Positions 1 to 64,000 of a stretch of DNA of 64,000 bases are shown one piece after another; positions within the stretch are counted from its first letter, which is position 1; each line of letters begins with the position of its first letter. A program made the translations under genes and the position numbers. Below the pieces are notes generated by a model. It was given only the letters and a program-made list of their open reading frames with translations, was not told the origin of the DNA and did no database searches. The stretch covers positions 64,001 through 128,000 of the forward strand of contig CAWCKJ010000007.1 in the NCBI GenBank assembly GCA_963796105.1, in the 5' to 3' direction. This DNA is from a candidate division FCPU426 bacterium (lineage in GTDB: Bacteria; Oederibacteriota; Muellerivitia; Muellerivitales; Muellerivitaceae).

Positions 1-147
1 GGTTGTAATGATGAGTGACTTCGGGCTTCTCGGCGGGTTTGAGAAGGTTCGAATCATCAGATTGCGCCAGGGCTTTGGGAGCCAAACCAAACCTGAGAAT
101 TCCAATAGCCAAAATAGCGAGTAAATGTCTTAGGTATCTATTGTATT

Positions 148-1236
148 TCATAGGTTTATTTTACGGTTAAACTGCGCTGAAAAACAATTTCCTAAAACCT
201 CTTGAGTTTTCAGGTGCTTAGAATCTGGCTCCTGACCTTTTGTGCCTGTATTAAAATCATAAGAGAATTCACAACCGACACGATACTGATAGGAATTCAC
301 TTGATCGTTCACCAAGTCGCTGGCCGGCAAGCTTTGCGAATAATCGGTTTGTATCTGGGTTCCAGTGTTAGAGAAAGTTATATATTGCCCATAGGCAGTA
401 AGAAACCACCCTTGGGCGAGATCCCATCTTAAATCCCCCTTTAGAATAGTTGAAAAACCGCTTCCATTCCCTTGCATAACCAAATCCCGAAGAAGATGGT
501 GGTCCATGTCGTTAAAATCGCATAGTCCGACATCGGCCCCAAATCCGCCGTGAAGACCCGCGTTGAGCTCAAAGTCGAAATTCAAGCCGATGAAGTAATT
601 GTTATAGTTTATTTCATAACTTAAGACCGGTGTGGGTGAAGCCGCGCTCACAGATTGGTTGGATGTACCGCCAATAATAAATGGCCCATAAAAACCAGCG
701 TAATTGTAAACATAAAAGGTCCCCCAATTCTGGTGCTCATATCCCAATTGGACATTCACGCCGCAACCATCATTGGGGCCGAAAGAGGTCAGCCTCTTCT
801 TGATAAGGAGGCTGAAAATTCGTGCCGGTGTTTCAACACCTGTAGAGATCGTGTCCCCTATCGCGGAATTGTAGTAATCGTTGTAAAGAGATTGAGTAAT
901 CCAATCCCTGTCCCTGAAAGACTGGCTCGCCCCGAAAAAGGAAAAGGCGTAATCCACCGAGACGAGGAAATCCCCTCTTCCCAGATTGAGATCCGCCCCC
1001 AGATCAAGCAAATCCGCGTTCAAGTTGTATTCCAACTTGCTTTCGCCGTTATAGGTTCCAACAATCTGGTTATTGATAGTCATCGGTGAATAACCGGCGA
1101 AGGTAATGTCATAACTGGTTTGGCCCGTGATTTCGGATAACCCAGTCCACAGGCCAATGATGGGATCCGCGGAAGCTAATTGCCGTAACGAAAAGCAAAA
1201 CAACAAGATGAACCAAATGAACTTTTTCACTTTCAC
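148..1236 (-). CDS. Omptin-family outer-membrane protease-like beta-barrel protein
   Basis: Signal peptide; DRDW and DMDHHLLR motifs resemble the omptin catalytic D-x-D and D-x-H motifs; alternating beta-strand pattern. Confidence 0.6.
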   Translation of the reverse strand: MKVKKFIWFILLFCFSLRQLASADPIIGLWTGLSEITGQTSYDITFAGYSPMTINNQIVGTYNGESKLEYNLNADLLDLGADLNLGRGDFLVSVDYAFSFFGASQSFRDRDWITQSLYNDYYNSAIGDTISTGVETPARIFSLLIKKRLTSFGPNDGCGVNVQLGYEHQNWGTFYVYNYAGFYGPFIIGGTSNQSVSAASPTPVLSYEINYNNYFIGLNFDFELNAGLHGGFGADVGLCDFNDMDHHLLRDLVMQGNGSGFSTILKGDLRWDLAQGWFLTAYGQYITFSNTGTQIQTDYSQSLPASDLVNDQVNSYQYRVGCEFSYDFNTGTKGQEPDSKHLKTQEVLGNCFSAQFNRKINL

Positions 1237-1593
1237 TCCATATATATTTTATTGAGAGGAGGATGAGCTTTTTAAAAGCGGGGCTTTTCATCAGCCCGTA
1301 TATATTTTTCTATCACAATTTACTTCTTATCGTTTCCTTCCGCAATAGGAACGGTTCTCACGACTTAAATTCACCAAGCGGTCATAAAGATCAACCAATA
1401 TAAGTCTCATCCTTGAGGGATTCTGGAGTGAGTCCTGATCGGGTATGTTATTAAAAGCCTAATCGGGAACTTTACGATCTTAATTTGGGGTATTAATAAC
1501 TGAATTAGTTCCGAATTTCATGAGCCGAATTTGTAGCCAAGCCAGTCAGCATTTCACTTCTTATTGAAAGTCACACCCTTTTAAAACATTTCC

Positions 1594-1692
1594 TAGCCAC
1601 GGATATGCCGATCATCTACAAATACATAATGAGATCGGTATCATACCAACCCCATTAAAGGCTTTATTGAAGGCTGGCATATATGGGATTCC
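1594..1692 (+). repeat. Twin-hairpin repeat element, copy 1 of 5
   Basis: TGCCGATC-N19-GATCGGTA then TACCAACC-N20-GGCTGGCA; homologous to 33596-33693, 33887-33973, 33983-34063 and 38567-38644. Confidence 0.7.
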
Positions 1693-1727
1693 TTGGATTT
1701 GCTTGAAATTCAAAATTCTTACTTTTT

Positions 1728-1826
1728 TTACCGCAAGACCACCAGCTTCAGAATTTGGCTTTTGCCATTAGCCGTCACCCTTACGAAATACAACCCGTTT
1801 GACAATGACGTTCCCCATTTGTCCAA
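1728..1826 (-). pseudogene. Orphan 3' fragment of a C-terminal sorting-type domain
   Basis: Translates to LDKWGTSLSNGLYFVRVTANGKSQILKLVVLR*, homologous to the C-terminus of the 40870 gene ([23 protein letters not shown]); no matching gene body upstream. Confidence 0.65.
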
Positions 1827-1853
1827 TCGGCAATTTCAAATAATTAGCTTAAA

Positions 1854-2444
1854 TTACCCAGGGGTTTGCTCCTTCTCGCCAGTTTTACCATCCCGGGACA
1901 AATGGGTATGGCCACCTACCAATAAACTCCCGAAGACCAAATTGCCCTTCCGCTCGACCTTTTCTATCTTCACGAATGCTACTCTTCGGTTTCCGCCCAG
2001 GATCCTCAAGCATAAAACATCAGGTACTTTCGAGGAATGCTCCAGAACCTTCGCGGATGGCTTTAAAATTCCCAACTTACTATCTTCCAACTTTTTCTGG
2101 GCGTTCAAAGCTTCGGCTGGCGACAAATAAAGGGAGAAATGGCTAACAGGCGCAAGGAATCTCATCTGGGGATCGGTTTGTCCCTGATTGGGATCAAAGA
2201 GAAGCTGAATATGTCCGATATCTTGCTTAATTTTCAGATGAATAACTTTATCGTGGTTGATGACTTTGGCGATTTCATTGGAATTTTCATGCAAAGACAC
2301 AAATATTTGCGGGATAGCAAAATTACCGTTACTAAAACGGTCTAACTGGCCAAAGAGAAACAACCCTATCCAAATAACCGTGATAAAACTGGTTAAAGAA
2401 CCTACCCAAAAAACGATCAGCTTATGTTTGCTTAATGTTTTCAT
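1854..2444 (-). CDS. Hypothetical protein with N-terminal transmembrane helix
   Basis: 196-aa ORF with GGGAG RBS; AT-rich. Confidence 0.55.
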   Translation of the reverse strand: MKTLSKHKLIVFWVGSLTSFITVIWIGLFLFGQLDRFSNGNFAIPQIFVSLHENSNEIAKVINHDKVIHLKIKQDIGHIQLLFDPNQGQTDPQMRFLAPVSHFSLYLSPAEALNAQKKLEDSKLGILKPSAKVLEHSSKVPDVLCLRILGGNRRVAFVKIEKVERKGNLVFGSLLVGGHTHLSRDGKTGEKEQTPG

Positions 2445-2571
2445 GACCCTTCTCCCATCCAGAGCGATCTATTAACTAGAACCTCAGGTTTTTCATCTTC
2501 ACACCCTCTAGACGGGCGAGTCGCAATTCCTTTCAAAAATATTTTAAGGTTAAACCATTATTTTTAAATTG

Positions 2572-2864
2572 ACTCAACTTTGGCAAATTCCTAGCGGCCT
2601 GCTTTAGATAGCTATTCCCCCCCCTTTGAAAAGGGACTTATTTACTTCACTCCCGAAAGGACGATATGCCCGCAAATAAACAAAAAACGCCTGAAAAAAA
2701 GAAGGCAAAAGAAGGAAAAGGGAGTTAACTATATAAGCCCCTTTGAAAAGGGGGATAGGGGGGTATTAGTTATTGCTGAAACCAGAAACAAGTCTAACTT
2801 CCCCTTAATCCCCCTCTTCAAGAGGGGGAAGAATCAACATCCTAAAAACTTGCCAAAGTTGAGT
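2572..2864. mobile_element. MITE/REP-doublet element
   Basis: TIR ACTCAACTTTGGCAA...TTGCCAAAGTTGAGT; internal CCCCCTTTGAAAAGGGGG and CCCCCTCTTCAAGAGGGGG hairpins; homologous copy at 25699-25921. Confidence 0.75.
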
Positions 2865-2914
2865 TATTGAGGTTTAAAAAAGTGGGATTTTAAAGAAAAG
2901 GAACCTTGGAAATA

Positions 2915-5152
2915 TTACAACATTGACTGGGGATCGAGATCAACCACACGGAATACCCCAGGATGGGGCTCTGTCATTTTGTCATCCAGAAATTGAACCA
3001 ACTGGCGGATGGACTGCGCTTTCATGGCTTTCAATAAAATCTGGAACCGATAATGGCCCCTGAGTTTGGCGATCCCCGCCGGGGCCGGGCCATAAACCCG
3101 GACTCCCAGGCTCGACGCGTTTTTTTTCAAAAACACCCCAGCTTTTTCAGCAATTTCTCTGGCCTTTTTCTCAAACTTACTCCGGTACATCATTAATCCC
3201 AGGCGTGTAAAGGGCGGGTATTCCAAAATTTTTCGAAGTTCCAGTTCCCCTTCCCAAAAAGCCCCCGTGTCATGCTTGACTGCGGCCTGAATGGCGGTAT
3301 GTTCCCCATGAAAAGTCTGTAAGTAGATGACCCCCTCCTTGTCGGCCCGTCCGGCCCGGCCCGCCACCTGCACCATGAGTTGGAAAACCCTTTCCGACGC
3401 CCGAAAATCAGGCAGGGAAAGTCCGACGTCCGCGCCCACCACACCCACCAGCGTGATTCCCGGAAAATCATGACCCTTGGCGATCATCTGGGTCCCAATG
3501 AGGATGTCGATTTCTTTCTTTCGGAATTTCCCGAGGATATCGTCGTGGCTCCCCTGTTTCCTGGTGGTGTCCAAGTCCATGCGCGCAATTCGGGCCTTGG
3601 GGAACGCGGCCATGACTTCCTCCTCCACCTTCTGGGTGCCCAAACCGACGGCCCGGACGGCCTTATCCCCGCACTTGGCGCAGGTCTCAGGCAAGGGCCC
3701 CTGCCAGTTGCAGTAATGGCATATCACAACAGGCTTGCCCTCAGCCCCGCCGGAAACTTTTCCAGGATTGCGGTGAAGCGTGACTGGGATGGCGCAAGAG
3801 GGGCAATGAACCTGTTCCCCGCATTTCATGCATAAGAGAAGGGTTTGAAATCCCCGTCTATTCAAAAAAAGAAGGACCTGTTCCTTCTTTTCCAAAGTTT
3901 CCCGAATCGCTTCCCTAAGGGCGATGGACAATACCGGCCGGTCCTCTCCCCGTACCGCCCATTCCTCCCTCAGATCCACAAGTTTTATTTCCGGAAGGGG
4001 CCTTCGATTGATTCGTTCAGGCATGGTCAAGAGGGTGTATTTGCCGGCCCTTGCGTTCTGCACCGATTCCAACGAAGGTGTGGCGCTCCCTAACAGGGCT
4101 ACCGCCTTGCAGATTTGGGCCCTTTTCACCGCCGCGTCACGGGCATGGTACCGAGGGGCGTCTTCCTGTTTGTAGGTTGACTCATGCTCCTCATCCACCA
4201 CAATCAGCCCCAGCTTGGGAGCCGGGGCGAATAGCGCCGACCTGGCGCCTACCGCCACTTTCGCCTGGCCGAGGGCCATTCTCCTCCATTCCCTCATTCG
4301 GTCCCCCGCCGAAAGACGGCTGTGGAATACCGCTACCTGGTCCCCGAACCTGCCCGTGAACCGTTCCACCGTCTGGGGAGTCAGGGCGATTTCAGGGATG
4401 AGGACAATGGCCTGTTTGCCCTGGCTGAGCGTCCGGCTGATAGCCTGGAGATAGACCTCGGTCTTTCCGGATCCGGTCACGCCCTGGAGAAGGAAGGGAT
4501 GAAATATCCCGGCATCCAGGGATTTGACGATGGAATCCAAAGCTTTTTGCTGCTGGGGTTGGAGCTTGTGGGGCTGGGTGAAGGCTCCCAATTCTTTTCG
4601 CTTCCTTCCGGACTCATCCTTGATAGCCGCCACAAGGACATCCGCCAACCCGCTTGATTTCAACGCCTCGGCCAGGGCCCTGGTTCTAGCTGTCAGGGGT
4701 ATTTTTTTATACTTGAGACTGTCCCAGTTCACTCCCCTCAAAGTCCCAGACTTGGCGAGAATACTTTCAACCTCCGCCTGTCTTTCCAGCCCTTGTTGGG
4801 TTAATTGAAGGAAAGCCCTTCCGGCTTTGCGGTACCCCGCCGGAATGATGGCGAAAAGAGCCTCACCCTGGGAGCAGTAGTAATAATCCGCGATCCAGCG
4901 TCCCAGTTCCATCAAATCCTCCCCCAGGCACTGCTCCGGGTCCAGGATCGAATCGATGGGCTTCAAGCCCTTGAGATCCCCAGGGGCTTGGCGGGAAAGG
5001 CCCATGACGAGCCCCACCGCCTGGCGCCTGCCGAAGGAAACGAGGCATCGCATGCCGGGTTTTACCAGCCCCTCCAGCGCAGCAGGTACCCTGTAGGTGA
5101 AGGACTTCTTCAGGGAAATGGCGAAAACTATTTGGGCGAATGAATCAGGCAA
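2915..5152 (-). CDS. priA: Primosomal protein N' (replication restart helicase)
   Basis: GVTGSGKTEVY, DEEH, Cys-rich Zn region, QVAGRAGR, terminal DLDP. Confidence 0.97.
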   Translation of the reverse strand: MPDSFAQIVFAISLKKSFTYRVPAALEGLVKPGMRCLVSFGRRQAVGLVMGLSRQAPGDLKGLKPIDSILDPEQCLGEDLMELGRWIADYYYCSQGEALFAIIPAGYRKAGRAFLQLTQQGLERQAEVESILAKSGTLRGVNWDSLKYKKIPLTARTRALAEALKSSGLADVLVAAIKDESGRKRKELGAFTQPHKLQPQQQKALDSIVKSLDAGIFHPFLLQGVTGSGKTEVYLQAISRTLSQGKQAIVLIPEIALTPQTVERFTGRFGDQVAVFHSRLSAGDRMREWRRMALGQAKVAVGARSALFAPAPKLGLIVVDEEHESTYKQEDAPRYHARDAAVKRAQICKAVALLGSATPSLESVQNARAGKYTLLTMPERINRRPLPEIKLVDLREEWAVRGEDRPVLSIALREAIRETLEKKEQVLLFLNRRGFQTLLLCMKCGEQVHCPSCAIPVTLHRNPGKVSGGAEGKPVVICHYCNWQGPLPETCAKCGDKAVRAVGLGTQKVEEEVMAAFPKARIARMDLDTTRKQGSHDDILGKFRKKEIDILIGTQMIAKGHDFPGITLVGVVGADVGLSLPDFRASERVFQLMVQVAGRAGRADKEGVIYLQTFHGEHTAIQAAVKHDTGAFWEGELELRKILEYPPFTRLGLMMYRSKFEKKAREIAEKAGVFLKKNASSLGVRVYGPAPAGIAKLRGHYRFQILLKAMKAQSIRQLVQFLDDKMTEPHPGVFRVVDLDPQSML

Positions 5153-5280
5153 ACCTTACTCCTGGAATGAATTCAATATTGCCAGCATCCACTTTTGGAC
5201 ATTCTAGGCTGATCTGGAGATAGACGTTTCAATCCAGTATGGGGATTCAACCGGTAATCCGCCAGGAAAACATGGGGCTT

Positions 5281-7779
5281 CTACAAAGCCTTCCATACCC
5301 CTTCGCCTGGGTAACAAACCTTGACCGAGGGAAATCCCCTGCCGATCGGATCGAAAACCCTGAGGCTGAAAAGATATTTCCCCTGGTCCAGATGAACGGT
5401 GGTCTCGTAATGTTTTAATTTCCCAGGCCTAGGCCGAAGTAGGAGCCTATCCCCCAGCCATAGGTTCGCGGGACGGTCCAATTCCGCCGCGAAAATGTAT
5501 TTACCGTCCCTGGGGGCCTCGAACCATCCTTCCAGCCGGCCCGCTGAGACGCCGTCATCCAGCTTATGCGGCGCCGGAGCGTTCCAATTCGATACCCGGT
5601 CCTCCGCGAATATCAAACCAACCCCCATCTTATAATCCGATTTGTAATATCTCCGGACCCAAGGGCCGGGCGGGACTCTTCGAATATAGATGAGTTTGGC
5701 GGAGTTTTCCGGAATCTGGTCCCCTGGGATGAAGAGACGCAGGTGGAAAACGGTGCTATCGGGATGATCCGGGAAGGCGGGGCTTTTTTCCCACTGCCCC
5801 TTGGGATATTGGGCCTTGAATCTTTCCACAATATCCGGCACAGGAAACTGGTCCGTCTTGAACAAGACGACCACATCCGGAGCCTTCTCCCCGGCCTCCA
5901 AGTCGATGGGATTGCCTTCTACTGAAAAATGATAATAGGTCTTTCCCTCGGTCATTACCTGTTCCGGCAAGTAACCCTCGTTCGAGGCCACGTAAACCCG
6001 GTATTTCGGCGCGTCCTGGTTGATCATTTGCGCGAGGAGCGGAAGCTGGGTCATGTGGGTGAAGAAGTGGTTATAGACTTTCTGAAATGAGGTGTAACCG
6101 CCGAATCCCAAAACCAGGACCCAAAGGGCCGAAGTGAATGCGGCCCGGGAAAAGGGTTTCAGAGCCTGGGCCGATGATTCCATCAACTGGTTAAACGCCA
6201 GAGCGCCGAGAAGGAGAAAAGGCGGGATACTGGAAATGAGGCGGTTCCCGCCGGGATCTCCCAGGATGTGGGGACTCATCCCCACGAACGCGCACAAAAG
6301 AATGAAGACGCGGGGCCAAGAGGGACGGCTGAGGGCGAATACCACCCCTGGCACAATGAATACCAGGTCGGACACGTTGAAATAAGGATCGCCGTAAAGG
6401 CTGATATCAGAACGGTCTCCGCCACTGTAACCCAGGCATTGGATGGTCTTCAGCAATCGACCGGCTAAGGACCCCATCATCTCAAAGAGGTTAAGTTGTG
6501 CTGATCCTTGGGCCAAGAGTGACATTCCATTCAACCGGCGAAGCAGCTCACCATTCACGATGATGGGATAGACCAGCAATACGCAAAGCAAGACACCGTA
6601 GGTCCAATGAATGAGGGCCCAATCGCCTTTTCCCTTCTCCGCCGCCTGGTAGTTCCTGATAAAAGCCAGGACTAACCCTCCGCATATGAACACTCCAAGG
6701 ATCCAGCTTTCCCCAAGCGCGGTAATGACCATTCGCCAGCCGGACTGCTCCGGCAGGACATACCGGTGAAGGTAGAGGAAGAGAATGGAAAGATAACTAC
6801 ATAAGCCTAACCCCTGGAACCATTTCCACAGGTCCGCCTTCTTTCCCTTTTCGCGAAAATATATCCACGCCAGCACTGCGGCGATGGCATAAGGCCCGAT
6901 GGGCCTGAAGGCCGTATAGGTGTAATAGCCCAGGGCGATGGAAGCGCCCCATTCGAGGAAATGGGCGGCATTAGGTTTTTTGAAAATCCGCATGGAAAAA
7001 AGAAGGACCAAAGCCAGGGTCAAGGGTAGGGGCATGTACCGCATGTAACTCAAAAGCATCATAAGAAGCGCGCGGTTCACTGCCCCAAAGGAGGCCATAA
7101 GTAGGCCGATCCGGCGCTTGCCAAATTCCTTTCCTAGCAGGTAATAAATCCAAAGGGCCGTGACATCAAAAATAGCCGAGACAAGCCGTTGGACGAATAA
7201 GCCGTGCAAACTAGGAAAAAGATATAAAACCAGGGCGATGGCGTAGGCATAGAGGGGCTCCCCGACCTGATAGCCGGCATAGAGGAAGAAATGCCGGTAC
7301 TCGGTGATCTGGCAGGCGTCCTCCAGGGGTTGGGAGGGGTCGTCCCAATAATTCCCGCAAAAATCACCTGCCCGGTAGAGACGCATGAAAGCGCCAAGCA
7401 TGAGGATGGCGGCCAGGATCAGCCTGGAAGGAACCTTGCCGATATCATCCCCAGGCCCGCTTGGGATCATCCTCCGGTAGGCCCAGTCCATTAAGGACGC
7501 TCCCCCGACCAAAAGAAGCGTTAACCAAGTTAATTGACGCGGCTCCCAAAGATGCTCCCCCGCGATGAAAATCGGATGGAAATGCTGAAAGCCAAGCAAG
7601 GAAATGGTGACCAAAATCCAACCGGCGAGGATTTTCCAAATCTGTTTGGATTGGGAAGACAGGGGGGACCTAGGCGCTGCTATTCCCGCTGGAATATGAA
7701 TAGTTTTTTGTTTGGATTTTGTTTGCTTAGCTGTGGAACCCGCTTTGGGAATGATCGGGATTTTATTATTCCTCGCCAT
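5281..7779 (-). CDS. GT-C (ArnT/PMT-like) membrane glycosyltransferase with C-terminal PA14-like domain
   Basis: Multiple TM helices, YWDD loop, EPLYAY motif; C-terminal GWFEAPRDGKYIF PA14-like motif. Confidence 0.65.
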   Translation of the reverse strand: MARNNKIPIIPKAGSTAKQTKSKQKTIHIPAGIAAPRSPLSSQSKQIWKILAGWILVTISLLGFQHFHPIFIAGEHLWEPRQLTWLTLLLVGGASLMDWAYRRMIPSGPGDDIGKVPSRLILAAILMLGAFMRLYRAGDFCGNYWDDPSQPLEDACQITEYRHFFLYAGYQVGEPLYAYAIALVLYLFPSLHGLFVQRLVSAIFDVTALWIYYLLGKEFGKRRIGLLMASFGAVNRALLMMLLSYMRYMPLPLTLALVLLFSMRIFKKPNAAHFLEWGASIALGYYTYTAFRPIGPYAIAAVLAWIYFREKGKKADLWKWFQGLGLCSYLSILFLYLHRYVLPEQSGWRMVITALGESWILGVFICGGLVLAFIRNYQAAEKGKGDWALIHWTYGVLLCVLLVYPIIVNGELLRRLNGMSLLAQGSAQLNLFEMMGSLAGRLLKTIQCLGYSGGDRSDISLYGDPYFNVSDLVFIVPGVVFALSRPSWPRVFILLCAFVGMSPHILGDPGGNRLISSIPPFLLLGALAFNQLMESSAQALKPFSRAAFTSALWVLVLGFGGYTSFQKVYNHFFTHMTQLPLLAQMINQDAPKYRVYVASNEGYLPEQVMTEGKTYYHFSVEGNPIDLEAGEKAPDVVVLFKTDQFPVPDIVERFKAQYPKGQWEKSPAFPDHPDSTVFHLRLFIPGDQIPENSAKLIYIRRVPPGPWVRRYYKSDYKMGVGLIFAEDRVSNWNAPAPHKLDDGVSAGRLEGWFEAPRDGKYIFAAELDRPANLWLGDRLLLRPRPGKLKHYETTVHLDQGKYLFSLRVFDPIGRGFPSVKVCYPGEGVWKAL

Positions 7780-7818
7780 ACTCGCTCCGAAATGTTTTCT
7801 CTATTATCGGATATTTTT

Positions 7819-8032
7819 ATGCTTATCCACAAAGTACCTGAGATTTACTCAGGTTCGGCAAGTGCTCAACTGATTTGATGCTTACAATGTTCCCCCCCTT
7901 TGAAAAAGGGGGACAGGGGGGGTATTAGCTTTTATTGTGTAACACCCATAGGCTAACTTCCCCTCTATCCCCCTCTTTCAGAGGGGGAAGATTAAAAAAT
8001 CAATAAACCACAGGTGCATTGTGGATAAGCAT
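7819..8032. mobile_element. MITE with TIRs and probable 9-bp target-site duplication
   Basis: TIR ATGCTTATCCACAA...TTGTGGATAAGCAT; GGATATTTT on both flanks; same internal CCCCCTTTGAAAAAGGGGG core as the 2572 element. Confidence 0.7.
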
Positions 8033-8059
8033 GGATATTTTATAATTTTAATACCAGTT

Positions 8060-8233
8060 TTTATCCATTCTTTATGGAGCCCCACGGGCAAGACCGTGGA
8101 ATCTATTCCGACCCACTTCCGCCATGGCTTCGGTGGGTATCCGCCGACAAGACGCATGCGGAATCCACCGTAGCCCTTCCTTCAGCCTTTCATCCCCGGC
8201 TAAAGCAGGGATGTACTGGCGATGACGGATAAA
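8060..8233. repeat. Palindromic non-autonomous element (IS200/IS605-end/REP-like)
   Basis: TTTATCC...GGATAAA ends; hairpins CCACGG-GCAAGA-CCGTGG and CATCCCCGGCTAAAGCAGGGATG; similar hairpin at about 22808-22826. Confidence 0.5.
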
Positions 8234-8242
8234 TATCCGTAA

Positions 8243-9118
8243 TCAACCCCGTCCGCTTCCCTGGAGGCGGGGATCCAGCATATCCCTGAGACCCTCCCCC
8301 AGGAGGTTGTAACCCAGCACCGTGAAAAAGATCGCAAGGCCTGGGAATGTGACCAGCCACCAGGCTTCCATCAGGTGTTCCTTGCCTTCCATGAGCATGT
8401 TTCCCCAGCTGGCGGTGGGAGGCTGGACGCCCAATCCAAGATAACTCAATCCTGATTCCACCAGGATGGCCCCTCCCACCCCCAAGGTGGCCACAACGAT
8501 GACCGGCCCCATCGCGTTGGGAAGTAGGTGCCTTGTGATGAGGCGTAAATCGCTCATGCCGATCAACCGGGCCGCCAGGATATATTCCCTTTCTTTTAGG
8601 GACAAAACTTCACTTCGCACCAGCCGGGCCACGTCGGTCCAAGAGGTCAATCCAATGATAACCATGACATTGATGATGTTGGGCCCCACGAAAGCTATGA
8701 CCATTAAGATAAGAAGAAATGTCGGTATGCACATGAAAATATCGGTGATCCTCATCAAGAGCCCGTCCACCCACCCCCCGTAATAGCCGGCTATGGAACC
8801 GATCGTCACACCTATCAAAATGTAAATCGAGACAGCCACCAATCCCACTACCAGGGAAATTCGGGAACCATAGAGCAAACGGCTGAACACATCCCGCCCA
8901 AACTGGTCCGTTCCCATCCAGTGGTGCCAGGATGGAGCTTGAAGACGGTTTACATCCCCCAAAATTTGAAAATTCGGGTCGAATGGTGCGACCCATTGAG
9001 CGGTAATAGCAGCCGCCACCAGCAGTCCCACCAGTACCAGGCCGCAGAAAAGCAGGGGATGGATTTTAATAAACTGTTTCAACTTCATCCTTTTCTCTCC
9101 CGTTGATCCGTCATTCAC
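8243..9118 (-). CDS. oppC: Oligopeptide ABC transporter permease (OppC/DppC-like)
   Basis: HWMGTDQFGRD, EAA-type loop EREYILAARLIG, HLLPN. Confidence 0.93.
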   Translation of the reverse strand: MNDGSTGEKRMKLKQFIKIHPLLFCGLVLVGLLVAAAITAQWVAPFDPNFQILGDVNRLQAPSWHHWMGTDQFGRDVFSRLLYGSRISLVVGLVAVSIYILIGVTIGSIAGYYGGWVDGLLMRITDIFMCIPTFLLILMVIAFVGPNIINVMVIIGLTSWTDVARLVRSEVLSLKEREYILAARLIGMSDLRLITRHLLPNAMGPVIVVATLGVGGAILVESGLSYLGLGVQPPTASWGNMLMEGKEHLMEAWWLVTFPGLAIFFTVLGYNLLGEGLRDMLDPRLQGSGRG

Positions 9119-9139
9119 GCCGTGATGAATCCGCCATTT

Positions 9140-10111
9140 TTATTTGTACCTGATCCTGGGGTCCAGCATCGCGTAGCCGATATCCGCCAGCAAGCTGCCT
9201 AAAAGGGTCAGGAAAGCCGCGATGATGCTCACCCCCATCACCACCGGGTAATTCCTGGACATGATCGCCTCATAAAAAAGACGGCCCATTCCAGGCCAGC
9301 TGAATATGGTCTCAATAATGGGGCTACCCCCAATTAAACCCGGAAGGGACAACCCAACTAAGGTGATTACCGGAAGAAGCGCGTTGGGAAGGGCATGCCT
9401 GACGACGACCTGAAACTCCGAAAGGCCCTTGGCCCTGGCGGTGCGGATGTAATCCTGTCGTATGACTTCCAGCATGCTGGTGCGGGCGTAGCGCGAGACG
9501 GAGGCCAGTCCCCCAAAAGTGGTGACGAACAGGGGAAGGAACAGGTGCTGGGCCATGTCCCAGGCCTTCTGGTACCAGGGAAGGTACTCGGACCCGATGC
9601 TGGTCATGCCCGAAACCGGAAGCCAGCCCAATTGAACCCCGAATACCAGCATGAGCATCAGGGCCAGCCAAAAGGTCGGGGTGGCGAATCCCACGAAGGA
9701 GAAAAGGGTCGTGAACCGGTCGAACCATTTGCCCTGGTAGTAAGCCGCGGCCACTCCCAAGGGCACCGCGATGAGGAACAGGAGGACTTCCGACAGCCCC
9801 GACAACAGTAGGGTGGCTGGAAGCCTTTCGCCGATGATGCTTAAAACCGGCCTTCCATCTTTGAAGGAAATACCGAAATCAAGCGTGAACATGCCCTTGA
9901 GCCAGCGCCAGTATTGGATATAGACGGGCTGGTCCAGCCCCCAATGGGCCCGCAGTTTGGTAATGTAGCCCGGGTCGATTTTGGAGTTCAGGTTGACGCT
10001 GAGGGAAGCGGGGTCGCCTGGCGCCAGTTTCATGATTCCGAAGGAAAGAATGGAAATTCCCAGGAGCAGGGGAATCATCATCAATAACCGGCGGATCAAG
10101 TATTGGCGCAT
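9140..10111 (-). CDS. oppB: Oligopeptide ABC transporter permease (OppB/DppB-like)
   Basis: PGDPA, DYIRTARAKGL, HALPNA, DPRIRY. Confidence 0.93.
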   Translation of the reverse strand: MRQYLIRRLLMMIPLLLGISILSFGIMKLAPGDPASLSVNLNSKIDPGYITKLRAHWGLDQPVYIQYWRWLKGMFTLDFGISFKDGRPVLSIIGERLPATLLLSGLSEVLLFLIAVPLGVAAAYYQGKWFDRFTTLFSFVGFATPTFWLALMLMLVFGVQLGWLPVSGMTSIGSEYLPWYQKAWDMAQHLFLPLFVTTFGGLASVSRYARTSMLEVIRQDYIRTARAKGLSEFQVVVRHALPNALLPVITLVGLSLPGLIGGSPIIETIFSWPGMGRLFYEAIMSRNYPVVMGVSIIAAFLTLLGSLLADIGYAMLDPRIRYK

Positions 10112-10168
10112 GGACTCAATTCCAATAATTTAGCGGGAACGAATTTCTCAGGGTGTTTTGCCGGGGAA

Positions 10169-11815
10169 TCAAGGCATGTATTTTTGCTGGCTCACCGGCA
10201 CATACCAGCGCTCGGGATGCCAGCCGATTCCGTTGTGGTTGGTTTCCAATCCCTTGTATCGCTTGTGAACGGCCGGAAGGGCGTAAGGCACATAGAGGAA
10301 TGTCGCGGCCACGTCGTCGGCCAGTATCTTATGGATTCTCTGGTAGATCTTGGCCCTCTTGGCCGGATCCAGGGTTTCCCTTCCCTCCACCAGCAGACGG
10401 TCCACGGTCCGGTTCTTGTAATCCACCATGTTGTACTGGTGCTCCCCCATCTGGGAGGAGTGCCAGGTCAGGTAACAGTCTGGCTCCGGCCCGAACTGCC
10501 AGCCCATGACCATGGCGTCGTATTTTCGCTTGTTGATGTACTCGCTCAAAAGGGTGGTCCATTCCATGATCTGGGGCTGGCAATCCACCCCGATTTCCTT
10601 CAACTGCTGTTGGACGATGGTGGCGATTCGCTCTCGGCTTACGTTGCCCTGGTTGGTGAAAAGCTTGAAGCGGAACGGGGTCTTCTTGCCCCTGAGGGTC
10701 TTCACCAGGATTCCATCCGGCCCCGGCCTCCACCCGGCTTTCTTCAGGAGTTTTTTCGCCCCCTCCAGGTCGAACGGCAGGGGTTTTACCTTCTTATTGC
10801 ATGCCCAGGAATTAGGGACAAAGGGCCCGGTGCAGATACTTCCCAGCCCGTAAACCACGTTTTGGATGATGGCCTGGCGGTCGATGGCCATGGTAAGGGC
10901 TTTTCTCACCTGCAGGTCCTTAAAAAGGGGATTTTCCAGGTTCCAGCCTATGTAAATGTAAACGAATTGATCCGTCTGGTACTTGTCATAGAAATCGGTG
11001 AAGCGGGAAGTATCCGTTTCCTTGGCGTATTGTTCCGGGGTCAGGGTTCCGGTGGTCCAGGCCCCCATGGCGTCCGTTTCCCCCTTCAGCAGGCTTAGAA
11101 ACTCGGAGGACTGGTCCGGAATGATGCGCATGATGAAGCGCTTGATATGGGGTTTGCCCTCCCAATAATCGGGATTGGCCTCCAGCGCGATTTGCTGGTC
11201 GGTTTTCCATTTCACGAACCGGTAAGGCCCTGTGCCAATGGGGTGGCGGTTGAAGGCGTCATAGTGGTTGATGTCCTTTCCGTCCAAAAGGTGCATGGGA
11301 AGGATGGCTCCGAAGGTGTTAGTCAAAGCCGGCGCGAAGGCTTTCTTATAAATGACCTGGACCGTGTAGGGATCCAGGATCTTGACGTCCTTGATGTATT
11401 GGTAATCGGCTCCAAAGGGGGTGTTGACCGTCGGGTCGGTATAGACTTTATAGGTAAAAAGAACGTCGTTGGCCGTGAACTCCACCCCGTCGTGGAACTT
11501 CACGCCTTTTCGGAGGTAATACGTGATTGTTTTTCCGTCCTTGGAGACGGTCCACTTTTCCGCCAGGCATGGTTCCAACTCCATGTTCTGGTTGTATCGA
11601 AGGAGGCCGTTGAAAACCAGGCTGATGATGTCACCGCCCGAGCTTTCATCCGACAGGACGGGATTGAGGGTCTTGGCGTCCCCGATGGAAGACTCAATCA
11701 GCATGTCCCCGTCGGCCACGGACCCGCCCTGCTGGTAGATCTTGGGATCGACCTTTTTACAACCCACTGGAAGCAAGAACAATAAAACAAAAATAGATAA
11801 GAATACTTTAGGCAT
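10169..11815 (-). CDS. oppA: Peptide ABC transporter substrate-binding lipoprotein (family 5)
   Basis: Lipobox LPVGC; LRKGVKFHDG, PIGTGPY, VRKALTMAIDR. Confidence 0.92.
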   Translation of the reverse strand: MPKVFLSIFVLLFLLPVGCKKVDPKIYQQGGSVADGDMLIESSIGDAKTLNPVLSDESSGGDIISLVFNGLLRYNQNMELEPCLAEKWTVSKDGKTITYYLRKGVKFHDGVEFTANDVLFTYKVYTDPTVNTPFGADYQYIKDVKILDPYTVQVIYKKAFAPALTNTFGAILPMHLLDGKDINHYDAFNRHPIGTGPYRFVKWKTDQQIALEANPDYWEGKPHIKRFIMRIIPDQSSEFLSLLKGETDAMGAWTTGTLTPEQYAKETDTSRFTDFYDKYQTDQFVYIYIGWNLENPLFKDLQVRKALTMAIDRQAIIQNVVYGLGSICTGPFVPNSWACNKKVKPLPFDLEGAKKLLKKAGWRPGPDGILVKTLRGKKTPFRFKLFTNQGNVSRERIATIVQQQLKEIGVDCQPQIMEWTTLLSEYINKRKYDAMVMGWQFGPEPDCYLTWHSSQMGEHQYNMVDYKNRTVDRLLVEGRETLDPAKRAKIYQRIHKILADDVAATFLYVPYALPAVHKRYKGLETNHNGIGWHPERWYVPVSQQKYMP

Positions 11816-11891
11816 TAATTATTAACCTCGTGTGCGGAGTTATCTCAAGGCAATATTATTTCTAATTCCCAATTCCTAACTTCTAATTATT

Positions 11892-14555
11892 TTACGCTCC
11901 GTGGCACTTCTTGAATTTCTTCCCCGAACCGCACCAACAAGGCTCATTACGGCCGACCTTGGGGCCGTCCCTCCGAATCGGCGCCACTTTGGCTTGGGCC
12001 TGGGGCTGGCTGCCCTGGGCCTGCCATGGGTCCATTCCAGGCGGGGGTCCCATGCCGGGAGGAAGTCCCGGGGCGACAGGCATGGGCTGGGGCGCAGGTT
12101 GCTGGGCCACGGCCGCGGTGGGATCGAATTCGGGGTGTTCTTCTTTCATCATAATGGGCCTTTGCCCGAACATCTGGTCGGAGGCCTTCACGGTTTGGAC
12201 CAGGAAGATGAGCTTGAGGGTATCCTCCTCGATTCTGCCCAGCATTTCCATGAACAGCGACAATCCTTCCCTCTTGTACTCGATGAGCGGGTCTTTTCCC
12301 CCGTAGGATTGGAGGCCGATCCCTTCTTTTAGATGGTCCATGGAAAGAAGGTGGTCCTTCCACTGGTTGTCTATGACTTCCAAAAGAATGGCCCTTTCCA
12401 GGGTGCGCATGACCTCCGGGGTGAGGGCCTTTTCCTTGACCTCGTAGGCTTTCACCATCTCATCCTGAAGGGCCTTGAAGATTCCCTCGCGGTCCATCAG
12501 CCTGATGTTTTCCATCTTCCAAACTAGATCCGTCTGGAAGATTCCCTTGTGCCACTTCATCAGGCCCGGAATGTCCCATTCCTCGGACTTGTTCTTCTCG
12601 GGCATGTAAACTTCCACCCCGTCCGCGGCCACGTCCTCCACGATCTGGATCATATGGGAGCGGATGTCAGGCTCCCGGAGGACCCGGTTGCGTTCCTTAT
12701 AAATGCGCTCCCTCTGCTTGTTCATGACGTCGTCGTATTCCAGCAGGTGCTTGCGGATGTCGAAGTTATGCCCTTCCACGGCTTTCTGGGACCGCTCGAT
12801 GGCCTTGGAAACCCATGGATGGGAGATGACCTCGCCTTCCTGCATTCCCAGCTTGGTCATCCAGTCCTTGAGCCGGTCGCTCCCGAAAATGCGCATGAGG
12901 TCGTCCTCGAGGGCCACGTAAAAGAGCGAGAACCCGGGGTCCCCCTGCCGGCCGGAACGGCCGCGCAATTGGTTGTCGATCCGGCGGCTCTCGTGCCGTT
13001 CGGTTCCCAGCACCGCGAGACCCCCCACTTCCTTCACGCCGGGCCCCAGAACGATGTCCGTTCCACGTCCCGCCATGTTGGTGGCGATGGTGACGGCCCC
13101 CGGCTGGCCCGCCAAGGCGATGATCTCGGCTTCCCTGTCGTGGAACTTGGCGTTCAAGACCTCGTGCTTGACCCCCCGCTTCTTCAGCATGGAGGAAAGC
13201 AGTTCGTTCTTCTCGATGGAGACAGTGCCCACGAGGACCGGTTGTTTTTTCTCGTTCATCTGGTGGATCTCTTCCACGATGGCGTTGAATTTTTCCTTTT
13301 GGGTACGGTAAACCGCGTCGGGTTCGTCCTTACGGACCATGGGCCGGTGGGTGGGCACGCAGATGACGTCCAGCTTGTAAATCTCCTTGAACTCGGAGGC
13401 CTCGGTCTCGGCGGTTCCGGTCATGCCGGAGAGTTTCTTGTACATGCGGAAGAAATTCTGGAAGGTGATGGTGGCCAGGGTCTGGTTTTCCGCCTCGATC
13501 TTGACCTTTTCCTTCGCTTCCAAGGCCTGGTGAAGGCCGTCCGAGTAGCGCCGTCCCGGCATGATGCGCCCCGTGAACTCGTCCACGATGATGACTTCCC
13601 CGTCCTTCACGATATAGTCCACGTCCCTCTTGAAAATGACGTGGGCCTTCAGGCCCTGGTTGACGTGGTGAACCAGCTGGACGTTCTTGTGGTCATATAG
13701 GTTGTCCACCTTCAGGAGCTGTTCCACGTGCCGGACACCCGGCTCCGTGAGGAAGGCCGCCCGGGTCTTTTCCTCGATGTCGTAATCCGGTCCCTTCTTC
13801 AAGGCCGGGATGATCCGGTCGATGCGGTAGTAGAGGTCGGTGGATTCCTCGGAGGGCCCCGAAATGATCAAGGGAGTGCGGGCCTCGTCCACCAGGATGC
13901 TGTCCACCTCGTCCACGATGGCGTAATTCAGGTTGCGCTGGACCACGTAGTCCATGGTGGTGGCCATATTGTCGCGGAGGTAGTCGAATCCCATCTCGTT
14001 ATTGGTGCCATAGGTGATGTCGCAGCCATAGTTATCCTTGCGCTGCTGGTAGGAGAGGCCGTGCTTGATGACCCCGCAGGACATGCCCAGGAAGTTGTAG
14101 ATGTTGGCCATGCCCTTGAAGTTTCCGAGTCCCAAACTGTCGCGTTCGGCCAGATAGTCGTTGACCGTGACCACGTGCACGCCCTTGCCCTCCAGGGCGT
14201 TCAGGTAAACCGGCAAAGTGGCCACGAGGGTTTTTCCCTCGCCCGTTTTCATCTCGGCGATGCGCCCGGAGTGGAGCACCATTCCCCCCAGCATTTGCAC
14301 GTCGAAATGTCGCAATCCCATGACCCGCTTGGACGCTTCCCTCACGACCGCGAAGGCCTCAGGCAGGAGATCGTCCAGGGTTTCACCGTGGGTCAAGCGG
14401 TCCTTAAACTCGTTGGTTTTGGCCTTCAGCCCCTCGTCGGAAAGAGCCTGTAATTTTTGCTCGAAATCGTTGATATCCAGCAGTCTTGGCCGGATTTTCT
14501 TGATTTCACGCTCGTTTTTGCTTCCGAACATCTTAGTTAAAATCAGGTTGATCAT
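11892..14555 (-). CDS. secA: Preprotein translocase ATPase SecA
   Basis: [44 protein letters not shown]-terminal SEC-C ([14 protein letters not shown]). Confidence 0.99.
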
Positions 14556-14884
14556 GGATCCTCATTCATGGGAAGTGGCGCAAAGCCGGTTAAGTATAAG
14601 GGCTTTAAGGGGGTCGTTCAAGGCGTGAAAGGCCCTAGCTCACAGACCGCTTTACATTAAAAGCGAAACTAAAATCATTCTAGGAAACGGCCATCCGGCA
14701 GGAGGGGCTTAAGGAAGATTCTCAATTTGACCGGCGGAATCGTCTTTGAAGCGGGTAAAGGTTGAGTGGAAGTTATATTCCCTACCTTTATGCTTAATAG
14801 AAATACAAATGATGAATCCCATGGTTTGTTTTTACCCCGGGTCGGAAAGTTGAACATCCCTGATAATACTGCTATCCTTCCATC

Positions 14885-15067
14885 ATGACCGCTAAAGAGA
14901 AGGTTATCAAAGCCGTACGGGATCTGCCCGACAATGCTTCCATCGAGGACGCCATGGAGCGGTTGCTGTTCCTGGCTAAGATCGAAAAAGGGCTTGCTCA
15001 AGCCGATTCCGGCCGGACCCTTTCCCATCTTCAAGTGAAGGAAAAAATGGCGAAATGGCTGAAGTAA
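14885..15067 (+). CDS. Putative type II antitoxin
   Basis: 60-aa ORF overlapping the start of the downstream RelE/ParE toxin. Confidence 0.75.
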   Translation: MTAKEKVIKAVRDLPDNASIEDAMERLLFLAKIEKGLAQADSGRTLSHLQVKEKMAKWLK

Positions 15068-15354
15068 GGTGGACTCCACAAGCAGTTGACGATTTGGAAT
15101 CCATCGCCGATTTTATCGCCAGGGATTCCCCGCATTACGCGCGTCTCTTCGTGATCAACGTCTTGGAAGCTTTGGACCGTCTCCCTGTTTTCCCAAAATC
15201 AGGCCGAGTTGTTCCTGAATTGAAAAATCCGGCCATTAGGGAAATCATACTGGGAAACTATCGAATTGTTTACCGTCTCAAAGGTCAAATCGCGGAAATA
15301 TTAACTGTCTATCACGGGGCTAAAATGGTGAAATCCACAAAATTCAAAAACTGA
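15055..15354 (+). CDS. RelE/ParE-family toxin
   Basis: WTPQAVDDLESIADFIARDSP, FPKSGRVVPE, NYRIVYR, TVYHG. Confidence 0.88.
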   Translation: MAEVRWTPQAVDDLESIADFIARDSPHYARLFVINVLEALDRLPVFPKSGRVVPELKNPAIREIILGNYRIVYRLKGQIAEILTVYHGAKMVKSTKFKN

Positions 15355-15396
15355 AATCTTTTATGGCGATATTTTTTCGATCCGCATTTTGTTTGG

Positions 15397-15882
15397 TTAG
15401 TTTTGTTCTTTAGGAGGAGCCAGTTTCGTTTCCAGCTGTTTGATCTTATCCTTGATCCCAACCGTGTCTTTTTGCTGGGCCAGGGCTTTGACTTCCGAAT
15501 CCTTGGCCGCCTGTCTCAATACCGATGTTTGCCAAAGGCTGTAAGCCAATTTTCTTTTCTCCACGGCCAGCTGCAATTCAAATTCCGCTCTTTCCTTCTT
15601 TTCCTGAGCCTCAGCCTTCACCTTCTTAGCGGCTTTCACCCAGCGCAAATAGGCCCGCTTGGCCCTCTTTTCATAGAGGGTGGCTTCCAACCGGGAACGA
15701 TCCCAGGAGTCCTTTAAGGTTTGCGCCTCGATTTTGGCTTTTTCTAATTCCGCAACCCCCGTGGTCAGAGCCTGGTCCAGGGTGGAAGGTTTGGCATTCG
15801 GGGTTCCGGCAGGCACGGAATCGGCTCGCGAGGAATACACTAAAGCGCAACAAATTACGGCGAAAAGAAATAGGAGTTTCAT
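15397..15882 (-). CDS. Secreted coiled-coil hypothetical protein
   Basis: Signal peptide followed by a K/E/A-rich helical region; co-oriented just downstream of ligA. Confidence 0.7.
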   Translation of the reverse strand: MKLLFLFAVICCALVYSSRADSVPAGTPNAKPSTLDQALTTGVAELEKAKIEAQTLKDSWDRSRLEATLYEKRAKRAYLRWVKAAKKVKAEAQEKKERAEFELQLAVEKRKLAYSLWQTSVLRQAAKDSEVKALAQQKDTVGIKDKIKQLETKLAPPKEQN

Positions 15883-15894
15883 GGTTATTCCTTT

Positions 15895-17949
<2,055 letters not shown>

Positions 17950-17989
17950 TTAACCCATCTCCCCCAAGGGGAAAGGGAAATTTTTCGAG

Positions 17990-18721
17990 CTACTTCCCGA
18001 TTTTCAGGCGGTTGGCGAGGTAGTCGGAGAGTCCGGCGGCGAGGGTTTTCTTCATAGTGGTCTCAAAGTCGTAAGCGACCCGGCGGATGGCGATTTTCCG
18101 GGTGGAGGAATCGTAAAGGACGTAACAGGCGCGGGGGTCCCCGTCCCGGGGCTGACCCACGCTTCCAGCATTCACCAGGTACCGGCATCCGCTTTTCAGG
18201 ACGTATTCCTGGTCCTTCAATATCTCCACCGTCCCGTCCTGTTTCTGCTCGGCGATGAAAGGCTCATGGATGTGCCCGAAGAGGCAAAGGGCCCCCTCGA
18301 AATAGCGGAAGTTATTATCGATGTCCTCTTTCTTGCTCAGGTAATGCCAATCCCCGCTTTGGAAGGGGGAAGAGTGAACCAGTTGGATCTCGCCGATTTC
18401 CTCCCTCAGGCGCAGGCTTTCCAGGAACTTGAGGTGCTGGGGCTTCAGGCGCGCCTGGGTCCAGGTCAAGGCCTGGGCGGCGGGGGGATTGAAATTGGCC
18501 AAGGGAGTTTTTCCCAGACAGCCTGAGTCATGGTTGCCCAGGACCATCTTCCAACAGCGGAGGGTTTCGATAAGCTCGATGACCTCGATGGGATTGGCGT
18601 AGTACCCCACTAAATCGCCGAGGCACAAGTATTCCTGGGCCTCTTCGGCCTTCATGGCCGCGGCCACCGCGGTCATGGCTTCCAGGTTGCTATGGATGTC
18701 GGAAAAAACGCCGTAACGCAT
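17990..18721 (-). CDS. Metallophosphoesterase (YfcE/MJ0912-like)
   Basis: DIHSN, GDLVGY, GNHD, GHIH, NAGSVGQPRDG. Confidence 0.9.
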   Translation of the reverse strand: MRYGVFSDIHSNLEAMTAVAAAMKAEEAQEYLCLGDLVGYYANPIEVIELIETLRCWKMVLGNHDSGCLGKTPLANFNPPAAQALTWTQARLKPQHLKFLESLRLREEIGEIQLVHSSPFQSGDWHYLSKKEDIDNNFRYFEGALCLFGHIHEPFIAEQKQDGTVEILKDQEYVLKSGCRYLVNAGSVGQPRDGDPRACYVLYDSSTRKIAIRRVAYDFETTMKKTLAAGLSDYLANRLKIGK

Positions 18722-18870
18722 GGGACTCCTAGATGGAAAATTCAACGGCTTATTTTAGCACGGACGTTATGAAATCAACCTGGATTGGTTGGGAAAATTT
18801 CAGCGGCTTGGGGCCGCCGGGAAAATACGCGCGCGGGTGGAGAAACCAGTTTAGGGGCTTTCTCCGGGGA

Positions 18871-19287
18871 TTACTTGGCTCTCTTGTGGAGAAGATAGCT
18901 CAATATCTTCAGGCGGTTTTCCTGGCGGTCATTGTATTCCCAGAATTTTTTCAAGGAGGGAAGAAAAGCCGATTGGGTGTTCAGGCGGCCCAGGTTCTTG
19001 CCCTCGGGGCTTTTTTCCCGGAGGAGGATTCCCGTTTTTTCCAACCGCTCGAAAGGCTTAAGGACCTCCGCCATGGACCGGCCCAGGAGCCTGACGACAT
19101 CCTCGGGAGGCTCGGCCACATCCTGCTTCTTGGAAAAATAAATCAAAAGATCCCACATGACGAAGGAATCCACGACTTCGTCGATGAAGGCCTTGATTTC
19201 CTGCGGGATGTCTATTTCCACGGCAAACCCCTGATATGAGCAGTGTACATAAAACGCGACCGTTAAATATGCGCCACTTTCACTCAA
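18871..19287 (-). CDS. Hypothetical protein, possibly winged-helix
   Basis: ORF in operon context downstream of nusB; start uncertain (possibly GTG near 19221). Confidence 0.55.
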   Translation of the reverse strand: MSESGAYLTVAFYVHCSYQGFAVEIDIPQEIKAFIDEVVDSFVMWDLLIYFSKKQDVAEPPEDVVRLLGRSMAEVLKPFERLEKTGILLREKSPEGKNLGRLNTQSAFLPSLKKFWEYNDRQENRLKILSYLLHKRAK

Positions 19288-19326
19288 GCCGCCAGCTGAT
19301 CGCCCCCAACGGACGAATGATAGCCC

Positions 19327-19734
19327 TCAATTGTCTTGGACTTTATCCAATTTGTCCAAAATCCCGTTCACGAATTTCCCTGATTCCGGGGTGCTGAATT
19401 TTTTGACGATCTCAATGGCCTCGTTGATGGCTACTGATTTAGGAACGTCCTTTTCGTACAAAATCTCGTAGGCCGCCATCCTGAGGATATTGCGGTCCAC
19501 CGCCGCCATGCGGGTCAAATCCCAATTCTCAGCCAGTTCCCGGAGGCGCCGGTCGATTTCCGCGACGCTGTCCCAGGTGCATTTGACCAGGCGAAGCGCC
19601 AGGACTTTCGCGGCTTCCGGGGCGCTGGCCTGCGGAAGGAAACTCTCCTCCAGGTCCTTCAGTTGGATGGTGCCGAGGTCCATCTGGAAAAGCATCTGCA
19701 AAGCCAGTTCGCGCGACCTTCGTTTTAATCCCAT
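19327..19734 (-). CDS. nusB: Transcription antitermination factor NusB
   Basis: RRSRELALQMLFQ, DRNILR, AINEAIE, FVNGILD. Confidence 0.96.
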   Translation of the reverse strand: MGLKRRSRELALQMLFQMDLGTIQLKDLEESFLPQASAPEAAKVLALRLVKCTWDSVAEIDRRLRELAENWDLTRMAAVDRNILRMAAYEILYEKDVPKSVAINEAIEIVKKFSTPESGKFVNGILDKLDKVQDN

Positions 19735-19904
19735 AGCCTGCCTTTAAACCGGAAAACCCGGATTTCGAATTAATGTGTAACCTCTGAAAAAGTCGGCCAT
19801 CGCCTCCTTTTTCAGAAAACAAATTATGGAAACCCCACGATTTCCCGCGGAAATCTTTGGGGTCGAAACCTCTGTTGGTCGCTTTTAATAGTTTTTCAGA
19901 GGTT

Positions 19905-20375
19905 TCAATGTATTTGACCCAAAACCGAAAGCGTTTCCAAAAGGTGCAGGGCCGCCTCGGTCCCTTTGTTGTCCAGCCCGTCCCCCGCTCGCGCCAAGGC
20001 TTGCTCGAAATTCTCGGTCGTCAGGACTCCTAGCGCCACCGGCAGGCCCATCTCCTCGGATAGAATCCGCAAACCCGCCGACACCTCCCGGCCGATAACC
20101 TCATGATGCGTGGTCTCACCACGGATAATCGCGCCAAGGGCGATGACACCGTCGAACCGCCCGGTCTTGGCCAATTTCCGTGCCGTCACCGGTATTTCCC
20201 AGGCCCCTGGAACCCAGGCCACTTCCAGGTCCTGCTCCCTCACCCCTTGCTTGGACAAAGTTTCCAAGGCCCCTTCCAATAGCTTGCGGGTGATAATGTC
20301 GTTGAACCGGCTCACCACCACCGCCACGCGTTTTCCTGACCCCTCGGGAGTCCCCTCGTATGTTTTGTTTTTCAT
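19905..20375 (-). CDS. ribH: 6,7-dimethyl-8-ribityllumazine synthase
   Basis: SRFN, VPGAWEIP, IRGETTH. Confidence 0.97.
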   Translation of the reverse strand: MKNKTYEGTPEGSGKRVAVVVSRFNDIITRKLLEGALETLSKQGVREQDLEVAWVPGAWEIPVTARKLAKTGRFDGVIALGAIIRGETTHHEVIGREVSAGLRILSEEMGLPVALGVLTTENFEQALARAGDGLDNKGTEAALHLLETLSVLGQIH

Positions 20376-20390
20376 TGTAGCCCCCCGGTC

Positions 20391-21596
20391 CTATTCGCTT
20401 TTCTTATTTAAAAAATGCCCCATCTTGGAACGCTTGATGTCCAAGTACCTCGCGTTGATGGCGTTCGGGGGAATCTCGATGGGAACCCGTTCCACTACCT
20501 TCAAGCCGTATCCCTCCAAGCCCACGATTTTCTTGGGATTGTTGGTTAAGAGGCGGATTTCCCTCACTCCCAGGTCCACCAGGATCTGGGCCCCGATCCC
20601 GTAGTTGCGCAGGTCCGCTGGGAACCCCAGCTTCTCGTTGGCTTCCACCGTGTCCAGCCCCTGGTCCTGCAATTGATAAGCCTTCAATTTGTTCAGGAGG
20701 CCGATTCCCCTTCCCTCCTGCCTCATGTAAAGGACAAGACCCCTGCCTTCCTTCTCGATCTGGGCCATGGCTGAGTGTAGCTGGGCTCCGCAGTCGCACC
20801 GGAGGGAGTGGAAGACGTCCCCTGTCAGGCATTCGGAATGGACACGAACCAGGGCCGGCTTTCCGGCCAGGTCACCCTTGACCAAGGCGAGACTATCGTC
20901 GTCCTCCGTGACCGTCCGGTACACGATGAGTTTCCATTCGCCGGTTTCGGTGGGCAGCGGGATTTCCAGCACCCGCTTGACCATTTTTTCCTTTTCCTGG
21001 CGGTAATAGATGAGGTCCGCGATGGTGACAAGGGAAAGTCCGTGCCGCTTGGAGAAAACCTCCAAGTCTCCCATCCGCGCCATGCTTCCGTCGTCCTTCA
21101 TGATCTCGCAAATCATTCCCACGGGCCTCAAACCCGCCATGCGGACCAGGTCGATGACCGCCTCGGTATGGCCGGCCCGCCGAAGAACCCCCCCCTCCCG
21201 GTACATGAGGGGAAAAACGTGCCCGGGACGAGCCAGTTCCGCGGGCTTGGAAGCAGGGTCCGCCATGACTTTAATGGTCAGGGAACGGTCATGGGCCGAA
21301 ATGCCCGTCGTGATTCCGGTCTTGGCGTCCACCGAGACGGTGAAAGCGGTGCGAAAGTCGTCCTCCTGGCGGTTCACCATCATGGAAAGTCCCAGGCGTT
21401 CCAGGTCCTCGGCCATCATGGGCACGCAGATCAAGCCCCGGCCTTCCTTGGCCATGAAATTCACGGCTTCCGGCGTGACGAACTGGGCCGCCATAACCAG
21501 GTCGCCCTCGTTCTCGCGGTGTTCGTCGTCCACCACGATGACCATCCGGCCCTGGCGGATATCCTCCATGGCTTTCTCTACCCTTTTGATTTCCAT
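20391..21596 (-). CDS. ribBA: Bifunctional DHBP synthase / GTP cyclohydrolase II
   Basis: [31 protein letters not shown]. Confidence 0.98.
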
Positions 21597-21655
21597 TCAA
21601 AATCTCTTTTCACAGCGGATGAAAGAATACATAAGTGGGGTCCCGGCATAACCTT

Positions 21656-22096
21656 TTAGAGGTATAAATCCAAGAGCATTCCCCGGATCTCGTCCAGGGC
21701 TGAGATGATCTTCATGGAATCCTGCTGGCCGACCAGCAGGAGCTGGCCCAGGTTCTCCAGGGCCTCATCCACCCTTTCGGTGGTCAAATAAACCACGAAT
21801 TTCCCGTCCTTCTTCCGGCCGTGTTTCTCCTGGAGGCGGAATGAGCCGCTCACCACCTTGTTCATGAACTTTTTCACGGAAGCTTTGTATTCCTGGAACT
21901 CCTTGCGGCCCTTGGAGGTATAAAGCTTCCTGCCCCGGTCCTCCACCTCGGCGATCAACATGGCCATTTCGGCCCTCAAGGCGGGATCTAAAACCTTCTC
22001 GATTCGCTCCTTGAAAGCCGGGGCGAATAGAGGGGCGATAGGCTGGGGCTTCTCCCCTCCCCCTACCCCTAAACCCTCTATTTTATCGATTGTCAT
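21656..22096 (-). CDS. yaaR: YaaR/DUF327-family protein
   Basis: YKASVKKFM and terminal DEIRGMLLDLYL typical of DUF327. Confidence 0.75.
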   Translation of the reverse strand: MTIDKIEGLGVGGGEKPQPIAPLFAPAFKERIEKVLDPALRAEMAMLIAEVEDRGRKLYTSKGRKEFQEYKASVKKFMNKVVSGSFRLQEKHGRKKDGKFVVYLTTERVDEALENLGQLLLVGQQDSMKIISALDEIRGMLLDLYL

Positions 22097-22704
22097 GGGA
22101 TTCCTCCCCCCGCTGAATAACCGGCCGCCAGTTTTTCCAAGTGCTTGGCCAGCATGTCCACCTCGACATCAAGCCGGTCCCCGGCTTTTTTGGCCTTCAA
22201 GTCGGTGTTTTCCATGGTATGAGGAATCAACGCCACCTCGACCCGGTCCTCCCGGATCGCCGCCACGGTCAGGCTGATGCCGTCCAGGGCGATGCTCCCC
22301 TTTTCCACCACGTAACGAACCAGGTTCTTGGGAATCTTAACCGCCATTCGTCGGCCTTCCCCCTCCGGTTTTATCTCCAGGATTTCGGCGATGCCATCCA
22401 CATGCCCTTGGACAAAATGCCCGCCGAGGGTTTGCGACAGGGTTAAGGGAAGCTCGAGGTTGACGAGAGACCCCGCGGTCAAGGCCCCTAAAACCGTCCG
22501 GCTCATGGTTTCAGGAACGGCTTGGAAAGAAAGGTATGGGGGCGCGCATTTCACCGCCGTGAGGCAGCAGCCGTTGACCGCCACACTGTCTCCAATACCC
22601 ATGCGGGACGCTGTCTGGGGCGCGTCTAAAGTCAGCCAAAGGTCATCGCCTTTTTTTTCGGCCTGGTGGACTTTTCCCACTTCCTGGATTAATCCCGTAA
22701 ACAT
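22093..22704 (-). CDS. ribE: Riboflavin synthase (alpha chain)
   Basis: N-terminal MFTG, GDSVAVNGCCLT, GGHFVQGHVD. Confidence 0.97.
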   Translation of the reverse strand: MFTGLIQEVGKVHQAEKKGDDLWLTLDAPQTASRMGIGDSVAVNGCCLTAVKCAPPYLSFQAVPETMSRTVLGALTAGSLVNLELPLTLSQTLGGHFVQGHVDGIAEILEIKPEGEGRRMAVKIPKNLVRYVVEKGSIALDGISLTVAAIREDRVEVALIPHTMENTDLKAKKAGDRLDVEVDMLAKHLEKLAAGYSAGGGIP

Positions 22705-22841
22705 GACTACCCCTTCATGAATGAACTAATAAATGAAAGCCATCAAGGGACGACCCTTCGGATCGCCACTTGGCCGGGGCATGATCCCCGACCAAGTACA
22801 CGGCTTGTCCCCGGCTAAAGCCGGGACCTGAAATCAGCCGG

Positions 22842-23945
22842 TCAGAGTTTCTCAAATTTCCCGGTCAGCTGGAAGTCTTCCCCCGCTCTTTCAACGGAAA
22901 TATCCGCCAATTGAAGGGCCTGATTCGGATTTTCAACGCCTTTAATCCCGGCCCAGCCAGGGCCGTTTCCGCCCAGGATCTTGGGGGAAATAAAAAGGAC
23001 AGCCTCATCGGCCAATCCTTCCTCGATCCAGGAGGCGTGGACCTTGCTTCCGCCTTCCACAAGAAGCGTCCTTACGTTCAATTGATGAAGAACCCTTAAA
23101 ACAGCCTTTAACGATAGCATTTTTTCCCGGGATGGCACCCGAAAAACAAGCGCGCCGGCTTTTTCCATCCTCCTTTGGGCCGGCAAGGATGAATGGACCG
23201 AGGTGAAAACAATCGTTTTGGACGAGCCCTTCAAAAGGTTGCACCCAAGCGGCAGCCTCAACTTTCCGTCCAGGACCACTCTCATGGGCCATCCGTCCCT
23301 CCGGTTGAATCCGGCCAGCCGGGGGGTCAAGGAGGGATTGTCCTTCAAGGCCGTTCCAATGCCCACTAGGACGGCGTCCGCCTTGCACCTGAGTTCGTGC
23401 GCCCTTTTTCTCGCCATTTCCCCCGTGATCCACTTGGATTTTCCGGATGGCCCCGCCATTTTCCCATCCAAGCTGATGGCGGCCTTCAAGATAACCTTGG
23501 GCCTCTTGCGCCGGATGCTGGAAAGGAATGATTCGTTGATTTGATAAGCCTGTTCCGCGAGAAGCCCCACCTTGACCTGGATTCCGGCTTTGCGCAGGAG
23601 TTTGAAGCCCTTGCCTTGGACGAGGGGAAATGGATCTTCCATCGAAGCCACGACCCTTACGATTCCGGATTGGATGATACTTTCCACGCAGGGCGGGGTC
23701 TTCCCATAATGACTGCAAGGCTCCAGGTTCACGTAAAGGGTGGAACCCTTGGCCTTGTTTCCCGCCTTCGCGAGGGCCAGGATTTCCGCGTGAGGGCCCC
23801 CGTATCGGCTGTGACCCCCCTCGCCGACCAGGCGGCCGTTTTTCACCAGGACCGCGCCAACTTCCGGATTGGGCGACACGTATTTCCCCCGGGCTTGGGC
23901 CAGCCTTAGGACCCGATCCATCCATTTTCGATCCGAACTTGACAC
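22842..23945 (-). CDS. ribD: Bifunctional pyrimidine deaminase / reductase
   Basis: SPNPEVG, HAE, PCSHYGKTPPC, SKWIT, LLVEGG; AGGAGG RBS before GTG start. Confidence 0.97.
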   Translation of the reverse strand: MSSSDRKWMDRVLRLAQARGKYVSPNPEVGAVLVKNGRLVGEGGHSRYGGPHAEILALAKAGNKAKGSTLYVNLEPCSHYGKTPPCVESIIQSGIVRVVASMEDPFPLVQGKGFKLLRKAGIQVKVGLLAEQAYQINESFLSSIRRKRPKVILKAAISLDGKMAGPSGKSKWITGEMARKRAHELRCKADAVLVGIGTALKDNPSLTPRLAGFNRRDGWPMRVVLDGKLRLPLGCNLLKGSSKTIVFTSVHSSLPAQRRMEKAGALVFRVPSREKMLSLKAVLRVLHQLNVRTLLVEGGSKVHASWIEEGLADEAVLFISPKILGGNGPGWAGIKGVENPNQALQLADISVERAGEDFQLTGKFEKL

Positions 23946-24231
23946 ACAGCCTCCTCAAAAGGAACAAGGGTCTGGATAAACGTTGTGACAGTATGTAATA
24001 GGATAATCAAACGTTCAAGACATCCCGTTGGCTGCTAATCCGCAATTCGTGTTTTGCCGCGGATTCATCCCTGTCAGCCATCACTGGAATGGCGGAACTA
24101 AAAAACTTTGCCAAGGTCATAATTCCATAATTTTTATCAAGGCATTTAACCTTTCCAAAATTCCATGACGAGGTTAAAATCTCCCATCTTTCAAACAGCC
24201 TGCGTCCCATCGACGCGAAAAGAGGTCCGAT

Positions 24232-24855
24232 ATGCCGACATTAGTCCTGGTGCGCCACGGCCAATCCCAGTGGAACCTTGAAAACCGGTTCACCGGCTGG
24301 ATCGACGTCCCCTTGAGCCCCTTGGGGGAGGAGGAGGCCAAAAAGGCCGGCGAGAAATTGAAGGGTTATAAATTCGACGTGGCCTTCACTTCCGCCCTCC
24401 AACGCGCGCAAAGAACCCTGGGGGTCATCTTCCAGGTCACCGGCTTGAAGGATGTTCCCGTTTTCATGGACCAGGCCTTGAACGAGAGGCACTACGGCGG
24501 TTTGCAGGGCCTGAACAAGGCCGAGACGGCGCAAAAGTACGGCGAGGAGCAGGTCAAGATCTGGCGCCGCAGCTACGACGTTCCACCTCCCAAGGACGAA
24601 ACGGGATTTTCCGAGTCCCTCAAGGACACGGCGGCCCGCACCCTTCCTTACTATCAGTCCCACATCGTTCCCTATTTAAGGAATGGCAAGAATGTCCTGG
24701 TCTCGGCCCACGGCAATTCCCTGAGGTCCATCGTGATGTTCCTGGACAACCTGACCAAGGAAGAGGTCATCGCCTTGAACCTGGACACCGGCGTTCCCCG
24801 CGTCTATGAGATGGACAAGGACTTGAAGATCCTGTCCAAGAAGGACCTTCGATAA
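24232..24855 (+). CDS. gpmA: 2,3-bisphosphoglycerate-dependent phosphoglycerate mutase
   Basis: [30 protein letters not shown]. Confidence 0.97.
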
Positions 24856-24881
24856 TCTTGGACCGGCTGGAGGCGCCATTC

Positions 24882-25679
24882 ATGAAGAAGCCTCGATTCG
24901 CTTTCATCCCCTGGCGTCCCAGCCGGACCCTTTTCATGCTCCCATTGGCGCTAGTCCTCTCCGGTTGCGCCGCTAATTCCCCCCGCCTCCCCCGTGATTT
25001 TTCACAGCTGGTCCCATTGGAAAAACCCACCATCCTGGAGCAGGAACAGCTGGTGGGCCTGCGCAAACCCGACAACATGATCACAGATCCAGTCACTGGA
25101 AAAAGGGCCGTAAAAGAGGTGATCGAGGCCTTTTGGAAGTTGAGGGAAAAAGCCGGGAGGGACGGCTGGGAACTGGTTTTGGTATCAGGCTACCGTTCTT
25201 TCGAGGGCCAAAGGCTTCTTTGGAACCGCCTTTACAACAAGGCTACCGATCACACAAACGGGGACAGCCAGAAAACCGTGAAAGAAGTCATGAGGTACAC
25301 CTCCGTTCCGGGTTTCTCCCGGCATCACTGGGGAACGGAATTGGACATCTCTGAAAAGACCCTCCGGGGACAGCTCTTGACTCCTGATGAGGAAATCTCA
25401 TCGAAAGTCATGGATTTCTACCATTGGATGGAAGTGAACGCTCCCAAATTCGGCTTTTGCAAGGTGTACCGGGGAAAATCGGGAATCATCGCGGACGAAC
25501 CCTGGCATTGGAGCTATTGGCGCTTAGCGGTGATTTACCAGCGCCAGATGGACAACTTGCCGACCTTGTCCAGGGTTTTGCGGACGAAGGGCGTGGAGGG
25601 CGGTGAATTTATCCAGAACCACCTCAATGAAATCCTTCAGTGGCAGAGTTCCTCAGTGGATACGGATTGTTCGAAATGA
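24882..25679 (+). CDS. M15 (VanY-like) D,D-carboxypeptidase lipoprotein
   Basis: Lipobox LSGC; SGYRS, SRHHWGTELD, EPWHW. Confidence 0.88.
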   Translation: MKKPRFAFIPWRPSRTLFMLPLALVLSGCAANSPRLPRDFSQLVPLEKPTILEQEQLVGLRKPDNMITDPVTGKRAVKEVIEAFWKLREKAGRDGWELVLVSGYRSFEGQRLLWNRLYNKATDHTNGDSQKTVKEVMRYTSVPGFSRHHWGTELDISEKTLRGQLLTPDEEISSKVMDFYHWMEVNAPKFGFCKVYRGKSGIIADEPWHWSYWRLAVIYQRQMDNLPTLSRVLRTKGVEGGEFIQNHLNEILQWQSSSVDTDCSK

Positions 25680-25698
25680 TTGACTTATAGATTAAGCA

Positions 25699-25921
25699 AT
25701 TCGACTTCGGCAAATTCCGAAAGGCATGCTTTAGATAGCTATTCCCCCCCTTTGAAAAGGGGTATTTCGGTTTATGGGTAACATAGGGTTTTTTCCCTAT
25801 GAGCGCTTTTGGATAGGGGGGTATTAGTTGTTGCTAAAACCCAAAACAAGTCTAACTTCCCCTTAACCCCCTCTTTCAGAGGGGGGAAGGACCAAAGTCC
25901 TAAAAATTGCCAAAGTTGAGT
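25699..25921. mobile_element. MITE/REP-doublet element, second copy of the 2572 family
   Basis: Shared TIRs and GCTTTAGATAGCTATTCCCCCCCTTTGAAAAGGG and AAGTCTAACTTCCCCTTAA blocks. Confidence 0.75.
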
Positions 25922-26003
25922 CCTTAACAATAAATAGTATTTTGTTTCTGTGCCTCTGTGCGCTGCCGAAGGCAGCCTGTGGTGAATGCTTTTTTAGAAT
26001 TTC

Positions 26004-26294
26004 TTAATCCAACCAGGCCAAAGCCTTATCTAACTTTTTTTTGATCCACATTAATTTATTTCTTAAATGCCATTTCTTCCAAACCAGCCTCACCAAAACG
26101 ATGGTGGCTAAAATGAATGTCAACCAATATATAATCGTCCAGCCAGGCCATGACGGCGGGACCTCAATAGTGAAATCCCCGCTTTCTGCCCAGTTGGCCC
26201 CGAATACGGAATGAGCGGAGAGGTAAAATATCACCCAGGGCAAAAATCTTTTAGTTGTTCGCGGAGTGACCACAACCATTCTCCCAACCGGCAT
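26004..26294 (-). CDS. Small membrane hypothetical protein
   Basis: 96-aa ORF with hydrophobic segments, abutting the stop of the upstream ORF. Confidence 0.45.
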   Translation of the reverse strand: MPVGRMVVVTPRTTKRFLPWVIFYLSAHSVFGANWAESGDFTIEVPPSWPGWTIIYWLTFILATIVLVRLVWKKWHLRNKLMWIKKKLDKALAWLD

Positions 26295-26633
26295 TTATTT
26301 GTGGGCTGTCAGCTTCACCCGGAATTGATGGCCCGAAATCTTCTTGAAATCCATTGAAACATCCCAATAAATGGATTTGTTCTGTCCCGGAATGACCCCT
26401 TTCCCCACATCTCCTGTCAGACCCTCAGGCTGGGGATGGATCGTGTAATGGGTCCCGCCGTCTTGCGACACTTCCATGATAATTTCATTGGGAACCTGTT
26501 CCGGGTCCACCAGGTCGTAGGTGATGAGCACCAGGCTGGTTCCCTCTTGTTGCCTGGCCGAGACGTTCCAAATGTCAGTGGCGCCCAAATACCCTGGCAC
26601 CACAAGAACGAGGAAGAGGATGATTTTTTCCAT
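26295..26633 (-). CDS. Secreted small beta-sandwich protein
   Basis: Signal peptide; ITYDL...SQDGG...GDVG...KSIYWD pattern. Confidence 0.6.
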   Translation of the reverse strand: MEKIILFLVLVVPGYLGATDIWNVSARQQEGTSLVLITYDLVDPEQVPNEIIMEVSQDGGTHYTIHPQPEGLTGDVGKGVIPGQNKSIYWDVSMDFKKISGHQFRVKLTAHK

Positions 26634-26744
26634 GTCCAGAAAATAAGCCGGGAACTTCCTGGGGAAGCTTGGGTTTGGGAAGTAATGATTTTTCATGGCC
26701 ATCTACAAGTATACCGACATGAAATTTCCCCTTCAATTTTACCG

Positions 26745-28721
26745 TTAATTCCCTGAAACATTGCCAACCGCCTGGCCAAAGATGGAACGGTGAGGCATGG
26801 ACCTTGCCCTTTTCATGCAAAGTTCCGCGTCGTCCATCCTTTTCTCAACCGTATAAATGGCCCCGAGATTGTAGTAAAACTCGAAAAACTTTCCCCTCGT
26901 TCGGCGAATCGCCTCCAGGTAAAGAGCCTCCGCCATGTCCAGGTGGTTGTTATAAGCGCAGAAAACCGCCATGGATTGAAGGTCCCGGGGATAGTCCGGG
27001 GGATCGAAAAAATCCCCGATACCGGAAGTTTCTGGGTTCATCCCAATGATGGAATTTTTTTCCATCAAAATGGACTTGGAGACGCCTTTCATGGCTATCA
27101 CACCCGCGTAATCCAGGTCCGCTACAGAGTCAGAGTAGCCCTTTCTTAGGTAGATAGCCGAATTCTCATCCAGGTAAACCGGACGCCAATCCTGGGAGGA
27201 TTGGAGCTCGACAATCCAGGGAACTTCCTCGAAAGGGTTGAACATAAGGAGATCGGCATGGTATTTGTCCAGGAGGGTCTTCAGGCCTCCGGAAGCCTGG
27301 GCATTTTTGTATTCCGAGAAGAATTCCTCCCCCATGACCTCCAAGCGCCCGTCAATGAAGGCCTTCCCGGGGGTCAGCCATTCCAACCATCCGCCGGAAT
27401 TGAATTGGTTAAAGATCCTCCCGTCCAAATGGTTTCGATCCAGGAACTCGCAGGCTCCCGCCGGCACTTGCCCCCTGTCCAGTCCCAGGCCGAACCGGTC
27501 CGGTCTCCGGTCCGCCAGGTAATAGGCCCCTGTGAGGACCCTCGCGCAGAACCCCAGAATAAGCAGTGTGAATATCCAGGGGGCCGCCCAATGCCCAAAG
27601 ACAGCTCCCTGGATTTTTCGGAGCCAATCCCACTTCAAGTCCTTCCAGCAGGAAGCCGCCAGGGGGGCGCAAGCGATCATGAAAATCTGGATATTCCTGA
27701 GGGCCGCGATGGATAGGCCCAGCAAAATAAAAAACATCAGGTACTCGTGGATTTTTCTCTGGCGATATGTAAGCACAAACGCGAGGAAAAGGAAAACACA
27801 GAAAAGTTTGTAAACCAAAAGGTAAAGGGTCGGCGCCGCAAAGAGTCCCCCGCCCATGGTCCAGGGCGATTGGAACTCGAAGATCGCCTGTTTGAAAACA
27901 TTGGAAGTGCCGGCGGTATTGAGCAGGGTGAGAGGGAAAACCAATCCCTTGATGAAATAGGGGTTCACCAGGCACGCGGCCAAGCCGAGTGCGGAATATC
28001 GGCATAATTTCAGATCCACCTTTGGGCCGGCGAGAAAACTAGACAGGCAGTAAAGCGCCATCAGGCCCAAGCCAATGGCAAAAAGGCCTTCCACGTTCAC
28101 CCAAACCAGCATGATGAAGGGAAGAAGTAATAAAAAATCCCTGCCCCTGGCGGCCCTGGTTTCCAGGACCCAAAGAGTCAGGCTCATCAAGATCCAGCTG
28201 AGGGTCTCGGGTCTCGCCCGGAACCGGTATTCGGACGCCGCCAGGGCCGCGGCCAATAACACCACGCACATCCAGAAAGGCGCGCCTGTTAAACGGAGCC
28301 TTTTCCAGGTCAGGAAAAACAACAGCAGGATGAATACGGAATTCGCGAGGGAAATCAAGGGGTAATTTCCCAGCCGGTAGAGGGTGTAAAGACCTATCTG
28401 GTAGAGCCAATGGATATCCAGATAAGGATGGTCTGGGACTGTGTATGTAAATGGGTCCAAGGCGGGGACTTGATGATTCTCCAGGATCCACTGCCCCCCC
28501 TTCAGGTGATAGCCCAGGTCGGAGTCGTTCAATAACCGCGCCCCGAAAATGACTGAGAGCAGGAGGCAGGCGTACAAGGCGATATGCCACGGATCGAACA
28601 GTTTTTTAAGGGCTGGCGGCTCGGCCTGTCCATTTAGTCCGCTTGAAATCATTGGCAACATGGGTGGATTATAGCCGGGAGAACCGCCAAGTGGTTTATT
28701 AGGCCCGGCATAAAACCACAT
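26745..28721 (-). CDS. Polytopic GT-C-like membrane protein with C-terminal TPR
   Basis: DSDLGYHLKGG, DPFTYT, RPE, FIDGR motifs; YYNLG TPR at C-terminus; start uncertain. Confidence 0.7.
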   Translation of the reverse strand: MWFYAGPNKPLGGSPGYNPPMLPMISSGLNGQAEPPALKKLFDPWHIALYACLLLSVIFGARLLNDSDLGYHLKGGQWILENHQVPALDPFTYTVPDHPYLDIHWLYQIGLYTLYRLGNYPLISLANSVFILLLFFLTWKRLRLTGAPFWMCVVLLAAALAASEYRFRARPETLSWILMSLTLWVLETRAARGRDFLLLLPFIMLVWVNVEGLFAIGLGLMALYCLSSFLAGPKVDLKLCRYSALGLAACLVNPYFIKGLVFPLTLLNTAGTSNVFKQAIFEFQSPWTMGGGLFAAPTLYLLVYKLFCVFLFLAFVLTYRQRKIHEYLMFFILLGLSIAALRNIQIFMIACAPLAASCWKDLKWDWLRKIQGAVFGHWAAPWIFTLLILGFCARVLTGAYYLADRRPDRFGLGLDRGQVPAGACEFLDRNHLDGRIFNQFNSGGWLEWLTPGKAFIDGRLEVMGEEFFSEYKNAQASGGLKTLLDKYHADLLMFNPFEEVPWIVELQSSQDWRPVYLDENSAIYLRKGYSDSVADLDYAGVIAMKGVSKSILMEKNSIIGMNPETSGIGDFFDPPDYPRDLQSMAVFCAYNNHLDMAEALYLEAIRRTRGKFFEFYYNLGAIYTVEKRMDDAELCMKRARSMPHRSIFGQAVGNVSGN

Positions 28722-28806
28722 TTTTGATTTTAAATTGAGTTGAAATCTTAAATAAACCTGAAGTTAACTAGGTTATAATCCACTCTCATTCCGGAGGATT
28801 ACTCAA

Positions 28807-29373
28807 GTGGAACCCCGACCCAAAACATCTAAAAAGAGCCCATCAAAACCCAAAGCCGGGCGCGTCCCCAAAAACGCCTTCAAAAACCCCGCAAAAAAAA
28901 TTAATAAAGTATCCGACCAGGACACGAAGCTTCTCTTTAAATGCGTCCAACTCCAGGGCCAAGTAACCCCTGGGGATCTGGCGAAAGAACTACATTGGAA
29001 CAAAGGCACCTTGTCCCAACACCTGAAAAAACTTGTGGCGCGGGGAGAAATTGAGCGATTGGGAAGCGGACAAAACACAAGCTACAAAGCAGTAACCAAA
29101 AGCGAAGAAAATTCACCGGTGGAGGAATTGGAACCCTCTCAAACCATTATTCCGCCCGTTGAAAACAAACAAAGTGAAATAAGTAACCCCGTCACGACTG
29201 TCCAAAAGGAATCTAACTCAGTGAGTCTTTTCACTTTGGAAGACCTTCAAGACCCGGCAAAGAACCTTGAAAAAGCAAAAAGCAAAGCCAATATTTGGCG
29301 CGCCGTGATCTTATTGGAAATTTTGGTGATTCTGATTTGGTATTTGTCCCAAATATTCAGCCACCATTCTTAA
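28807..29373 (+). CDS. Winged-helix (ArsR/MarR-like) protein with C-terminal TM anchor
   Basis: TPGDLAKELHWNKGTLSQHLKKLV HTH; hydrophobic C-terminus. Confidence 0.65.
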   Translation: MEPRPKTSKKSPSKPKAGRVPKNAFKNPAKKINKVSDQDTKLLFKCVQLQGQVTPGDLAKELHWNKGTLSQHLKKLVARGEIERLGSGQNTSYKAVTKSEENSPVEELEPSQTIIPPVENKQSEISNPVTTVQKESNSVSLFTLEDLQDPAKNLEKAKSKANIWRAVILLEILVILIWYLSQIFSHHS

Positions 29374-29618
29374 AGACATTAACTAAATTACTTCTTTAAC
29401 ACTGTGGGGCTCCGCACCGAAGTAAGTTGTCGTTAGGTTTAAGTCATAAAATCTTTGAATTTTCCACCGCTAAACCTTTGTGGTTCTGAAAGAACCTGTG
29501 GTGAACGTGGATTTTTAATGTTTCTAATGTTAAATCTTTTAAACCTCGTTGTCTTAATCCCCTTTTCCCCTCAAAATACCCGCGTTGATTTTCTTATTCC
29601 TTCCAAAAGGATTATCCA

Positions 29619-30635
29619 ATGAAACAAATTTGGATCACGCGCCCCATCGGCCCTGACGGCCTGGAAATAAAAGAAGCCACCCTTGCCCCCCCAGGGCCTG
29701 GACAAATGACCGTGGAGATCAAGGCCGCGGGTTTCAACTTCGCCGACTTGATGGCTTCCAAGGGTCTTTACCCGGACGCCCCCAAACTGCCCTGCGTGGT
29801 GGGTTACGAGGTGTCTGGTACCGTGGAAGCCGTGGGCGAGGGCGTGGACAGGCATTGGCTCGGTAAAGGCGTTTTCGCCTTCACCCGTTTTGGGGGGTAT
29901 TCGGAAAAAATCAATCTCCCTTTGGAACAAGTTTTCGAGAGGCCCAATAATTTAAGCCCTGATGAAGCCGCGGCCCTTCCCGTGAACTACATCACCGCCT
30001 ACCAGTTGGTGGTGGCCATGGGAGGTTTGAGGAAAGGCGAAACTATCCTGATCCATAACGCGGGAGGGGGTGTCGGCTTGGCCGCGCTCCAGTTCGCCCG
30101 CAAAATCGGGGCTGTCACTTTGGGTACCGCCAGCGCCGGCAAGCATGCTTTTTTAAAGGCCCAGGGTCTGGATGAAGCCATCGATTACCGCACAGGAGAT
30201 TGGGAAAAGGAAGTCCTGAGGATTACCGGGGGCAAGGGCGTCGAGTTGATCCTGGACCCCATCGGGGGGGCTTCCTGGAGGAAAAATTACAAGCTCCTGC
30301 GCCCATCCGGGCGCCTGGGGGTTTACGGCATTTCAAGCGCTTCCCTGTCCAAGGGCCCCAAACTACTGACATTCCTGAACCTTCTCGCCAGGATGCCTTT
30401 TTTCAATCCGGTTTCATTGATGAATAATAACCGGGGTGTTTTCGGGGCGAACCTGGGGCATCTATGGGGTGAGACTGAAAAAGTGAAGGGATGGTTCACG
30501 GAGATCCTGAAAGGCGTCCGTGATGGATGGCTCAAGCCCTACGTGGACCGGACTTTCCGTTTCTCCGAGGCGGCCGAGGCTTTCCGTTACGTGGAGCAAC
30601 GCAAGAACACGGGCAAAATCCTGCTGATTCCGTGA
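29619..30635 (+). CDS. Medium-chain NADPH:quinone oxidoreductase (VAT-1-like)
   Basis: GFNFAD, HNAGGGVG, terminal GKILL. Confidence 0.9.
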   Translation: MKQIWITRPIGPDGLEIKEATLAPPGPGQMTVEIKAAGFNFADLMASKGLYPDAPKLPCVVGYEVSGTVEAVGEGVDRHWLGKGVFAFTRFGGYSEKINLPLEQVFERPNNLSPDEAAALPVNYITAYQLVVAMGGLRKGETILIHNAGGGVGLAALQFARKIGAVTLGTASAGKHAFLKAQGLDEAIDYRTGDWEKEVLRITGGKGVELILDPIGGASWRKNYKLLRPSGRLGVYGISSASLSKGPKLLTFLNLLARMPFFNPVSLMNNNRGVFGANLGHLWGETEKVKGWFTEILKGVRDGWLKPYVDRTFRFSEAAEAFRYVEQRKNTGKILLIP

Positions 30636-30700
30636 TTGATAATCATTTCAACTGTCCACTACACATTCCCGTCATGGATAATCATCATCGGAAGAAAAGT

Positions 30701-30946
30701 CTAATTCCCAAATAATTTCTGAAGTAATTCCTGTCGGTCTAATTTTAAATGTTCAGCTACGTCCGAAAGAATCGCTGATAGGGTGCCTGTCCTGAGGGGG
30801 TTATGTGAGGGGATCGTAATGTGATGCTGGCCGTTTTGGATCGTTGTCAAACGCATGTGGCTTCCGGTTTGACGGGTAATTACATAACCGAAAACCTTAA
30901 GTTCATTGGCGAGATCCCCTCCCGACAAATTCCGGGGGAGCCTCAT
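30701..30946 (-). CDS. hicA: HicA-family toxin
   Basis: RQTGSH, ITIPSH, GTLSAIL. Confidence 0.88.
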   Translation of the reverse strand: MRLPRNLSGGDLANELKVFGYVITRQTGSHMRLTTIQNGQHHITIPSHNPLRTGTLSAILSDVAEHLKLDRQELLQKLFGN

Positions 30947-31149
30947 ACCGCGATAGTTTCCTCGCGTACAAAATGCAGCCGGATTACCTTGGGCATATTT
31001 TTTTCATCAAAATGACATTTCACCGCGTCACGAATCATTTCATGAAGTTGGTCCAGGTTGTCGGCTTCGGTAAATAAGGATTCACCCAAAGCGCGGGCTA
31101 CATAGCCCCCTTCCGGGGAATCTTCGATCATAAAAATCAACTCATTCAT
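30943..31149 (-). CDS. hicB: HicB-like antitoxin
   Basis: EGGYVARALGESLFTEAD; overlaps the hicA start; GGAGG RBS. Confidence 0.8.
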   Translation of the reverse strand: MNELIFMIEDSPEGGYVARALGESLFTEADNLDQLHEMIRDAVKCHFDEKNMPKVIRLHFVREETIAV

Positions 31150-31307
31150 GACAACCTCCATAAAACATTATACAAAAGGTATTGGCTTTAAACGACACCA
31201 TCATAATTTAGGACATATTAAGGGTACCTCAAAAAATTCATTGTAGAGGCTGTGGAATAAGCACATTCGTGGCTAAAACTGTGGTTTCGAAGAAACCGGT
31301 GGTTCAA

Positions 31308-31517
31308 CCGAGGGGGTTTTCGGGGCGAACCTGGGGCATCTATGGGGTGAGACTGAAAAAGTGAAGGGATGGTTCACGGAGATCCTGAAAAGGCGTCCGC
31401 GATGGCTGGCTCAAACCCCACGTGGACCGGACTCTCCGTTTCTCCGAGGCGGCCGAGGCTTTCCGTTACGTGGAGCAACGCAAGAACACGGGCAAAATCC
31501 TCCTGGTTCCGTGATTG
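31308..31517 (+). pseudogene. Duplicated 3' end (about 210 bp) of the quinone oxidoreductase gene
   Basis: High identity to 30431-30638 with scattered substitutions and a 1-bp insertion. Confidence 0.9.
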
Positions 31518-31602
31518 GGAAGACATTTCGGCCAACCATTCATCTCAATTTTGAAATAAATTCCACCTTGACAAAGTTATACCAAAGTTATACTTTTGAT
31601 TT

Positions 31603-31839
31603 ATGAAAACAGCCATATCCATACCCCCAAAAGTTTTTGACAACGCCGAAAAGCTGGCGGAAAAGATGGGAGTTTCCCGGAGCCAGCTTTATGTCACTGC
31701 CATCAAGAATTACCTGGATGGCCATAATGACGATTCCGTGACGGCCAAGCTCAACGATGTTTATGCCCACGTGGATTCAAAACTTGATCCCGCTTTGAGG
31801 AAGATTCAGGCAAAATCCATCTCCAAGGATGGGTGGTGA
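31603..31839 (+). CDS. RHH antitoxin (ChpI/MazE-like)
   Basis: MKTAISIP...VSRSQLY; overlaps the mazF start. Confidence 0.85.
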   Translation: MKTAISIPPKVFDNAEKLAEKMGVSRSQLYVTAIKNYLDGHNDDSVTAKLNDVYAHVDSKLDPALRKIQAKSISKDGW

Positions 31840-32177
31840 ACCGGGGCGAAATTTGGTGGGCGGATTTACCCGGCCCCAAGGCCTCGGAACCCGGCTACAG
31901 CCGTCCCATTCTCATCATCCAATCAGACGCTTTTAATCGAAGCCGCATTCAAACCGTTGTCGCTGTCGCCCTGACATCCAATCTCCGATTAGCCGACGCT
32001 CCCGGAAACGTGAAACTCTCCGCGCGCAAAACGGGTCTTCCGAAGGATTCGGTGGCCAACGTGTCCCAAATCATCACACTGGATAAAACCTTCCTGCGGG
32101 ATAAATCGGGAAAATTGGATGAACTGACGGTATCCCGCGTTGAAGACGGGTTAAAACTTTTGTTGAATTTGAAATAA
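31833..32177 (+). CDS. mazF: PemK/MazF toxin
   Basis: RGEIWWADL, SEPGYSRP, QSDAFN, DSVANVSQIITLDK. Confidence 0.92.
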   Translation: MVNRGEIWWADLPGPKASEPGYSRPILIIQSDAFNRSRIQTVVAVALTSNLRLADAPGNVKLSARKTGLPKDSVANVSQIITLDKTFLRDKSGKLDELTVSRVEDGLKLLLNLK

Positions 32178-32191
32178 AACCTTGCGCCATT

Positions 32192-33211
32192 GGAAAATAA
32201 GGGTCAGGTCTTGAAAACGGCATTACGAATCTTTTCCTCAAGACCCTTTTCCTCACGAATGCGTTTCTTCATCCTTGCCACCGCATGGCTTACCGCGGAG
32301 TATTTTACCCCCATCTTCTTAGCCACTTCCCCTAAACTTAATCGGCATATCTGACGCAAGGCCCATACCGCCGCTTCCCGCCCTTCGTTTTTCCGCCGGG
32401 TCGGAACCACCATATCTTTCACCATAATCCCATGCATTTTCCCGATCTTTTTCAGCGTTTCCTCGGCATCCGGCAAGCCCAATTTCTGTTGTTCCCTGTG
32501 CGCCTCATGGTGATGCTTCCCCCTAATCTTCCCTTTAATGTGCTCCTCAAAACTTTTTCCCCCCAATATGATCTGCGATGTTACTTGCTCCCATGGGCTC
32601 TCTTTCTTCCTCAAACCTTCCAACACGAATTTCCGGTACAAACCCTGCGCCTCATGTTTCACTTTTCCAAACTGTTCCAAAAGCCATTTATTTTCCACCC
32701 ATTCCGGCTCGGTCTCATAACCTGCCGTAGCCCGGTAACTGCTCCATTTCCATTCCTTCGGATGCTTGACCATCTTGGCCCGGACCGGATTCAAGACCAC
32801 ATACCTGCATAATTCCTTTAAATAACTATCCTTATGGACCAAAATCGCCTTATAACGCCCCTGGTACAAATGTCCCGCGCGGTTGTGACGCCGGTTGAAT
32901 CGAAGGGTATAAATTCCATTTAAGTGGCGGAGGGCTTGGGAAAGATTAGCTTCGGGGGTTTCTACCAGCAAATGGTAATGGTTATCCATCAACACCCAGG
33001 CATGAACGACCACCCCGTAAGAATCAACGGTATCCGCCAACGCCCGAATAAAAAGCCACCGGTCCTTGTCATCGCGAACGATAGGTCTTCGTTCGTTCCC
33101 GCGGGAGGTGATGTGATATACAGCGCCTGGATATTGAATTCTTAAGGGACGTGCCATTTCAGTATCTTAATCCGCCCTTATGCCGTTTTCAAGACCTGAC
33201 CCTTGTGTTCT
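32192..33211 (-). mobile_element. IS-like element, copy 1: Y1/HUH transposase with about 32-bp terminal inverted repeats
   Basis: Left GGAAAATAAGGGTCAGGTCTTGAAAACGGCAT, right ATGCCGTTTTCAAGACCTGACCCTTGTGTTCT; near-identical copy at 35763-36782. Confidence 0.9.
32204..33157 (-). CDS. REP-associated-like (RAYT) Y1 tyrosine transposase with C-terminal HTH
   Basis: YHITSRGN, LMDNHYHLL (HUH), GHLYQGRY, RYVVLNPVRA (catalytic Tyr), WSSY. Confidence 0.92.
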   Translation of the reverse strand: MARPLRIQYPGAVYHITSRGNERRPIVRDDKDRWLFIRALADTVDSYGVVVHAWVLMDNHYHLLVETPEANLSQALRHLNGIYTLRFNRRHNRAGHLYQGRYKAILVHKDSYLKELCRYVVLNPVRAKMVKHPKEWKWSSYRATAGYETEPEWVENKWLLEQFGKVKHEAQGLYRKFVLEGLRKKESPWEQVTSQIILGGKSFEEHIKGKIRGKHHHEAHREQQKLGLPDAEETLKKIGKMHGIMVKDMVVPTRRKNEGREAAVWALRQICRLSLGEVAKKMGVKYSAVSHAVARMKKRIREEKGLEEKIRNAVFKT

Positions 33212-33569
33212 GCCCGTCATCATTTTCTCGGTCCTGGGGGAACAAAAGGACATCCAAAAAGGGATGGATTTAGGGGCCAACGATTACACCGTGAAGGGTT
33301 TTTATACTCCCCGGCAAATCCTCAGCAAGATCAAGGATTTGATGACGAAAGCCGGCCCCGCAAAAGGGGGCGCTTCTTTCAAGGTGAAGGTGATGGATGG
33401 CACGGAGGACGCTCCCCTTCTTTGGTCGGAATTGGGGTTTACCAGCAAGAACAAATGTCCCCAGTGCCAGGGTGAACTGGTATTGGAGCTGTTTCCGGAC
33501 TATGTCCACAATGAGGGCCATTGGTTCACGGCGCACTTCCTTTGCGGCAAGTGCAACAAAGCCTATTAA
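33212..33569 (+). pseudogene. 5'-truncated response regulator with Zn ribbon
   Basis: Similarity to 34437-35081 starts exactly at the element's right IR; phospho-acceptor half of the receiver domain absent. Confidence 0.85.
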
Positions 33570-33595
33570 ATTAACCCACCCCTACCCAAAGAATT

Positions 33596-34063
33596 TAGCC
33601 ACGGATGTGCCAATCTTCCAAAAACCTTTACGGAGATTGGTACGATACCAGCCCCAATATCATCCTAATGGAAGGCTGGCATGCATGGAATTCATGGGAT
33701 TTAAAACGCATTTTGATCATGTTCTATGGTTAAGCTGACAGCCGATGGAAAAATTAATTTTTCCACGGTCTGTAGGCTTGACCATAACGCCCATCGGGCG
33801 CAAGAGCCGTGCTCTTGTCATGATCTGAGACATTTTTGAATTATTCATTGTACATTTTTCATTTTGTTCATTTTTATTCATCCCCCTGCATGCCGAACCT
33901 CATTAAAGCCTTCAATGAAAGTTCGGTATAGTGCCGATTTCCTCAAATGCTTCAGGGTTGAATCAGCACATCCCCTGAATCCGTGCCGATCATCCATAAA
34001 GATATATTGAGATCGGTACTGTACCAGCCTTCTTCTATTGCCTTATGGCAGGCTGGCACGTGG
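33596..34063. repeat. Cluster of three twin-hairpin elements (33596-33693 +, 33887-33973 -, 33983-34063 +) plus additional hairpins
   Basis: TGCCRATC-N19-GATYGGTA-N3-TACCAGCC-N20-GGCTGGCA architecture. Confidence 0.7.
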
Positions 34064-34436
34064 CAAAGACTTGTCTTGCTTAACGCCTTTTAGAATTAAA
34101 AACATCTAATTTTGTTTATCTTTGTTAACTTGATTTATTAATCGAAAAATCATGAAACTTGTCATTCAATCCCATAAATGTGCAAAAGCCTCCTTCTCCA
34201 CTATCGTCATGACAACGTCGAATAAATTGGGAATTCCCCAGGACCCGAGGGATAATTTTCTTATCTCGGCGCGTGATTGTCTTCATCCTGCCAGGACGCC
34301 GTCAATACCAAGCAAGCTTTTCCCCGCTTTGTTTCTTTAGCACCCCATGAATTTTTTGGAACAAGCTTGCTGTTTCCCGGCAACCCATTTTCATCAAGAG
34401 ATCCCAGCCACAATCATCATTCCAGGAGGAACCATC

Positions 34437-35081
34437 ATGCAAAATGAAACTACTCAATCCCCAAACGAGGTTAAACCTTTGGCCGAGAAGGGGAAAAAAG
34501 GAACCATACTGATCATGGAGGACCAGCGCGGCTTTCGCAGGGTTTACAAGGATGTCCTGGAGGCGGATGGTTACGCGGTGATTGAGAGCACCAACGGCGA
34601 GGAAGGCTGGGATATGATCCTGGCCCATAAGCCGGACCTGGTTCTTTTGGACTTGGGGCTTCCGGTGCTGGACGGATTCCAGGTCCTCGAGAAAATCCGC
34701 CGGAGCGGGCAGACCAAGGATATTCCCGTCATTATTTTCTCGGTTCTCGGGGAACCCCGGGATGTCCAAAAAGCCCTTCAAATGGGCGCCAACGACTATA
34801 CCGTCAAGGGGTTTTATACGCCCAGGCAGATCCTGAGCAAGATCCGGGATCTCCTGCACGACCGCCAGAAAAAAGCCGTGAAAAATTCCTACCGGCTCCA
34901 TATCAAGACCGGCCAGGGCAACGAGCCCCAGCTCCAGCAGGATCTAGGGATGGAAGCCGGCCTCAAGTGCGCCCAATGCCTGGTCGTCCTGGAAGCGGAA
35001 TTTTTCCCTGATTACGCCCGCTCCGACGGCCACTGGTTCGCCGCCCGCCTGGTTTGCCCCAACTGCGGAAAACCTTTTTAG
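34437..35081 (+). CDS. Response regulator receiver with C-terminal CxxC...CxxC Zn-ribbon-like domain
   Basis: MED, PDLVLLDLGLP..DG, GANDYTVK; CAQC and CPNC; AGGAGG RBS. Confidence 0.88.
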   Translation: MQNETTQSPNEVKPLAEKGKKGTILIMEDQRGFRRVYKDVLEADGYAVIESTNGEEGWDMILAHKPDLVLLDLGLPVLDGFQVLEKIRRSGQTKDIPVIIFSVLGEPRDVQKALQMGANDYTVKGFYTPRQILSKIRDLLHDRQKKAVKNSYRLHIKTGQGNEPQLQQDLGMEAGLKCAQCLVVLEAEFFPDYARSDGHWFAARLVCPNCGKPF

Positions 35082-35230
35082 GAACAAGGATATTCGGCGG
35101 ACGCAAACAAGAAAGCGGCGTCTCATGGACAACTTGGGGACGCGGGATTCAAGCGGGGGATTTCAGGGCCTTAAGTGATTCCGTTGTTAAACAACTGGAA
35201 TAAGCGGGACAATTATTTCCCCGAAGAACT

Positions 35231-35557
35231 TTAAGCGTGGGTTAATTGTTTCGTTCGATTGCCAACACCCGTCACAATTTTGAAGCGCAAACCCATAGGC
35301 GCCAATACACGCGTTAGGTTCCGGTACATGGGGTTTCCATCCTTCGAAACAATCGCGGTAATGGCTTGGCGGGACAAATGGGCTTCGCGGGCAAGCCAAG
35401 TTTTTCCTCCCATTGCTTTAGCGCAATCATTGAGGCAGGCCAGGAGAATTCCGGGATCGCCATCCTCCAAAGCGGCGTTTAAATATCCGGCCCTTTCTTT
35501 AGGATCTTTCAGCTTTTTAAGCAAATATTCCTTGTAACTTCCCGATGTTTTATCCAT
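35231..35557 (-). CDS. Addiction-module antidote protein (HigA/COG3636-like HTH)
   Basis: YLNAALEDGD, AKAMGG, LAREAHLSRQ, GNP. Confidence 0.85.
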   Translation of the reverse strand: MDKTSGSYKEYLLKKLKDPKERAGYLNAALEDGDPGILLACLNDCAKAMGGKTWLAREAHLSRQAITAIVSKDGNPMYRNLTRVLAPMGLRFKIVTGVGNRTKQLTHA

Positions 35558-35608
35558 AACGAAACCTCCATTTATCCAATGATCAATCCTTCTTTTTCCC
35601 TTTCGCTT

Positions 35609-35762
35609 CTAGGACTTTTCTCGCCTTAAAATCCGCCCAATACTCATGGGCCTTAGCGACATCACTTTCCTGCCTTTTCTTCGTTCCCCCGTGAATAGCA
35701 AAACAACCTTTTGTTCCTCAGTTAACGCGTAATAAATCCTATAACCAGGTCCGAATTCGAAT
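35609..35762 (-). pseudogene. Truncated, frameshifted RelE/HigB-like killer toxin
   Basis: FEFGPGYRIYY...VVLL, then GGTKKRQESDVAKAHEYW in another frame; 5' part cut at the transposase element IR. Confidence 0.8.
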
Positions 35763-36782
35763 AGAACATAAGGGTCAGGTCTTGTAAACGGCATTACGAA
35801 TCTTTTCCTCAAGACCCTTTTCCTCACGAATGCGTTTCTTCATCCTTGCCACCGCATGGCTTACCGCGGAGTATTTTACCCCCATCTTCTTAGCCACTTC
35901 CCCTAAACTTAATCGGCATATCTGACGCAAGGCCCATACCGCCGCTTCCCGCCCTTCGTTTTTCTGCCGGGTCGGAACCACCATATCTTTCACCATAATC
36001 CCATGCATTTTCCCGATCTTTTTCAGCGTTTCCTCGGCATCCGGCAAGCCCAATTTCTGTTGTTCCCTGTGCGCCTCATGGTGATGCTTCCCCCTAATCT
36101 TCCCTTTAATGTGCTCCTCAAAACTTTTCCCCCCCAATATGATCTGCGATGTTACTTGCTCCCATGGGCTCTCTTTCTTCCTCAAACCTTCCAACACGAA
36201 TTTCCGGTACAAACCCCGCGCCTTATGTTTCACTTTTCCAAACTGTTCCAAAAGCCATTTATTTTCCACCCATTCCGGCTCGGTCTCATAACCTGCCGTA
36301 GCCCGGTAACTGCTCCATTTCCATTCCTTCGGATGCTTGACCATCTTGGCCCGGACCGGATTCAAGACCACATACCTGCATAATTCCTTTAAATAACTAT
36401 CCTTATGGACCAAAATCGCCTTATAACGCCCCTGGTACAAATGTCCCGCGCGGTTGTGACGCCGGTTGAATCGAAGGGTATAAATTCCATTTAAGTGGCG
36501 GAGGGCTTGGGAAAGATTAGCTTCGGGGGTTTCTACCAGCAAATGGTAATGGTTATCCATCAACACCCAGGCATGAACGACCACCCCGTAAGAATCAACG
36601 GTATCCGCCAACGCCCGAATAAAAAGCCACCGGTCCTTGTCATCGCGAACGATAGGTCTTCGTTCGTTCCCGCGGGAGGTGATGTGATATACAGCGCCTG
36701 GATATTGAATTCTTAAGGGACGTGCCATTTCAGTATCTTAATCCGCCCTTATGCCGTTTTCAAGACCTGACCCTTGTGTTCT
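35763..36782 (-). mobile_element. IS-like element, copy 2: Y1/HUH transposase with TIRs
   Basis: AGAACATAAGGGTCAGGTCTTGTAAACGGCAT ... ATGCCGTTTTCAAGACCTGACCCTTGTGTTCT; 1020 bp, same length as copy 1. Confidence 0.9.
35775..36728 (-). CDS. RAYT-like Y1 tyrosine transposase, copy 2
   Basis: Same motifs as copy 1; differs at only a few residues (HEAQG/HKARG, RRK/RQK, VFKT/VYKT). Confidence 0.92.
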   Translation of the reverse strand: MARPLRIQYPGAVYHITSRGNERRPIVRDDKDRWLFIRALADTVDSYGVVVHAWVLMDNHYHLLVETPEANLSQALRHLNGIYTLRFNRRHNRAGHLYQGRYKAILVHKDSYLKELCRYVVLNPVRAKMVKHPKEWKWSSYRATAGYETEPEWVENKWLLEQFGKVKHKARGLYRKFVLEGLRKKESPWEQVTSQIILGGKSFEEHIKGKIRGKHHHEAHREQQKLGLPDAEETLKKIGKMHGIMVKDMVVPTRQKNEGREAAVWALRQICRLSLGEVAKKMGVKYSAVSHAVARMKKRIREEKGLEEKIRNAVYKT

Positions 36783-36783
36783 T

Positions 36784-37613
36784 GTCCAGCCCCGCCATGC
36801 CGGTAGCTAAAACCCTCATGCCGGTAGGTGATCCCCGCCATGCCGGTAGGCAACCACTCCATGCCGGTAGGTGATCCCCGCCATGCCGGTAGGCAACCAC
36901 TCCATGCCGGTAGTTGAATCCCCCATGCCGGTAGTCCAGCCCCGCCATGCCGGTAGCTAAAACCCTCATGCCGGTAGGCGACCCCCACCATGCCGGTAGC
37001 TGAAACCCCCATGCCGGTAGGTGATCCCCGCCATGCCGGTAGGCAACCACTCCATGCCGGTAGTTGAATCCCCCATGCCGGTAGTCCAGCCCCGCCATGC
37101 CGGTAGCTAAAACCCTCATGCCGGTAGGCGACCCCCACCATGCCGGTAGCTGAAACCCCCTGCCGGTAGTCCAGCCCCGCCATGCCGGTAGCTAAAACCC
37201 TCATGCCGGTAGTCCAGCCCCGCCATGCCGGTAGCTAAAACCCTCATGCCGGTAGTCCAGCCCCGCCATGCCGGTAGCTAAAACCCTCATGCCGGTAGGT
37301 GACCCCCACCATGCCGGTAGCTAAAACCCTCATGCCGGTAGTTGAAAGCCCCATTCCGGTAGGCGACCCCGTCCATGCCGGTAGCTGAAACCCCCATGCC
37401 GGTAGGTGATCCCCGCCATGCCGGTAGCTAAAACCCTCATGCCGGTAGGTGACCCCCGCCATGCCGGTAGTTGAAAGCCCCATTCCGGTAGGCGACCCCG
37501 GCCATGCCGGTAGCAGAAACCCTCATGCCGGTAGGCAACCTCCGCCATGCCGGTAGTTGAAAGCCTCATGCCGGTAGGCGATCCCCGCCATGCCGGTAGT
37601 CGAGACCCCGTCC
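36784..37613. repeat. Interspaced tandem array: about 38 x CATGCCGGTAG with 10-11-nt spacers (period 21-22 bp)
   Basis: Parsed by eye; recurring spacers such as TCCAGCCCCGC, CTAAAACCCT, GTGATCCCCGC, GCAACCACTC, TTGAATCCCC, CTGAAACCCC. Confidence 0.97.
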
Positions 37614-37770
37614 AATGTCGCCGGAAAACTGGCTCTCGAAAGAAGTAAGGGATTAGAGGCATTTTAAACATTGGATTTATTAGGCAACTACAAAAAAATG
37701 TCTTTTGGAGGGAAAAAGTTTGCCTGGGAATCATTTCGAATGGGAAAAGGGCCGGATTCAGGCCTATTTC

Positions 37771-38442
37771 TTAAATCTTATCGAGCAAGGACTGGAGGCC
37801 GGTAAAATCTGGCAAGATATGTTCCGCCCCGGCTTCCCGGAGGGCCGGTTCGTTCCCGCCGGAGTCGATCCCTATAAACCCCCACCCGAGGGCCTTGGCG
37901 GCCTGGATGTCCCAAATCCAATCCCCGACATAAACGACCTTCTCAAAAGTCACGCCCTTTAGGGCTTTCGTGGCTTTGGTCAGGGCCGCCAGGAGGATCC
38001 ATTCCCGGACCTTGCCGTCATCGGCTGAGGCGAAGGGGATATTCCTGGGGTCAAACCCGGCGCTTTGGAGCTTGTATCTTCCCGCGAACTCCCAATTTCC
38101 CGTCGCGATGGCGGCGGTCCAATCGGACCCGCTTAAAAGCCCCCTCAGGCACTCTTTGGCGCCCGGCATCTCCCCAAAGGGGGCATTTCCATATTCCTTC
38201 TCAAGCCAGGAAGCCATGCTCTTCTTGACCTTCTCGATATCCTGGAGCGCGCAAGGCCGTTTCAAGTCCTTTTCGAATATCTCGGAGAGAACGCCCGAAT
38301 CGGTGGAATGGGCATAAGCCGACCAGTCGTCCTTGATCGTGATCCCGAAGGTTTCCTTGAGGGCCCGGATATAGGCGATGTCGTTCCTTTTCCGGTGGTA
38401 TTGGACCAGCGTGCCATCAATGTCGAACACGGCTAATTTCAT
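37771..38442 (-). CDS. HAD-family hydrolase
   Basis: FDIDGTL, ATGN, YVGDWIWD. Confidence 0.92.
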   Translation of the reverse strand: MKLAVFDIDGTLVQYHRKRNDIAYIRALKETFGITIKDDWSAYAHSTDSGVLSEIFEKDLKRPCALQDIEKVKKSMASWLEKEYGNAPFGEMPGAKECLRGLLSGSDWTAAIATGNWEFAGRYKLQSAGFDPRNIPFASADDGKVREWILLAALTKATKALKGVTFEKVVYVGDWIWDIQAAKALGWGFIGIDSGGNEPALREAGAEHILPDFTGLQSLLDKI

Positions 38443-38566
38443 TTTTATTTAACTCTTCTAATTTTTTTGGCCGAATATCTGCGGTTTTTAATATTTCATT
38501 TCAAAGCCGTTTACGCCATATCTGATTAATTCTTTTCCGCGTCCAAGGGACGACTCGCCGCACCCC

Positions 38567-38644
38567 ATATCAGCCTTCCATAAACCTGATAGTGAGACTG
38601 GCATAGTACCGATTTCTATTACCGTTTTGTTGTAAATCGCTGCA
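38567..38644 (-). repeat. Twin-hairpin element, degenerate copy 5
   Basis: Reverse strand reads CGATTT-N18-AAATCGGTA-CTA-TGCCAGTC-N20-GGCTGATA. Confidence 0.6.
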
Positions 38645-38808
38645 GTGTAGGGCAGGGCTTAGGGCCGCCATGTGGCCTATTTCTGAAATCAGCCGGGCAT
38701 CCATCTTAAGATTACCCACATTAGAATTTTCCTTTGCCCGCTCACCGGCACCGCACGAATGAAAACCCATAGACTAAAAGCGGGGAAAGAGTCTTCGCCC
38801 AAACGAAT

Positions 38809-40731
38809 TTATTTATGGATATTCAAGTAAAAATATACCGCAATTAAAGCAGCCAAGAGAACTAGTAAGGGAATTAAATTACGCCTCTTGTTTTCGCCGT
38901 CAGCCTTCTGGCTAAGAAAATTTAACCCATTTCCTTCGCCGGTTTCTTTCTGTTTCCCCAGGCCCGCCAGTTTCCAGAATACGCAATTTAAATAAAATTT
39001 GACCCGTTTGGGGTTAACCGGATCCACAAGGAGAAGTGGGAAATCAAAAGAGCCGGTATTAGAATTCAATACTTTCCGTATCGTTTGGCCGCGGAATGAA
39101 TAATCAATGACGTACCAATCGCCCCTGCCTATACGCCCGCGCTTCCTATCAACGATCCTTCCCATTACGGGCAAGCCGTTTTTCAGGTAGTGATAGCCTG
39201 TCAACAAGTCGGGTAGCGAAAACATTAAAGGTCCAAAAAAAATCAGTAAAAATACCGTGCTCCAGGCAAGCATAAAAATTTGAAAATTGTCGTGCTCAAT
39301 GAAAGCGGCCAATACCAAGGCGATAATTCCCGCTGTGGCCGCGATACCAAAAAGCAGTTTCGGGTCAAACCACACTTTTCGCGGCGTGGACATTGCCTCT
39401 AACCGTCTCATGATTTCCAAGTTTAATTCGTTTCCTTTGATCTTTTCATCCAATCGTCCTTTTTGCCGGTTATCGCCCAGGTTCTCGTCTTCAGGCCTTT
39501 CCGGCCATACCGCAGATGATGATTCCTTGGGCGGAAACCATAAATCCGGCAAAAAAAACATTAAAAAAGACAGAACAAGGTAATCCCAGAAAAACAAGGT
39601 CTTACCAAGATCAGAAAAGCTCTTACCAAGTGTAATAATCGAACCCAAGTAAACTGGTCCCGCGAAGTAACCATAGGCCGCGGCGGCCGACAGGGCCGCT
39701 TTAAGCGGGTAGTACGCCTTCCCCCTTGTGGGTCCCTCCACGGTGATTAAACCGGCCACCAACAGGCCGACCGCCAGAAGAACAAAAAGGGCGCCGCAGC
39801 ATCTGTAAACGTCCAGCATGGAAAACCAGGGTGTTCTCATGGGCGGCTTGAATGGGGGCAGGCGCGAATAGTATTCCCGGAGGTTTTTTTCCGTTGCTTC
39901 TTTCATCGCTTTATTTGACGCCTCGGTCTCGTAATCGGCGAGCCCGATGACGGTGTAAGGGTTCTTTTCACCGTAATAATATCTCTCGGATTTGACCAAG
40001 CCGATATTTTTCGTGTAATAATTTTTAATTTTTTCGATCCAGTGGTTGTCCTTGACGTCTTTCGCCGGACCTATATTTTTAGCGTGGCCAACATTTAATG
40101 AGTCCATCAAGCGGGTGATCCTCGCGTCTTTAAGATAACATTCTTCCTCGACAATAACGCAATCCAGATAGCCGCCAGATCGATTTTTGTATTTACCATA
40201 GTAAGACTTAGCGCGGTAATAATAGTCGACGGCGAAACCATGGGCGTTTTCCTTCCATTCAACGGGATGGTTTTTTTGGGGCATCTTTAATAAATAAAAA
40301 TCATGAAATTTAAGTTTGTTAACGGAACTGTTAAAGCCTTCCCTATTACCCTCGTCAATCGCCTTCAGCTCAATTGAGTCATTCGTAAAATACAGCTCGT
40401 ATCCATTGAACATGTCTGAAAGATTAATATTGGAGAACAACGACACATAATGATGTTTCAAATCCTCCTCGGTCACATAACCGCTGTAGTTTTGATCGTC
40501 AATTTCATTGTAAAAATAAGCCTTTTGGTTTTGACCCGGATGAACTTTGTTGAAGTAGTAACTAAGAGTCTGCTTTTCCGAGTGATCCGGGGCCAAAAAC
40601 TCCGATTTTATTTCATAGCTGTTGACCGAACCAGGTACCATGGGCTGGAAATAATCCCTTGCGGCCGGGGCTTTCGCCCAGGCGTTTACGCCGGCGCTTA
40701 AAATCAATAGGGTTACAATCCACTTTTTCAA
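38809..40731 (-). CDS. Hypothetical membrane protein (secreted N-domain plus several TM helices)
   Basis: 640-aa ORF, signal peptide, multiple hydrophobic segments. Confidence 0.75.
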   Translation of the reverse strand: MKKWIVTLLILSAGVNAWAKAPAARDYFQPMVPGSVNSYEIKSEFLAPDHSEKQTLSYYFNKVHPGQNQKAYFYNEIDDQNYSGYVTEEDLKHHYVSLFSNINLSDMFNGYELYFTNDSIELKAIDEGNREGFNSSVNKLKFHDFYLLKMPQKNHPVEWKENAHGFAVDYYYRAKSYYGKYKNRSGGYLDCVIVEEECYLKDARITRLMDSLNVGHAKNIGPAKDVKDNHWIEKIKNYYTKNIGLVKSERYYYGEKNPYTVIGLADYETEASNKAMKEATEKNLREYYSRLPPFKPPMRTPWFSMLDVYRCCGALFVLLAVGLLVAGLITVEGPTRGKAYYPLKAALSAAAAYGYFAGPVYLGSIITLGKSFSDLGKTLFFWDYLVLSFLMFFLPDLWFPPKESSSAVWPERPEDENLGDNRQKGRLDEKIKGNELNLEIMRRLEAMSTPRKVWFDPKLLFGIAATAGIIALVLAAFIEHDNFQIFMLAWSTVFLLIFFGPLMFSLPDLLTGYHYLKNGLPVMGRIVDRKRGRIGRGDWYVIDYSFRGQTIRKVLNSNTGSFDFPLLLVDPVNPKRVKFYLNCVFWKLAGLGKQKETGEGNGLNFLSQKADGENKRRNLIPLLVLLAALIAVYFYLNIHK

Positions 40732-40869
40732 AAGGCCCTCTTTCCGGCGAGATAACAGCGGTTCAAACCCAATGATGATGTCTCATTGCCGATAGCGACA
40801 AATAATAATAACAGCGTCAGGAGTAGCCCTGGATTTTCGAGGCTCTCTTGAAACAATACCCCCCGTAAA

Positions 40870-43800
40870 CTACCTCAAGACCAGCCACTTGAGGATTTGC
40901 CTTTGCCCCTTCACCGTTACCGCCACGTAATAAAGCCCGTCGGCCAGGGGAACGCCGTCCTGATCCGCCAAGGGAAGGGGCAATACCTGGCTCGGGGCCA
41001 CCGGGTTGAAAGTCAAATCCAATACTTTCCTGCAAGCAACGGTGTAAATTTGCACGCGGGCTGAAACGGGTGAGGTGAGGCTCAGGCGCACTAACGTAAG
41101 GACATTTCCCTTGCAGGGGTTGGGATATAGGACGGCGCCGGAGGGGCCGCCGGGGGCGGCAGTGGCGGCGGGTGAGACCGTTGGGGTTAAGATAGGCGTG
41201 ACTGTAAATGCGCCATTTGAGGTTACGGTTGGCGTGGGGGTATTTGTAGGAGTGGAAGTGGCCACTGGGGTTATGGTCCCAGATGCCGTAAAAGTGGGTG
41301 TTTGAGAAGGGGTGAATGTGGGAGTCAGGGAAGGCGTTGGAGTAAACGTTGCCGAAGGCGTAATGGTGTTGGTTGGCGACGATGTAGGTGTTTTTGTGGC
41401 CGTCACCGTCGGGCTGGGAGTGGGCGTGAACGTGGTGGAGCAGTAAAAGGCGACCTGGTCCACCTCATAGCTGAAACTAACGCCATGCGATTCAGTGGCG
41501 AATTGTAAACCTGTCACGTCCGTGCCCGCGAAGGCGGTTGGGAGGCCCGTCTGGTAACCCCATCCCTGGGTTACCATTTGGGAAAAAGGGATCTGATAGA
41601 AGGTCCACTGGTTTTTAGGCGGGCTAAATGGATAACCGTAACTATCGTTATCGGTCACGGCTTGGCTCAGCACATTGGCGCGGTAGTTGTTGCCGTCCCC
41701 GTAAATCCAAAATTCAACTCCAATCACCCCTGCCCCGCTCAAGTTACAGGCAACCGGAGGCCAAGTCGAGCTCAAGCAGCTTTGGTAAATGCACCAGGAA
41801 GTGTTGGTGGCGGCCATCGAGCCGGAAACCTGGACGGCATATTTGGTACCCGTCGCCCCGGGCGAAACGCCATATTGAACTGTGGCGGCGGTTCCGTAGT
41901 TGTCAAATAACATGATCCATATTCCGCCCCAAAGGTTGACGCGGCCAGACGCCGTGTCACGGGTCAAGTTTTCAAAATCATCCACCATGATAGCGGGTCC
42001 GTAATTGGGCGTAGGCGTAATGGTGGGCGTGAGGGTAATGGTGGGTGTTTGGGTCGCCGTATTGGTGGGTTGGCCGGCTTTGGCGAATTGGAGGACGGTG
42101 ATGGAATAGGGCTGGAAAGTAACGGGGATATTTGAGGTAATTCCCGTCAAGGTAAAGCTGGTCGGGGCGGAATCCGGAGAGGCATGGTAGGGCGTAGTGC
42201 CGGTGGTCACCCACTGATAATTCGTGGAATTAAAGGACCAGCCGCTAGCGGTGCTGTTGGGAGTGAAAGGCAATCCCGTGATCATGGCGGCAAAGGAGTT
42301 GGAAGGATCCTTATTGACCACGGCCAGGGAGAAGACGCCGTCAGGCCGGTAGTCGGAGTAGGCCGCCAAGAGGGTGCTGGAAGCGCTGTTGGTAACCGTG
42401 GTGGAGATGAGCTGGTGGGGGTTGGTATCACCGGGGATGGCCCAGTCACTTGCCATCATCTGCATGGCCCAGTAGGTGGCGCGGGGTTGGTACTGAAAGC
42501 CGTCATTGATGTTGTTCAAATAACCAAGATCGCCATCCGTCGCGACGGTTTCTTCGTTTCCGCCGCCCAAGATATCAAAGAAGTTACTGAAGCCATGTGC
42601 GCCGAAATCGGTGATGAAGTGCCCCAGAACATCGGCCAACCAAAGGCCATTTCCTAGTTGAACCGTGAAAACGAGGTTGGGTTGGGCCGCATCCGCGTTA
42701 TATTCCGTCATCATGACCGGAACCGAAGTGGGGTTGAGGCCGGCCTCGGATAACCAGGAATGAAGTGTCGCGGGATAAGTGTCCAGGCTGCCGGCGCTGG
42801 TCAAGGCTTGGGAGGCGGAATAGGGGTTGGCGGGAGTGCCCCAATTGGGATACCAATGAAAATCGATGGCGTTAATCACGCCCGCGGCGCCACCCATGCT
42901 GACGAAATCCTGGATCATCGTGTTTCCGTCGTACAGATTGGAGGGAGCGGTAAAGCCTCCCGCCACGGGGCCCGTGATGGTGATCGTGGAATCCACCGCC
43001 TTCATGGCATTGTAATATTCGATATATCGCCTCGTGTAATCGCTCGCGTTCAGCGGGCCCCCTGTTTCCCAGGCCCCATGCATTTCATTTCCAATCTGCC
43101 AATACTTGATGCCGTAATTCATGGCCTTATTGGCGTAATATACCCAGCTGGCGGCTTCCGAAGCCGTGCCCGTGCCCATATTGACTGTGATCAAAGGAAT
43201 CGCGCGGGGGCTGAAGGAATTCACGTAGGCCATAAAGGAAGCGAAATCCCATGAAACGGTCGCGTCCTCCTCGCTGCCAGGATCCATGCTGGAAACCACT
43301 GTCCAGGTTTGGGCCGGAAGGCCGCTCGCGTCCAAAGTATCCGTGTTGCGGGTGACCTGTCCGCCGGGCCCGTAGACATAAAGTTCGGCGATAGAATAGG
43401 CGCCGCCCGCTCCCGCCGAACTGGAGGTCATTAAGATCCGCAAGTGTTCCATGCCCACCGCGCTGAAGGTTACCCCTTGGATGCCGCCCGTACTCGAAAA
43501 AGAGCCAATGGTTTGCCAATTAGATTCGGAAATGCCCTGCATGTAAGGCGGCGGATAGCCGTTAGGCCCGGCCCAATACTGGACTTGGAAAGAGGCGGCG
43601 TAGGGTGTTCCCCAGACGATGGTGACCGCGTTCACCATTGTCACCGTGTTCGAGGGATTGCCGTCCGGTCCAGTCAGGTCCAATTCCACCCATTGGTGGT
43701 TGGGGAAATTCGTGTCCATATTGGAAAGCCAAACGGCGGAAGAATCCCCATCGGTAAGGTTGGAGGGAATCCCATAAGAGGATGTGGTTCCAGTATAAAT

Positions 43801-44154
43801 GTCGAAATCGGTGAAACTTGGGCTGTAGGCGGCGCCGCTGGGAATCCAGAAATCGTTGATATAGCTTCCGCTTCCGTTCCAATGGAAGTTGTCGGCGGCG
43901 GAACCACCCGGGTAACGGAGAAAATAATTCCCCGCCGCCTGGACTTGCCTCTGGGTGTTCATGTATTCGGCCGCGTCAATCCAATCACCCGTGTTATTGC
44001 CGAAAATGTTGATGGGAACAAAAGAGGTCAAGGTTGTCGCGGCGTTGACCGTTATTGTAGTCGGAATGGTCTGGGCCAGTACAAACGGGGGCCAGACGGC
44101 TCCGATGACCGAGGTGAAAAACAGGAAGCTTATAATAAATTTCAAAGCCTTCAA
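40870..44154 (-). CDS. Secreted clan GH-A glycoside hydrolase (GH44/51/79-like) with discoidin-like insert, CIA30/CBM11-like domain, TP linker and C-terminal sorting-type domain
   Basis: [44 protein letters not shown]...DGLYYV; likely TTG start at 44154. Confidence 0.82.
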
Positions 44155-44171
44155 GTAAAACCTTTTTCTTT

Positions 44172-44288
44172 CTACCTCAAGACCAGCCACTTGAGGATTT
44201 GCCTTTGCCCCTTCACCGTTACCGCCACGTAATAAAGCCCGTCGGCCAGGGGAATGCCGTCCTGATCCGCCAAGGGAAGGGGCAATAC
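44172..44288 (-). repeat. 117-bp direct copy of the 3' end (40870-40986) of the adjacent glycoside hydrolase gene
   Basis: One mismatch seen in 117 bp; lies immediately upstream of the same gene's start. Confidence 0.95.
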
Positions 44289-44393
44289 TCCCTTTTCAAC
44301 TTATTTAAAATGCCTATTCCAAAAGTCGCATCCGCTTTATGGGCGCTAACAAAGAAAGGGGCTTTGCGTAAGCAGGTCCAATTAAAATTTTGG

Positions 44394-44460
44394 TTTAATT
44401 GATGGTGACGTCGTCAATAAAGAGGTTCACGGTATTAAAGGGGCCCGTCGCCATAGAACT
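44394..44460 (-). pseudogene. Orphan 3' fragment paralogous to the C-terminus of the 44509 gene
   Basis: TGPFNTVNLFIDDVTIN* versus SGPFNTVDFYLDDFSIE*. Confidence 0.6.
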
Positions 44461-44508
44461 GTTGACGAAAGGTCGTCCCTTGATTCTTTCCGCACGGAAA
44501 CGCACGAT

Positions 44509-46101
44509 TTATTCAATGCTGAAATCGTCAAGGTAAAAGTCAACGGTATTAAATGGACCCGATGTGCCTGAAGCCCCCGTGTAAAGGCTTATTGTAATTT
44601 CCCAAACTGCGGTAGGATCAATGCTACCATGGCCGCCATAAATGATCGGATATGTAATTTGCGTCCAAACCCCGGTAGTTAAAGTCACCGATTCTCCGCC
44701 ATCCCCATACAAAGTATCCACATCCAATCCTAACTGGTTGCCACTAGCATCGGGAAGTTGATTGATGTAATACCAGAAAGAAATTGATTTTCCGGTTAAG
44801 TTAACAGGAGGGTTGAAATTATAAAAGATCTCCCCAAACTGTGCGGCTCCGGAAAATAAGAATGTAGCGCAAGCGGATTGGCTTCCCGAATGAGACTCAG
44901 CGATTGTAAGCGCTAACGGCGATGCTGTTTCTCCGCTGCTCCAGGATCTCCATCCAGTAGGCAATGATGATTCCTCAAACCCTTCAGCCGGAAAAGTATC
45001 GACCGTGGAAGTTGGGGTGACGGTAGCGGTGAATGTTTCCGTGGCCGTGTTAGTAATGGTCGGAGTATTAGACGCCGTTGGTGTCGAATCAACCGCCTGC
45101 GACCCGTTGATAATACCCGGTTGGCCCGCTGTCCCGTTAATAGCTGAATTGCTTCCAGTCCCACCAGCCCCACCATTCACCTCCATAAAACCGGAAAAAG
45201 GAGGAGCATTAATATCAATAATTCCACCGCCGCCGCCACCCCCTCCACCAGCCTGCGCAGAATTTTCTCCCGACCCGCCATTAGCGGAAATAGTGCCGTT
45301 ACCTAGGAAATATGGGACTGCGATATATATCCCGCCGCCTGCGCCACCCCCGCTGCCGTTGCAATACCCCACACTGCCTCCTACGGATTGGCCGTCCATA
45401 TCAATAGTTCCATTGATGGTGACAGCTACGTTTCCAGAACCCGAACCCGAGGCAACTATCCACAATAAAGCCCCACCGCTTCCCCCTGAGTTGGACGGAC
45501 AATTTCCACTACCTCCCCCACTACCCATTAAACCGGGGACAGTAGTGTCGTTTTTATTTGTCGAAAGTGTGTTTGGCGTCGCCCCGTCGCCACCAGAACC
45601 CCCATGACCACCGCCTGTGCCAGTGGAACCTCCTCCACCAGTGCCAAGTCCCGGACCATAGCCCAAGCCGACGCCGTTGATCGAACCACCGGCTTCCGCC
45701 GTTAGGTACTGGTAGATATCAAGGGTCACCGCCCCGTTGATATAAAGCGTTCCTCCAGGGGATATAACAATATCCTCATAAATATAAGTCCCGGACGTTA
45801 GTGTGACCGATCCGGTAACATTGAGGGTGGGAAGGGGCGTTGCTGTGGAGGTCGCTGTTTTAGTTGGTGTGGAACTCACGGTTGGCGTATTGGTAATAGT
45901 CGGGGTTGGGCTCGCGGTGAAAGTCACCGTAAGCGTCATCGAATTCGTCGGCGTAATGGTTTGCGTCAGTGTTGGAGTGATGGTCGGACTTTGAATGGTA
46001 ATAGGCTTGGCGGGAGTGCTGATGGAGGAACTACAAGCGCCGGTCAGGGCCGCTGCCACCGCGAGGATGAGGACCGAGGCCCAAACGGATTTGTTCCCCA
46101 T
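44509..46101 (-). CDS. TP-linker lipoprotein with Gly-rich domain and C-terminal CBM-like domain
   Basis: MGNKSVWA...LTGAC lipobox; TPT repeats; GGGGGGG stretches. Confidence 0.8.
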   Translation of the reverse strand: MGNKSVWASVLILAVAAALTGACSSSISTPAKPITIQSPTITPTLTQTITPTNSMTLTVTFTASPTPTITNTPTVSSTPTKTATSTATPLPTLNVTGSVTLTSGTYIYEDIVISPGGTLYINGAVTLDIYQYLTAEAGGSINGVGLGYGPGLGTGGGGSTGTGGGHGGSGGDGATPNTLSTNKNDTTVPGLMGSGGGSGNCPSNSGGSGGALLWIVASGSGSGNVAVTINGTIDMDGQSVGGSVGYCNGSGGGAGGGIYIAVPYFLGNGTISANGGSGENSAQAGGGGGGGGGIIDINAPPFSGFMEVNGGAGGTGSNSAINGTAGQPGIINGSQAVDSTPTASNTPTITNTATETFTATVTPTSTVDTFPAEGFEESSLPTGWRSWSSGETASPLALTIAESHSGSQSACATFLFSGAAQFGEIFYNFNPPVNLTGKSISFWYYINQLPDASGNQLGLDVDTLYGDGGESVTLTTGVWTQITYPIIYGGHGSIDPTAVWEITISLYTGASGTSGPFNTVDFYLDDFSIE

Positions 46102-46247
46102 ACCGATACCCCTTGAATTTATTCCCCGCCTCAAGAAAACAAGGGGGTATTAGCATTAAACTTAACCCTATTCAGTCTGGCTAAAGTTAAACCGGCATTC
46201 TTGAACAAGGAGCACTTGAATTTTTCTCAGCGAAAATAAAAAATAAC

Positions 46248-46805
46248 TTAAAAGTGCAATGCCGCCGTGACCTTGGGGCCGTAAGCCATGGCCGTCGTAA
46301 ATTCCGACCGACTCAAGAGGCCCACATTGATTCCAAGAGAGTATTTATCAACCGGAAATTCCAACAGATCCCCAAAACTTTTGTGTTTCAATTCTTTGAG
46401 CTTATCGTTGTGCTGGGAAGCTTCCATCGGCGCAAAAATCATGCTGGAAACCCACCCGCCCAGCCCTAAACCGAGTCCAATTTCCAGTCCGGTGTAATCC
46501 GTTTGGCCATAAGCGTTGATGCCGGTTCCTGATGGAAAACAGACCAGAACCACTGCCCCGCTTACGACAAATACATCGCAGAAAATCCCTACCGTAACAT
46601 CAACACCATCCCCGACATAATATTGGCCTAACCCGGGGACAAGAAATGAGTATAGGAAAGCCAAATTAGCATCCTTTTCATTCTCATTGTCCGGCATGAT
46701 CGTTCGTGGGAGAGGCTCACCACTCGCGTTTTGGGGAAAACAAGGCGTCATCAGCAACAACCCCATAAGCAAAATGCCCGCCCAGTGAATCCTGAAATAT
46801 TTCAT
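46248..46805 (-). CDS. Hypothetical membrane protein (TM2/DUF5683-like motif)
   Basis: AFLYSFLVPGLGQYYVG. Confidence 0.65.
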   Translation of the reverse strand: MKYFRIHWAGILLMGLLLMTPCFPQNASGEPLPRTIMPDNENEKDANLAFLYSFLVPGLGQYYVGDGVDVTVGIFCDVFVVSGAVVLVCFPSGTGINAYGQTDYTGLEIGLGLGLGGWVSSMIFAPMEASQHNDKLKELKHKSFGDLLEFPVDKYSLGINVGLLSRSEFTTAMAYGPKVTAALHF

Positions 46806-46988
46806 AACCCCCCCCTTAAAAATTTCTCATTTCACGTTCAATTGCATTGGTACTTTCAAACCATTTATAGTAAGTGGCTCCCGCATTTGTTGTTAAGAAT
46901 TATCTAATGCGTTGGTGCATTTCTAAAAATAAGAAAACCGCGTTCCAAATGAAAATTTTACACAAACACTAATGCGTATTAACGCGAA

Positions 46989-47584
46989 CTAGAATTCAAC
47001 CAATTTGGCAGTAGGAGAGCCATCTTTTATAAGGATGATGCTTCCGGCCATCGCGGCTAGGCTTATACCGCTAATAGTCAATCCATTTGAGACCGCATTG
47101 TCAGAACTACCGGCAAAAGATCCAGCTCCGACAATAATTCCGAGAAGACTGCCAATGACAAGAGCGGCGCCTGTTAGGGTTTCCGCGCTTTTACCTTCTG
47201 TTAATTCCCAGGTTTGTGTCCCCCCATTCGCGCTTACGTGAAAACTGGGGCCAGGAGAGCCAGCTAGGGAATAAAACCCATTGGGCAGTTCCAATTCCGC
47301 GGGGGCCTCACAAAGAAGCTTGCTAGTTTCACCATACCCATTAAGAGTTGCGTTTAATCCGCTCGCGGAAATTTCGGTTTGGTTTAAAATTCGCTTTATT
47401 GACATTGTTTTATTACTTTCGCTTTTAAAATGAGTTTAGTGACTCCAGCTTGCATGTTTTGCCCATTTTCCTTAAGTACGCGAATACCTGATGAATCCTT
47501 GGCCCGAACGTAAAGCGGTAAAAAAACAATCGAGACGATCAATAAAAACTGCAACCCCATCATTTTTCCACGGAACATTTTCAT
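46989..47584 (-). pseudogene. Hypothetical membrane protein split by one frameshift in an A-run near 47408
   Basis: ORF 47396-47584 (signal peptide) and ORF 46989-47405 join if one A is added. Confidence 0.55.
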
Positions 47585-47738
47585 AAAATCTTCTCCTTCT
47601 GGAAATAGAACTAAACTTTAGTGATGACCGCGACATTCCCCCTTCAAATGTGTGAACATTCTCATATCCTTGCGTTTTTAGATTTTATATTTCTTTCAAG
47701 CCTAGAGGTTTCCACGGCCTTTTTAATACCGTTTAGGG

Positions 47739-48545
47739 CTAAGGACAAGTCTGCCCTTGGATGGAATAGATGGAACCCAAAAGGGCAGTGCCACCCGACC
47801 ATGTCAGTGGAAAATAGTATTGTCCGGGCGTTTCCGTGCCAGGAAAACTAGTCTCCACAAAACCAATGCTTCCTGTAGGCGAGGACAATTTTACGCTTGA
47901 ATAAAAAACCAACCAATAAGTGGTTGCGCTTGTGATACTGACCGATGTCTGCAATGGATATGAAAACCAAGCGTCCGACGAAACAGTCCCTAACGGTAAA
48001 GATTGGAAGCCTGTCTCTGAAAGTAAATTTCCCGGGAATAATGAACTATCGGAATAAATACCAAGTTCCAAACCCACTGCGCTTCCAGTCGCGGGGATAT
48101 AAATCTCAAGGCTATTCAAAGTTGTACTGGAAGTGGCTGAAAAGGATTGGGCGTAAAGATTATTTCCAATGGCGGTTCCAGCCGCGCCCGTGTTGCTCGT
48201 TCCTAAAACCGTGCTTGAGTTGCATGTCGGCGTAATCGTAGGCGTCGATGTCGGCGTGGGCGTATAGGTGGAGGTGCCCGTTTTGGTCGGTGTGGCAGTT
48301 ACTGTTGGTGTTCTGGTTTTTGTCGGCGTATTGGTCCCCGTAAAAGTCGCCGTTACCAAAATAGTCACGGGTGTATCGGTACTGGTGGGCGTGGCGGTGA
48401 TGGTATAGGTGGGTGTTATGGTTGGGGTTGACGTAGGATTATTATGTGGGGAAGAGGGATTACTGGAATTGTTGGAGCATGACACGGCAAAGACCGCCGC
48501 CGCCATGAGTACAAAAATGACCGCCCAAACGGATTTATTTACCAT
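47739..48545 (-). CDS. TP-linker lipoprotein with C-terminal beta-sandwich domain
   Basis: MVNKSVWAVIF...AVSC lipobox; SNNSSNPSSP; TPT repeats. Confidence 0.8.
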   Translation of the reverse strand: MVNKSVWAVIFVLMAAAVFAVSCSNNSSNPSSPHNNPTSTPTITPTYTITATPTSTDTPVTILVTATFTGTNTPTKTRTPTVTATPTKTGTSTYTPTPTSTPTITPTCNSSTVLGTSNTGAAGTAIGNNLYAQSFSATSSTTLNSLEIYIPATGSAVGLELGIYSDSSLFPGNLLSETGFQSLPLGTVSSDAWFSYPLQTSVSITSATTYWLVFYSSVKLSSPTGSIGFVETSFPGTETPGQYYFPLTWSGGTALLGSIYSIQGQTCP

Positions 48546-48653
48546 TTAAATTCTCCCCATTTGAATTAAAAACAAAAGCCCCACACCGCAAACGCTGTCA
48601 GTGAAAAAAATCCCAGCCGCGACTGGCCAGGAACTTCTTCCAGACCCGCATTC

Positions 48654-49274
48654 CTATGTTGGCCAATGCAAGGTCCAAGCATCATTTACATTGCAATCGG
48701 TGACAGTATCATCAAAAGTCACGGTATTCGGCCCCGAACTGATCGTTGCCGTAAATTCGCATTGTGCTTGATTGCTGCACCAATAAAGGCCGGTAGGGTT
48801 ATTGGCCGTGAATAATTCGAAAGTAAGAACATACTGCCCGGGAGTTGCGTTGTAAAAAATCGTGACGGCATTCATGCTGGTATAAGGATCTCCTTGCGCG
48901 TTTTGGCACGTATAAAAAGCAGAACCCAGGCCATTCGCGCTGCCGTCCATAGTTACGATGAGTGAATACCCGCAGGGATTTTTTAAATTAAAAAGCACGT
49001 AGCCTTTTGCCGGCGCTTGCGTAGGAGTCATGGTGGGTGTTGAGGTAATGACGGCCGTCGGGATCATTGTGTGGGTTTTAGTGGGGGTGGCGGTTGGCGT
49101 ACTTGTATAAATGGGTGTGATAGTTCTCGTGAGAGTGGGGGTAAGGGTCGGGGTTGCTGTAGGATTATTATTTTGCGGGGAAGAAGGATTACTGGAATTG
49201 TTGGAGCATGACCCTGAAAAGACCGCCGCCGCTATAAGTATAAAAATGACTGCCCAAACGGATTTATTTTCCAT
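48654..49274 (-). CDS. TP-linker lipoprotein with Cys-containing C-terminal domain
   Basis: MENKSVWAVIF...SGSC lipobox; 5' region nearly identical to the 47739 gene. Confidence 0.8.
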   Translation of the reverse strand: MENKSVWAVIFILIAAAVFSGSCSNNSSNPSSPQNNNPTATPTLTPTLTRTITPIYTSTPTATPTKTHTMIPTAVITSTPTMTPTQAPAKGYVLFNLKNPCGYSLIVTMDGSANGLGSAFYTCQNAQGDPYTSMNAVTIFYNATPGQYVLTFELFTANNPTGLYWCSNQAQCEFTATISSGPNTVTFDDTVTDCNVNDAWTLHWPT

Positions 49275-49774
49275 TTAAATTCTCCCCAAATAATTGTTGA
49301 TTAACTTGTTGGATGTTAAATGCGTCGATATGCCTTGAATATGGCTGTCATCATACAAGTGCGATTAAATCGTGTGAATAAAATAAAAATAATTTTATGA
49401 TGTGAATGTAAATTTTGAGTCAAGCAGTTACCAATGGTTACCATTAAATTTTAATGCCGGGCTTATTAAACAGTTTTTAGAAGTAACGGCCTGGCTTTTG
49501 CCCGGGTTTCGTTTTTTAGCGGGAATCAAAACAATATCGAGTGGTACAAATTCCGATTGTTGCCCCTGAAAGCGGTATCAAAAACCTTCTATTGGGGTTG
49601 GATGGGTTTAGAAATTCATTATTTAGGTTTAAATTGTAAGAATTATGCGGTTTTGACCGAGAATGGGGACTAGCATTGACCTCCGCTGGCGCTCATCGTC
49701 GTCATGGCAAGGCCGGACCCAGATGAAACCAACCGCCAATTTGAGCCATGGGAAATGGATGAGAGAGAAGATCC

Positions 49775-51202
49775 TTATTGGATTTTTCGGATGAGGCTGT
49801 TGCCCGTGTCGGCAACATAGACATTTCCCGCGGAATCCACCGCGATTCCTTGGGGATAATTGAAGGACGCGCCTGTCCCGGTGCCATCGGCATGCCCCAC
49901 TGTGCCGGCCTGTCCCGCCAGGGTGGAAACAGTTCCAGAGGTGATTTTTCGGATGAGCTGGTTGCCGGTATCCGCCACGTAGACATTCCCGTAGTTATCC
50001 ACCGCGACTCCGTCGGGAAAGCTGAAAGACGCGGATGCAACGGATCCGTTCATGCTCCCAGTCACGCCCGCCTGGCCCGCCAGGGTTGACACCGTCCCGT
50101 CGGGGGCGATTTCCCGGATAAGGCTGTTACTCGTATCTGCCACATAGACGTTGCCGGAGGAATCCACCGCGACGCCATTCGGATAATAGAATGATGAAGC
50201 TGATCCGGGGCCGTTGGAGGACCCTGTCACGCCCGCCTGTCCGGCCAAGGTGGTCACATCGCCCCCCGGTAAAAACTTCCGGATGAAATGGTTATCGGTG
50301 TCCGCCACGTAGATGTTCCCGGAGGAATCCACCGCGACTCCCGAGGGATAACTGAATAACGCGGCCGTCGCCGGCCCGTTCAAGGATCCTGTCACGCCCG
50401 CCTGCCCCGTTAAAGTTGATACCGCGGCTCCTGAGCCGATGATCCGGATGAGGCTGTTACTTGTGTCGGCCACATAGACGTTGCCGGTGGAATCAACCGC
50501 GACGCCATACGGATAATAGAAGGATGCGCTGGTTCCGTTTCCATTGGCATGCCCGGTCACGCCGGCCTGCCCCGCCACGGTCGACACGATACCGCCGGAA
50601 GTGATGATACGAATGAGTTGATTGTTTGAGTCCCCCACGTAGATGTTCCCGGAAGTATCCATGGCCACTCCATCGGGAAACCCGAACGTCGAGGAGGTCC
50701 CTGTTGACGCGTTAATGGCCCCGGTCACGCCCGCCTGGCCGGCAATAGTTGTGACAGCCCCGCCGTTATTGTGGGTGGAGGTAATAGTCATGGTGAACGT
50801 TTGGGTGCTCGTGGGTGTTTTCGTCGTCGTGTTCGTGGGCGTGGAAGTCATGTTGTTCGTGGGTGAATAAGTCGGCGACGGGGTTGGTGTCAGGCTGAGC
50901 GTGGGATTGGGGGTGTTCGTGGGGGTTAAAGTCAGACTGCTCGTAGGAGTATAGGTCGGCGTTTTGGTTCCGGTCTGGCTGGGAGTGGGTGTGCCCGTGG
51001 GTGTTAAAGTTAGACTGCTCGTAGGGGTATAGGTCGGGGTGGGAACCCCATTTTCAGGAGAGGAAGGATTACTATTACTCTTACATCCCGCCGAAAAGAT
51101 CGCAACCGGAATTACCGCCGCCGTCATTATGGAGAAAACCATGAATATCTTGCGTAACGGAGTTTCATTTTCCGGACGAAAACCAACCCCAGGATTGAGC
51201 AT
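49775..51202 (-). CDS. NHL-repeat (beta-propeller) lipoprotein with TP linker
   Basis: SAGC lipobox; six PxGVAVDSxGNVYVADT repeats. Confidence 0.9.
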   Translation of the reverse strand: MLNPGVGFRPENETPLRKIFMVFSIMTAAVIPVAIFSAGCKSNSNPSSPENGVPTPTYTPTSSLTLTPTGTPTPSQTGTKTPTYTPTSSLTLTPTNTPNPTLSLTPTPSPTYSPTNNMTSTPTNTTTKTPTSTQTFTMTITSTHNNGGAVTTIAGQAGVTGAINASTGTSSTFGFPDGVAMDTSGNIYVGDSNNQLIRIITSGGIVSTVAGQAGVTGHANGNGTSASFYYPYGVAVDSTGNVYVADTSNSLIRIIGSGAAVSTLTGQAGVTGSLNGPATAALFSYPSGVAVDSSGNIYVADTDNHFIRKFLPGGDVTTLAGQAGVTGSSNGPGSASSFYYPNGVAVDSSGNVYVADTSNSLIREIAPDGTVSTLAGQAGVTGSMNGSVASASFSFPDGVAVDNYGNVYVADTGNQLIRKITSGTVSTLAGQAGTVGHADGTGTGASFNYPQGIAVDSAGNVYVADTGNSLIRKIQ

Positions 51203-51444
51203 TTTACTTTCTCCCCTTTTTATTATTTACGCGCTTTACTAAATATAGAACCAAACTGATTTTGAATATTAAAAAAATATTTATCCACCGATGGTTTATC
51301 ATTGTCCTAAAACATCAATAGAAAAAAAGGAAGAACCGGCGCATGCCGGTGATCTTTTAATAATAGAAACGCGGTTAGCATAGCAACGATCAAAGGATTT
51401 TCCAATATTTTCGAATCCACGGTTTCCAAAAGAAACGGAACTAA

Positions 51445-52899
51445 ATGTCCCCTGAATCCAAAAATGATTTAAGAACCCTTTGGCGGGAAGATAAAGAGGT
51501 GTTCGCCCTGATGGCCGCCGTGGCCGTGGTGTATTCGGTTCTGGGCATCCTGCGCCATCTCCATTTCCAATCCAGGGCCTGGGACCTTGGAAATTTCGAC
51601 CAGATGGTTTGGCATTACAGCCGGTTTGAAAAACCAGGGTGCAGTGATTTGGGGTTGGAAAATGGATTAGGAGACCATTTCAACCCCATTCTGGCCTTAT
51701 TCGCGCCGCTTTATTGGGTTTGGCCGCGGGTGGAAATGCTGTTGGCGGCCCAAGCTCTGTTGTTTTCTTCCGCCTTAATCCCCATTTTCCTTTTCACCGA
51801 AAGAAGAATGGGCCGCCGGTGCGCTTACCTTATATGCGCCTCCTTCTGTGTCTTTTGGGGGTGTCAAAATACCCTCCACGACGACTTTCACCCGGACATT
51901 TTCGCGGTTCCTGTGATCGCTTTCGCCTTGTATTTTCTCGACCTCGAGAAATGGGCTGGTTTTTTGGCTTCAATGGTTTTGCTTCTTTTGGTGAAAGAGG
52001 AATTGACCTTAGTGGTGGTTTTTTTCGGGGTTTACCTTGCCATCAACAAAAAAAAATTGTTCGGTTTCCTTGTCTTCGCGTTGGGAGCCGCCGCTTTTTA
52101 TCTCGAGGTTATGGTTTTAGTGCCTTATTTCCGCGGATCGGGAGGGGGCTATCCCCATTGGTTTTATCCCGGCCTCGGCCAACAACCTTCCGAATCGTTA
52201 ATGAACATTATGAAAAACCCGTCCCTTGTAATTGAAATCTTTTTATCACAACCCGCAAGGATTAAAGCGTTGCTGTTCCTGTTCGGTTCCTTCCTTTTCC
52301 TGCCTTTTTTCTCGAAAATTGTGGTTTTAACGCTGCCGTTGATCGCGGCAAACGGGTTATCTTCCCATCCGGGTCTTTGGAACCTGGATTCTTATTATTC
52401 CGCTTTTTTCTGTCCGCTTTTGACGCTTTCCGCCGCCGATGGGCTATTTAACTTATGGAACCACCCCTTCATAAAAAAACTTAAAATGGGTGACCCCGTC
52501 CGTCCCGCCTCTTTGTTGCTAGCCCTCAACATAGTCCTAGCATTCCTGCTTTCCCCCTGGGGGGACATTGTTCAGCCCGGATTTTGGAAACCCAACCCGG
52601 CGGAAAAAGCCTCCGCTTTGGCTTTCTCCTACATCCCCCCGGACGCATCCGTGATGACCCAAGACCGTATCGCCCCCCATCTTTCCCACCGGCGGGCCAT
52701 TTACACCTATAAAAATATCGGGGATTGCAACGCCAATGTTGATTTTTTCGTCGCTTGCCGGGATATTGACGCCTGGCCGAATTCTTTCGGCCAAGTCCAG
52801 ATGTGCTTAAGCCTCAAGGAAGGGCATGGATACCGGAAAATATTCGACAGCCAGGGCTGGGTGGTTTTAAGAAATGAGAATTATTCGGGCTTTCACTAA
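51445..52899 (+). CDS. DUF2079-like membrane protein (GT-C-like)
   Basis: AWDLGNFDQ, GDHFNPIL, DFHP, LLVKEE, PHLSHR. Confidence 0.8.
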   Translation: MSPESKNDLRTLWREDKEVFALMAAVAVVYSVLGILRHLHFQSRAWDLGNFDQMVWHYSRFEKPGCSDLGLENGLGDHFNPILALFAPLYWVWPRVEMLLAAQALLFSSALIPIFLFTERRMGRRCAYLICASFCVFWGCQNTLHDDFHPDIFAVPVIAFALYFLDLEKWAGFLASMVLLLLVKEELTLVVVFFGVYLAINKKKLFGFLVFALGAAAFYLEVMVLVPYFRGSGGGYPHWFYPGLGQQPSESLMNIMKNPSLVIEIFLSQPARIKALLFLFGSFLFLPFFSKIVVLTLPLIAANGLSSHPGLWNLDSYYSAFFCPLLTLSAADGLFNLWNHPFIKKLKMGDPVRPASLLLALNIVLAFLLSPWGDIVQPGFWKPNPAEKASALAFSYIPPDASVMTQDRIAPHLSHRRAIYTYKNIGDCNANVDFFVACRDIDAWPNSFGQVQMCLSLKEGHGYRKIFDSQGWVVLRNENYSGFH

Positions 52900-53080
52900 G
52901 CACGATGTTTACACATATGACGATATATACAAATTATGTCGGATTTAGTGAAAGGATGACCACGATTTAGACATAAACACAAATAAACAACAAAAAAAGA
53001 CATCAACAAAAGGGTTAGTGGTTCGACTAGCTCAACAAAGGCTTTACCGAAGGAATCATATTGGGTGTACTTCCCTACCC

Positions 53081-53632
53081 GTAGGGTCGAGGACTGGCGA
53101 GGTGATGTGCAGGTTGATCCTTGGCTTGTTTCCCCGTTTCCTTCGCTCCGCGGACATTACTCCGCTTCTCCTGTCTGCCGAAGCTTCAGCGCAGGCAGAT
53201 AGCTACTTTTAACCCGTCCTACTCCCTCTTGCCTTCGACCGCCTTCCCGCGTTGCGTTATACGGCCTACCTTTTTCCAAGTATTTCTACTTGGGGCAAGG
53301 AGGGTCTCTCCAGTTGCTCAATGTGTCCTTGTCTTCATGCCGTGGCTAAGCACCCCGCCAGAGTGTTCCAGCGCATTGGCCATCTGGCCGCTGTTCCATG
53401 TTGCCTTCATCCCACGACGGAGGATTCGGCCTCTGGGGCTATTGTTTTCGGGGCCACCTATGCCTTCACTTGCGTTACGGCCTGACGACTCGCTCACCAT
53501 CCCGAAGATGGCTTTGTCGATGGGCTTCAGGCATTAAGTTTCCCGCTTGCCTGCCATCCTAGCTAATGGGCTTTGGCTATTACCCATGCAAGTCTACCTC
53601 TTGCTGAACACTCCTGCCTTTTCTGGACGCGC
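53081..53632 (-). mobile_element. Group II intron, degenerate ORF-less copy lacking domain V
   Basis: Same 5' (GCGCGTCCAGAAAAGGC) and 3' (GTCCTCGACCCTAC) ends as the adjacent copy; about 310-bp internal deletion. Confidence 0.85.
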
Positions 53633-54494
53633 GTAGGGTCGAGGACTGGCGCGGCGATGTGCAGGTAAACCCTTGGCTTGTTTCCCCGTTTCCGGTTCCG
53701 TGCCCGTTTAGGGTCTTCCATCATTCCGTTTCCAGCCCCCGCCACCTCGAACGCAACGTGCGGATTTCCCGCATTGCGCTCTCCTGTTGCTTTCGCGTCA
53801 AAGTTTATGGTGCTTATCGAAACCGGCAGTGCTTTCAAGTATGGTTCGCCTATGAACTTTCCCCTACTCCACCTGTCCCGGCTTTCTAAGCTTTCCCTTT
53901 AACGTATATCCCTCGTCTCAGGTCTTGCAGACTAATGGACGTCTTTTTCATACCGTCCCTGCCTCCCACTTTTGCCGAAAGATTTCACAACAGCAGGGTT
54001 ACTTCGCTCCACGGACATTACTCCGCTTCTCCTGTCTGCCAAAGCTTCAGCGCAGGCAGATAGCTACTTTTAACCCGTCCTACTCCCTCTTGCCTTCGAC
54101 CGCTTTCCCGTTTTTCGGTTATACGGCCTACCCTTTTCCAAGTATTTCTACCTGGGGCAAGGAGGGTCTCTCCAGTTGCTCAATGTGTCCTTGTCCTCAT
54201 GCCGTGGCTAAGCACCCCGCCAGAGTGTTCCAGCGCATTGGCCATCTTGCAGCTGTTCCATGTTGCCTTCATCCCACGACGGAGGATTCGGCCTCTGGGG
54301 CTATTGTTTTCGGGGCCACCTATGCCTTTACTTTCGTTACGGCCTGACGACTCGCTCACCATCCCGAGGATGGCTTTGTCGATGGGCTTCAGGCAGTCGG
54401 TTTCCCTCCTGCCTGCCATCCTAGCTAATGGGTTTTGGCTATTACCCATGCAAGTCTACCTCTTGCTGAACACACCGGCCTTTTCTGGACGCGC
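53633..54494 (-). mobile_element. Group II intron, ORF-less, with intact-looking DV/DVI
   Basis: DV GAGCGCAATGCGGGAAATCCGCACGTTGCGTTC (about 53749-53781, AGC triad); 3' end CCCTAC; remnant of intron-encoded protein start MKKTSISLQDLRRGIYVKGKA* at 53951-53886. Confidence 0.92.
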
Positions 54495-54551
54495 CGTCGT
54501 GGACAACCCGAACCCTAAAATATCGAGACTGCTGTGGTCACAGTTTTGGTT

Positions 54552-55520
54552 CTACTTTTGATTCCCGATTTTGGCGTCAACTCCAGATACTTCTACAACC
54601 GCCTTCCAAAGGGCGTCCTGATTTGCGCGGTCATGGAGGTGTTCATGGCGCATGATCTCAATGGGACCCGTCATCTTTTTTGGAGGCGAGCAAAAGAACT
54701 TGCCAGAAACATCGACGCCAAACTTCGAGGCGGCGAGATACCTTTTGGCCCCTTCATCGACGGAATGTGACATTCCGGGAATAAGTTTCGAAATCCGCAC
54801 AAATACGTTCTTCATAAGAAAACCTAGATTGCGAGGCGCCAGGGTATCTGGAGCGGCCCCGGGTGAAACCGCGTATACGGCCATGTCCGCAGGAAGCTTT
54901 CGAGCAAGGGCCGCGACCCACCACGCGACAAATATTTTAGCGTCAGAGTAAGCCGTGCTAGCCTTGTATTTTACATTCGGGGAGCTGCGCAAAATCGCTT
55001 CTATGGCTGAAACCCGGTCGCCTTTGTACTCTTTCGCGGCGAATGCCGCCAAGTCGGTAAATTGAAACATGGGTACATCACCTCGCGCAGGTTCCGCGCC
55101 GGCAATAACAATACGAGCATCCGGCGCCAGAAGTCCGGCACCTAAAAGTCCCATCGTTAACTGGTGATGGCCGATCAACGGCGCTTGCGAAGCCTCAATG
55201 TTCTCGCTTGTCACAACACGTTCTTTGCCTGGCATCATACCAGCGTTGAGAAGGAGAAAATCTATGGGTTCGCCTCCCGCTCCCTTAACTAGCTCGGCGA
55301 CCGCCTTCTTCACGCTTGCAAACGAATCTAGGTCGAGGGCAAGACCGGTGATGTTTTGTGTTCCGGCATCGATCTTTAACCTGCTAACCGCTTCATCCAC
55401 CTGGGGCCGGCTACGTCCAGTGACTATAACCTGACTCCAACCATCCATGGCAAGTTGCTTGGCTGCCGAGTATCCTAAGCCAGACGTAGCGCCGGTAACG
55501 AGTGCGACAGGCTTTTTCAT
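54552..55520 (-). CDS. Short-chain dehydrogenase/reductase
   Basis: TGATSGLG, NAG, YSDAK. Confidence 0.9.
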   Translation of the reverse strand: MKKPVALVTGATSGLGYSAAKQLAMDGWSQVIVTGRSRPQVDEAVSRLKIDAGTQNITGLALDLDSFASVKKAVAELVKGAGGEPIDFLLLNAGMMPGKERVVTSENIEASQAPLIGHHQLTMGLLGAGLLAPDARIVIAGAEPARGDVPMFQFTDLAAFAAKEYKGDRVSAIEAILRSSPNVKYKASTAYSDAKIFVAWWVAALARKLPADMAVYAVSPGAAPDTLAPRNLGFLMKNVFVRISKLIPGMSHSVDEGAKRYLAASKFGVDVSGKFFCSPPKKMTGPIEIMRHEHLHDRANQDALWKAVVEVSGVDAKIGNQK

Positions 55521-55669
55521 AGTTTGTCTCCTAAGTCTAACATTGTGGGAAATAGAACCATTTAATTATTGTAGTATACGCTACAGAATGACCCAACTAC
55601 TGTCAAGTGATATTGTTGCGGTTGCTACAAATAGATTGTCCGAAGTGTTTCGTATGGGTAAAATGAAGC

Positions 55670-56257
55670 ATGAGTCGAAAAATAGAATTTAATTACGATA
55701 ACGCGGTGGATCAAGCGATGCGGGTTTTCTGGGGTGAGGGATACTCTGGCGCATCATTAAAAGACCTTCTCAAGGCGATGAAAATTGGGGAAGGCTCCTT
55801 CTACAATACCGTCAAAAGCAAAAAACAACTCTACATCGAATGCTTGAATCGATATGGAGAGGTCGAAGGTAATAAAAGAATTTTGGCTCTAACATCAGCC
55901 CCGAATGCGCGTCTCGGACTTCGGGCTATGCTAAGCGCAATGTTCGATTGTCTCGATGATCCGAAGAATCCTTCATCTCTTTGCATGATTGCGGCAATGA
56001 TTTCCAATGATGTCATGGCTGATAGCGAATTAAAGAAAGCTGCTATTGCCAGGGTCAATCAAGGCAAAAAGTTAATTGAAGATAAGATTGATGAAGACAA
56101 AAAAGCTGGGCGTCTTCCTAAAAGCTATGACTCACATACAGTTGCTGATGTCATAGTTACTTACTTCCAGGGCATTTGGCGTATGGCCATGATTTCATAC
56201 AAACGGGAAAAGTTCGAGCGCGAATCAGAAGCATTTCTTCAAGGATTGGGCCTTTAG
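55670..56257 (+). CDS. TetR/AcrR-family regulator, divergent from the SDR gene
   Basis: FWGEGYSGASLKDL...GSFYN...SKKQLY. Confidence 0.92.
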   Translation: MSRKIEFNYDNAVDQAMRVFWGEGYSGASLKDLLKAMKIGEGSFYNTVKSKKQLYIECLNRYGEVEGNKRILALTSAPNARLGLRAMLSAMFDCLDDPKNPSSLCMIAAMISNDVMADSELKKAAIARVNQGKKLIEDKIDEDKKAGRLPKSYDSHTVADVIVTYFQGIWRMAMISYKREKFERESEAFLQGLGL

Positions 56258-56354
56258 CTTTAGAATTTCCGAATCACACTGATACTCCAACTTCCAAGTC
56301 ACTGACACTTCGCCCGAAGTGAAACAAGAAAATTAGTACAAAAAGGTCTTTTTT

Positions 56355-56386
56355 CTTGTCCACGAAGGGTCCCCGTCGTGGACAAG
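56355..56386. repeat. Palindromic repeat CTTGTCCACGAAGGGTCCCCGTCGTGGACAAG
   Basis: Family members also at 54495-54506, 57533-57562, 57576-57603, 62136-62163 and 62793-62817. Confidence 0.85.
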
Positions 56387-56513
56387 CTTTCGGTCAAAAG
56401 CGTCACCAAGAACGCCATGTTAAAATTCGCGGCCAAAATTTTCCACACTGACTGTTTTTCAAAAGAACCAATCGCTCACCCTGCCCAATTTGGCCTTCCG
56501 GGCATGCGCCGGT

Positions 56514-57509
56514 CTAATTTTTTGATAGAATTTCCAACAATTGGGTTCGGTATTCCGGATCTTTCATGGTTTTTACTTCTCTTTCATCCATCAATTGTCT
56601 CAGCCAACATTTTTGATAAGGCTGACCGTTTTTCGCCATGGTTTTCAATTTTTCAAAAAAGTCCCTTATCACTGTTGGATAATCGAGGCCGGTACTCGCA
56701 ATAGCCCGATGTTTGGCAAAAGTTTTGTTTTTTGTATTTAAGTTTGGGTTTCGAAGGTCATAAGTGAAAACAAGTTCGTCTGTGAATAACAATCCGGTTC
56801 CCTTCTTTGGCTTCTCTGGTAAATGGCAGTTGAGCCTGTTGTAATAACCTATATAGAAATTAAATTTTACTGTGAATTGGAGTTGGTCTTTTATTTGCTT
56901 GATATTTGAGCTGTAATCAAAGTCGTCGTCTCCTACCGAAACACTCCCTTCCAGTGGCAGCTCGCCGATTTCCTGATATTTGCCGTTTATAATTTTAAAA
57001 ACATCATAGTCGTAAGATTCGACACCGCTTCCACCATCTGTTTGAACTCCGAGCAAAACAAATAAGTTCGGCGGGCTATCCACAATCATTGGTTTAATTG
57101 CCTTGTATTTTGCGAGTTCGGTAACCATTCCAAGATACGACATTTTTCCCTGTTCTAAAATAAATAGGCCGGTGCAATTATTGCCATTCCCATTAACTGA
57201 AATCGTCAATAAGGTTCTTCCATCATTTATTTTGGAGGCCACAATAACTGGCGTTGTTTCAGCTAATTCTTTGGCGTCGGTCTCTAACTTATCTCCTTCT
57301 GAAAGGAATTGAGGAAGCAAATCGGAAAAGAATTTGTCCCGTCCTTCTCCGTTCACGTGATATTCGTTCAAAATCTCCAATAATTTTCCCCTGGGGGTTT
57401 TCCAATCCATCTTTTCACCAAGGCTTATAGAGGGGATAAGGCAGAGGACAATGAACCACGACAGAAAAAGTTGTCCGGGGACTATTTTGGTTTCTTGTCC
57501 ATTTTTCAT
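56514..57509 (-). CDS. Hypothetical secreted protein (AT-rich)
   Basis: Long ORF; AGGAG RBS before ATG at 57509; N-terminal hydrophobic segment. Confidence 0.7.
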   Translation of the reverse strand: MKNGQETKIVPGQLFLSWFIVLCLIPSISLGEKMDWKTPRGKLLEILNEYHVNGEGRDKFFSDLLPQFLSEGDKLETDAKELAETTPVIVASKINDGRTLLTISVNGNGNNCTGLFILEQGKMSYLGMVTELAKYKAIKPMIVDSPPNLFVLLGVQTDGGSGVESYDYDVFKIINGKYQEIGELPLEGSVSVGDDDFDYSSNIKQIKDQLQFTVKFNFYIGYYNRLNCHLPEKPKKGTGLLFTDELVFTYDLRNPNLNTKNKTFAKHRAIASTGLDYPTVIRDFFEKLKTMAKNGQPYQKCWLRQLMDEREVKTMKDPEYRTQLLEILSKN

Positions 57510-57532
57510 ACTATTCTCCTGCAAGAAAACTT

Positions 57533-57603
57533 TTGTCCACGGCGCGGGCACTTCATGGACAACCCTTTTTCCCTCTCCACTCTGGGTCCCCGTCGTGGAC
57601 AAG
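57533..57603. repeat. Two copies of the TGTCCACGAC/GTCGTGGACA palindromic family
   Basis: TTGTCCACGG...CATGGACAA and TCCACTCTGGGTCCCCGTCGTGGACAAG. Confidence 0.75.
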
Positions 57604-57651
57604 GAAGAATGTTAATTTCCTATGATTGAATTGTTTACAACGCTAGGATAA

Positions 57652-57682
57652 AAATCGGGCAGGCAATTTAAGCCCGCCCGAT
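57652..57682. terminator. Possible intrinsic terminator hairpin downstream of dipZ
   Basis: ATCGGGCAGGC...GCCCGCCCGAT stem with an A-run on the left (U-tail on the minus strand). Confidence 0.4.
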
Positions 57683-57730
57683 CACTTAGAAGATTAAGCT
57701 TGAACACATCGAGCAAAGGTCAAAACCAAA

Positions 57731-59461
57731 TCATCCGAAAGTAAAGGCATAGACGGAGGTACCTGCGTTTTGGAATTCGATACGCAGGCGATGGGAGCCG
57801 GGCTTTCCCTTTAAGTCCGCCAGGTTATAAAGCCGCTGGGTGTCCAGTGTCACCTTTCCATCCTTCACATCCGCTCCTCCCTCGCCGCCAATGGCTTTTC
57901 CATCAAGGAAAAGGGAGACCTGGTCGCCCTTGTTCGCCGGGCCGATCACCAGATACACCTTGTCCGCCGTGAATTGAATCTCAAGGGCCGAGCCCTGATC
58001 CGGCTTGGCCGCCTCGCCCGTAAGCATCCAACCGCCCTCGTAGCCGATCTGGTGGGACTTCAGGGACTTCGGCAGGGAATAAACCTGCTTCCCGGCGACG
58101 GGTTTTTGCGGCGAGACGAAACGCTCCAATCGGTTCAACCCCAAATAAGATTCGGGGGTCTGGTCGTAATCCTCAGATGGGGCCTGCGCCAGGGTAGCGG
58201 CCCCTTCCACGGGATGGCCGGCCTCAGCCAGCAGCTTTCTGATGGCGGCGTCCATCTCCTCGTAATGGCCCTCGCTGAAATGAGCCAGACGGATATGACC
58301 CTTGTCGTCGATCAGGTACTCGGCGGGCCAGTACATATTTTGGTAGGCGTTCCAGGTTTTAAAGTCGTTGTCCTGGGGGACAGGATAGGTGATCTCGAAC
58401 TGTTTCAGGGCTTTTTGGACGTTGGCGGTTTCCTTCTCAAAGGCAAACTCGGGCGCGTGGACCCCCACTAGGACGAAATGGTCCGGACCGTATTTTTGAT
58501 ACCAGGCCTTGGTGTTGGGAAGGGTCCGGAGACAGTTGATGCAACTGTAGGTCCAAAAGTCAACCAAAACCACCTTTCCCCTCAACCCCGCCAGTGTTAG
58601 GGGAGGGCTGTTGAGCCAGTTCGTGATGCCGGCGAACTCTGGCGCCGGGCCCATGTCCGCAAGTTCCCCCCCATTTCTGCGCTTTCCTGGCGGGATTTCC
58701 TTCCCCTCAGGGTATCCAACTGCTCGCTGACGATCTTGTTGTTTTCAACCCCATTGACCAGGCTCCCATAGGAAGGAAAAGCCTCCAGGATCTTCAGCTG
58801 AATGGTCTTATCGTAATTGGTGTAAATGAGAAGGGCCACGCCGATCATGATGACGCCGAAGACCTGCTGGATGCGGCCCGTGTACTTGTTTAACTTGCGC
58901 ATCCGGGCGAAGAGGAAAGAACCCCCCAGGGAGACCAGGAACAGCGGTATCCCCAACCCCACCGCGTAGGCGAGGGTCACCAGTACCACCTGAAGATTGA
59001 CCGATTGGGTGGCGGCTAAGGTGGCGATGGTGGCCAGGATCGGTCCGGCGCAGGGCGCCCAGACCAAGCCGATGGAAAAACCCGCCACGTAGCCAGCGCC
59101 GAATCCCGTCCCTTCGCCCTTCCCCTGAAGGCGGTTTTGCAGGGGCTGAAGAACCTGGTTAATCCAGGTCTCGAACTTCGCGCCCAGGGAGGGGAATAAA
59201 AGGGCCACACCCAAAAGGCCGATGACAATGACCGCGACTAGTCTGAAGACATTGGCGTCAATGTGGAGGAAACGCTCTAGGTAGGACACAAACAGCGTGA
59301 AAAGGGTGAAGCTGGTCATGACCCCCAGGGTCAGGCCGAAGGGTTTTTCCCTTTCCCCCGGTTGAGGAGACAGAAAGCACCAGGGGCAGAAGGGGCCAAA
59401 TGCAGGGGGCGAGGATGGTGGCGAAGCCAGCCAGGAAGCTGAAGAAGAGAAGGAAAAGCAT
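57731..59461 (-). pseudogene. dipZ: DipZ-like CcdA plus thioredoxin fusion with two frameshifts (pseudogene or sequencing error)
   Basis: LAPCIWPLLP, WAPCAGPIL and DFWTYSCINC lie in three ORF pieces; breaks at homopolymers near 59350 and 58668. Confidence 0.85.
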
Positions 59462-59562
59462 GGGAACCCCTTTCGGTGGATTTGTTGACTTAAACTACAA
59501 CGAATCACCCTGAAAATTTACGGAAACCCCTTCCATCAACACCTCTTTTTGCGTGAACCCCA

Positions 59563-60225
59563 TCAAGGGTGTTGGTGAATGGCTTCTTGCGCCACCTTCA
59601 ACAATTCATCCGTATCAACCCGCACTTTAATGTCTGGGTTGAAATAAACGTAATGAATAATCCCTTTTTGATCGACGACATAAGCGGCCGGGACCGGAAG
59701 CAGGTGGAGCTGGTTCCCCGTTGCCGAATCCAGGTCCACGCCGAAACTTTTCATTTTGGCCAGGGTTTCCGGGTTGAGCCGGTAGGCCAGGTGAAATTTC
59801 CGGGTCAATTCCATGGAACGGTCCGAAAGGAGGGTGTAGTTGATCTGGTGCTTGTCCAGGCTTTCCTTAAGTTTTTCCGGCTTATCCGGGCTTATGGCCA
59901 GCATCTGGTATCCCATTTCTAGGAGTTTTGGCTCGATCTTCACCAACTGGCCCATTTGAAGGTTGCAATAGGGGCACCATCCGCCTCGGTAAAAGATCAG
60001 CACCGTCGGCTTTTTCAGGATTTCGGACTTAAAATGAAAATCTTTCCCGTCCAGGGTTTTTAAAATCCCGTCAGGTATGGAATCCCCTGATTTAAGTGGG
60101 TGGACATCTTCGGCTTTGTCCGCTACGAATTTGTTCATGGGTGCGGCCACGACACCCCCCCTTGAAGCAACCATCGAAAGGCAAAAAAAGCTTACGAATA
60201 AAAACGCCCCTATTTTCACTCTCAT
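59563..60225 (-). CDS. AhpC/TSA-like peroxiredoxin-family protein
   Basis: FYRGGWCPYC, AISPD, LPVPA. Confidence 0.9.
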   Translation of the reverse strand: MRVKIGAFLFVSFFCLSMVASRGGVVAAPMNKFVADKAEDVHPLKSGDSIPDGILKTLDGKDFHFKSEILKKPTVLIFYRGGWCPYCNLQMGQLVKIEPKLLEMGYQMLAISPDKPEKLKESLDKHQINYTLLSDRSMELTRKFHLAYRLNPETLAKMKSFGVDLDSATGNQLHLLPVPAAYVVDQKGIIHYVYFNPDIKVRVDTDELLKVAQEAIHQHP

Positions 60226-60460
60226 ATCCTCCGTTGACTATTGGTTGAACGGAATATTAAAAATCCAAAAAGGGCCTTATGACCCATCTCTTGGTAGGCG
60301 AAAGGAGAAAATCGAACGGCAGGAAGTCAACTAGGCATTGAAATTGCCGCCAGTTCTTTTTCGGCGCCCCAAAAGCTTTTTTCCGCCTCCCGTGGTGCCC
60401 TTTCCCTTCGAGGGCCCAGGGCCCTGAGCACCCTTGAAGGTGTGGTTCAACTTTCCTTTT

Positions 60461-60985
60461 TTACGGTTTCTTTTCGGACACGAACCGCACTGCGGCGGAG
60501 TTTATGCAATACCTCAGGCCCGTGGGTAGCGGCCCGTCGTCGAAAACATGGCCCAGGTGCCCCCCACAGCGGGGGCAATGGACCTCCGTCCGGTCCATGC
60601 CCAAGGAAGAATCGGTTTGGGAGGCCACGTTTTCCGGATAGAGGGGCTTATAAAAACTGGGCCACCCGGTTCCAGACTCGAACTTGGTGCCGGAGGAGAA
60701 AAGCTCCAGGCCGCACCCGGCGCACACATAGACCCCCTTCGCATGGTTGTCCCAATAGGCGCCGGAAAAGGCGGCTTCCGTTCCCCCTTGTCGAAGGACA
60801 TCGAACTGTTCGGGATTGAGGATTTTCTTCCATTCGGAGTCGGTCTTAACGACCTTGTCACCCCTGTATTTTCCTTTATAACATTCTTTCTCCTTGTGGA
60901 CCGCCGAATCTTTCGCGAACACGGCATAGGATAGGGCGGATAACACGAAGAGAATTCCCAATAACAATCCCATCATTTTTCTCAT
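60461..60985 (-). CDS. msrB: Peptide methionine-(R)-sulfoxide reductase with signal peptide
   Basis: [30 protein letters not shown]. Confidence 0.96.
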
Positions 60986-61169
60986 GGCAAGCTTTTTAGG
61001 TGGTAAATTTCTTTCCCCTCTTTACAAGAATACGGCTCAGGGCAGGATAAGGTTACCCTGCCATCGGTTACATCTTTTGGGTCGTCTGGGTCAAGAACAC
61101 CCAAGGAAATCCGGGGGTCCCGGGAACCAAAATAATATACATAATCCTTTTGTTGAGGCCGTATCTGTT

Positions 61170-61952
61170 TCAAGGAACAATTGGGTAAACCCAACCCACA
61201 CCACCAATTTTCATAGTGTACTCATCTTCCAAAAAAATGGCGAGGCCGGTGAAGCTCTTTTTCCATTCAGGCTCCAAGGAAACGGTAGTTTTAATCCATT
61301 CTGCTTTTTTCAAGGAAACACTCCTTATTCCAACAACCGAGCGAACTACAAAATTTTCGGTCAAGTCCCTGCCTTTGTTTTCTCCACTTTCAACATGGGT
61401 TATTAAATTATTTTCGAAAACAGCCATCATGACTTTCCAGGGCCCGCCCGTTTGCGATCCGGCTAAAGGCTGGAGCTTAATCTTGAGGGCCATTCCTCCC
61501 GTGACCGGCGAAACAGCGACGACCACCCGAGCCGATGCCTTGAGGTTGTCCGGCTCCTCGATTTCCCGGTGGGCTCTGGCGCCATCCGAAGCGACGAAAC
61601 CTGAGCGTCCCGAAACAACCATTTCAGGGGTATAAAGTGAGGAGGAACTCAAAGCGGAAGAATATTGACGCTGACGTTCCGTGAAAAATGACGAGGAGAA
61701 GGGATCTTTCCATCCCAGGTAATCCCAGTAATCCACGTGGAAGGCGAGCGGCAGGGCTTTACCGGCGCGGAAAAGTTCCATTCCCCAGCCGTTGACAAGG
61801 TCTCCCGCCGGAGGGCAACTGGAACAGCCTTGGGAAACAAACAATTGGATCAAGAGTGGCTGTTCGGGAATTGGACGGGACTGTCCATGGGCCGGAATCA
61901 GCAAAGACAGCCCCATCAATACTAGCGACGCTTTGAAATATTTAAAAACCAT
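61170..61952 (-). CDS. DUF1223 thioredoxin-like secreted protein
   Basis: SQGCSSCPPA, HVDYWDYLGWKDPF, YTP, GENKGR. Confidence 0.88.
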   Translation of the reverse strand: MVFKYFKASLVLMGLSLLIPAHGQSRPIPEQPLLIQLFVSQGCSSCPPAGDLVNGWGMELFRAGKALPLAFHVDYWDYLGWKDPFSSSFFTERQRQYSSALSSSSLYTPEMVVSGRSGFVASDGARAHREIEEPDNLKASARVVVAVSPVTGGMALKIKLQPLAGSQTGGPWKVMMAVFENNLITHVESGENKGRDLTENFVVRSVVGIRSVSLKKAEWIKTTVSLEPEWKKSFTGLAIFLEDEYTMKIGGVGWVYPIVP

Positions 61953-62135
61953 GCTTTTCTTTGACACCACTTTAAAAGAGTCGCCATTAAAGGTTATTGG
62001 CGGGGATAAGGCAAGGCCCGAAGAACCCGCTAAATGATTTAGATTCACGTTTTTTCCAATTTATCTTTCAGTAGCGAAATACCCTTGTGGCTTTGTTTAA
62101 GTTACTGATTTTTGATTAATATTTGAAATGTTCAT

Positions 62136-62163
62136 TGTCCACGACGGGTCCCCGTCATGGACA
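62136..62163. repeat. Palindromic repeat family copy
   Basis: TGTCCACGACGGGTCCCCGTCATGGACA, 13 bp from the stop of the 62177 gene. Confidence 0.85.
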
Positions 62164-62176
62164 GCTTTAAAGCCAT

Positions 62177-62764
62177 TCAAGGAAGAATACTTAGTCCCGC
62201 CACAATAGGAATATATTCCTCGGTATCCCCGCTAAGAAAAATAATGTCCATTCCTACCATGCAATAAACGGCCAATCCCTGGGAAAGCGATACTTCCAAA
62301 CCGATACCGCCCAAGGCCATGGGACAAGTATCGGAAATATGGTTGTCGAAGGAGTAAGGCATGCCAAACGACATACCCTTTTCCCTTGAATTGTCGGAAT
62401 AAAATGAAAAACCGCCCCCGGCCTCAATAACGATATGAAGCGGATCATTCCCAAAGCGCTTCTTGCAAACGAGCGATTCATTCAAGATTGTTTTCCCGCC
62501 GCCCAATGAAAAAACAGTCTGGTCAGGGCCGGAATTAGGGGGTTGATAGGCGATTGAATAATAAGCGGTCTGCTCGCCCAGGGTAAATTGATCGCCAATT
62601 GGAAGGCCGAGAAAAAGGCCCGTCCCCCAGCCCAGGGCATCAACGTCACTGCCTGTGGTGGCCACACCCCCAAAAGGTGAAATTTCAATATTTGAGATAT
62701 CGCCCTTGGCCCATACTGTTGATGTGGCAAACACAATAGAAATTAAAATGAATAATATTTTCAT
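62177..62764 (-). CDS. Small outer-membrane beta-barrel-like hypothetical protein
   Basis: Signal peptide, amphipathic strands, AAGGAG RBS. Confidence 0.6.
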   Translation of the reverse strand: MKILFILISIVFATSTVWAKGDISNIEISPFGGVATTGSDVDALGWGTGLFLGLPIGDQFTLGEQTAYYSIAYQPPNSGPDQTVFSLGGGKTILNESLVCKKRFGNDPLHIVIEAGGGFSFYSDNSREKGMSFGMPYSFDNHISDTCPMALGGIGLEVSLSQGLAVYCMVGMDIIFLSGDTEEYIPIVAGLSILP

Positions 62765-62792
62765 TTTTTCTCCTTAATAAAACTATTTATCA

Positions 62793-62817
62793 TCCAATCT
62801 GGGTTCCCGTCGTGGAC
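62793..62817. repeat. Palindromic repeat family copy with degenerate left arm
   Basis: TCCAATCTGGGTTCCCGTCGTGGAC abutting the stop codon of the 62818 gene. Confidence 0.7.
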
Positions 62818-63906
62818 TTATTTTGTAATCGACCCCGCAGTCGCTTCCTCCACAAAAAGCCTAGATGCGGGAGCCAGATTGGTTCCTGAGAAAGTGGCCT
62901 GATTTAAGATGGTTGTCTGGACGTTATATAGGGTCGAACCGGTGGCCACCGGATAAGCCGCCGAAAGATCCGCCGGGGAGTTTATATCGGGCCCAATGGA
63001 AGTATAGGAATCATACGTGGTCACCGGCCCTCCGGTTTGTTGAATAACAACAATCCCATCCGAATTCCCCTCGTAGGTCCAAGTGATGGCCGTACCTGCC
63101 GCGTTGGCCGTAAGGCCGCCAGGGGCGCTGACCGATGCCGAGGTGACGGTTCCCAGGGAAGTGCTGACCGACATCGAGTAACTTCCCGCGAGCTGATATG
63201 TCACGGCCGTGGAGTAAGAATACCAAGCCATTCCGTTGTAATTCGTTAAGTATGGAAGCGTCAAGGGGCCGCTTGGAGTGTTTAAAACCACCGAATCCGT
63301 GGTTTCCGGCAAACCGTTGACGGTAATCCATGCAAAAGGTGTCATACTCAATGTTCCATCCCCCCAAGCGTAGCCCTGGACATAGATACCCGGTGGAAAT
63401 GTGGCTGTTGGTGTCGATGTTGCTGTAGCTGGAACCGTATTGGTGATAGTTGGGCTGTTGGTGGGCGTCCTCGTGGGGGTTTTGGTCGTGGTATTTGTTG
63501 GGGTATAAGTAATGGTAGGAGTTCCTGTTGGCGTAGCCGTAGGGGTTATGGTAGCTGTATTCGTCTGGGTAGACGTGGCCGTTTTCGTCGGGGTGGAAGT
63601 GATTGTCGGCGTGACTGTGTTCGTGGGGCTGTTGGTCGGGGTAGAAGTCGATGTAACCGTTGGTGTGGAAGAAGCTGTTGAGGTGGCCGTCGATGTGGGG
63701 GTGGAAGTGGAGGTGCCGGTTTGCGTACAAGTCGAGGGATAGCAGACACTGGTGGATGTAAGGGTCATAGTCGGTGTATCGGTAGCGGTAGCTTTTTTAG
63801 CCGGGGGGTTTGTGGGGTTATTAGAGTTGCTGCAGGCGATCGGGAAAAGTCCCAAGAAAAAAAGAAGGATTAAACCTAAACCCAAAAGGAAAAATGATCG
63901 GCGCAT
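62818..63906 (-). CDS. TP-linker lipoprotein
   Basis: PIAC lipobox, SNSNNPTNP, long Thr/Pro linker, distinct C-terminal domain. Confidence 0.8.
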   Translation of the reverse strand: MRRSFFLLGLGLILLFFLGLFPIACSNSNNPTNPPAKKATATDTPTMTLTSTSVCYPSTCTQTGTSTSTPTSTATSTASSTPTVTSTSTPTNSPTNTVTPTITSTPTKTATSTQTNTATITPTATPTGTPTITYTPTNTTTKTPTRTPTNSPTITNTVPATATSTPTATFPPGIYVQGYAWGDGTLSMTPFAWITVNGLPETTDSVVLNTPSGPLTLPYLTNYNGMAWYSYSTAVTYQLAGSYSMSVSTSLGTVTSASVSAPGGLTANAAGTAITWTYEGNSDGIVVIQQTGGPVTTYDSYTSIGPDINSPADLSAAYPVATGSTLYNVQTTILNQATFSGTNLAPASRLFVEEATAGSITK

Positions 63907-64000
63907 TGATGCCTCCCGCAAAAGATTCTATAAAGACCTTGAAATAGATTACCACTCCAACGGAAATCGAGGGGTTGGTTTTTCAAGGCCAAATAATCCA

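Follow-up and report, generated by a model that had tools for sequence, protein, structure and literature searches.

The window analysed here, a stretch of 64,000 nucleotides, carries at 32193-36781 two nearly identical genes for a tyrosine transposase, each framed by inverted repeats and separated from the other by duplicated cargo. This arrangement raises the question of what kind of element the locus holds and how the ends of that element came to be joined to their present neighbours.

Results

The two copies, A1 and A2, lie in direct orientation, 3571 bp apart, in an element-cargo-element layout made up of the following features:

32193..33210, minus strand: TIRtron copy A1, 1018 bp
32204..33157, minus strand: TIRYT gene of A1, 317 aa
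32193..32223, minus strand: right (3') inverted repeat of A1, 31 bp, with the stop codon inside
33180..33210, minus strand: left (5') inverted repeat of A1, overlapping a -35-like hexamer at 33192
33211..35763, no strand: cargo, 2553 bp, a copy of C6:198338-200895
33211..33569, plus strand: 3' part of a response-regulator gene, cut in mid-receiver domain
34437..35081, plus strand: intact response-regulator gene in the cargo
35231..35557, minus strand: intact HI1420-type addiction-module antidote gene in the cargo
35570..35763, minus strand: 3' half of the antidote's upstream partner gene, cut at the A2 end
35764..36781, minus strand: TIRtron copy A2, 1018 bp
35775..36728, minus strand: TIRYT gene of A2, 317 aa, 98.7% identical to A1
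35764..35794, minus strand: right (3') inverted repeat of A2
36751..36781, minus strand: left (5') inverted repeat of A2
31603..32177, plus strand: outer neighbour, a small upstream ORF and a MazF/PemK toxin gene
36782..37641, no strand: outer neighbour, a 21/22/43-bp tandem array

The initial annotation described copies of 1020 bp with a handful of mismatches and inverted repeats of about 32 bp, and it overlooked the duplicated cargo between them. The near-identity was borne out, since A1 and A2 differ at only six positions within the element (32196, 32214, 32394, 32558, 32646, and 32653), but each copy measures 1018 bp and its repeats 31 bp, with 29 of the 31 positions matched. The ends are symmetrical, as had been proposed, and the stop codon (TGA, 32204-32206) does fall within the repeat at the gene's 3' end, where it is included in the conserved CTGACCC core. 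On the outer sides, the MazF/PemK gene ends 15 bp from A1, and the left end of A2 enters the tandem array mid-unit. The promoter scan behind the hexamer at 33192 gave two candidates against 1.3 expected, i.e., chance level.

Assignment of the transposase to the RAYT-like HUH/Y1 enzymes was supported by profile, motif alignment, and fold matches. The protein scored 93.9 bits against the NCBIfam REP_Tyr_transpos model (cut-off 80) and did not reach the cut-off of the NCBIfam IS200 model (19.7 bits; cut-off 55). The A1 protein has the HUH motif H60-Y61-H62, a tyrosine at the catalytic position (Y119, within YVVLNP), and SS139-140; H60, H62, Y119, N123, and P124 are invariant in 84/84 aligned relatives, and the best fold match is E. 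coli TnpA-REP (4er8). The extra C-terminal helix-turn-helix (HTH) noted earlier was supported and is DnaA-domain-IV-like (residues about 230-310), with fold matches to 3pvp (TM 0.77 on the target, rmsd 1.9) and 1j1v and a Pfam Bac_DnaA_C match (E 9e-4) that lies under the cut-off.

The element is a TIRtron/TIRYT, a described but little-studied type that corresponds, by its motifs and domains, to subclass 2.1.2 of TnpA-Y1 and to group 1 of the RAYTs; its architecture is thus not new. The names TIRYT and TIRtron date from 2013, when they were given to tyrosine transposases flanked by inverted repeats that contain a GGGGWSAS motif (Di Nocera, De Gregorio and Rocco, 2013; PMC3733652), TIRYT was later put in subclass 2.1 and its DnaA-like domain noted (Quentin et al., 2018; PMC6006769), and RAYT group 1 is the most IS-like, with 6.2% duplicates and 1.2% on plasmids (Bertels et al., 2017; PMC5581495). 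The present element shares with TIRtrons a RAYT-like gene framed by long inverted repeats in place of REPs, the GGGGWSAS motif (7/8 in family A, AGGGTCAG; 8/8 in family B, GGGGTCAG), a repeat overlapping the gene's 3' end, and both solitary and self-complementary repeats at other genomic sites. Its likeness to subclass 2.1.2 and group 1 extends to NHYH, YxxxNP, the SS extension, the Bac_DnaA_C-like C-terminal domain, and the absence of REPs. For the printed subclass motifs NH[YF]H, FQ, Y[IV]HLNP, and SS, it has NHYH, YQ (FQ in the alignment consensus), YVVLNP (one position off), and SS. Base-pair ends, target bias, near-identical dispersed copies, and cargo capture are new here, in part as observations and in part as proposals; these, or any target rule, do not appear in the accessible text of PMC3733652.

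The element boundary lies 8 nt outside CTGACCC. At both inner junctions of the window, the C6 donor match starts exactly at the first target T with no microhomology; the GTTCT originally taken as the end therefore runs one base too far, its last T being the first target base. Left/right identity in 53 relatives stays above background to 8 nt and then falls, and the boundary is the same at one junction in G016. In the flanks of 13 of the 45 ends in the source genome, a twin with at least 94% identity elsewhere begins at +7 to +14 (random-point control, 7/2000). Six of these 13 traceable ends start exactly at +9 and none before +7, while the seven off +9 comprise one with 2-nt microhomology and six with 1-5 extra bases. 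The first target base (+9) is a pyrimidine at 37/45 ends (background 0.49, p 8e-6, with ends within one genome being non-independent samples), and the base before it is not fixed as C in the traced targets. Re-iteration of the tip occurs at 34/208 ends of other genomes, 20 of them compatible with a break after GGGGTCA; the control gave 28/1649 motif sites, of which 26 represent one unrelated repeat and one is a true end.

Target-site duplication, reported absent at the outset, was rejected, with none longer than 2 bp in 13/13 two-ended copies of the source genome and none of at least 4 bp in 53/53 two-ended relatives. The flanks of A1 share a TG 2-mer, and one of these flanks was shown to originate elsewhere. 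Subterminal hairpins were also rejected for plain A and B ends (z from -1.7 to +2.2 in 8/8 end strands); only the hairpin-bearing B variant folds (z -7.3).

Multicopy spread was upheld genome-wide, with 21 TIRtron gene matches and 45 listed ends, solitary and hairpin-bearing ones included, and the 1018-bp unit and its relatives sit at many unrelated sites. Seven full family-B copies (1.7% divergence) each have their own flank pair, and so do three copies of a hybrid of 764 bp in which the HUH motif has been lost. When the flanks of 13 two-ended copies were compared, families C and D (C12:330305 and C2:98747) being excluded, ten were non-matching, none matched, and three were uninformative. Thus no left flank fits its right flank in any case open to checking. 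Of 15 known targets, 14 have their other half at none of the 45 ends; the remaining case involves two ends that lie in a single repeat-array family. As controls, two DDE families in the genome kept their duplications in 19/19 and 30/30 copies. Their divergence is 0.04%, i.e., they are about 15-40 times younger than the TIRtron copies, which have therefore had longer for later rearrangement; with copies 0.6-1.7% apart, the recent activity first claimed holds only in a relative sense. The description of the element as acting like an IS likewise stands for its spread but not for clean insertion, of which no case was seen.

Neighbouring elements within 10 kb are co-oriented in 19/19 pairs (7 genomes), compared with 8/12 beyond 10 kb and 5/9 for DDE neighbours, pairs within a genome being non-independent samples. 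Among the genes cut at ends are those for a response regulator, HTH_3, pro-kumamolisin, and RHS, as well as IS genes and the element itself. Given this variety, toxin-specific targeting was rejected for this genome, and so was an integron-like cassette system, in which whole cassettes would be captured site-specifically at one attachment site, since joins fall mid-gene in many gene types.

The cargo is 97.9% identical to C6:198338-200895, with 53 differences in a patchy distribution. The donor locus, which lies on another contig (C6), is intact, and the cargo joins both inner element ends exactly, both junctions cutting through genes. The response-regulator gene is whole at C6 (197 aa), whereas the window copy keeps only its 3' part; the antidote's upstream partner is whole in relative G001, as a 122-aa gene. 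Pfam gave no match for the portion of this partner in the window (35570-35763), which we take to be HigB/RelE-like by resemblance. Because relatives carry the cut genes whole, the donor gene order is ancestral. Cargo and donor diverge by 2.1%, compared with 0.6% between A1 and A2, a difference that a single recent copying event within the genome does not explain. With its cut toxin-like gene and intact antidote, the window may share the layout of the P. aeruginosa CDI record described below.

The initial annotation had proposed collecting all copies and empty alleles; the copies were collected as described above, but no empty allele was found. No filled/empty site pair was present in metagenome contigs, phages, or plasmid comparisons, and the primary insertion product was never seen. 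A protein scan gave 76 loci, none above 70% identity, the B-type repeat pattern had no match in metagenome contigs, and phages yielded one weak match among 50,697. When plasmids of Skermanella and Paraburkholderia were compared, the outcome was either inheritance in synteny or unrelated indels. Not all relatives share the mobility of the present element: only 53/112 full-length genes passed the paired-repeat test, in three Skermanella species the gene stays at a single syntenic locus, and matches occurred in only 23 of the 72,556 plasmid records. Ten Uabimicrobium loci encoding 155-252-aa relatives have no paired repeat. In one P. aeruginosa CDI record, right ends adjoin start-less toxin fragments (Deam_C, EndoU, and Endonuclea_NS_2 domains), followed by small putative immunity genes.

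Discussion

We favour, as a somewhat probable explanation, a mobile TIRtron whose two ends join target DNA independently of each other; genes would thereby be cut and neighbouring DNA lost or carried along. The enzyme would bind the repeat through the HTH and the repeat's conserved core; at the outer boundary Tyr119 would nick a single strand, whose end would be exchanged with a target strand at a step from any base (N) to a pyrimidine; a second favoured break may lie just inside GGGGTCA. In the present case, both ends of a single element would have joined the donor at points 2558 bp apart, and the element-plus-cargo product may then have entered beside a resident copy or undergone recombination with it, which would give the direct-orientation order element-cargo-element.

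A rather less likely explanation is clean, IS200/IS605-like insertion via a single-stranded circle with the ends joined, the flanks becoming mismatched later as resident ends delete or rearrange adjacent DNA. The seven B copies and three hybrids, in which both ends clearly move together, agree with it, as do the strong panhandle that the two repeats on one strand can form (-30.4 kcal/mol), the greater age of TIRtron copies relative to the DDE controls, and the three copies uninformative on flanks. However, not one of the ten informative copies has matching flanks, and deletion alone could not yield the window cargo, a duplicate joined to an element on either side. The flanks might also have been shuffled between resident copies by homologous recombination of the host or by segmental duplication, the enzyme having made only the original dispersed copies or being now a passenger. 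The direct orientation of neighbours and the patchy divergence of the cargo fit this account, and recombination may be the last step that formed A1-cargo-A2; as sole cause it is largely refuted, and we consider it improbable. Recombination keeps both target halves at some end, which is contradicted by the 14 targets whose other half is at none of the 45 ends; nor can it account for junctions fixed at +8, a pyrimidine bias, or re-iterated tips, and the DDE copies of the same genome are unshuffled (49/49).

That the second copy and the cargo duplicate reflect misassembly or strain mixing seems very improbable. The genome does resemble a metagenome assembly (16 contigs), and no public contig, among those of four low-coverage DNA runs, bridges the window junctions. 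On the other hand, contamination is 0.32%, A1 and A2 differ at six sites and have different outer flanks, and two further junctions recur in short-read contigs. In run X1, moreover, one piece (34549-34775) shows 0 differences from the window cargo and another (34151-34279) shows the six differences expected of the C6 version, although a relation of X1 and X2 to the source sample is possible and their support is then not fully independent.

Independent joining of ends would have a parallel in IS91/ISCR elements, whose HUH Y2 rolling-circle enzymes perform one-ended transposition that carries adjacent DNA; those elements have asymmetric ori and ter ends and a tetranucleotide target, whereas the present element has a Y1 enzyme and symmetric ends. 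With IS200/IS605 elements (IS608, ISDra2) it shares the catalytic fold and the lack of target duplication, but it ends in matched inverted repeats that form no significant subterminal hairpins, and its tyrosine motif is YxxxNP instead of YxxxQ. Insertion 3' of a conserved tetra- or pentanucleotide, as in IS200/IS605, was rejected, there being only a one-base pyrimidine bias and no clean insertion seen. A DDE-type IS with terminal inverted repeats was rejected on the HUH fold and the missing duplication. REPtrons and canonical RAYTs provide the closest solved structure (4er8), but the GTAG-footed hairpin REPs are absent from the ends here, and it is the gene that has multiplied. A cut on the 5' side of a pyrimidine would agree with the rule for related enzymes, which cut single strands between C and T and rejoin the 3'-OH to a tyrosine-linked 5' end (Corneloup et al., 2021; PMC8266576).

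More tentatively, TIRtrons could be an uncatalogued mobile class of random-break DNA collectors, whose ends splice into foreign or distant DNA and leave head-to-tail copies with cargo between, with selection favouring pieces in which a cut toxin is followed by an intact antitoxin or immunity gene; as such they might be the missing engine of orphan toxin-immunity arrays, e.g., the P. aeruginosa CDI loci. Orphan immunity genes protect P. aeruginosa according to a 2026 preprint, whose main text does not contain "transpos," "mobile," or "recombination," and "transposase" never occurs in Mercy et al. (2016). A literature search for "TIRYT" returned the 2013 and 2018 papers only; ISfinder, TnCentral, and subscription journals were outside it, and a prior description of the ends or the CDI link is possible. 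If true, this link, which rests on one record, would bear on how bacteria collect immunity genes.

For an assay, the locus offers exact ends, a one-base target bias, a second break site, a tyrosine at the catalytic position, and natural non-autonomous hybrids. Should each end prove to join on its own, the combination of a Y1 enzyme and symmetric ends would make a gene shuffler different from IS200/IS605 elements and from REPtrons.

Two Copies of a Known Kind of Element

We found a 954-bp gene twice in direct orientation on the minus strand of the window, each copy framed by 31-bp inverted repeats in which 29 of 31 positions pair:

32193-33210, minus strand, element copy A1
between A1 and A2, 2553 bp, cargo
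35764-36781, minus strand, element copy A2

A1 and A2 show six differences inside the element. The stop codon is a TGA that forms part of the 3' repeat's conserved CTGACCC core, as in 29 of 53 two-ended relatives (chosen from 112 full-length genes by the inner 25 nt of their repeats), and a search for target duplication at A1 and A2 found none. The initial annotation was right about the two copies, the inverted repeats, the stop within the repeat and the lack of target duplication, but placed each end one base too far out.

The A1 protein, P0001 (317 aa), matches Pfam Y1_Tnp at 13-120 and, weakly, Bac_DnaA_C at 235-294; it passes the NCBIfam REP_Tyr_transpos model and fails the IS200 model. 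Residues H60, H62, Y119, N123, and P124 are invariant in an alignment of 84 relatives. The AlphaFold model (mean pLDDT 92) has E. coli TnpA-REP as its best fold match, with the IS608 and ISDra2 enzymes next, and its C-terminal domain resembles DnaA domain IV (rmsd 1.9-2.2). Tyrosine-transposase genes with terminal inverted repeats and their units, carrying a GGGGWSAS motif, are named TIRYT and TIRtrons in Di Nocera et al., 2013 (PMC3733652), and Quentin et al., 2018 (PMC6006769) place them in TnpA-Y1 subclass 2.1, with note of the DnaA-like domain. Subclass 2.1.2 equals RAYT group 1, which stands out among the true RAYT groups as the one with most duplicates, 6.2% (Bertels et al., 2017; PMC5581495). 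Since naming and motif are already published, the architecture is known and hence not new; the window element is an ordinary-looking member of a known, uncharacterised kind.

Copies Within and Beyond the Genome

The genome containing the window (G000) holds 21 protein matches and, by pattern search, 45 ends of type A or B. Family A comprises two full copies (both in the window), fragments, and three hybrids of 764 bp that carry a family-B end; family B comprises seven full copies with ~52% protein identity to A and 1.7% divergence among themselves, and there are three singletons besides. Each full copy sits between flanks of its own, so the unit has moved as one piece. The hybrids lie at different sites:

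C4:1266476, 764 bp, family-B end plus 695 bp from the 3' side of family A
C4:1325134, 764 bp, same composition
C6:194872, 764 bp, same composition

Since they lack the HUH motif, they likely moved in trans. Among the seven family-B copies, variable codons are synonymous in 21 cases and non-synonymous in 16, and the outermost 8 nt vary at 0.17-0.19 per site compared with 0.017 in the body. A search of 41 genomes gave protein matches in 27, G000 among them, and several other phyla also have matches. The transposase is syntenic in three Skermanella species and its matches are rare on plasmids, both of which speak against general mobility. One complete chromosome of Ca. Uabimicrobium (loci L076, L078, L084-L089, L091, L098) carries many 155-252-aa relatives without a detectable paired repeat.

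Element Boundary and Origin of the Cargo

Conservation across the 45 ends falls off past 8 nt outside CTGACCC, and left and right ends of the 53 relatives are alike above chance to 8 nt and no further. The first target base (+9, the ninth nt outside the core) is a pyrimidine at 37 of the 45 ends. The cargo is a 97.9% match to C6:198338-200895, where two genes, one for a 197-aa response regulator and one upstream of the antidote, continue across the points at which the window's element ends lie; relatives share the gene order of this donor locus. Both donor matches start exactly at +9, with microhomology absent. Targets were traceable at 13 of 45 ends versus 7 of 2000 random points, starting at +7 (1), +9 (6), +10 (2), +11 (2), +12 (1), and +14 (1). 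Single junctions in G016 and in P. aeruginosa have the same boundary, the other target half likewise missing. Divergence between cargo and donor is greater and patchier than that between A1 and A2, and may point to derivation from a related strain or to subsequent conversion.

No significant hairpin was found at single ends; the two repeats on one strand are able to pair with each other. Some family-B repeats (e.g., C3:665929 and C2:367336) hold a 25-nt insert forming a 10-bp hairpin (z -7.3), and a second insert variant has another sequence with a similar stem. A solitary B-type end at C2:367137 directly adjoins a CRISPR array at its first repeat. Rhodospirillum rubrum plasmid NC_007641.1 (L131) carries the transposase, along with a doc/phd pair and a DUF6447 gene, inside a segment (1929-4724) bracketed by four palindromic GGGGTC-W-GACCCC sites.

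Non-matching Flanks and a Proposed Mechanism

The 5' part that the response regulator lacks does not lie at the other end of A1, nor does the 5' half lost from the toxin-like gene lie at the other end of A2. Ten of 13 two-ended copies in G000 (A1, A2, A4, A5, B0, B1, B4, B5, B7, B8) have a cut gene, IS or array on one flank with no continuation opposite, A4 being assigned by an NHL-like frame recognised by eye and B7 by a 90% twin; A3, B2, and E have uninformative flanks, and none of the 13 has collinear flanks. For 14 of 15 known targets, none of the 45 ends carries the other half, a result that speaks against recombination having simply exchanged the flanks. Two DDE insertion-sequence families in G000 retain duplications in 19/19 and 30/30 copies, an imperfect control given the far lower age of these families (0.04% divergence). 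Genes of many kinds are cut in G000, so capture looks unspecific there, and any bias would come from selection.

HUH enzymes produce a tyrosine-linked 5' end and a rejoinable 3'-OH, and TnpA-REP cleaves at C|T (PMC8266576). The boundary, the mobility of the whole unit, the cutting of genes, the duplication of the cargo, the target-base bias, and the co-orientation are demonstrated; beyond them, we propose that Tyr119 would nick at the outer boundary, each end being swapped with a target strand independently; the helix-turn-helix would recognise the inner, element-specific repeat, and an element-plus-cargo product may enter beside a resident copy, yielding direct repeats. We are highly confident of the element's identity and mobility, and lean slightly toward the whole reading of an HUH element whose ends join targets independently and which carries cargo. 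The main rival, in which the element inserts cleanly and ends that remain active then erode adjacent DNA, seems less likely.

Tips are repeated in tandem at 34 of 208 ends in other genomes, the re-iterations in most cases beginning 6-9 nt outside GGGG; 20 of the 34 fit a break immediately after GGGGTCA. A first pass gave 26/128 ends versus 28/1649 control motif sites, 26 of these 28 being one unrelated repeat and one a true end. Longer end duplications (84-173 bp) also occur. In the relative G001 (C24; L100:6678-10738), a TIRtron separates the arms of a 1553-bp, 99.8% inverted duplication of the adjoining flank, which could reflect end-primed copying or assembly fold-back. Neighbouring copies <10 kb apart are co-oriented in 19/19 pairs (seven genomes; two pairs, each one broken gene, omitted), versus 8/12 pairs beyond 10 kb and 5/9 DDE neighbours. 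Tandem arrays begin within 30 nt of 4/45 TIR ends (window 36782-37641 and three others in G000) versus 0/98 DDE ends (p 0.009); arrays of the same families are present at other places too, away from ends. Two further repeat families (D13, D16), small, dispersed, and in part palindromic, lie at window 2753, 7912, 25811 and 56348, 57565, 62127, 62782.

Toxin-Immunity Arrays

One P. aeruginosa record (NZ_CP116719.1; L130, 24 kb) has three full 230-aa TIRtrons and several mini-elements of roughly 190 bp inside a CDI orphan array, all in one orientation. Behind six right ends lie start-less frames of 31-128 aa, each ahead of a small gene; three of the frames hold Pfam toxin domains that start partway through the profile. 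A 2214-bp duplicate of element plus cargo has a left end as its exact starting point. The window shows this arrangement too, with an element end, a cut toxin-like gene, and then an intact antidote. Within the open-access literature, we found no paper linking TIRtrons to orphan arrays. In an uncontrolled tally, several plasmids (L131, L236, L238, L239, L240) have a toxin-antitoxin pair (doc/phd, mazEF, hipBA) beside the transposase, as does the window at 31603-32177. At window 30429-30638 and 31306-31517, a 212-bp, 95% duplicate of an oxidoreductase gene 3' end encloses a HicA gene together with a small partner ORF. We tentatively suggest that TIRtrons may be DNA collectors, with selection retaining antitoxin or immunity genes behind cut toxins. 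The window locus defines the ends of TIRtrons and displays their capture of cargo.

Follow-up and report, generated by a model that had tools for sequence, protein, structure and literature searches.

The tandem array at positions 36782-37613 of the window (the whole stretch of 64,000 nucleotides analyzed here) is, with a probability of about 0.85, one member of a satellite family dispersed in this genome, and its adjacency to a transposase gene appears to be secondary. The array belongs to a non-coding satellite family with a unit of two helical turns that this genome shares with one congener, and that likely grew via slippage or unequal recombination during replication. Its 11-bp core is probably kept unchanged because a host DNA-binding protein docks there in a phased and direction-specific manner; such a protein would meet a core once per 21.5 bp, always on the same helical face. 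Replication rather than transcription is the probable cause of the orientation of the arrays, and a composite TIRtron, on joining the array, likely removed or interrupted its left part. For this explanation taken in all its parts, the odds are about even.

Architecture of the array

The array consists of 38 cores of 11 bp, the first at 36796-36806 and the last at 37589-37599. Of these, 35 are exact copies of CATGCCGGTAG, two carry a single G>T substitution, one carries a 1-nt deletion, and all 38 contain GTAG, as stated in the first-pass annotation, which had been made from the letters of the window and which also correctly gave the near-invariance of the core and the number of units. The 37 spacers are 10 nt (n=19), 11 nt (n=17) or 9 nt (n=1) long, and long and short spacers alternate in 33 of the 36 steps, compared with a mean of 18.4 in shuffled arrays and with no case among 20,000 shuffles that reached this value. 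The mean period is 21.43, with 36 of the 37 periods being 21 or 22 nt, so that both the alternation and the helical phasing proposed earlier are borne out; the higher-order unit is 43 bp, and TRF reports a 43-nt period with 19 copies. Stop codons are present in every one of the six frames (22/20/18 and 11/3/4), and the array is intergenic, although the minus strand contains repeat-derived ORFs of 79-151 codons.

The spacer vocabulary is small and recurrent (17 distinct spacers), as had been noted, but the spacers are not unrelated words: each is a variant of either a short or a long consensus, with nearest-neighbor distances of 1-3 substitutions and a single exception at 7. The distal diversity noted earlier is real, given that all nine spacers that occur only once are found at positions 17-37 of 37 (p ~1e-5 by naive shuffling). 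The uniformity of the proximal half results from an exact 150-bp block duplication (36859-37160; a 152-nt exact run at offset 150) and from three exact copies of one 43-bp dimer (37161-37298; a 95-nt exact run at offset 43), with the unique spacers located distally. The array starts mid-unit at 36782, two bases to the left of the previously assigned start at 36784 and at the first base past the end of the second TIRtron copy (36781), which confirms the earlier description of this junction; its left edge is sharp and its right edge decays. In three sister arrays (two on contig C10 and one on C12), unique spacers are present at both edges, and therefore the apparent polarity of the window array is best attributed to its cut left edge together with the block duplications.

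The satellite family in this genome and beyond

The same core forms six further arrays on five contigs of this genome (G000; contigs are numbered with the prefix C), namely, arrays of 10 units on C2, 4 on C3, 28-29 on C4, 26-28 and 16-17 on C10, and 13 on C12, in addition to two remnants of 2-3 units. Array size for this core thus varies from 2 to 38 units, the window array being among the longest members of the family. The same-core arrays sit in composite patches, stacked with different repeat families. In total, the genome contains about 70 patches of non-coding repeats that amount to 36.9 kb (70 loci retained of 422 TRF loci after coding repeats, CRISPRs and IS-internal repeats were dropped), with TRF periods that peak at 21-23, 42-43 and 52-53; several of the families resemble sequence variants of one another. 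The window array accordingly shows the characteristics of the 20-23-nt satellite class: four or more units of 10-200 nt in tandem, most of them identical in length to within ±1, location outside protein-coding sequence, dispersal alongside other families of the same unit length (seven arrays among the ~70 patches), and a sequence restricted to a narrow lineage but containing a conserved short motif.

The genes that flank the satellites are diverse. Among 94 flanking proteins (of 128 candidate neighbors, those omitted being multiple occurrences of IS and TIRYT genes as well as certain short ORFs), there are IS proteins, enzymes, AAA_14/DUF4143 ATPases (6), HTH proteins, antitoxins and unknowns, and in view of this mixture, a fixed association with toxin-antitoxin or other genes was rejected. 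The ATPases containing AAA_14 and DUF4143, which are the commonest non-transposase neighbors among the 94 scanned proteins, are encoded nearest to six patches (L036, L043, L052, L056, L063 and L064).

Outside this genome, an exact pair of cores was identified in one of 40 relatives, the congener G001, where the core is present at eight sites in similar patches with different spacers (a ninth match, C9:13413, was dropped as an apparent chance match in coding sequence). A composite satellite query matches one of the 30 other genomes of the family and detects no arrays in the remaining 29. This absence, the size range of 2-38 units and the interruption by insertion sequences are the grounds on which the arrays can be argued to be dispensable. 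Among 185,579 genomes, a single locus with three cores was found, a homogeneous 22-mer in Stieleria, and no viral sequence with the core was detected. Metagenomes yielded 11 stretches with two cores, mostly unrelated; one of these (L068) is a similar 22-nt array. The latter, at positions 1-209 of its contig, has ten units with the same core and with spacers like those of the C12 array, contains no transposase within its 2 kb, and possibly comes from a relative of this organism, which itself appears to be uncultured. Three short contigs from a soil DNA run cover 255 nt of the transposase at 100% identity and 73 nt of the array with 5 differences. In another genus of the family, there is an array with a 34-bp period and at least 12 units (L126, G022:C10:29874-30291) that is weakly similar to one of the satellite families described here.

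The window contains several other repeats. Dispersed palindromic units at ~33580-34130 and 38563-38660 are present in many copies in G000 and G001; a small palindromic repeat of ~35-39 nt occurs in four to five copies within 56348-62820; and a 96-nt repeat is found at 2753, 7912 and 25811. The segment 53138-54468 includes two Rfam matches to group II intron D1-D4 on the minus strand (53470-53606 and 54332-54468), contained in an 862-bp direct repeat.

Conservation and phasing of the core

Across six arrays, 17 derived states fall in core columns and 95 in spacer columns (22 and 21 columns per array, respectively), the core being defined post hoc as the best-conserved stretch. In all seven arrays, 131 of the 132 spacers are 10 or 11 nt long, and the mean period stays within 21.3-21.6, also for two arrays that have no spacer in common with the rest. 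The congener retains the core and the spacing but has replaced the spacers, which points in the same direction, that is, to constraint on the core. A period of 21.5 corresponds to two turns of 10.75 bp, so that the cores would all be exposed on one face of the helix. Judging from these sequence patterns, the foremost candidate function is that of a phased array for protein binding, and the putative status of the core as a selected binding site is about evenly balanced for and against. A link to bacterial histones was considered and rejected because PF00808 was not found in this genome, with one marginal match across 41 genomes.

The most serious alternative is that the satellites are functionless by-products of slippage. 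The period and the core would then derive from one ancestral unit of 21/22 nt that was homogenized mechanically, the orientation would reflect strand-dependent birth or loss at the replication fork, and GC-tolerant transposons would survive in the satellites because these make up most of the dispensable DNA that is GC-rich. The exact block duplications, the large variation in array size, the frequent disruption by insertion sequences, the unrelated types of neighboring genes and the resemblance between families are all compatible with neutrality, and core-anchored slippage or conversion could homogenize the core in the absence of selection. Such a process, however, does not readily account for the ratio of 17 to 95 between core and spacer changes, for the near absence of length changes or for the retention of the core in two species with replaced spacers, and neutral origin is accordingly judged unlikely, although it deserves more weight than any other competing explanation.

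Insertion sequences within the satellites

Satellite DNA was defined by a k-mer mask, and IS ends were scored against this mask; the IS21 label is backed by IstB and rve domains and the IS1595 label by Pfam, and the other IS labels derive from size and ends. By this measure, 9 of 10 ends of IS21-B, 10 of 32 ends of IS21-A and 7 of 20 ends of IS3 (26 of 62 for IS21 and IS3 combined) are located inside satellites, compared with 1 of 198 ends for six other IS families. The background is 3.1% of intergenic positions and 10% of GC-rich (>60% GC) intergenic positions. Complete copies have satellite on both sides in 7 of 11 cases for IS21-A, 4 of 4 for IS21-B and 3 of 10 for IS3, and because target duplications are associated with satellite on both sides, the satellites predate these insertions. 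For example, an IS3 element splits a sister array with the same core (C10, 54447-55748), where 3 bp of target are duplicated and satellite units continue on both sides. The four complete copies of an IS21-family element of ~2.7 kb (G000:C11:130275, C12:173371, C4:848580 and C4:1593327) all lie within satellites, in three different repeat families, and have target duplications of 5-8 bp; this element is possibly a satellite-targeting IS.

Some of this pattern would fit neutrality, given that a tenth of the GC-rich intergenic positions are satellite and that the flanks of satellite-hitting IS families are GC-richer (0.52-0.56) than those of the families that miss them (0.23-0.38, with one at 0.47). 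The 9 of 10 ends of IS21-B, however, far exceed the GC-matched background.

Orientation relative to replication

Replichores were inferred from skew at four-fold sites and from gene direction on the 16-contig assembly, using a custom gene caller; the result is clean, showing a switch in the vicinity of dnaA (C4:859 kb) and convergence on C3. The core of the window array as written on the plus strand is on the strand opposite to the inferred leading-strand sequence of the contig. Seven of the eight arrays of this core are oriented one way relative to the inferred replichore, and the counts for five other polarized families are 8/8, 5/5, 7/7, 8/8 and 9/11. Merging these six families yields 36 patches, 32 of which are oriented with the replichore, 3 against it and 1 mixed when the origin is placed at dnaA, or 33, 2 and 1, respectively, with the switch at 760 kb; three families that are not clearly polarized (GGAAC, 9/14; CCCAG, 2/4; GATAA, 12/18) are excluded from this count. 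For 32 of 35 patches, p is 4e-7 against an expectation of 50% and ~0.01 against the 74% leading-strand gene bias, both values being generous because the six families were chosen after the result had been seen and one of the patches in the count (C12:331k) was copied from another. In the congener, 6 of 8 patches clearly agree with the regional gene bias in stretches of 15-40 kb, and 2 are unclear.

The orientation of the patches is not compositional because core words that stand alone, away from any array, favor neither orientation (29:26, 61:74 and 164:152) and G-runs across patches favor neither strand (30 vs 34 of 69), whereas ordinary intergenic G-runs favor the leading strand by 750 to 432. 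The lack of bias outside arrays also led us to reject the core as a skewed word of the Chi or KOPS kind. A G-quadruplex or RRS-like cause of the polarity fits the window array, with 34 G-runs on one strand and 0 on the other, but not the patches overall. The sole same-core array in the opposite orientation (L017, G000:C12:233681-233950) has G-rich spacers of its own and lies between the type I restriction-modification genes hsdR and hsdM; the array at C4:1537400 also precedes an hsdM gene.

A far-reaching extension of the preferred reading, which we regard as speculative and rather improbable, is that the genus has a hitherto undescribed, chromosome-wide system of fork-oriented, helically phased satellites that provides polar loading or pausing platforms for a putative host protein, and that IS21, IS3 and TIRtrons would land there because forks or single-stranded gaps persist at these sites.

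The adjacent TIRtron and its composite block

The element that abuts the array is a TIRtron (copy 2, 35764-36781, minus strand, 1018 bp), the upstream end of which meets the array. It encodes a 317-aa transposase (35775-36728, minus strand) with NHYH at 59-62, YQ, YVVLNP and SS motifs and a C-terminal DnaA-like HTH domain; profile searches identify Y1_Tnp (2e-13), a weak match to Bac_DnaA_C (8e-4) and NF047646 above its cut-off. By these motifs and profiles, the protein is assigned to the TIRYT group, i.e., subclass 2.1 of the Y1 HUH transposases. The left (35764-35794) and right (36751-36781) terminal inverted repeats are 31-32 nt long and 94% complementary, and the right one, read inward as AGGGTCAG, matches the TIRtron consensus GGGGWSAS in 7 of 8 positions. 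The 7-8 bases outside the core of the inverted repeat differ between TIRYT ends and belong to the element.

A second TIRtron (copy 1, 32193-33210, minus strand), 99.4% identical to copy 2, is located to its left, and the 2553-bp passenger between the two copies (33211-35763) is 97.9% identical to G000:C6:198338-200895. Both ends of the passenger cut genes, leaving the 3' part of a response regulator and the 3' part of a RelE/HI1419-type gene, and the passenger also contains a complete response regulator and an HI1420-type antidote. The left flank of the block (31603-32177, plus strand) consists of a small ORF, likely an antitoxin, with no Pfam match, and a PemK/MazF-family gene; on the right, beyond the array, a gene for a HAD-family hydrolase (37771-38442, minus strand) points towards the array. 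Given that two TIRtron copies enclose a duplicated passenger, the whole is a composite block with four joints, of which the array junction is one, the remaining ones being two inside genes and one, at the outer end of copy 1, 15 bp past the stop codon of the mazF-like gene. The junction with the array is one-sided and has no target duplication. The trinucleotide TTG on both outer flanks of the block was considered as a 3-bp target duplication but is probably a chance occurrence because 11 of the 12 complete TIRYT copies have no target duplication. A search for an empty site in five relatives identified HAD homologs and a dispersed repeat only, with no syntenic junction or empty allele, and hence we infer the order of events at the junction.

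Other observations on these elements include two similar duplications bounded by TIRYTs, one of 938 bp at C12:330358, derived from C11, and one of 259 bp at C4:1267239, as well as hybrids in which the end of one subfamily lies inside the gene of another (C4:1266475, C4:1325133 and C6:194871); these suggest that TIRtrons mobilize adjacent DNA without target duplication. A toxin-antitoxin cluster extends over 30701-32177 and 35231-35763 of the window and includes HicA with a small ORF, the MazF/PemK pair, and the HI1420-type antidote with its truncated RelE-type partner; the HicA pair lies between the two copies of a 212-bp duplication (~30428-30637 and 31305-31516).

Specificity of the association with the transposase

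The first-pass annotation had proposed that the array may be a substrate, landing pad or product of this transposase subfamily, pointing to GTAG as the guide tetranucleotide of TnpA-REP/RAYT, and had named co-location of the core and this transposase clade in related genomes as a check. Satellite is present at 6 of 47 TIRYT ends overall and at 1 of 9 ends of the transposase's own subfamily. This is a mild enrichment (13% vs 3%, p 0.003; p 0.06 when the background is set at 6%) and is below the rate for IS21 and IS3 (p 0.001). The only TIRYT end that meets this particular core is the window junction itself, the other five satellite junctions involving other cores, and TIRYT ends are joined equally to genes and to AT-rich DNA. 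None of the 12 complete TIRYT copies has satellite on both sides, and 4 of the 12 have it on one side. Within the first 10 flanking bases, GTAG was read by eye at 1 of the 47 ends, so that GTAG-guided targeting by this enzyme was rejected; the only regularity at these junctions, where the exact boundary is uncertain, is a pyrimidine-rich first base. Among relatives, the array is present at none of 28 loci with transposase homologs (up to 1.5 kb on each side; 28 examined of ~80 matches listed), and none of 13 outside loci with a core pair has the transposase. Thus, arrays exist without the transposase and their variation is of the slippage type, both of which the annotation had itself named as evidence against its proposal. 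With GTAG leaving no signature at junctions, no stem of REP size and no co-location, the specific transposase/GTAG hypothesis is not supported, and what remains is a weak general link between TIRYTs and satellites, resting on the mild enrichment and on the replication orientation common to both.

This remaining link could be taken to indicate that a TIRYT or another Y1 enzyme, acting on single-stranded DNA of the lagging strand, creates, spreads or targets the arrays. Indeed, 19 of 21 TIRYT genes (fragments included) are co-directional with inferred replication, whereas most DDE families are near even (10 of 14 for IS21-A), in keeping with the preference of IS608 and ISDra2 for the lagging strand described in PMC6006769. 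The number of TIRYT matches in this genome (21) is the highest among the 41 genomes searched, and the 938-bp segment duplicated next to the TIRYT end on C12 includes a satellite, so TIRtrons can carry satellites as passengers. Of the arguments still standing for the involvement of an HUH enzyme, this common polarity is the strongest, though no such enzyme is needed to explain it. Against such a role stand the single contact of TIRYT ends with this core and their equal joining to genes and AT-rich DNA, the homolog loci without arrays, the absence of a Y1 homolog from the stretches around the eight core sites of the congener, and a genome (G006) with 13 TIRYT matches but none to two composite satellite queries; the array also contains no REP-type hairpin. 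Creation or spread of the arrays by an HUH enzyme is therefore improbable, considerably more so than neutral slippage.

Transcription, RNA structure and CRISPR

An RNA-level function, whereby the array would be transcribed (e.g., by read-through from the HAD gene) and would serve as a protein sponge or as a source of RNAs of 21/22 or 43 nt, has some precedent, given that 52-nt satellites of Bacillus coagulans are transcribed (PMC8625621). Compared with dinucleotide shuffles, the plus-strand RNA has negative folding z-scores (-2.1 to -4.2), but 9 of 60 and 41 of 60 repeat-preserving controls fold equally well, so a hairpin or structured RNA was rejected; the DNA fold of the first 300 nt is ordinary as well (z 0.30). 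Satellite orientation is also associated with the direction of flanking genes because genes favor the leading strand, but at patches between divergent or convergent genes, orientation agrees with the replichore in 11 of 12 cases, as counted by hand. A combined promoter and terminator scan gave results at chance level, and an RNA role appears even less probable than an HUH origin.

A CRISPR-like memory array that gains spacers at its transposase-proximal or distal end, as might be imagined from the constant core, variable spacers and uneven spacer diversity, is largely refuted and has a negligible probability, in line with the earlier exclusion of CRISPR: typical CRISPR repeats are 24-48 bp (as given in a passage of PMC3733652) with unique foreign spacers, whereas here an 11-bp core separates spacers of 10-11 nt that recur within the array, are common to several arrays and are mutational variants of two consensus sequences, with no cas1 (the cas family searched) on contig C7, no Rfam match at the array, and ordinary CRISPR arrays and cas1 genes elsewhere in the genome.

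Comparison with known systems

The array resembles the GTAG REP/BIME elements and their RAYTs in having GTAG in each unit and in being clustered, intergenic and repeated. REP elements are, furthermore, targets of insertion sequences. According to the REP sections of PMC3733652, GTAG REPs have stems of 5-13 bp, and head-to-tail REP dimers are missing or rarer than expected. Unlike these elements, the array has no such stem after GTAG: a few of the long spacers could form 3-4 bp at the most (when G-T is allowed, three positions pair in 26, 22 and 15 of 35 distinct long spacers, but slid controls also score high at some positions). Its units are all head-to-tail, and it has no dedicated RAYT, given that among the 12 complete TIRYT copies it adjoins a single one, on one side. 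Identity with GTAG REPs or BIMEs was rejected because the array lacks both a stem-loop with GTAG at its foot and inverted dimers that flank a RAYT.

The neighboring element shares with the TIRtrons of subclass 2.1.2, as described in passages of PMC3733652 and PMC6006769, the long Y1 HUH protein, the NH[YF]H and SS motifs, the DnaA-like HTH, the GGGGWSAS-like inverted repeats and the lack of nearby REPs. The passages on subclass 2.1 in Quentin 2018 (PMC6006769) equate it with the TIRYTs of Di Nocera (PMC3733652) and report no REPs found nearby. In the motif table of PMC6006769, FQ and Y[IV]HLNP stand where the present transposase has YQ and YVVLNP. The TIRtrons in this genome are present in many recent copies, form a composite with a duplicated passenger, lack a target duplication in 11 of 12 complete copies and are co-directional with the fork, an IS-like activity not documented in the published passages (PMC3733652, PMC6006769). 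The locus is thus a useful example of TIRtron mobility: a composite element, without target duplication and fork-oriented.

Among replication-related sequences, Ter, KOPS and Chi are replication-polar chromosomal sites, and plasmid iterons are direct repeats of 17-22 bp with a conserved core in helical phase. The orientation of the array is tied to fork direction as in Ter, KOPS and Chi and as in the E. coli RRS (PMC11194060). In contrast to Ter, KOPS, Chi and iterons, the satellites form dozens of arrays of variable length, the core alone is not a skewed oligomer, and no initiator or trap gene is adjacent; the G-run bias is a property of the window array and not of the patches generally.

The closest parallel is with the bacterial non-coding satellites of ~21 and 52 nt with conserved short motifs and unknown function reported by Subirana and Messeguer (PMC8161180, PMC6749651, PMC8625621). 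In the passages of these papers that characterize the satellites, the common features are tandem arrays located between genes, several families per genome that agree in length but differ in sequence, lengths near two and five helical turns, lineage specificity, a motif conserved in all repeats, a CRISPR-like appearance without cas, and a proposed function in phased protein binding or RNA. The differences from these descriptions are the strict 21/22 alternation that produces a 43-bp unit, the stacking of families in composite patches, and the presence of the 52-nt class outside Firmicutes, to which these passages confine it. A term search of PMC8161180 found no mention of replication strand orientation or of IS21/IS3 landing. 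In the literature covered, from which most subscription papers are excluded, we found no published account of the alternation, stacking, replication polarity or IS targeting, and nothing on point for replication-oriented non-coding arrays or for IS21 in repeats; a 2020 J. Bacteriol. survey by Subirana and Messeguer may bear on these subjects.

To explain why many unrelated bacteria keep satellites of ~21 and 52 nt, binding of nucleoid proteins or RNA has been suggested in print. The arrays described here offer two testable handles on this question, a conserved 11-bp core with exchangeable spacers and an orientation that follows the inferred fork rather than the neighboring genes. If upheld in closed genomes, these features would tie satellites to replication and open the way to pull-down and inversion assays. 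Thus, the array is best viewed as belonging to a known kind, the bacterial 20-23-nt satellites, with the apparently new features of alternation, stacking, replication polarity and IS targeting.

Follow-up and report, generated by a model that had tools for sequence, protein, structure and literature searches.

Stacked ORF-less group II introns in a 30-bp site that very probably bounds mobile gene cassettes, and a candidate short serine recombinase

The window analyzed here, a 64,000-nucleotide stretch of a contig from a member of the family Muellerivitaceae (candidate division FCPU426), contains two stacked ORF-less group II introns which are real and represent a new variant of a known behaviour. 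The introns are lodged in a 30-bp site that is repeated across the genome (denoted G000 in the locus names below). In our assessment, this site very probably bounds gene cassettes and is likely recombined at its central GA dinucleotide by a short serine recombinase, the introns having likely arrived by retrohoming with a reverse transcriptase supplied in trans. The evidence, all of it drawn from sequence comparison, consists of the anatomy of the introns, the covariation of EBS1 with the exon, insertion at a fixed position (+12) of the site, the homology of cassettes from site to site, a recombinase gene abutting sites, and half-sites that break at GA. The coordinates of the relevant features are collected in Table 1.

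Table 1. Features of the window that are discussed in the text
Feature	Positions	Strand	Remarks
Intron B, ORF-less group II	53633..54494	-	862 nt; RNA domains I-VI present; after base 12 of the site
Intron A, group II remnant	53081..53632	-	552 nt; without domain IV, domain V and half of domain VI
Catalytic domain V of B	53749..53781	-	Intron_gpII match and folding
ORF-deletion junction of B	53872..53903	-	common to ORF-less copies in G030 and G006
Stub of the intron-encoded RT in B	53889..53951	-	21 codons
30-nt hairpin insertion, domain II of B	54031..54060	-	counterpart in A, 53170-53199
EBS1 of B (CGUCGU)	54276..54281	-	preceded by C; same loop in A, 53414-53419
Probable EBS2 of B (ACAA)	54304..54307	-	pairs with exon bases -12 to -9
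Left arm of the host site (5' exon)	54495..54506	-	carries IBS2 (TTGT) and IBS1 (ACGACG)
Rest of the host site (3' exon)	53063..53080	-	centre GT, not GA; right arm degenerate; last site of the array
Two-gene cassette beside the introns	54495..56385	-	short-chain dehydrogenase, 54552-55520; TetR regulator, 55670-56257
Intact 14-GA-14 site, intron-free	56356..56385	-	position-weight scan
Degenerate site, altered centre	57533..57562	.	position-weight scan
14-GA-14 site, intron-free	57573..57602	-	position-weight scan
14-GA-14 site, same array	62135..62164	-	position-weight scan
14-GA-14 site, same array	62790..62819	-	two further sites just past the window edge

Anatomy, target and origin of the stacked introns

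On the minus strand, intron B is followed head-to-tail by intron A with no gap. Both introns end in CGACCCTAC and begin with GCGCG (GTGCG in relatives), and in the Infernal search with Rfam models that the preliminary description of this DNA had called for, both match group-II-D1D4-4, which covers domains I-IV (119.5 and 115.8 bits). The Intron_gpII model recognizes only domain V of B, with 38 bits, slightly below the cut-off of 40 bits. Apart from this score, B has the hallmarks of a group II intron, namely the domain I-IV fold, a domain V that folds into a canonical hairpin with the AGC triad and a 2-nt bulge, a domain VI of 116 nt with an A left unpaired seven bases before the intron end, and ends of the GUGYG...AY type, with GCGCG as a variant start that is also found in family 2 introns (see below). 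The stub in B is 86% identical to the start of the parent RT. Over domains I-III, introns A and B share 95% identity. A has suffered a 310-nt deletion that removed domain IV, domain V and half of domain VI, with the junction near 53140; Intron_gpII finds no domain V in it. The A form, devoid of the catalytic domain V, is a single copy, and this type of deletion was not found in the other loci compared, which gives no indication that the domain-V-less form is mobile. The preliminary description was accurate with respect to the exact boundaries and lengths of the two introns, the retention of domains V and VI and of the stub in B, and the loss of domain V in A.

The only near-complete copies of these introns in the 4.98-Mb assembly are A and B themselves, with one further 32-nt match elsewhere. 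The 30-nt hairpin in domain II is confined to the two introns; two loosely similar hairpins located elsewhere in the same genome suggest that the insert is perhaps a small mobile palindrome. Public sequencing runs have no more than 20% of the words in common; the four that were compared contain related single introns and no spliced junction, and give no indication of habitat or expression.

The claim that excision of both introns rebuilds part of a repeat holds: 15 bases become identical to the right part of the sites at 56356-56385 and 57573-57602. Only that arm of the host site is intact; the centre is GT and the opposite arm is degenerate (5.4 bits compared to the cut-off of 15 bits). Both of these neighbouring repeats are indeed unoccupied; the repeat family, described as local, is instead represented by 62 copies across the whole genome. 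The hairpin with the loop CGTCGTG, previously proposed to contain EBS1, is found in both introns, and the proposal is borne out by covariation with the exon across 18 target types. In the wider RT family, the 18 distinct EBS1 sequences form, on average, 5.67 of 6 pairs with their own exons compared to 2.89 in 10,000 shuffles (p = 1e-4), and 45 of the 46 distinct intron-exon pairs form 5 or 6 of the 6 bp. The probable EBS2 forms a mean of 3.28 of 4 Watson-Crick pairs at its best register, which was picked by scanning and carries no shuffle control. Among the 18 copies outside this genome that have the EBS1 CGUCGU and a visible 5' exon, 14 are inserted at +12 of a site, one is in a site with an altered junction and three are at other sequences; insertion at +12 extends across five genera. 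This tabulation of flanks is in line with the earlier suggestion of a non-autonomous lineage homing to a repeat. In the accessible part of the description of class IIC introns, EBS2 and part of EBS1 are said to be absent (PMC3753933); because the 6-nt EBS1 covaries and EBS2 is present, the A/B family does not belong to class IIC. Given also that the target is not attC, the relationship to IIC-attC introns that was drawn previously is an analogy only.

The RT of this family (family 1) consists of 433 amino acids and lacks an endonuclease domain; its nearest plasmid matches are at 63-65%. Most of the relatives of this RT, which come from many phyla (loci L054-L113), insert just 3' of the domain V 3' strand of other group II introns, an intron-killing choice of target; according to a crude pattern, 47 of the 70 exon ends of these wider relatives are domain V of other introns. 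Given this preference of the relatives, the family-1 lineage was likely retargeted. Under this scenario, EBS1 would have exchanged its target in domain V of other introns for the left arm of the 30-bp site, gaining tens of intergenic targets per genome along with transport by cassettes.

A search of 61 genomes detected family-1 introns in 11 of the 30 genomes of the bacterial family and in none outside it. RT-coding parents of approximately 1.94 kb are present in G025, G018 and G019; those in G001 and G026 are damaged. No RT parent was detected in the present genome (96.8% complete, 16 contigs) with PF00078 (0 matches), tblastn or a custom HMM, which matched only the stub; the trans-acting protein therefore appears to have been lost, to be unassembled or to be transient. 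The ORF-less copies in G030 and G006 (89% and 86% identical to B, respectively) have the same deletion junction as B, so that a single junction is found in three genera with three different flanks; G030 encodes related RTs, and G006, like the present genome, has no RT match. We infer that a single ORF deletion gave rise to a non-autonomous lineage, which continued to spread between genera; the introns likely arrived at the site by retrohoming with a borrowed RT.

With regard to the stack itself, A starts with G, so that the exon/A junction retains IBS1, IBS2 and the +1 G, in contrast to the A/exon junction, which has no IBS1; a second insertion would accordingly be expected only in front of A. 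Intron A, then, would have been inserted first, and B would have reverse-spliced into the still valid exon/A junction; A alone, lacking domain V, would be dead. This is the order envisaged in the preliminary description, with B re-inserting before A by means of an RT acting in trans, and it appears to be the only one that keeps the EBS/IBS pairings, even if the RT parent itself is missing from this genome. The stack could alternatively stem from a local event, in which one intron was duplicated or gene-converted and a deletion followed, rather than from two homing events. Such local copying also fits the changes that in the alignment are private to A and B, that is, the GCGCG start, the 30-nt insertion in domain II and an extra T, together with the high overall identity of the two introns. 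We nevertheless consider it rather unlikely because the join is exactly head-to-tail with no duplicated exon, because a tree of the first 500 nt, in which the branches are short, groups A with an RT-coding copy from G026 (0.91) and B with the ORF-less copy from G030 (0.86), and because in four cases in G025 a single site carries a stack of introns from two different families, 1 and 4, which shows that repeated homing to one site does happen.

The 30-bp site, its cassettes and a candidate recombinase

The consensus of the site, TTGTCCACGACGGG GA CCCGTCGTGGACAA, consists of two 14-bp arms in perfect inverted repeat, which flank an asymmetric GA that is conserved at 97%. The 62 sites in the present genome were identified with a position-weight scan, which on the block-shuffled genome yields 4 matches at 15 bits or more and none at 20 bits or more. 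The site pattern is present in 26 of the 30 genomes of the bacterial family and in none of 30 others, with no control matches; a looser pattern is found in 29 of the 32 genomes of the order. Viral contigs contain no site, plasmids contain no credible match, and a scan for promoters and terminators revealed no excess over shuffles.

Altogether, we delineated 430 distinct sites and 289 cassettes with a median length of 784 bp and one or two genes each. The cassettes are arranged in tandem and each carries a site, with neighbouring sites co-oriented in 298 of 310 pairs; in the present genome, the gene upstream of the site is co-oriented with it in 48 of 53 cases and the downstream gene in 40 of 53. 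The array in G002 includes at least 13 cassettes. The cassette beside the stacked introns, which encodes a short-chain dehydrogenase and a TetR family regulator, has a counterpart in another genus (G004) with 91% identity between the sites compared to 45-47% outside; in G004, its downstream site is empty, that is, intron-free, and the neighbours differ. Similarly, a 333-bp cassette recurs from site to site on two contigs of the present genome. It is thus very likely that the sites bound mobile cassettes, and movement from site to site is apparent in these comparisons, both between arrays and between genera.

Several individual cassettes and clusters merit mention. A low-GC (31%) cassette with a site on either side (G000:C3:299522-302274) lies between what we take to be two pantothenate genes, panB- and panC-like, indicating that arrays can start inside core operons. 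The window itself contains a cluster of genes for secreted proteins or lipoproteins with long Thr-Pro-rich linkers (40870-51202 and 62818-63921), and the Thr-Pro-rich gene at 62818-63921 is itself a cassette between two sites. A redox module located between two sites (57731-60985) presumably encodes thioredoxin-like, DsbD/CcdA-like (with an apparent frameshift near 59460), peroxiredoxin-like and MsrB proteins, and has a diverged copy (73-76%) in an array on contig C4.

Half-sites provide information on the position of the breakpoint. There are 73 partner-less arms that continue with GG, 34 of which continue with GA. These 34 left arms match the site through GA and then agree at the next base in only 18% of the cases, compared to 93% in 375 full sites; such breakpoints right after GA would fit the 2-bp crossover of a serine recombinase. 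Left arms greatly outnumber right arms among the partner-less ones (34 and 6, respectively, with 5 of the 6 right arms interrupted by introns), an imbalance that simple two-ended insertion does not explain. Covariation between the two arms, examined as a sign of hairpin formation or of pairing inside cassettes, is weak or null (co-deviation p = 0.06 within sites and 0.20 within cassettes). In one region of G026 (L023:7972), a family-1 intron that begins at its own second base is joined to a left arm plus GA; this joint looks like a recombinase crossover into an intron-filled site.

The site could instead be a non-recombining intergenic palindrome, such as a REP-like element, a terminator or a protein-binding site, that merely attracts introns, as the preliminary description implied. 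The 30-bp site can indeed form a hairpin, and ORFs that we label as HUH transposase-like are found near some arrays, which would agree with a palindromic element. We nonetheless regard this possibility as highly improbable, considering that homology between cassette copies begins and ends at sites, that 96% of the sites are co-oriented, that the centre is asymmetric and almost invariant, and that the cargo consists of toxin-antitoxin-like pairs (presumed from their sequences) and orphan genes of lower GC content (46% compared to 51%; 28 segments). That the site is the joint of a cassette system spanning the bacterial family, with a candidate serine recombinase, and hosts three further intron families could not be seen from the window alone.

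The candidate enzyme surfaced in a search for resolvase domains (PF00239) as a gene abutting arrays; a survey of genes recurring at array ends (1265 ORFs at 120 loci) yielded no recombinase. Relatives were collected over a length range of 152-487 aa. All 19 database proteins with 74-100% identity to the candidate are 275-283 aa long and consist of the Resolvase and Recombinase domains only, without PF13408; beyond this short clade, the next matches have at most 61% identity and variable length, and many contain a zinc ribbon. The short protein has the catalytic serine and the recombinase domain, and lacks the zinc ribbon, the coiled coil and the distinct attP/attB pair of large serine integrases. 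A structural model based on the alignment (pLDDT 80, compared to 41 for a single sequence) matches serine integrases. In 7 of the 10 pairs of short recombinases, dN/dS is 0.08-0.16; the other three pairs are saturated.

All five intact genes found in genomes end 8-36 bp from an oppositely oriented site, which in one case is filled by an intron, and five decayed copies likewise end near an oppositely oriented site. The exception is a metagenome fragment (L258) in which the next site is 110 bp away and has the same orientation. Among full-length relatives, 0 of 9 have a site in the flank available, and a single full-length relative was detected in viral contigs. In G025, the recombinase gene resides in a 7-kb unit bounded by two co-oriented sites, along with genes that we take to be ArdC- and RadC-like.

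For the LI integrase, the available structural description assigns contacts with 13 bp to the recombinase domain, binding of positions 16-24 to the zinc ribbon and the control of direction to the coiled coils (PMC3783163). A protein that ends before the zinc ribbon and the coiled coil would therefore fit a 14-2-14 site without directionality. Such an enzyme might bind approximately 13-14 bp on each side of GA and, being unable to distinguish attP from attB, would recombine any two co-oriented sites; excision and re-insertion of cassettes could then build tandem arrays, and an intron inside a site would block recombination there until it is lost.

An intact short recombinase is encoded in only 5 of the 32 genomes, compared to the 29 that have sites; there is no match in the site-rich G006, G022 and G023, or in the present genome, which encodes only a 512-aa relative adjoining a tRNA gene. 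Most arrays therefore seem to be orphans or to be served by passing elements. The same disparity would also agree with cassettes that are real and moved by another enzyme, either a tyrosine recombinase, for which the site would be read as 12-6-12, or an unrecognized one, with the serine recombinase genes as mere passengers; a single Xer-like protein is present in 29 of the 30 genomes of the bacterial family, and tRNA-targeting integrases of about 370 aa are often found near arrays. We consider this alternative improbable. In 18 of 21 loci, the Xer gene is preceded at 13-37 bp by an unrelated 11-6-11 site of its own; the 370-aa integrases are located beside tRNA genes, and the half-sites retain GA alone, with no 6-bp overlap. 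The short length, purifying selection and fixed geometry of the serine recombinase also speak against passenger status. Of the enzymes considered, we thus favor the short serine recombinase.

The chromosomal Xer was specifically rejected as the enzyme for the 12-6-12 reading given that it has its own site, which the cassette site does not resemble, contrary to what is expected of a Xer/dif (pdif) system. The tRNA-targeting integrases and the recombinase trios near arrays show no fixed geometry to the sites and are linked to tRNA genes or to genes that we label as ArdC/RadC-like. The IntI profile TIGR02249 matches 0 of the 32 genomes at E 1e-30, and the control genomes are silent as well; of the 36 tyrosine-recombinase matches in the present genome, 22 were inspected by reading, without a family scan. 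Apart from the cassettes, the single Xer-like recombinase (L185, G000:C3:368879-369958, and 20 orthologous loci) is conserved in the order and scores below the XerC, XerD, XerA and XerS cut-offs. The arms of its 11-6-11 site covary, staying palindromic (18 of 21 loci), and in G004 the locus is near the GC-skew switch. This gene and its site are likely an undescribed one-protein Xer/dif pair.

Four intron families on one site

Four families of group II introns use the same site, each at a different position: family 1 at +12, family 2 at +20, family 3 at +27 and family 4 at the right or outer edge, and all four have ORF-less derivatives. The RTs of families 1, 2 and 4 show 39-45% mutual identity. 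Family 2 is represented by two near-identical ORF-less copies in the present genome and two RT-coding copies in G002, and its EBS1 changes together with the exon (CGGGUC with GACCCG and UGGGUC with GACCCA); two relatives in G030, at 81%, are inserted at other places. The two ORF-less copies (L138, G000:C4:38851-39564, and L139, G000:C4:34943-35656) occupy sites 4 kb apart, and their presence in a genome with no detectable RT can be read as recent movement without a resident protein. Family 3 includes an ORF-less intron in G001 and a 5' fragment in the present genome.

For family 4, each of the 24 rows in which the 5' flank is visible (22 of them distinct) places the intron at a site; the ORF-less form accounts for 12 domain V matches in G025, and 10 RT-coding copies are present in G026. 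This family (exemplified by G025 L027:1966-2770) has no normal GUGYG start and begins near ATCGTGCC. It is found at the outer edge of either arm and on either strand, and the approximately 12 ORF-less copies are identical where compared.

Implications and comparison with known systems

We lean towards the view that these arrays represent a third route of cassette capture, in addition to integrons and dif modules, whereby a minimal serine recombinase, blind to direction and carried by integrative elements, seeds a single 30-bp site. The site would then allow genome-wide shuffling of cassettes throughout the order, and would have become a niche where four intron lineages have converged, along with their ORF-less satellites. 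Introns at the sites may throttle or seed the formation of cassettes. If this view is correct, cassette arrays require neither IntI nor attC, which means that attC-based integron searches miss a whole class of adaptive gene stores. A natural recombinase of approximately 280 aa that joins identical 30-bp sites would then allow a direct test of the role of the zinc ribbon and the coiled coil in directionality, and could serve as a compact Cre-like tool. The four lineages at four positions, together with ORF-less copies in genomes with no detectable RT, amount to a natural experiment on harmless repeated targets, and the same convergence bears on the persistence of non-autonomous introns. On its own, the stacked pair is only modestly interesting; what makes it valuable is that it exposes the site. 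In the full-text literature searched, which covers a minority of subscription papers, we found neither cassette arrays based on a serine recombinase nor an integrase that lacks the zinc ribbon and is associated with such sites.

Introns in cassette joints are known, according to the accessible parts of the relevant reports, both as IIC-attC introns of the S.ma.I2 type (PMC4424553) and as IIB/class E introns in integrons and CALINs (PMC7923331). As in these cases, the introns described here lack the endonuclease and occupy repeated joints of cassette arrays rich in toxin-antitoxin genes. They differ from both in having a 6-nt EBS1 and an EBS2, in using a 30-bp site that is not attC, in belonging to four families at four positions of one site, and in the abundance of ORF-less forms. 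Bacterial ORF-less introns are described in the available text as rare and nearly always accompanied by a related RT in the same genome (PMC4424553); in contrast, the present genome and G006 (98% complete) have no RT match. A close parallel is TeI3 of Thermosynechococcus elongatus, for which the available text reports that one ORF deletion founds a lineage served by an RT in trans and that a repeated mobile target aids its spread (PMC2882425). Here too a single ORF deletion appears to have founded a lineage of ORF-less copies; unlike what that text reports for TeI3, this lineage spans three genera and the copies are arranged head-to-tail rather than nested.

The arrays resemble integrons and CALINs, as far as the accessible description goes, in their tandem, co-oriented cassettes of one or two genes, each of which terminates in a recombination site, in the many arrays that have no nearby recombinase, and in cassettes common to several genomes (PMC8618304). 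They differ from integrons in having a sequence-conserved 30-bp inverted repeat and a candidate serine recombinase whose 3' end faces the array. The attC sites have GTT/AAC ends, which the 30-bp site lacks.

With the large serine integrases LI/A118, Bxb1 and phiC31, as characterized in the accessible text, the system shares the catalytic and recombinase domains and a pseudo-palindromic site with an asymmetric central dinucleotide (PMC3783163). The short recombinase is 54-61% identical to its full-length relatives and, unlike the large serine integrases, stops right after the recombinase domain, without the zinc ribbon and coiled coil that give direction; instead of one attP/attB pair, there is one type of site in tens of copies. 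The pdif modules of Acinetobacter plasmids are likewise gene modules bounded by short double-stranded recombination sites; those sites resemble the chromosomal dif and use XerC/D. Unlike in pdif modules, the site used here is distinct from that of the chromosomal Xer, and all cassette sites have the same orientation. The 30-bp site, then, works like the joint of an integron and at the same time falls outside integrons, IIC-attC systems, pdif modules and large serine integrases as these are defined.

Follow-up and report, generated by a model that had tools for sequence, protein, structure and literature searches.

Within a 64,000-nucleotide stretch of a candidate division FCPU426 genome (the window), short palindromes separate blocks of unrelated genes, which raises the question of what these palindromes are and which enzyme, if any, acts on them. 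The initial annotation had described six of them, at 54495 to 62793 and in a common orientation, and had proposed that they serve a gene-capture system as recombination or insertion sites, with the enzyme encoded away from them. We consider it quite probable that the sites are the exchange points of a family-wide cassette array, likely cut at a central TC by a short serine recombinase. In the following, G000 is the genome under study, C6, C7 and C8 are its contigs, and G001, G002 and so on are compared genomes. The site unit is a near-symmetric 28-bp palindrome in which two 13-bp arms flank the TC, and the locus is laid out as follows, cassette genes being assigned by Pfam where indicated.

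30653-30680, plus strand: isolated further site of the same family (PWM score 28.8)
53081-53632, minus: second tandem copy of an ORF-less group II intron, internally deleted (Rfam RF02003 at 53470-53606; ends read from the sequence)
53633-54494, minus: ORF-less group II intron, first copy (RF02003 at 54332-54468)
54495-54505, plus: half-site consisting of the outer 11 bp of the conserved arm (site positions 18-28)
54552-55520, minus: SDR gene, cassette 1 (Pfam)
55670-56257, plus: divergent TetR gene, cassette 1 (Pfam)
56357-56384, plus: 28-bp site (PWM score 47.1)
56514-57509, minus: cassette 2, AT-rich hypothetical gene, 331 aa (no Pfam match; block GC 40.5%)
57534-57561, minus: degenerate site, probably inverted (score 26.3 on minus, 14.1 on plus)
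57574-57601, plus: 28-bp site (PWM score 41.9)
57731-61952, minus: cassette 3 (Pfam), comprising the next four genes
57731-59461, minus: DipZ-like gene, split over several frames
59563-60225, minus: peroxiredoxin-like gene (AhpC/TSA, Pfam)
60461-60985, minus: MsrB gene (SelR, Pfam)
61170-61952, minus: DUF1223 gene (Pfam)
62136-62163, plus: 28-bp site; the beta-barrel gene stops 13 bp away
62177-62764, minus: cassette 4, predicted outer-membrane beta-barrel, 195 aa (no Pfam match)
62791-62818, plus: 28-bp site, its last base overlapping the lipoprotein stop codon (-1 bp)
62818-63906, minus: cassette 5, Thr/Pro-rich predicted lipoprotein

Four of the six palindromes (56357, 57574, 62136 and 62791) are full 28-bp sites in one orientation, with PWM scores of 27.8-47.1. 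The palindrome at 54495 is only a half-site, and that at 57534, 12 bp from the following site, is degenerate, with a higher score when read the other way round, and is therefore probably inverted. Because the arms vary, an exact search of the window for the full palindrome returned no match. The blocks differ in composition (GC of 47.6, 40.5, 52.3, 45.1 and 52.2% along the array) and in function, as first described; the 195-aa protein is placed among outer-membrane beta-barrels by resemblance only (Atlas features 0.98, family on 34-49% of members), which is a lead only. The two sites reported within 0-13 bp of stop codons were measured at 13 and -1 bp. The array continues past the window, with sites at C7:128009 and 128619 and a weak one near 129951. 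The motif had been thought missing from the housekeeping half of the window, which is not the case: the site at 30653 lies there, flanked by a dehydrogenase gene and a toxin-antitoxin pair of HicA type.

The 28-bp sites are not due to chance: at a score of at least 20, the whole G000 genome contains 58 PWM matches, versus 1 in an order-4 Markov control of equal length. None of the 58 falls within a confidently called ORF (own gene caller; 83% of the genome coding). They are concentrated in accessory regions and form 35 adjacent pairs at most 5 kb apart, against a random mean of 3.2 (maximum 12 in 2000 draws); the even spread that would have spoken for an ordinary dispersed motif was thus not observed in the genome-wide scan. 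Thirty-one of these 35 pairs are co-oriented, i.e. direct repeats. The conserved arm points towards a stop codon at 51 of the 58 sites and the variable arm towards a start at 45. The median block between sites measures 1049 bp, and the cargo includes many toxin-antitoxin pairs, Fic, Sel1 and GNAT genes. Neighbouring sites differ from each other and are not duplicates.

A wider collection of 299 sites from 10 genomes has the TC core in 278 cases and the 6-bp centre GGTCCC in just 221. Between randomly paired sites, 4.2 positions differ in the left arm and 1.9 in the right, in line with the initial annotation's remark that the right arm is better conserved. In the site profile, which models only 2 bp on each side, flank weights fall to about zero beyond 1 bp. 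A U-tail accompanies 10 of the 299 sites. RYYYAAC marks one end of integron attC sites. The other end, GTTRRRY, is as given in the excerpt of PMC8876359. Both motifs occur within 60 nt at 4 of the 299 sites, and the site family thus lacks attC-type ends as well as U-tails, as had been noted from the window.

The distribution of the sites points to a family-wide system. A 17-nt motif derived from the site is present in all 30 same-family genomes examined, at 1-112 copies each (reversed-pattern control, 0-2), and at 0-5 copies in 30 other genomes; G025, of the same order, has 3 copies and only a full-length enzyme. The same gene blocks recur in other genera beside different neighbours. Among them is the window's SDR-TetR block, 90-92% identical in G002, G041 and G042 and found there in other contexts: the left arm of the 56357 site equals that of the G002 and G042 copies but for one base, the DNA beyond is unrelated, and the SDR end in G002 and G041 is without a site. 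The DipZ part is 79-83% identical to genes of G041 and G002, with no site in the surrounding 11 kb. The lipoprotein gene has a 96% identical counterpart in G001, where homology ends at the outer edge of the 62791 site, not at its centre. No clean empty site was found for the window locus, nor by BLAST of 12 G001 array loci against G000.

The position of the exchange was sought by grouping the 299 sites into clusters with at least 97% of one flank in common. Clusters sharing only the right flank (n=9) differ at 0.11 right-arm versus 3.11 left-arm positions; those sharing only the left flank (n=12; 2 dropped for an element abutting the site from outside) differ at 0.14 left-arm versus 0.87 right-arm positions, and the core never differs within flank-sharing clusters. 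Near-identical blocks thus change neighbours exactly at the sites, with the arms split at the centre, and the proposal of recombination sites is upheld. Positions 12-13 go with the left flank and position 18 with the right (single informative pairs). Since the arms are inherited with their own flanks, the exchange can be placed at positions 14-17, a resolution of four positions that takes in the TC core. A single strand exchange located where a 6-bp spacer meets its arm would fit these positions as well.

As to the enzyme, an HUH or tyrosine recombinase had been suggested; this found no support, and it is a short serine recombinase that is repeatedly linked to the sites in relatives. It measures 275-283 aa in all 19 top homologues and carries an invariant YVRVSS motif. 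PF00239 (Resolvase) and PF07508 (Recombinase) were detected in 5 of 5 short proteins, with no other domains; the zinc ribbon and coiled coil are missing, the 19 clade members ending at 275-283 aa without PF13408. The 19 proteins form one side of a branch with support 100/99, a clustering that is partly by construction since they are the top matches of a profile built from 5 of them. A structure model (pLDDT 82; an earlier model from 5 sequences was poor, pLDDT 61) has large serine integrases as its best matches.

A site lies behind the gene at all 11 distinct family loci that hold the short recombinase 3' end: 8-36 bp past the stop in 10 of them, one of which is split by an intron, and 23 bp after the match in a frameshifted copy. 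The gene converges on the cassette genes. By comparison, no site lies less than 1.5 kb from the match at any of 9 full-length recombinase loci. Both short-clade loci from metagenomes have a site, or its start at the contig end, versus a weak site match at 1 of 78 other loci. A contig scan with the 5-protein alignment gave 6 loci, 3 of them short genes; the other 3 (47-59% identity; two full-length, one cut by the contig end) are without sites. Of 30 relatives, only 5 yielded an intact short gene; G019, G042 and G044 have broken remnants, and the searches of the site-rich genomes G006, G011, G016, G022 and G023 gave none. A search of G000 likewise found no short gene, only a 75-bp match to its 3' end with a site (C6:187366-187440), and G000 appears to have lost the enzyme.

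The full-length relatives of this recombinase suggest where the site came from. Of 64 such relatives, 45 end in a tRNA-3'-like sequence, 24 have GGC-TC in the same register as the site, and 16 have tRNA-like ends that the half-site profile ranks above the 99.9th percentile for random DNA. The G000 tRNA-Asn end scores 9.9 on this profile; none of the remaining 27 tRNA ends scored rises above -9.5. Short enzymes are 50-60% identical to the tRNA-targeting full-length relatives. Judging from these sequences, the tRNA 3' end used by the full-length relatives is the likely origin of one site arm.

We propose that the short serine recombinase would cut and rejoin the sites at the central TC, so that cassettes of one to four genes would be excised as circles and probably reinserted at other copies of the site. 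Each subunit would bind one 13-bp arm through its recombinase domain, and the asymmetric TC core would hold cassettes in one orientation. As the enzyme lacks both zinc ribbon and coiled coil, every site could pair with every other. The site arm would descend from a tRNA 3'-end half-site of a full-length ancestor, and the G000 arrays may be orphans depending on an enzyme brought by a mobile element. In studies of a related integrase, the recombinase domain has a 13-bp contact area and the zinc domain lies at positions 16-24; removal of the coiled coil made intramolecular excision promiscuous, the engineered coiled-coil-less protein excised without intermolecular integration, and a zinc-domain-less version bound about 25-fold weaker (PMC3783163). 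Insertion by the short enzyme is therefore the weakest step of the proposal.

Other enzymes could in principle act on the sites. A host tyrosine recombinase, XerC/D-like pair or other, might recombine them in trans as 11-6-11 sites, the short gene being a mere cassette. A length of 28 bp is compatible with that format, as are the arm data with a single strand exchange at 17|18; PF00589 matches number 36 in G000, among them a tandem XerC/D-like pair on C8, and an enzyme common to all hosts would account for the genomes that have sites but lack the short gene. We nevertheless hold this unlikely. Positions 12-13 of the would-be spacer vary and follow the left flank, 779 kb of DNA from relatives contains tyrosine recombinase matches only at one locus, which had been fetched for its intron, and the short gene opposes the cassette genes with a site behind it in 11 of 11 loci; moreover, the sites are direct repeats, whereas dif modules lie between opposite pdif sites in the excerpt of PMC10132070. 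Slightly less probable still is integration in trans by a full-length large serine recombinase, the short form only resolving or deleting. G000 does carry a 512-aa gene of this type (C6:130228-131022), 57% identical to the short form over the common region, the parent enzymes end at tRNA half-sites resembling the arm, and the engineered truncations failed to integrate (PMC3783163). However, the 512-aa enzyme ends at a tRNA-Gln half-site scoring -20.4, the 9 full-length loci have no site nearby, and the flanks, modelled over 2 bp on each side, hold no conserved distal zinc-domain motif.

The palindrome might also be a dispersed REP-like or terminator hairpin, merely targeted by mobile elements and free of cassette recombination. 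A group II intron and a multicopy element do target it, G000 has 16 Y1 transposase matches, of which a tested one of 317 aa passes a REP-associated family cut-off, and arm-arm pairing slightly exceeds that of shuffles (2844 versus 2813 +/- 13; reached by 9 of 1000 shuffles, for related, non-independent sequences). Against this stand the clustering in accessory regions, the rarity of U-tails, inner stem positions 7-10 paired in only 47-63% of 291 sites and the blocks that change neighbours at sites split centrally, which make this reading very improbable. We see even less chance that Cas1-Cas2 builds the arrays and copies the palindrome at each insertion like a CRISPR repeat. In G000 a cas1-cas2 pair does begin 44 bp from a site, and in G002 and G041 such a pair also has a site beside it; yet the module has its own 37-bp repeat, separate from the 28-bp site, carries only a left arm and core like any cassette, is without a site in its G042 and G046 copies, and has close copies in only 4 of 30 relatives. 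Adjacent sites are not duplicates, and the hybrid arms largely refute this reading. Cas1 was rejected as the cassette enzyme and proved to be cargo.

We return to the reading in which a shortened serine recombinase likely runs the cassette system. Its layout is integron-like without recognised integron parts, neither IntI nor attC having been found. As in integrons and attC clusters, short accessory cassettes with toxin-antitoxin cargo stand in rows of uniform polarity, with sites just after stop codons and in co-oriented pairs; like integrase-less attC clusters, the arrays have no enzyme nearby. Unlike the variable attC, the site is fixed, near-symmetric and exchanged centrally, and it probably differs also from the folded single strand on which attC recombines, its arms being inherited separately and showing only a small excess of pairing. 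The enzyme linked to it belongs to the serine recombinases, and the gene for it points towards the array. A TIGR02249 search for IntI at E <= 1e-40 gave 0 of 31 family genomes, and also 0 of 14 control genomes, i.e. no positive control; the XerC/D-like proteins of G000 score 122-129 bits against a cut-off of 265. The phiC31, Bxb1 and A118/LI integrases share the catalytic and recombinase domains, a site at the gene's 3' end and, probably, the 2-bp asymmetric core. Large serine recombinases differ in having the zinc ribbon and coiled coil and distinct attP and attB sites of 40-50 bp, instead of one repeated 28-bp site with freely mixed arms, present dozens of times per genome and bounding enzyme-free cassettes.

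SCCmec-type composite islands consist of serial modules with direct-repeat sites, full-length serine enzymes and one chromosomal target. The present arrays share the serial modules, direct-repeat sites and, probably, the serine enzyme, but occupy many loci, with modules of about 1 kb and an enzyme that would not be full-length. The sequence of the site is presumably unlike dif. Acinetobacter dif modules, in the excerpt of PMC10132070, also have 28-bp sites round small modules, an enzyme in trans, one half better conserved and IS elements inserting beside the site; their pdif pairs, however, are inverted and resemble chromosomal dif, whereas here direct repeats have a variable 6-bp centre. CRISPR arrays differ in that neighbouring sites here are unlike each other, and REP elements or intrinsic terminators in that the sites are clustered and mostly without U-tails.

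We found no literature description of this system in a search made mostly at abstract level, with subscription journals poorly covered. We lean, by a modest degree, towards seeing in it a second, independent integron: a tRNA-targeting integrase that would have shed its zinc ribbon and coiled coil, turned its tRNA half-site into a symmetric 28-bp joint and become a 276-aa enzyme that captures, stacks and shuffles cassettes throughout a bacterial family, with its own site-targeting group II intron. The cassette-array architecture would then have evolved twice, and the path by which a one-way integrase of phage type became a shuffler of many sites would be open to testing. Integron finders look for IntI and folded attC and would miss arrays with a serine enzyme and 28-bp sites. 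The enzyme would also offer a naturally occurring recombinase of 276 aa whose site is short; the engineered truncation of a related integrase, by comparison, was a poor binder.

The intron adds a further parallel, for IIC-attC introns target attC sites (excerpt of PMC3001079). The two tandem copies in the window are 95% identical; the first is joined to the conserved arm between site positions 17 and 18, the half-site at 54495-54505 abutting the 5' end of the intron, and no recognisable left half-site was found at the far end of the introns. The same junction recurs at 10 of 14 distinct junctions of RT-encoding relatives, which bears out the suggestion that the intron targets these sites. No PF00078 reverse transcriptase was found in G000, and the window introns are therefore without a helper in this assembly. 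The site is also the target of a multicopy element in G041 and G042.

The palindromes that the initial annotation read as borders of an integron-like cassette array are built on a 28-bp site in which a TC core separates a variable left arm from a conserved right arm, each of 13 bp. The window corresponds to G000:C7:64001-128000. A profile built from five seed sites, four in the window and one shortly outside it, found 58 sites scoring at least 20 in the 4.98-Mb source genome (G000), against one in an order-4 Markov control. All 30 same-family genomes carry the motif (up to 112 copies each); in the further 30 genomes searched its copy number is 0-5. The six window sites first reported were described as co-oriented, which holds for the four that are full; the other two are reduced:

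Reduced sites in the window
57534-57561, probably inverted: degenerate site
54495-54505: partial site, reduced to the conserved arm's outer 11 bp

The motif had also been thought missing from the housekeeping half, where a seventh, overlooked site lies at 30653. Both attC ends and U-tails were checked for at the sites and are absent, as first stated.

The layout of the sites is that of an array. None of the 58 lies inside an ORF called confidently by our own simple gene caller, and 35 adjacent pairs are at most 5 kb apart (3.2 at random), 31 of them co-oriented. The conserved arm points towards a stop codon at 51 of 58 sites and the variable arm towards a start at 45, with both at 41 sites. 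Blocks bounded by co-oriented sites have a median length of 1049 bp and a GC content of 48.4%, versus 51.2% for the genome; many of the 137 proteins scanned in or near arrays are toxin-antitoxin, Fic, Sel1 or GNAT proteins or have no family assignment.

Exchange was traced by comparing the 250-bp flanks of 299 sites, drawn from G000 and from regions of nine relatives. Where only the right flank is in common (9 clusters), mismatches number 0.11 in the right arm and 3.11 in the left; where only the left flank is (12 clusters), 0.14 in the left arm and 0.87 in the right; random site pairs show 4.2 left-arm and 1.9 right-arm differences. Two more left-flank clusters were excluded because a multicopy element abuts their site from outside. 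One near-identical pair differs at site positions 12-13 and another pair has a variant at position 18 in common, placing the exchange within positions 14-17. The SDR-TetR block of the window is 90-92% identical to copies in three relatives (G002, G041 and G042); the G002 and G042 copies end in the same left arm, with one mismatch, followed by unrelated DNA, and at the other end the G042 copy retains the right arm, and those of G002 and G041 lack a site. Another relative, G001, has a 96% identical version of the lipoprotein gene, with homology ending at the outer edge of the site. It is very likely that this is a genuine cassette array with exchange at its sites. Homologues of the DipZ part occur without sites in G041 and G002, so that block may be captured chromosomal DNA.

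Several other features were observed around the arrays. The DipZ-like gene is broken across several reading frames (window 57731-59461), and elsewhere (L004:3618-6060) two sites enclose an unbroken 576-aa paralogue together with its peroxiredoxin-like neighbour. An inverted site pair about 1 kb apart, without a called gene inside, separates panB and panC (G000:C3:300420 and 301395, in L003). A row of Thr/Pro-rich predicted lipoprotein or secreted-protein genes without 28-bp sites occupies window 40870-51202, with duplicated non-coding flanks at 40870 and 44172 and at 48438 and 49167. At 10 sites of G041 and G042 a multicopy element directly borders the variable arm on its outer side, much as IS do at the pdif sites they target, and at seven G000 places the left side of the site is swapped for a hairpin-ended sequence that recurs among them and may be a small element with its insertion point at the core:

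Elements at sites and half-sites
L125:1016: multicopy element
L127:5312, 6444: multicopy element
L132:5425, 7925, 9634: multicopy element
L133:7235: multicopy element
L153:4022, 8591, 13691: multicopy element
G000:C4:717619, 719627, 720708, 833360, 1484007: half-site with hairpin-ended sequence
G000:C6:185642, 188795: half-site with hairpin-ended sequence

The 13-2-13 symmetry of the site led to the idea of a serine recombinase. A PF00239 scan showed that a 275-281-aa gene adjoins sites in several relatives, its product comprising Resolvase and Recombinase domains and nothing else. A site lies directly behind the gene at all 11 distinct family loci with a short-recombinase 3' end; none of nine full-length loci has one within 1.5 kb of the match. 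Among 80 metagenome loci, both short-clade loci carry the site or its start, versus a weak match at one of 78 others. Each of the 19 top-scoring homologues measures 275-283 aa and retains its catalytic motif, and in a tree with 30 longer relatives one branch separates all 19 from the rest; the predicted fold resembles large serine integrases. In those integrases, according to PMC3783163, the recombinase domain contacts 13 bp and the zinc domain positions 16-24, so that an enzyme lacking the latter would span 13+2+13 bp, the size of the site. The same paper reports promiscuous excision and absent integration upon coiled-coil loss, and about 25-fold weaker binding upon zinc-domain loss; this supports excision by the short enzyme, with insertion a less certain step. 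The gene is intact in 5 of 30 relatives, and G000 holds just a 75-bp match to its end, plus a 512-aa full-length relative. An ArdC-type gene upstream at three of five loci with upstream genes scanned suggests a mobile carrier. On balance, the short serine recombinase is probably the enzyme of the array. G001 and G000 also share 6 kb at 99.95% identity (L143:1-6077 and G000:C14:3892-9968), beyond which G001 continues into a short-recombinase locus and G000 into a Thr/Pro-rich gene.

The conserved arm itself would descend from the tRNA half-site of a parent enzyme. The stop codon is in view in 64 full-length relatives: 45 of these end in tRNA-3'-like sequence, GGC-TC occurs in site register in 24, and 16 exceed the 99.9th percentile for random DNA on a half-site profile over positions 12-28. 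In the closest relative (62%) the last 17 bases match the G000 tRNA-Asn 3' end exactly, and one G000 site (C2:259684) fuses a cassette-type left arm to a tRNA-like T-arm. The outer GGA is common to all tRNA ends, which confines specificity to the TCCCCG part, and the TC core is missing from 21 of the 45 tRNA-3'-like ends.

Known systems offer other frames. The array works in a manner comparable to an integron, yet falls outside that family; IntI was found in none of 31 genomes, nor in the control set, and arm-to-arm pairing is just slightly above shuffles. Nor does it belong to the attP x attB systems or to the dif modules, which PMC10132070 describes as flanked by oppositely oriented sites. 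The publications reached by our searches contained no description of this 28-bp cassette system. G000 also has 16 PF01797 matches and two copies of a 317-aa Y1 (HUH) transposase gene (window 32721-33169 and 36292-36740; L015:5205-6158 and 8776-9729), and the one copy tested passes the REP-associated family cut-off.

Cas1-Cas2 was also considered as the site enzyme and rejected, the pair being cargo with its own, separate repeat:

The cas1-cas2 pair and 37-bp repeats in G000
C5:44444-45875 (L013:3444-4876): cas1-cas2 pair, then 37-bp CRISPR-like repeat
C5:45839, 49379: 37-bp repeats
C6:78387, 80013, 81321, 82663: 37-bp repeats
C4:829902, 828009: 37-bp repeats
C4:7383, 3421: 37-bp repeats
C4:1471837, 1478727: 37-bp repeats

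This repeat has 14 co-oriented copies in G000, spaced 1.3-6.9 kb, and forms runs of 4 and 6 in G041 with spacing of 0.7-2.6 kb. The 1.5-kb module, 92-99.9% identical over four genera, is itself one of the cassettes between 28-bp sites in G000, G002 and G041; the DNA after the repeat differs in every module copy and may begin mid-gene. Module and repeats resemble a Cas1-Cas2 array whose spacers are of kilobase length, of which our literature search found no published account.

Group II introns also use the site. Two tandem copies of an ORF-less intron occupy window 53081-54494, the second internally deleted and with its insertion point precisely at the first copy's 3' end; no recognisable left arm lies on the far side, and no reverse transcriptase was found in G000. 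RT-encoding relatives of 1.94 kb lie between site positions 17 and 18 at 10 of 14 distinct junctions (locus L246 contributing none), with an intact left arm at seven of the eight whose far side is visible. A 32-bp intron match lies close to site C3:817845, and a G042 site (L241:4240-4290) carries at the same 17|18 point a 22-bp insert, possibly a scar. In G041, two intron copies (L253 and L254) occupy a second common target, dissimilar to the site.
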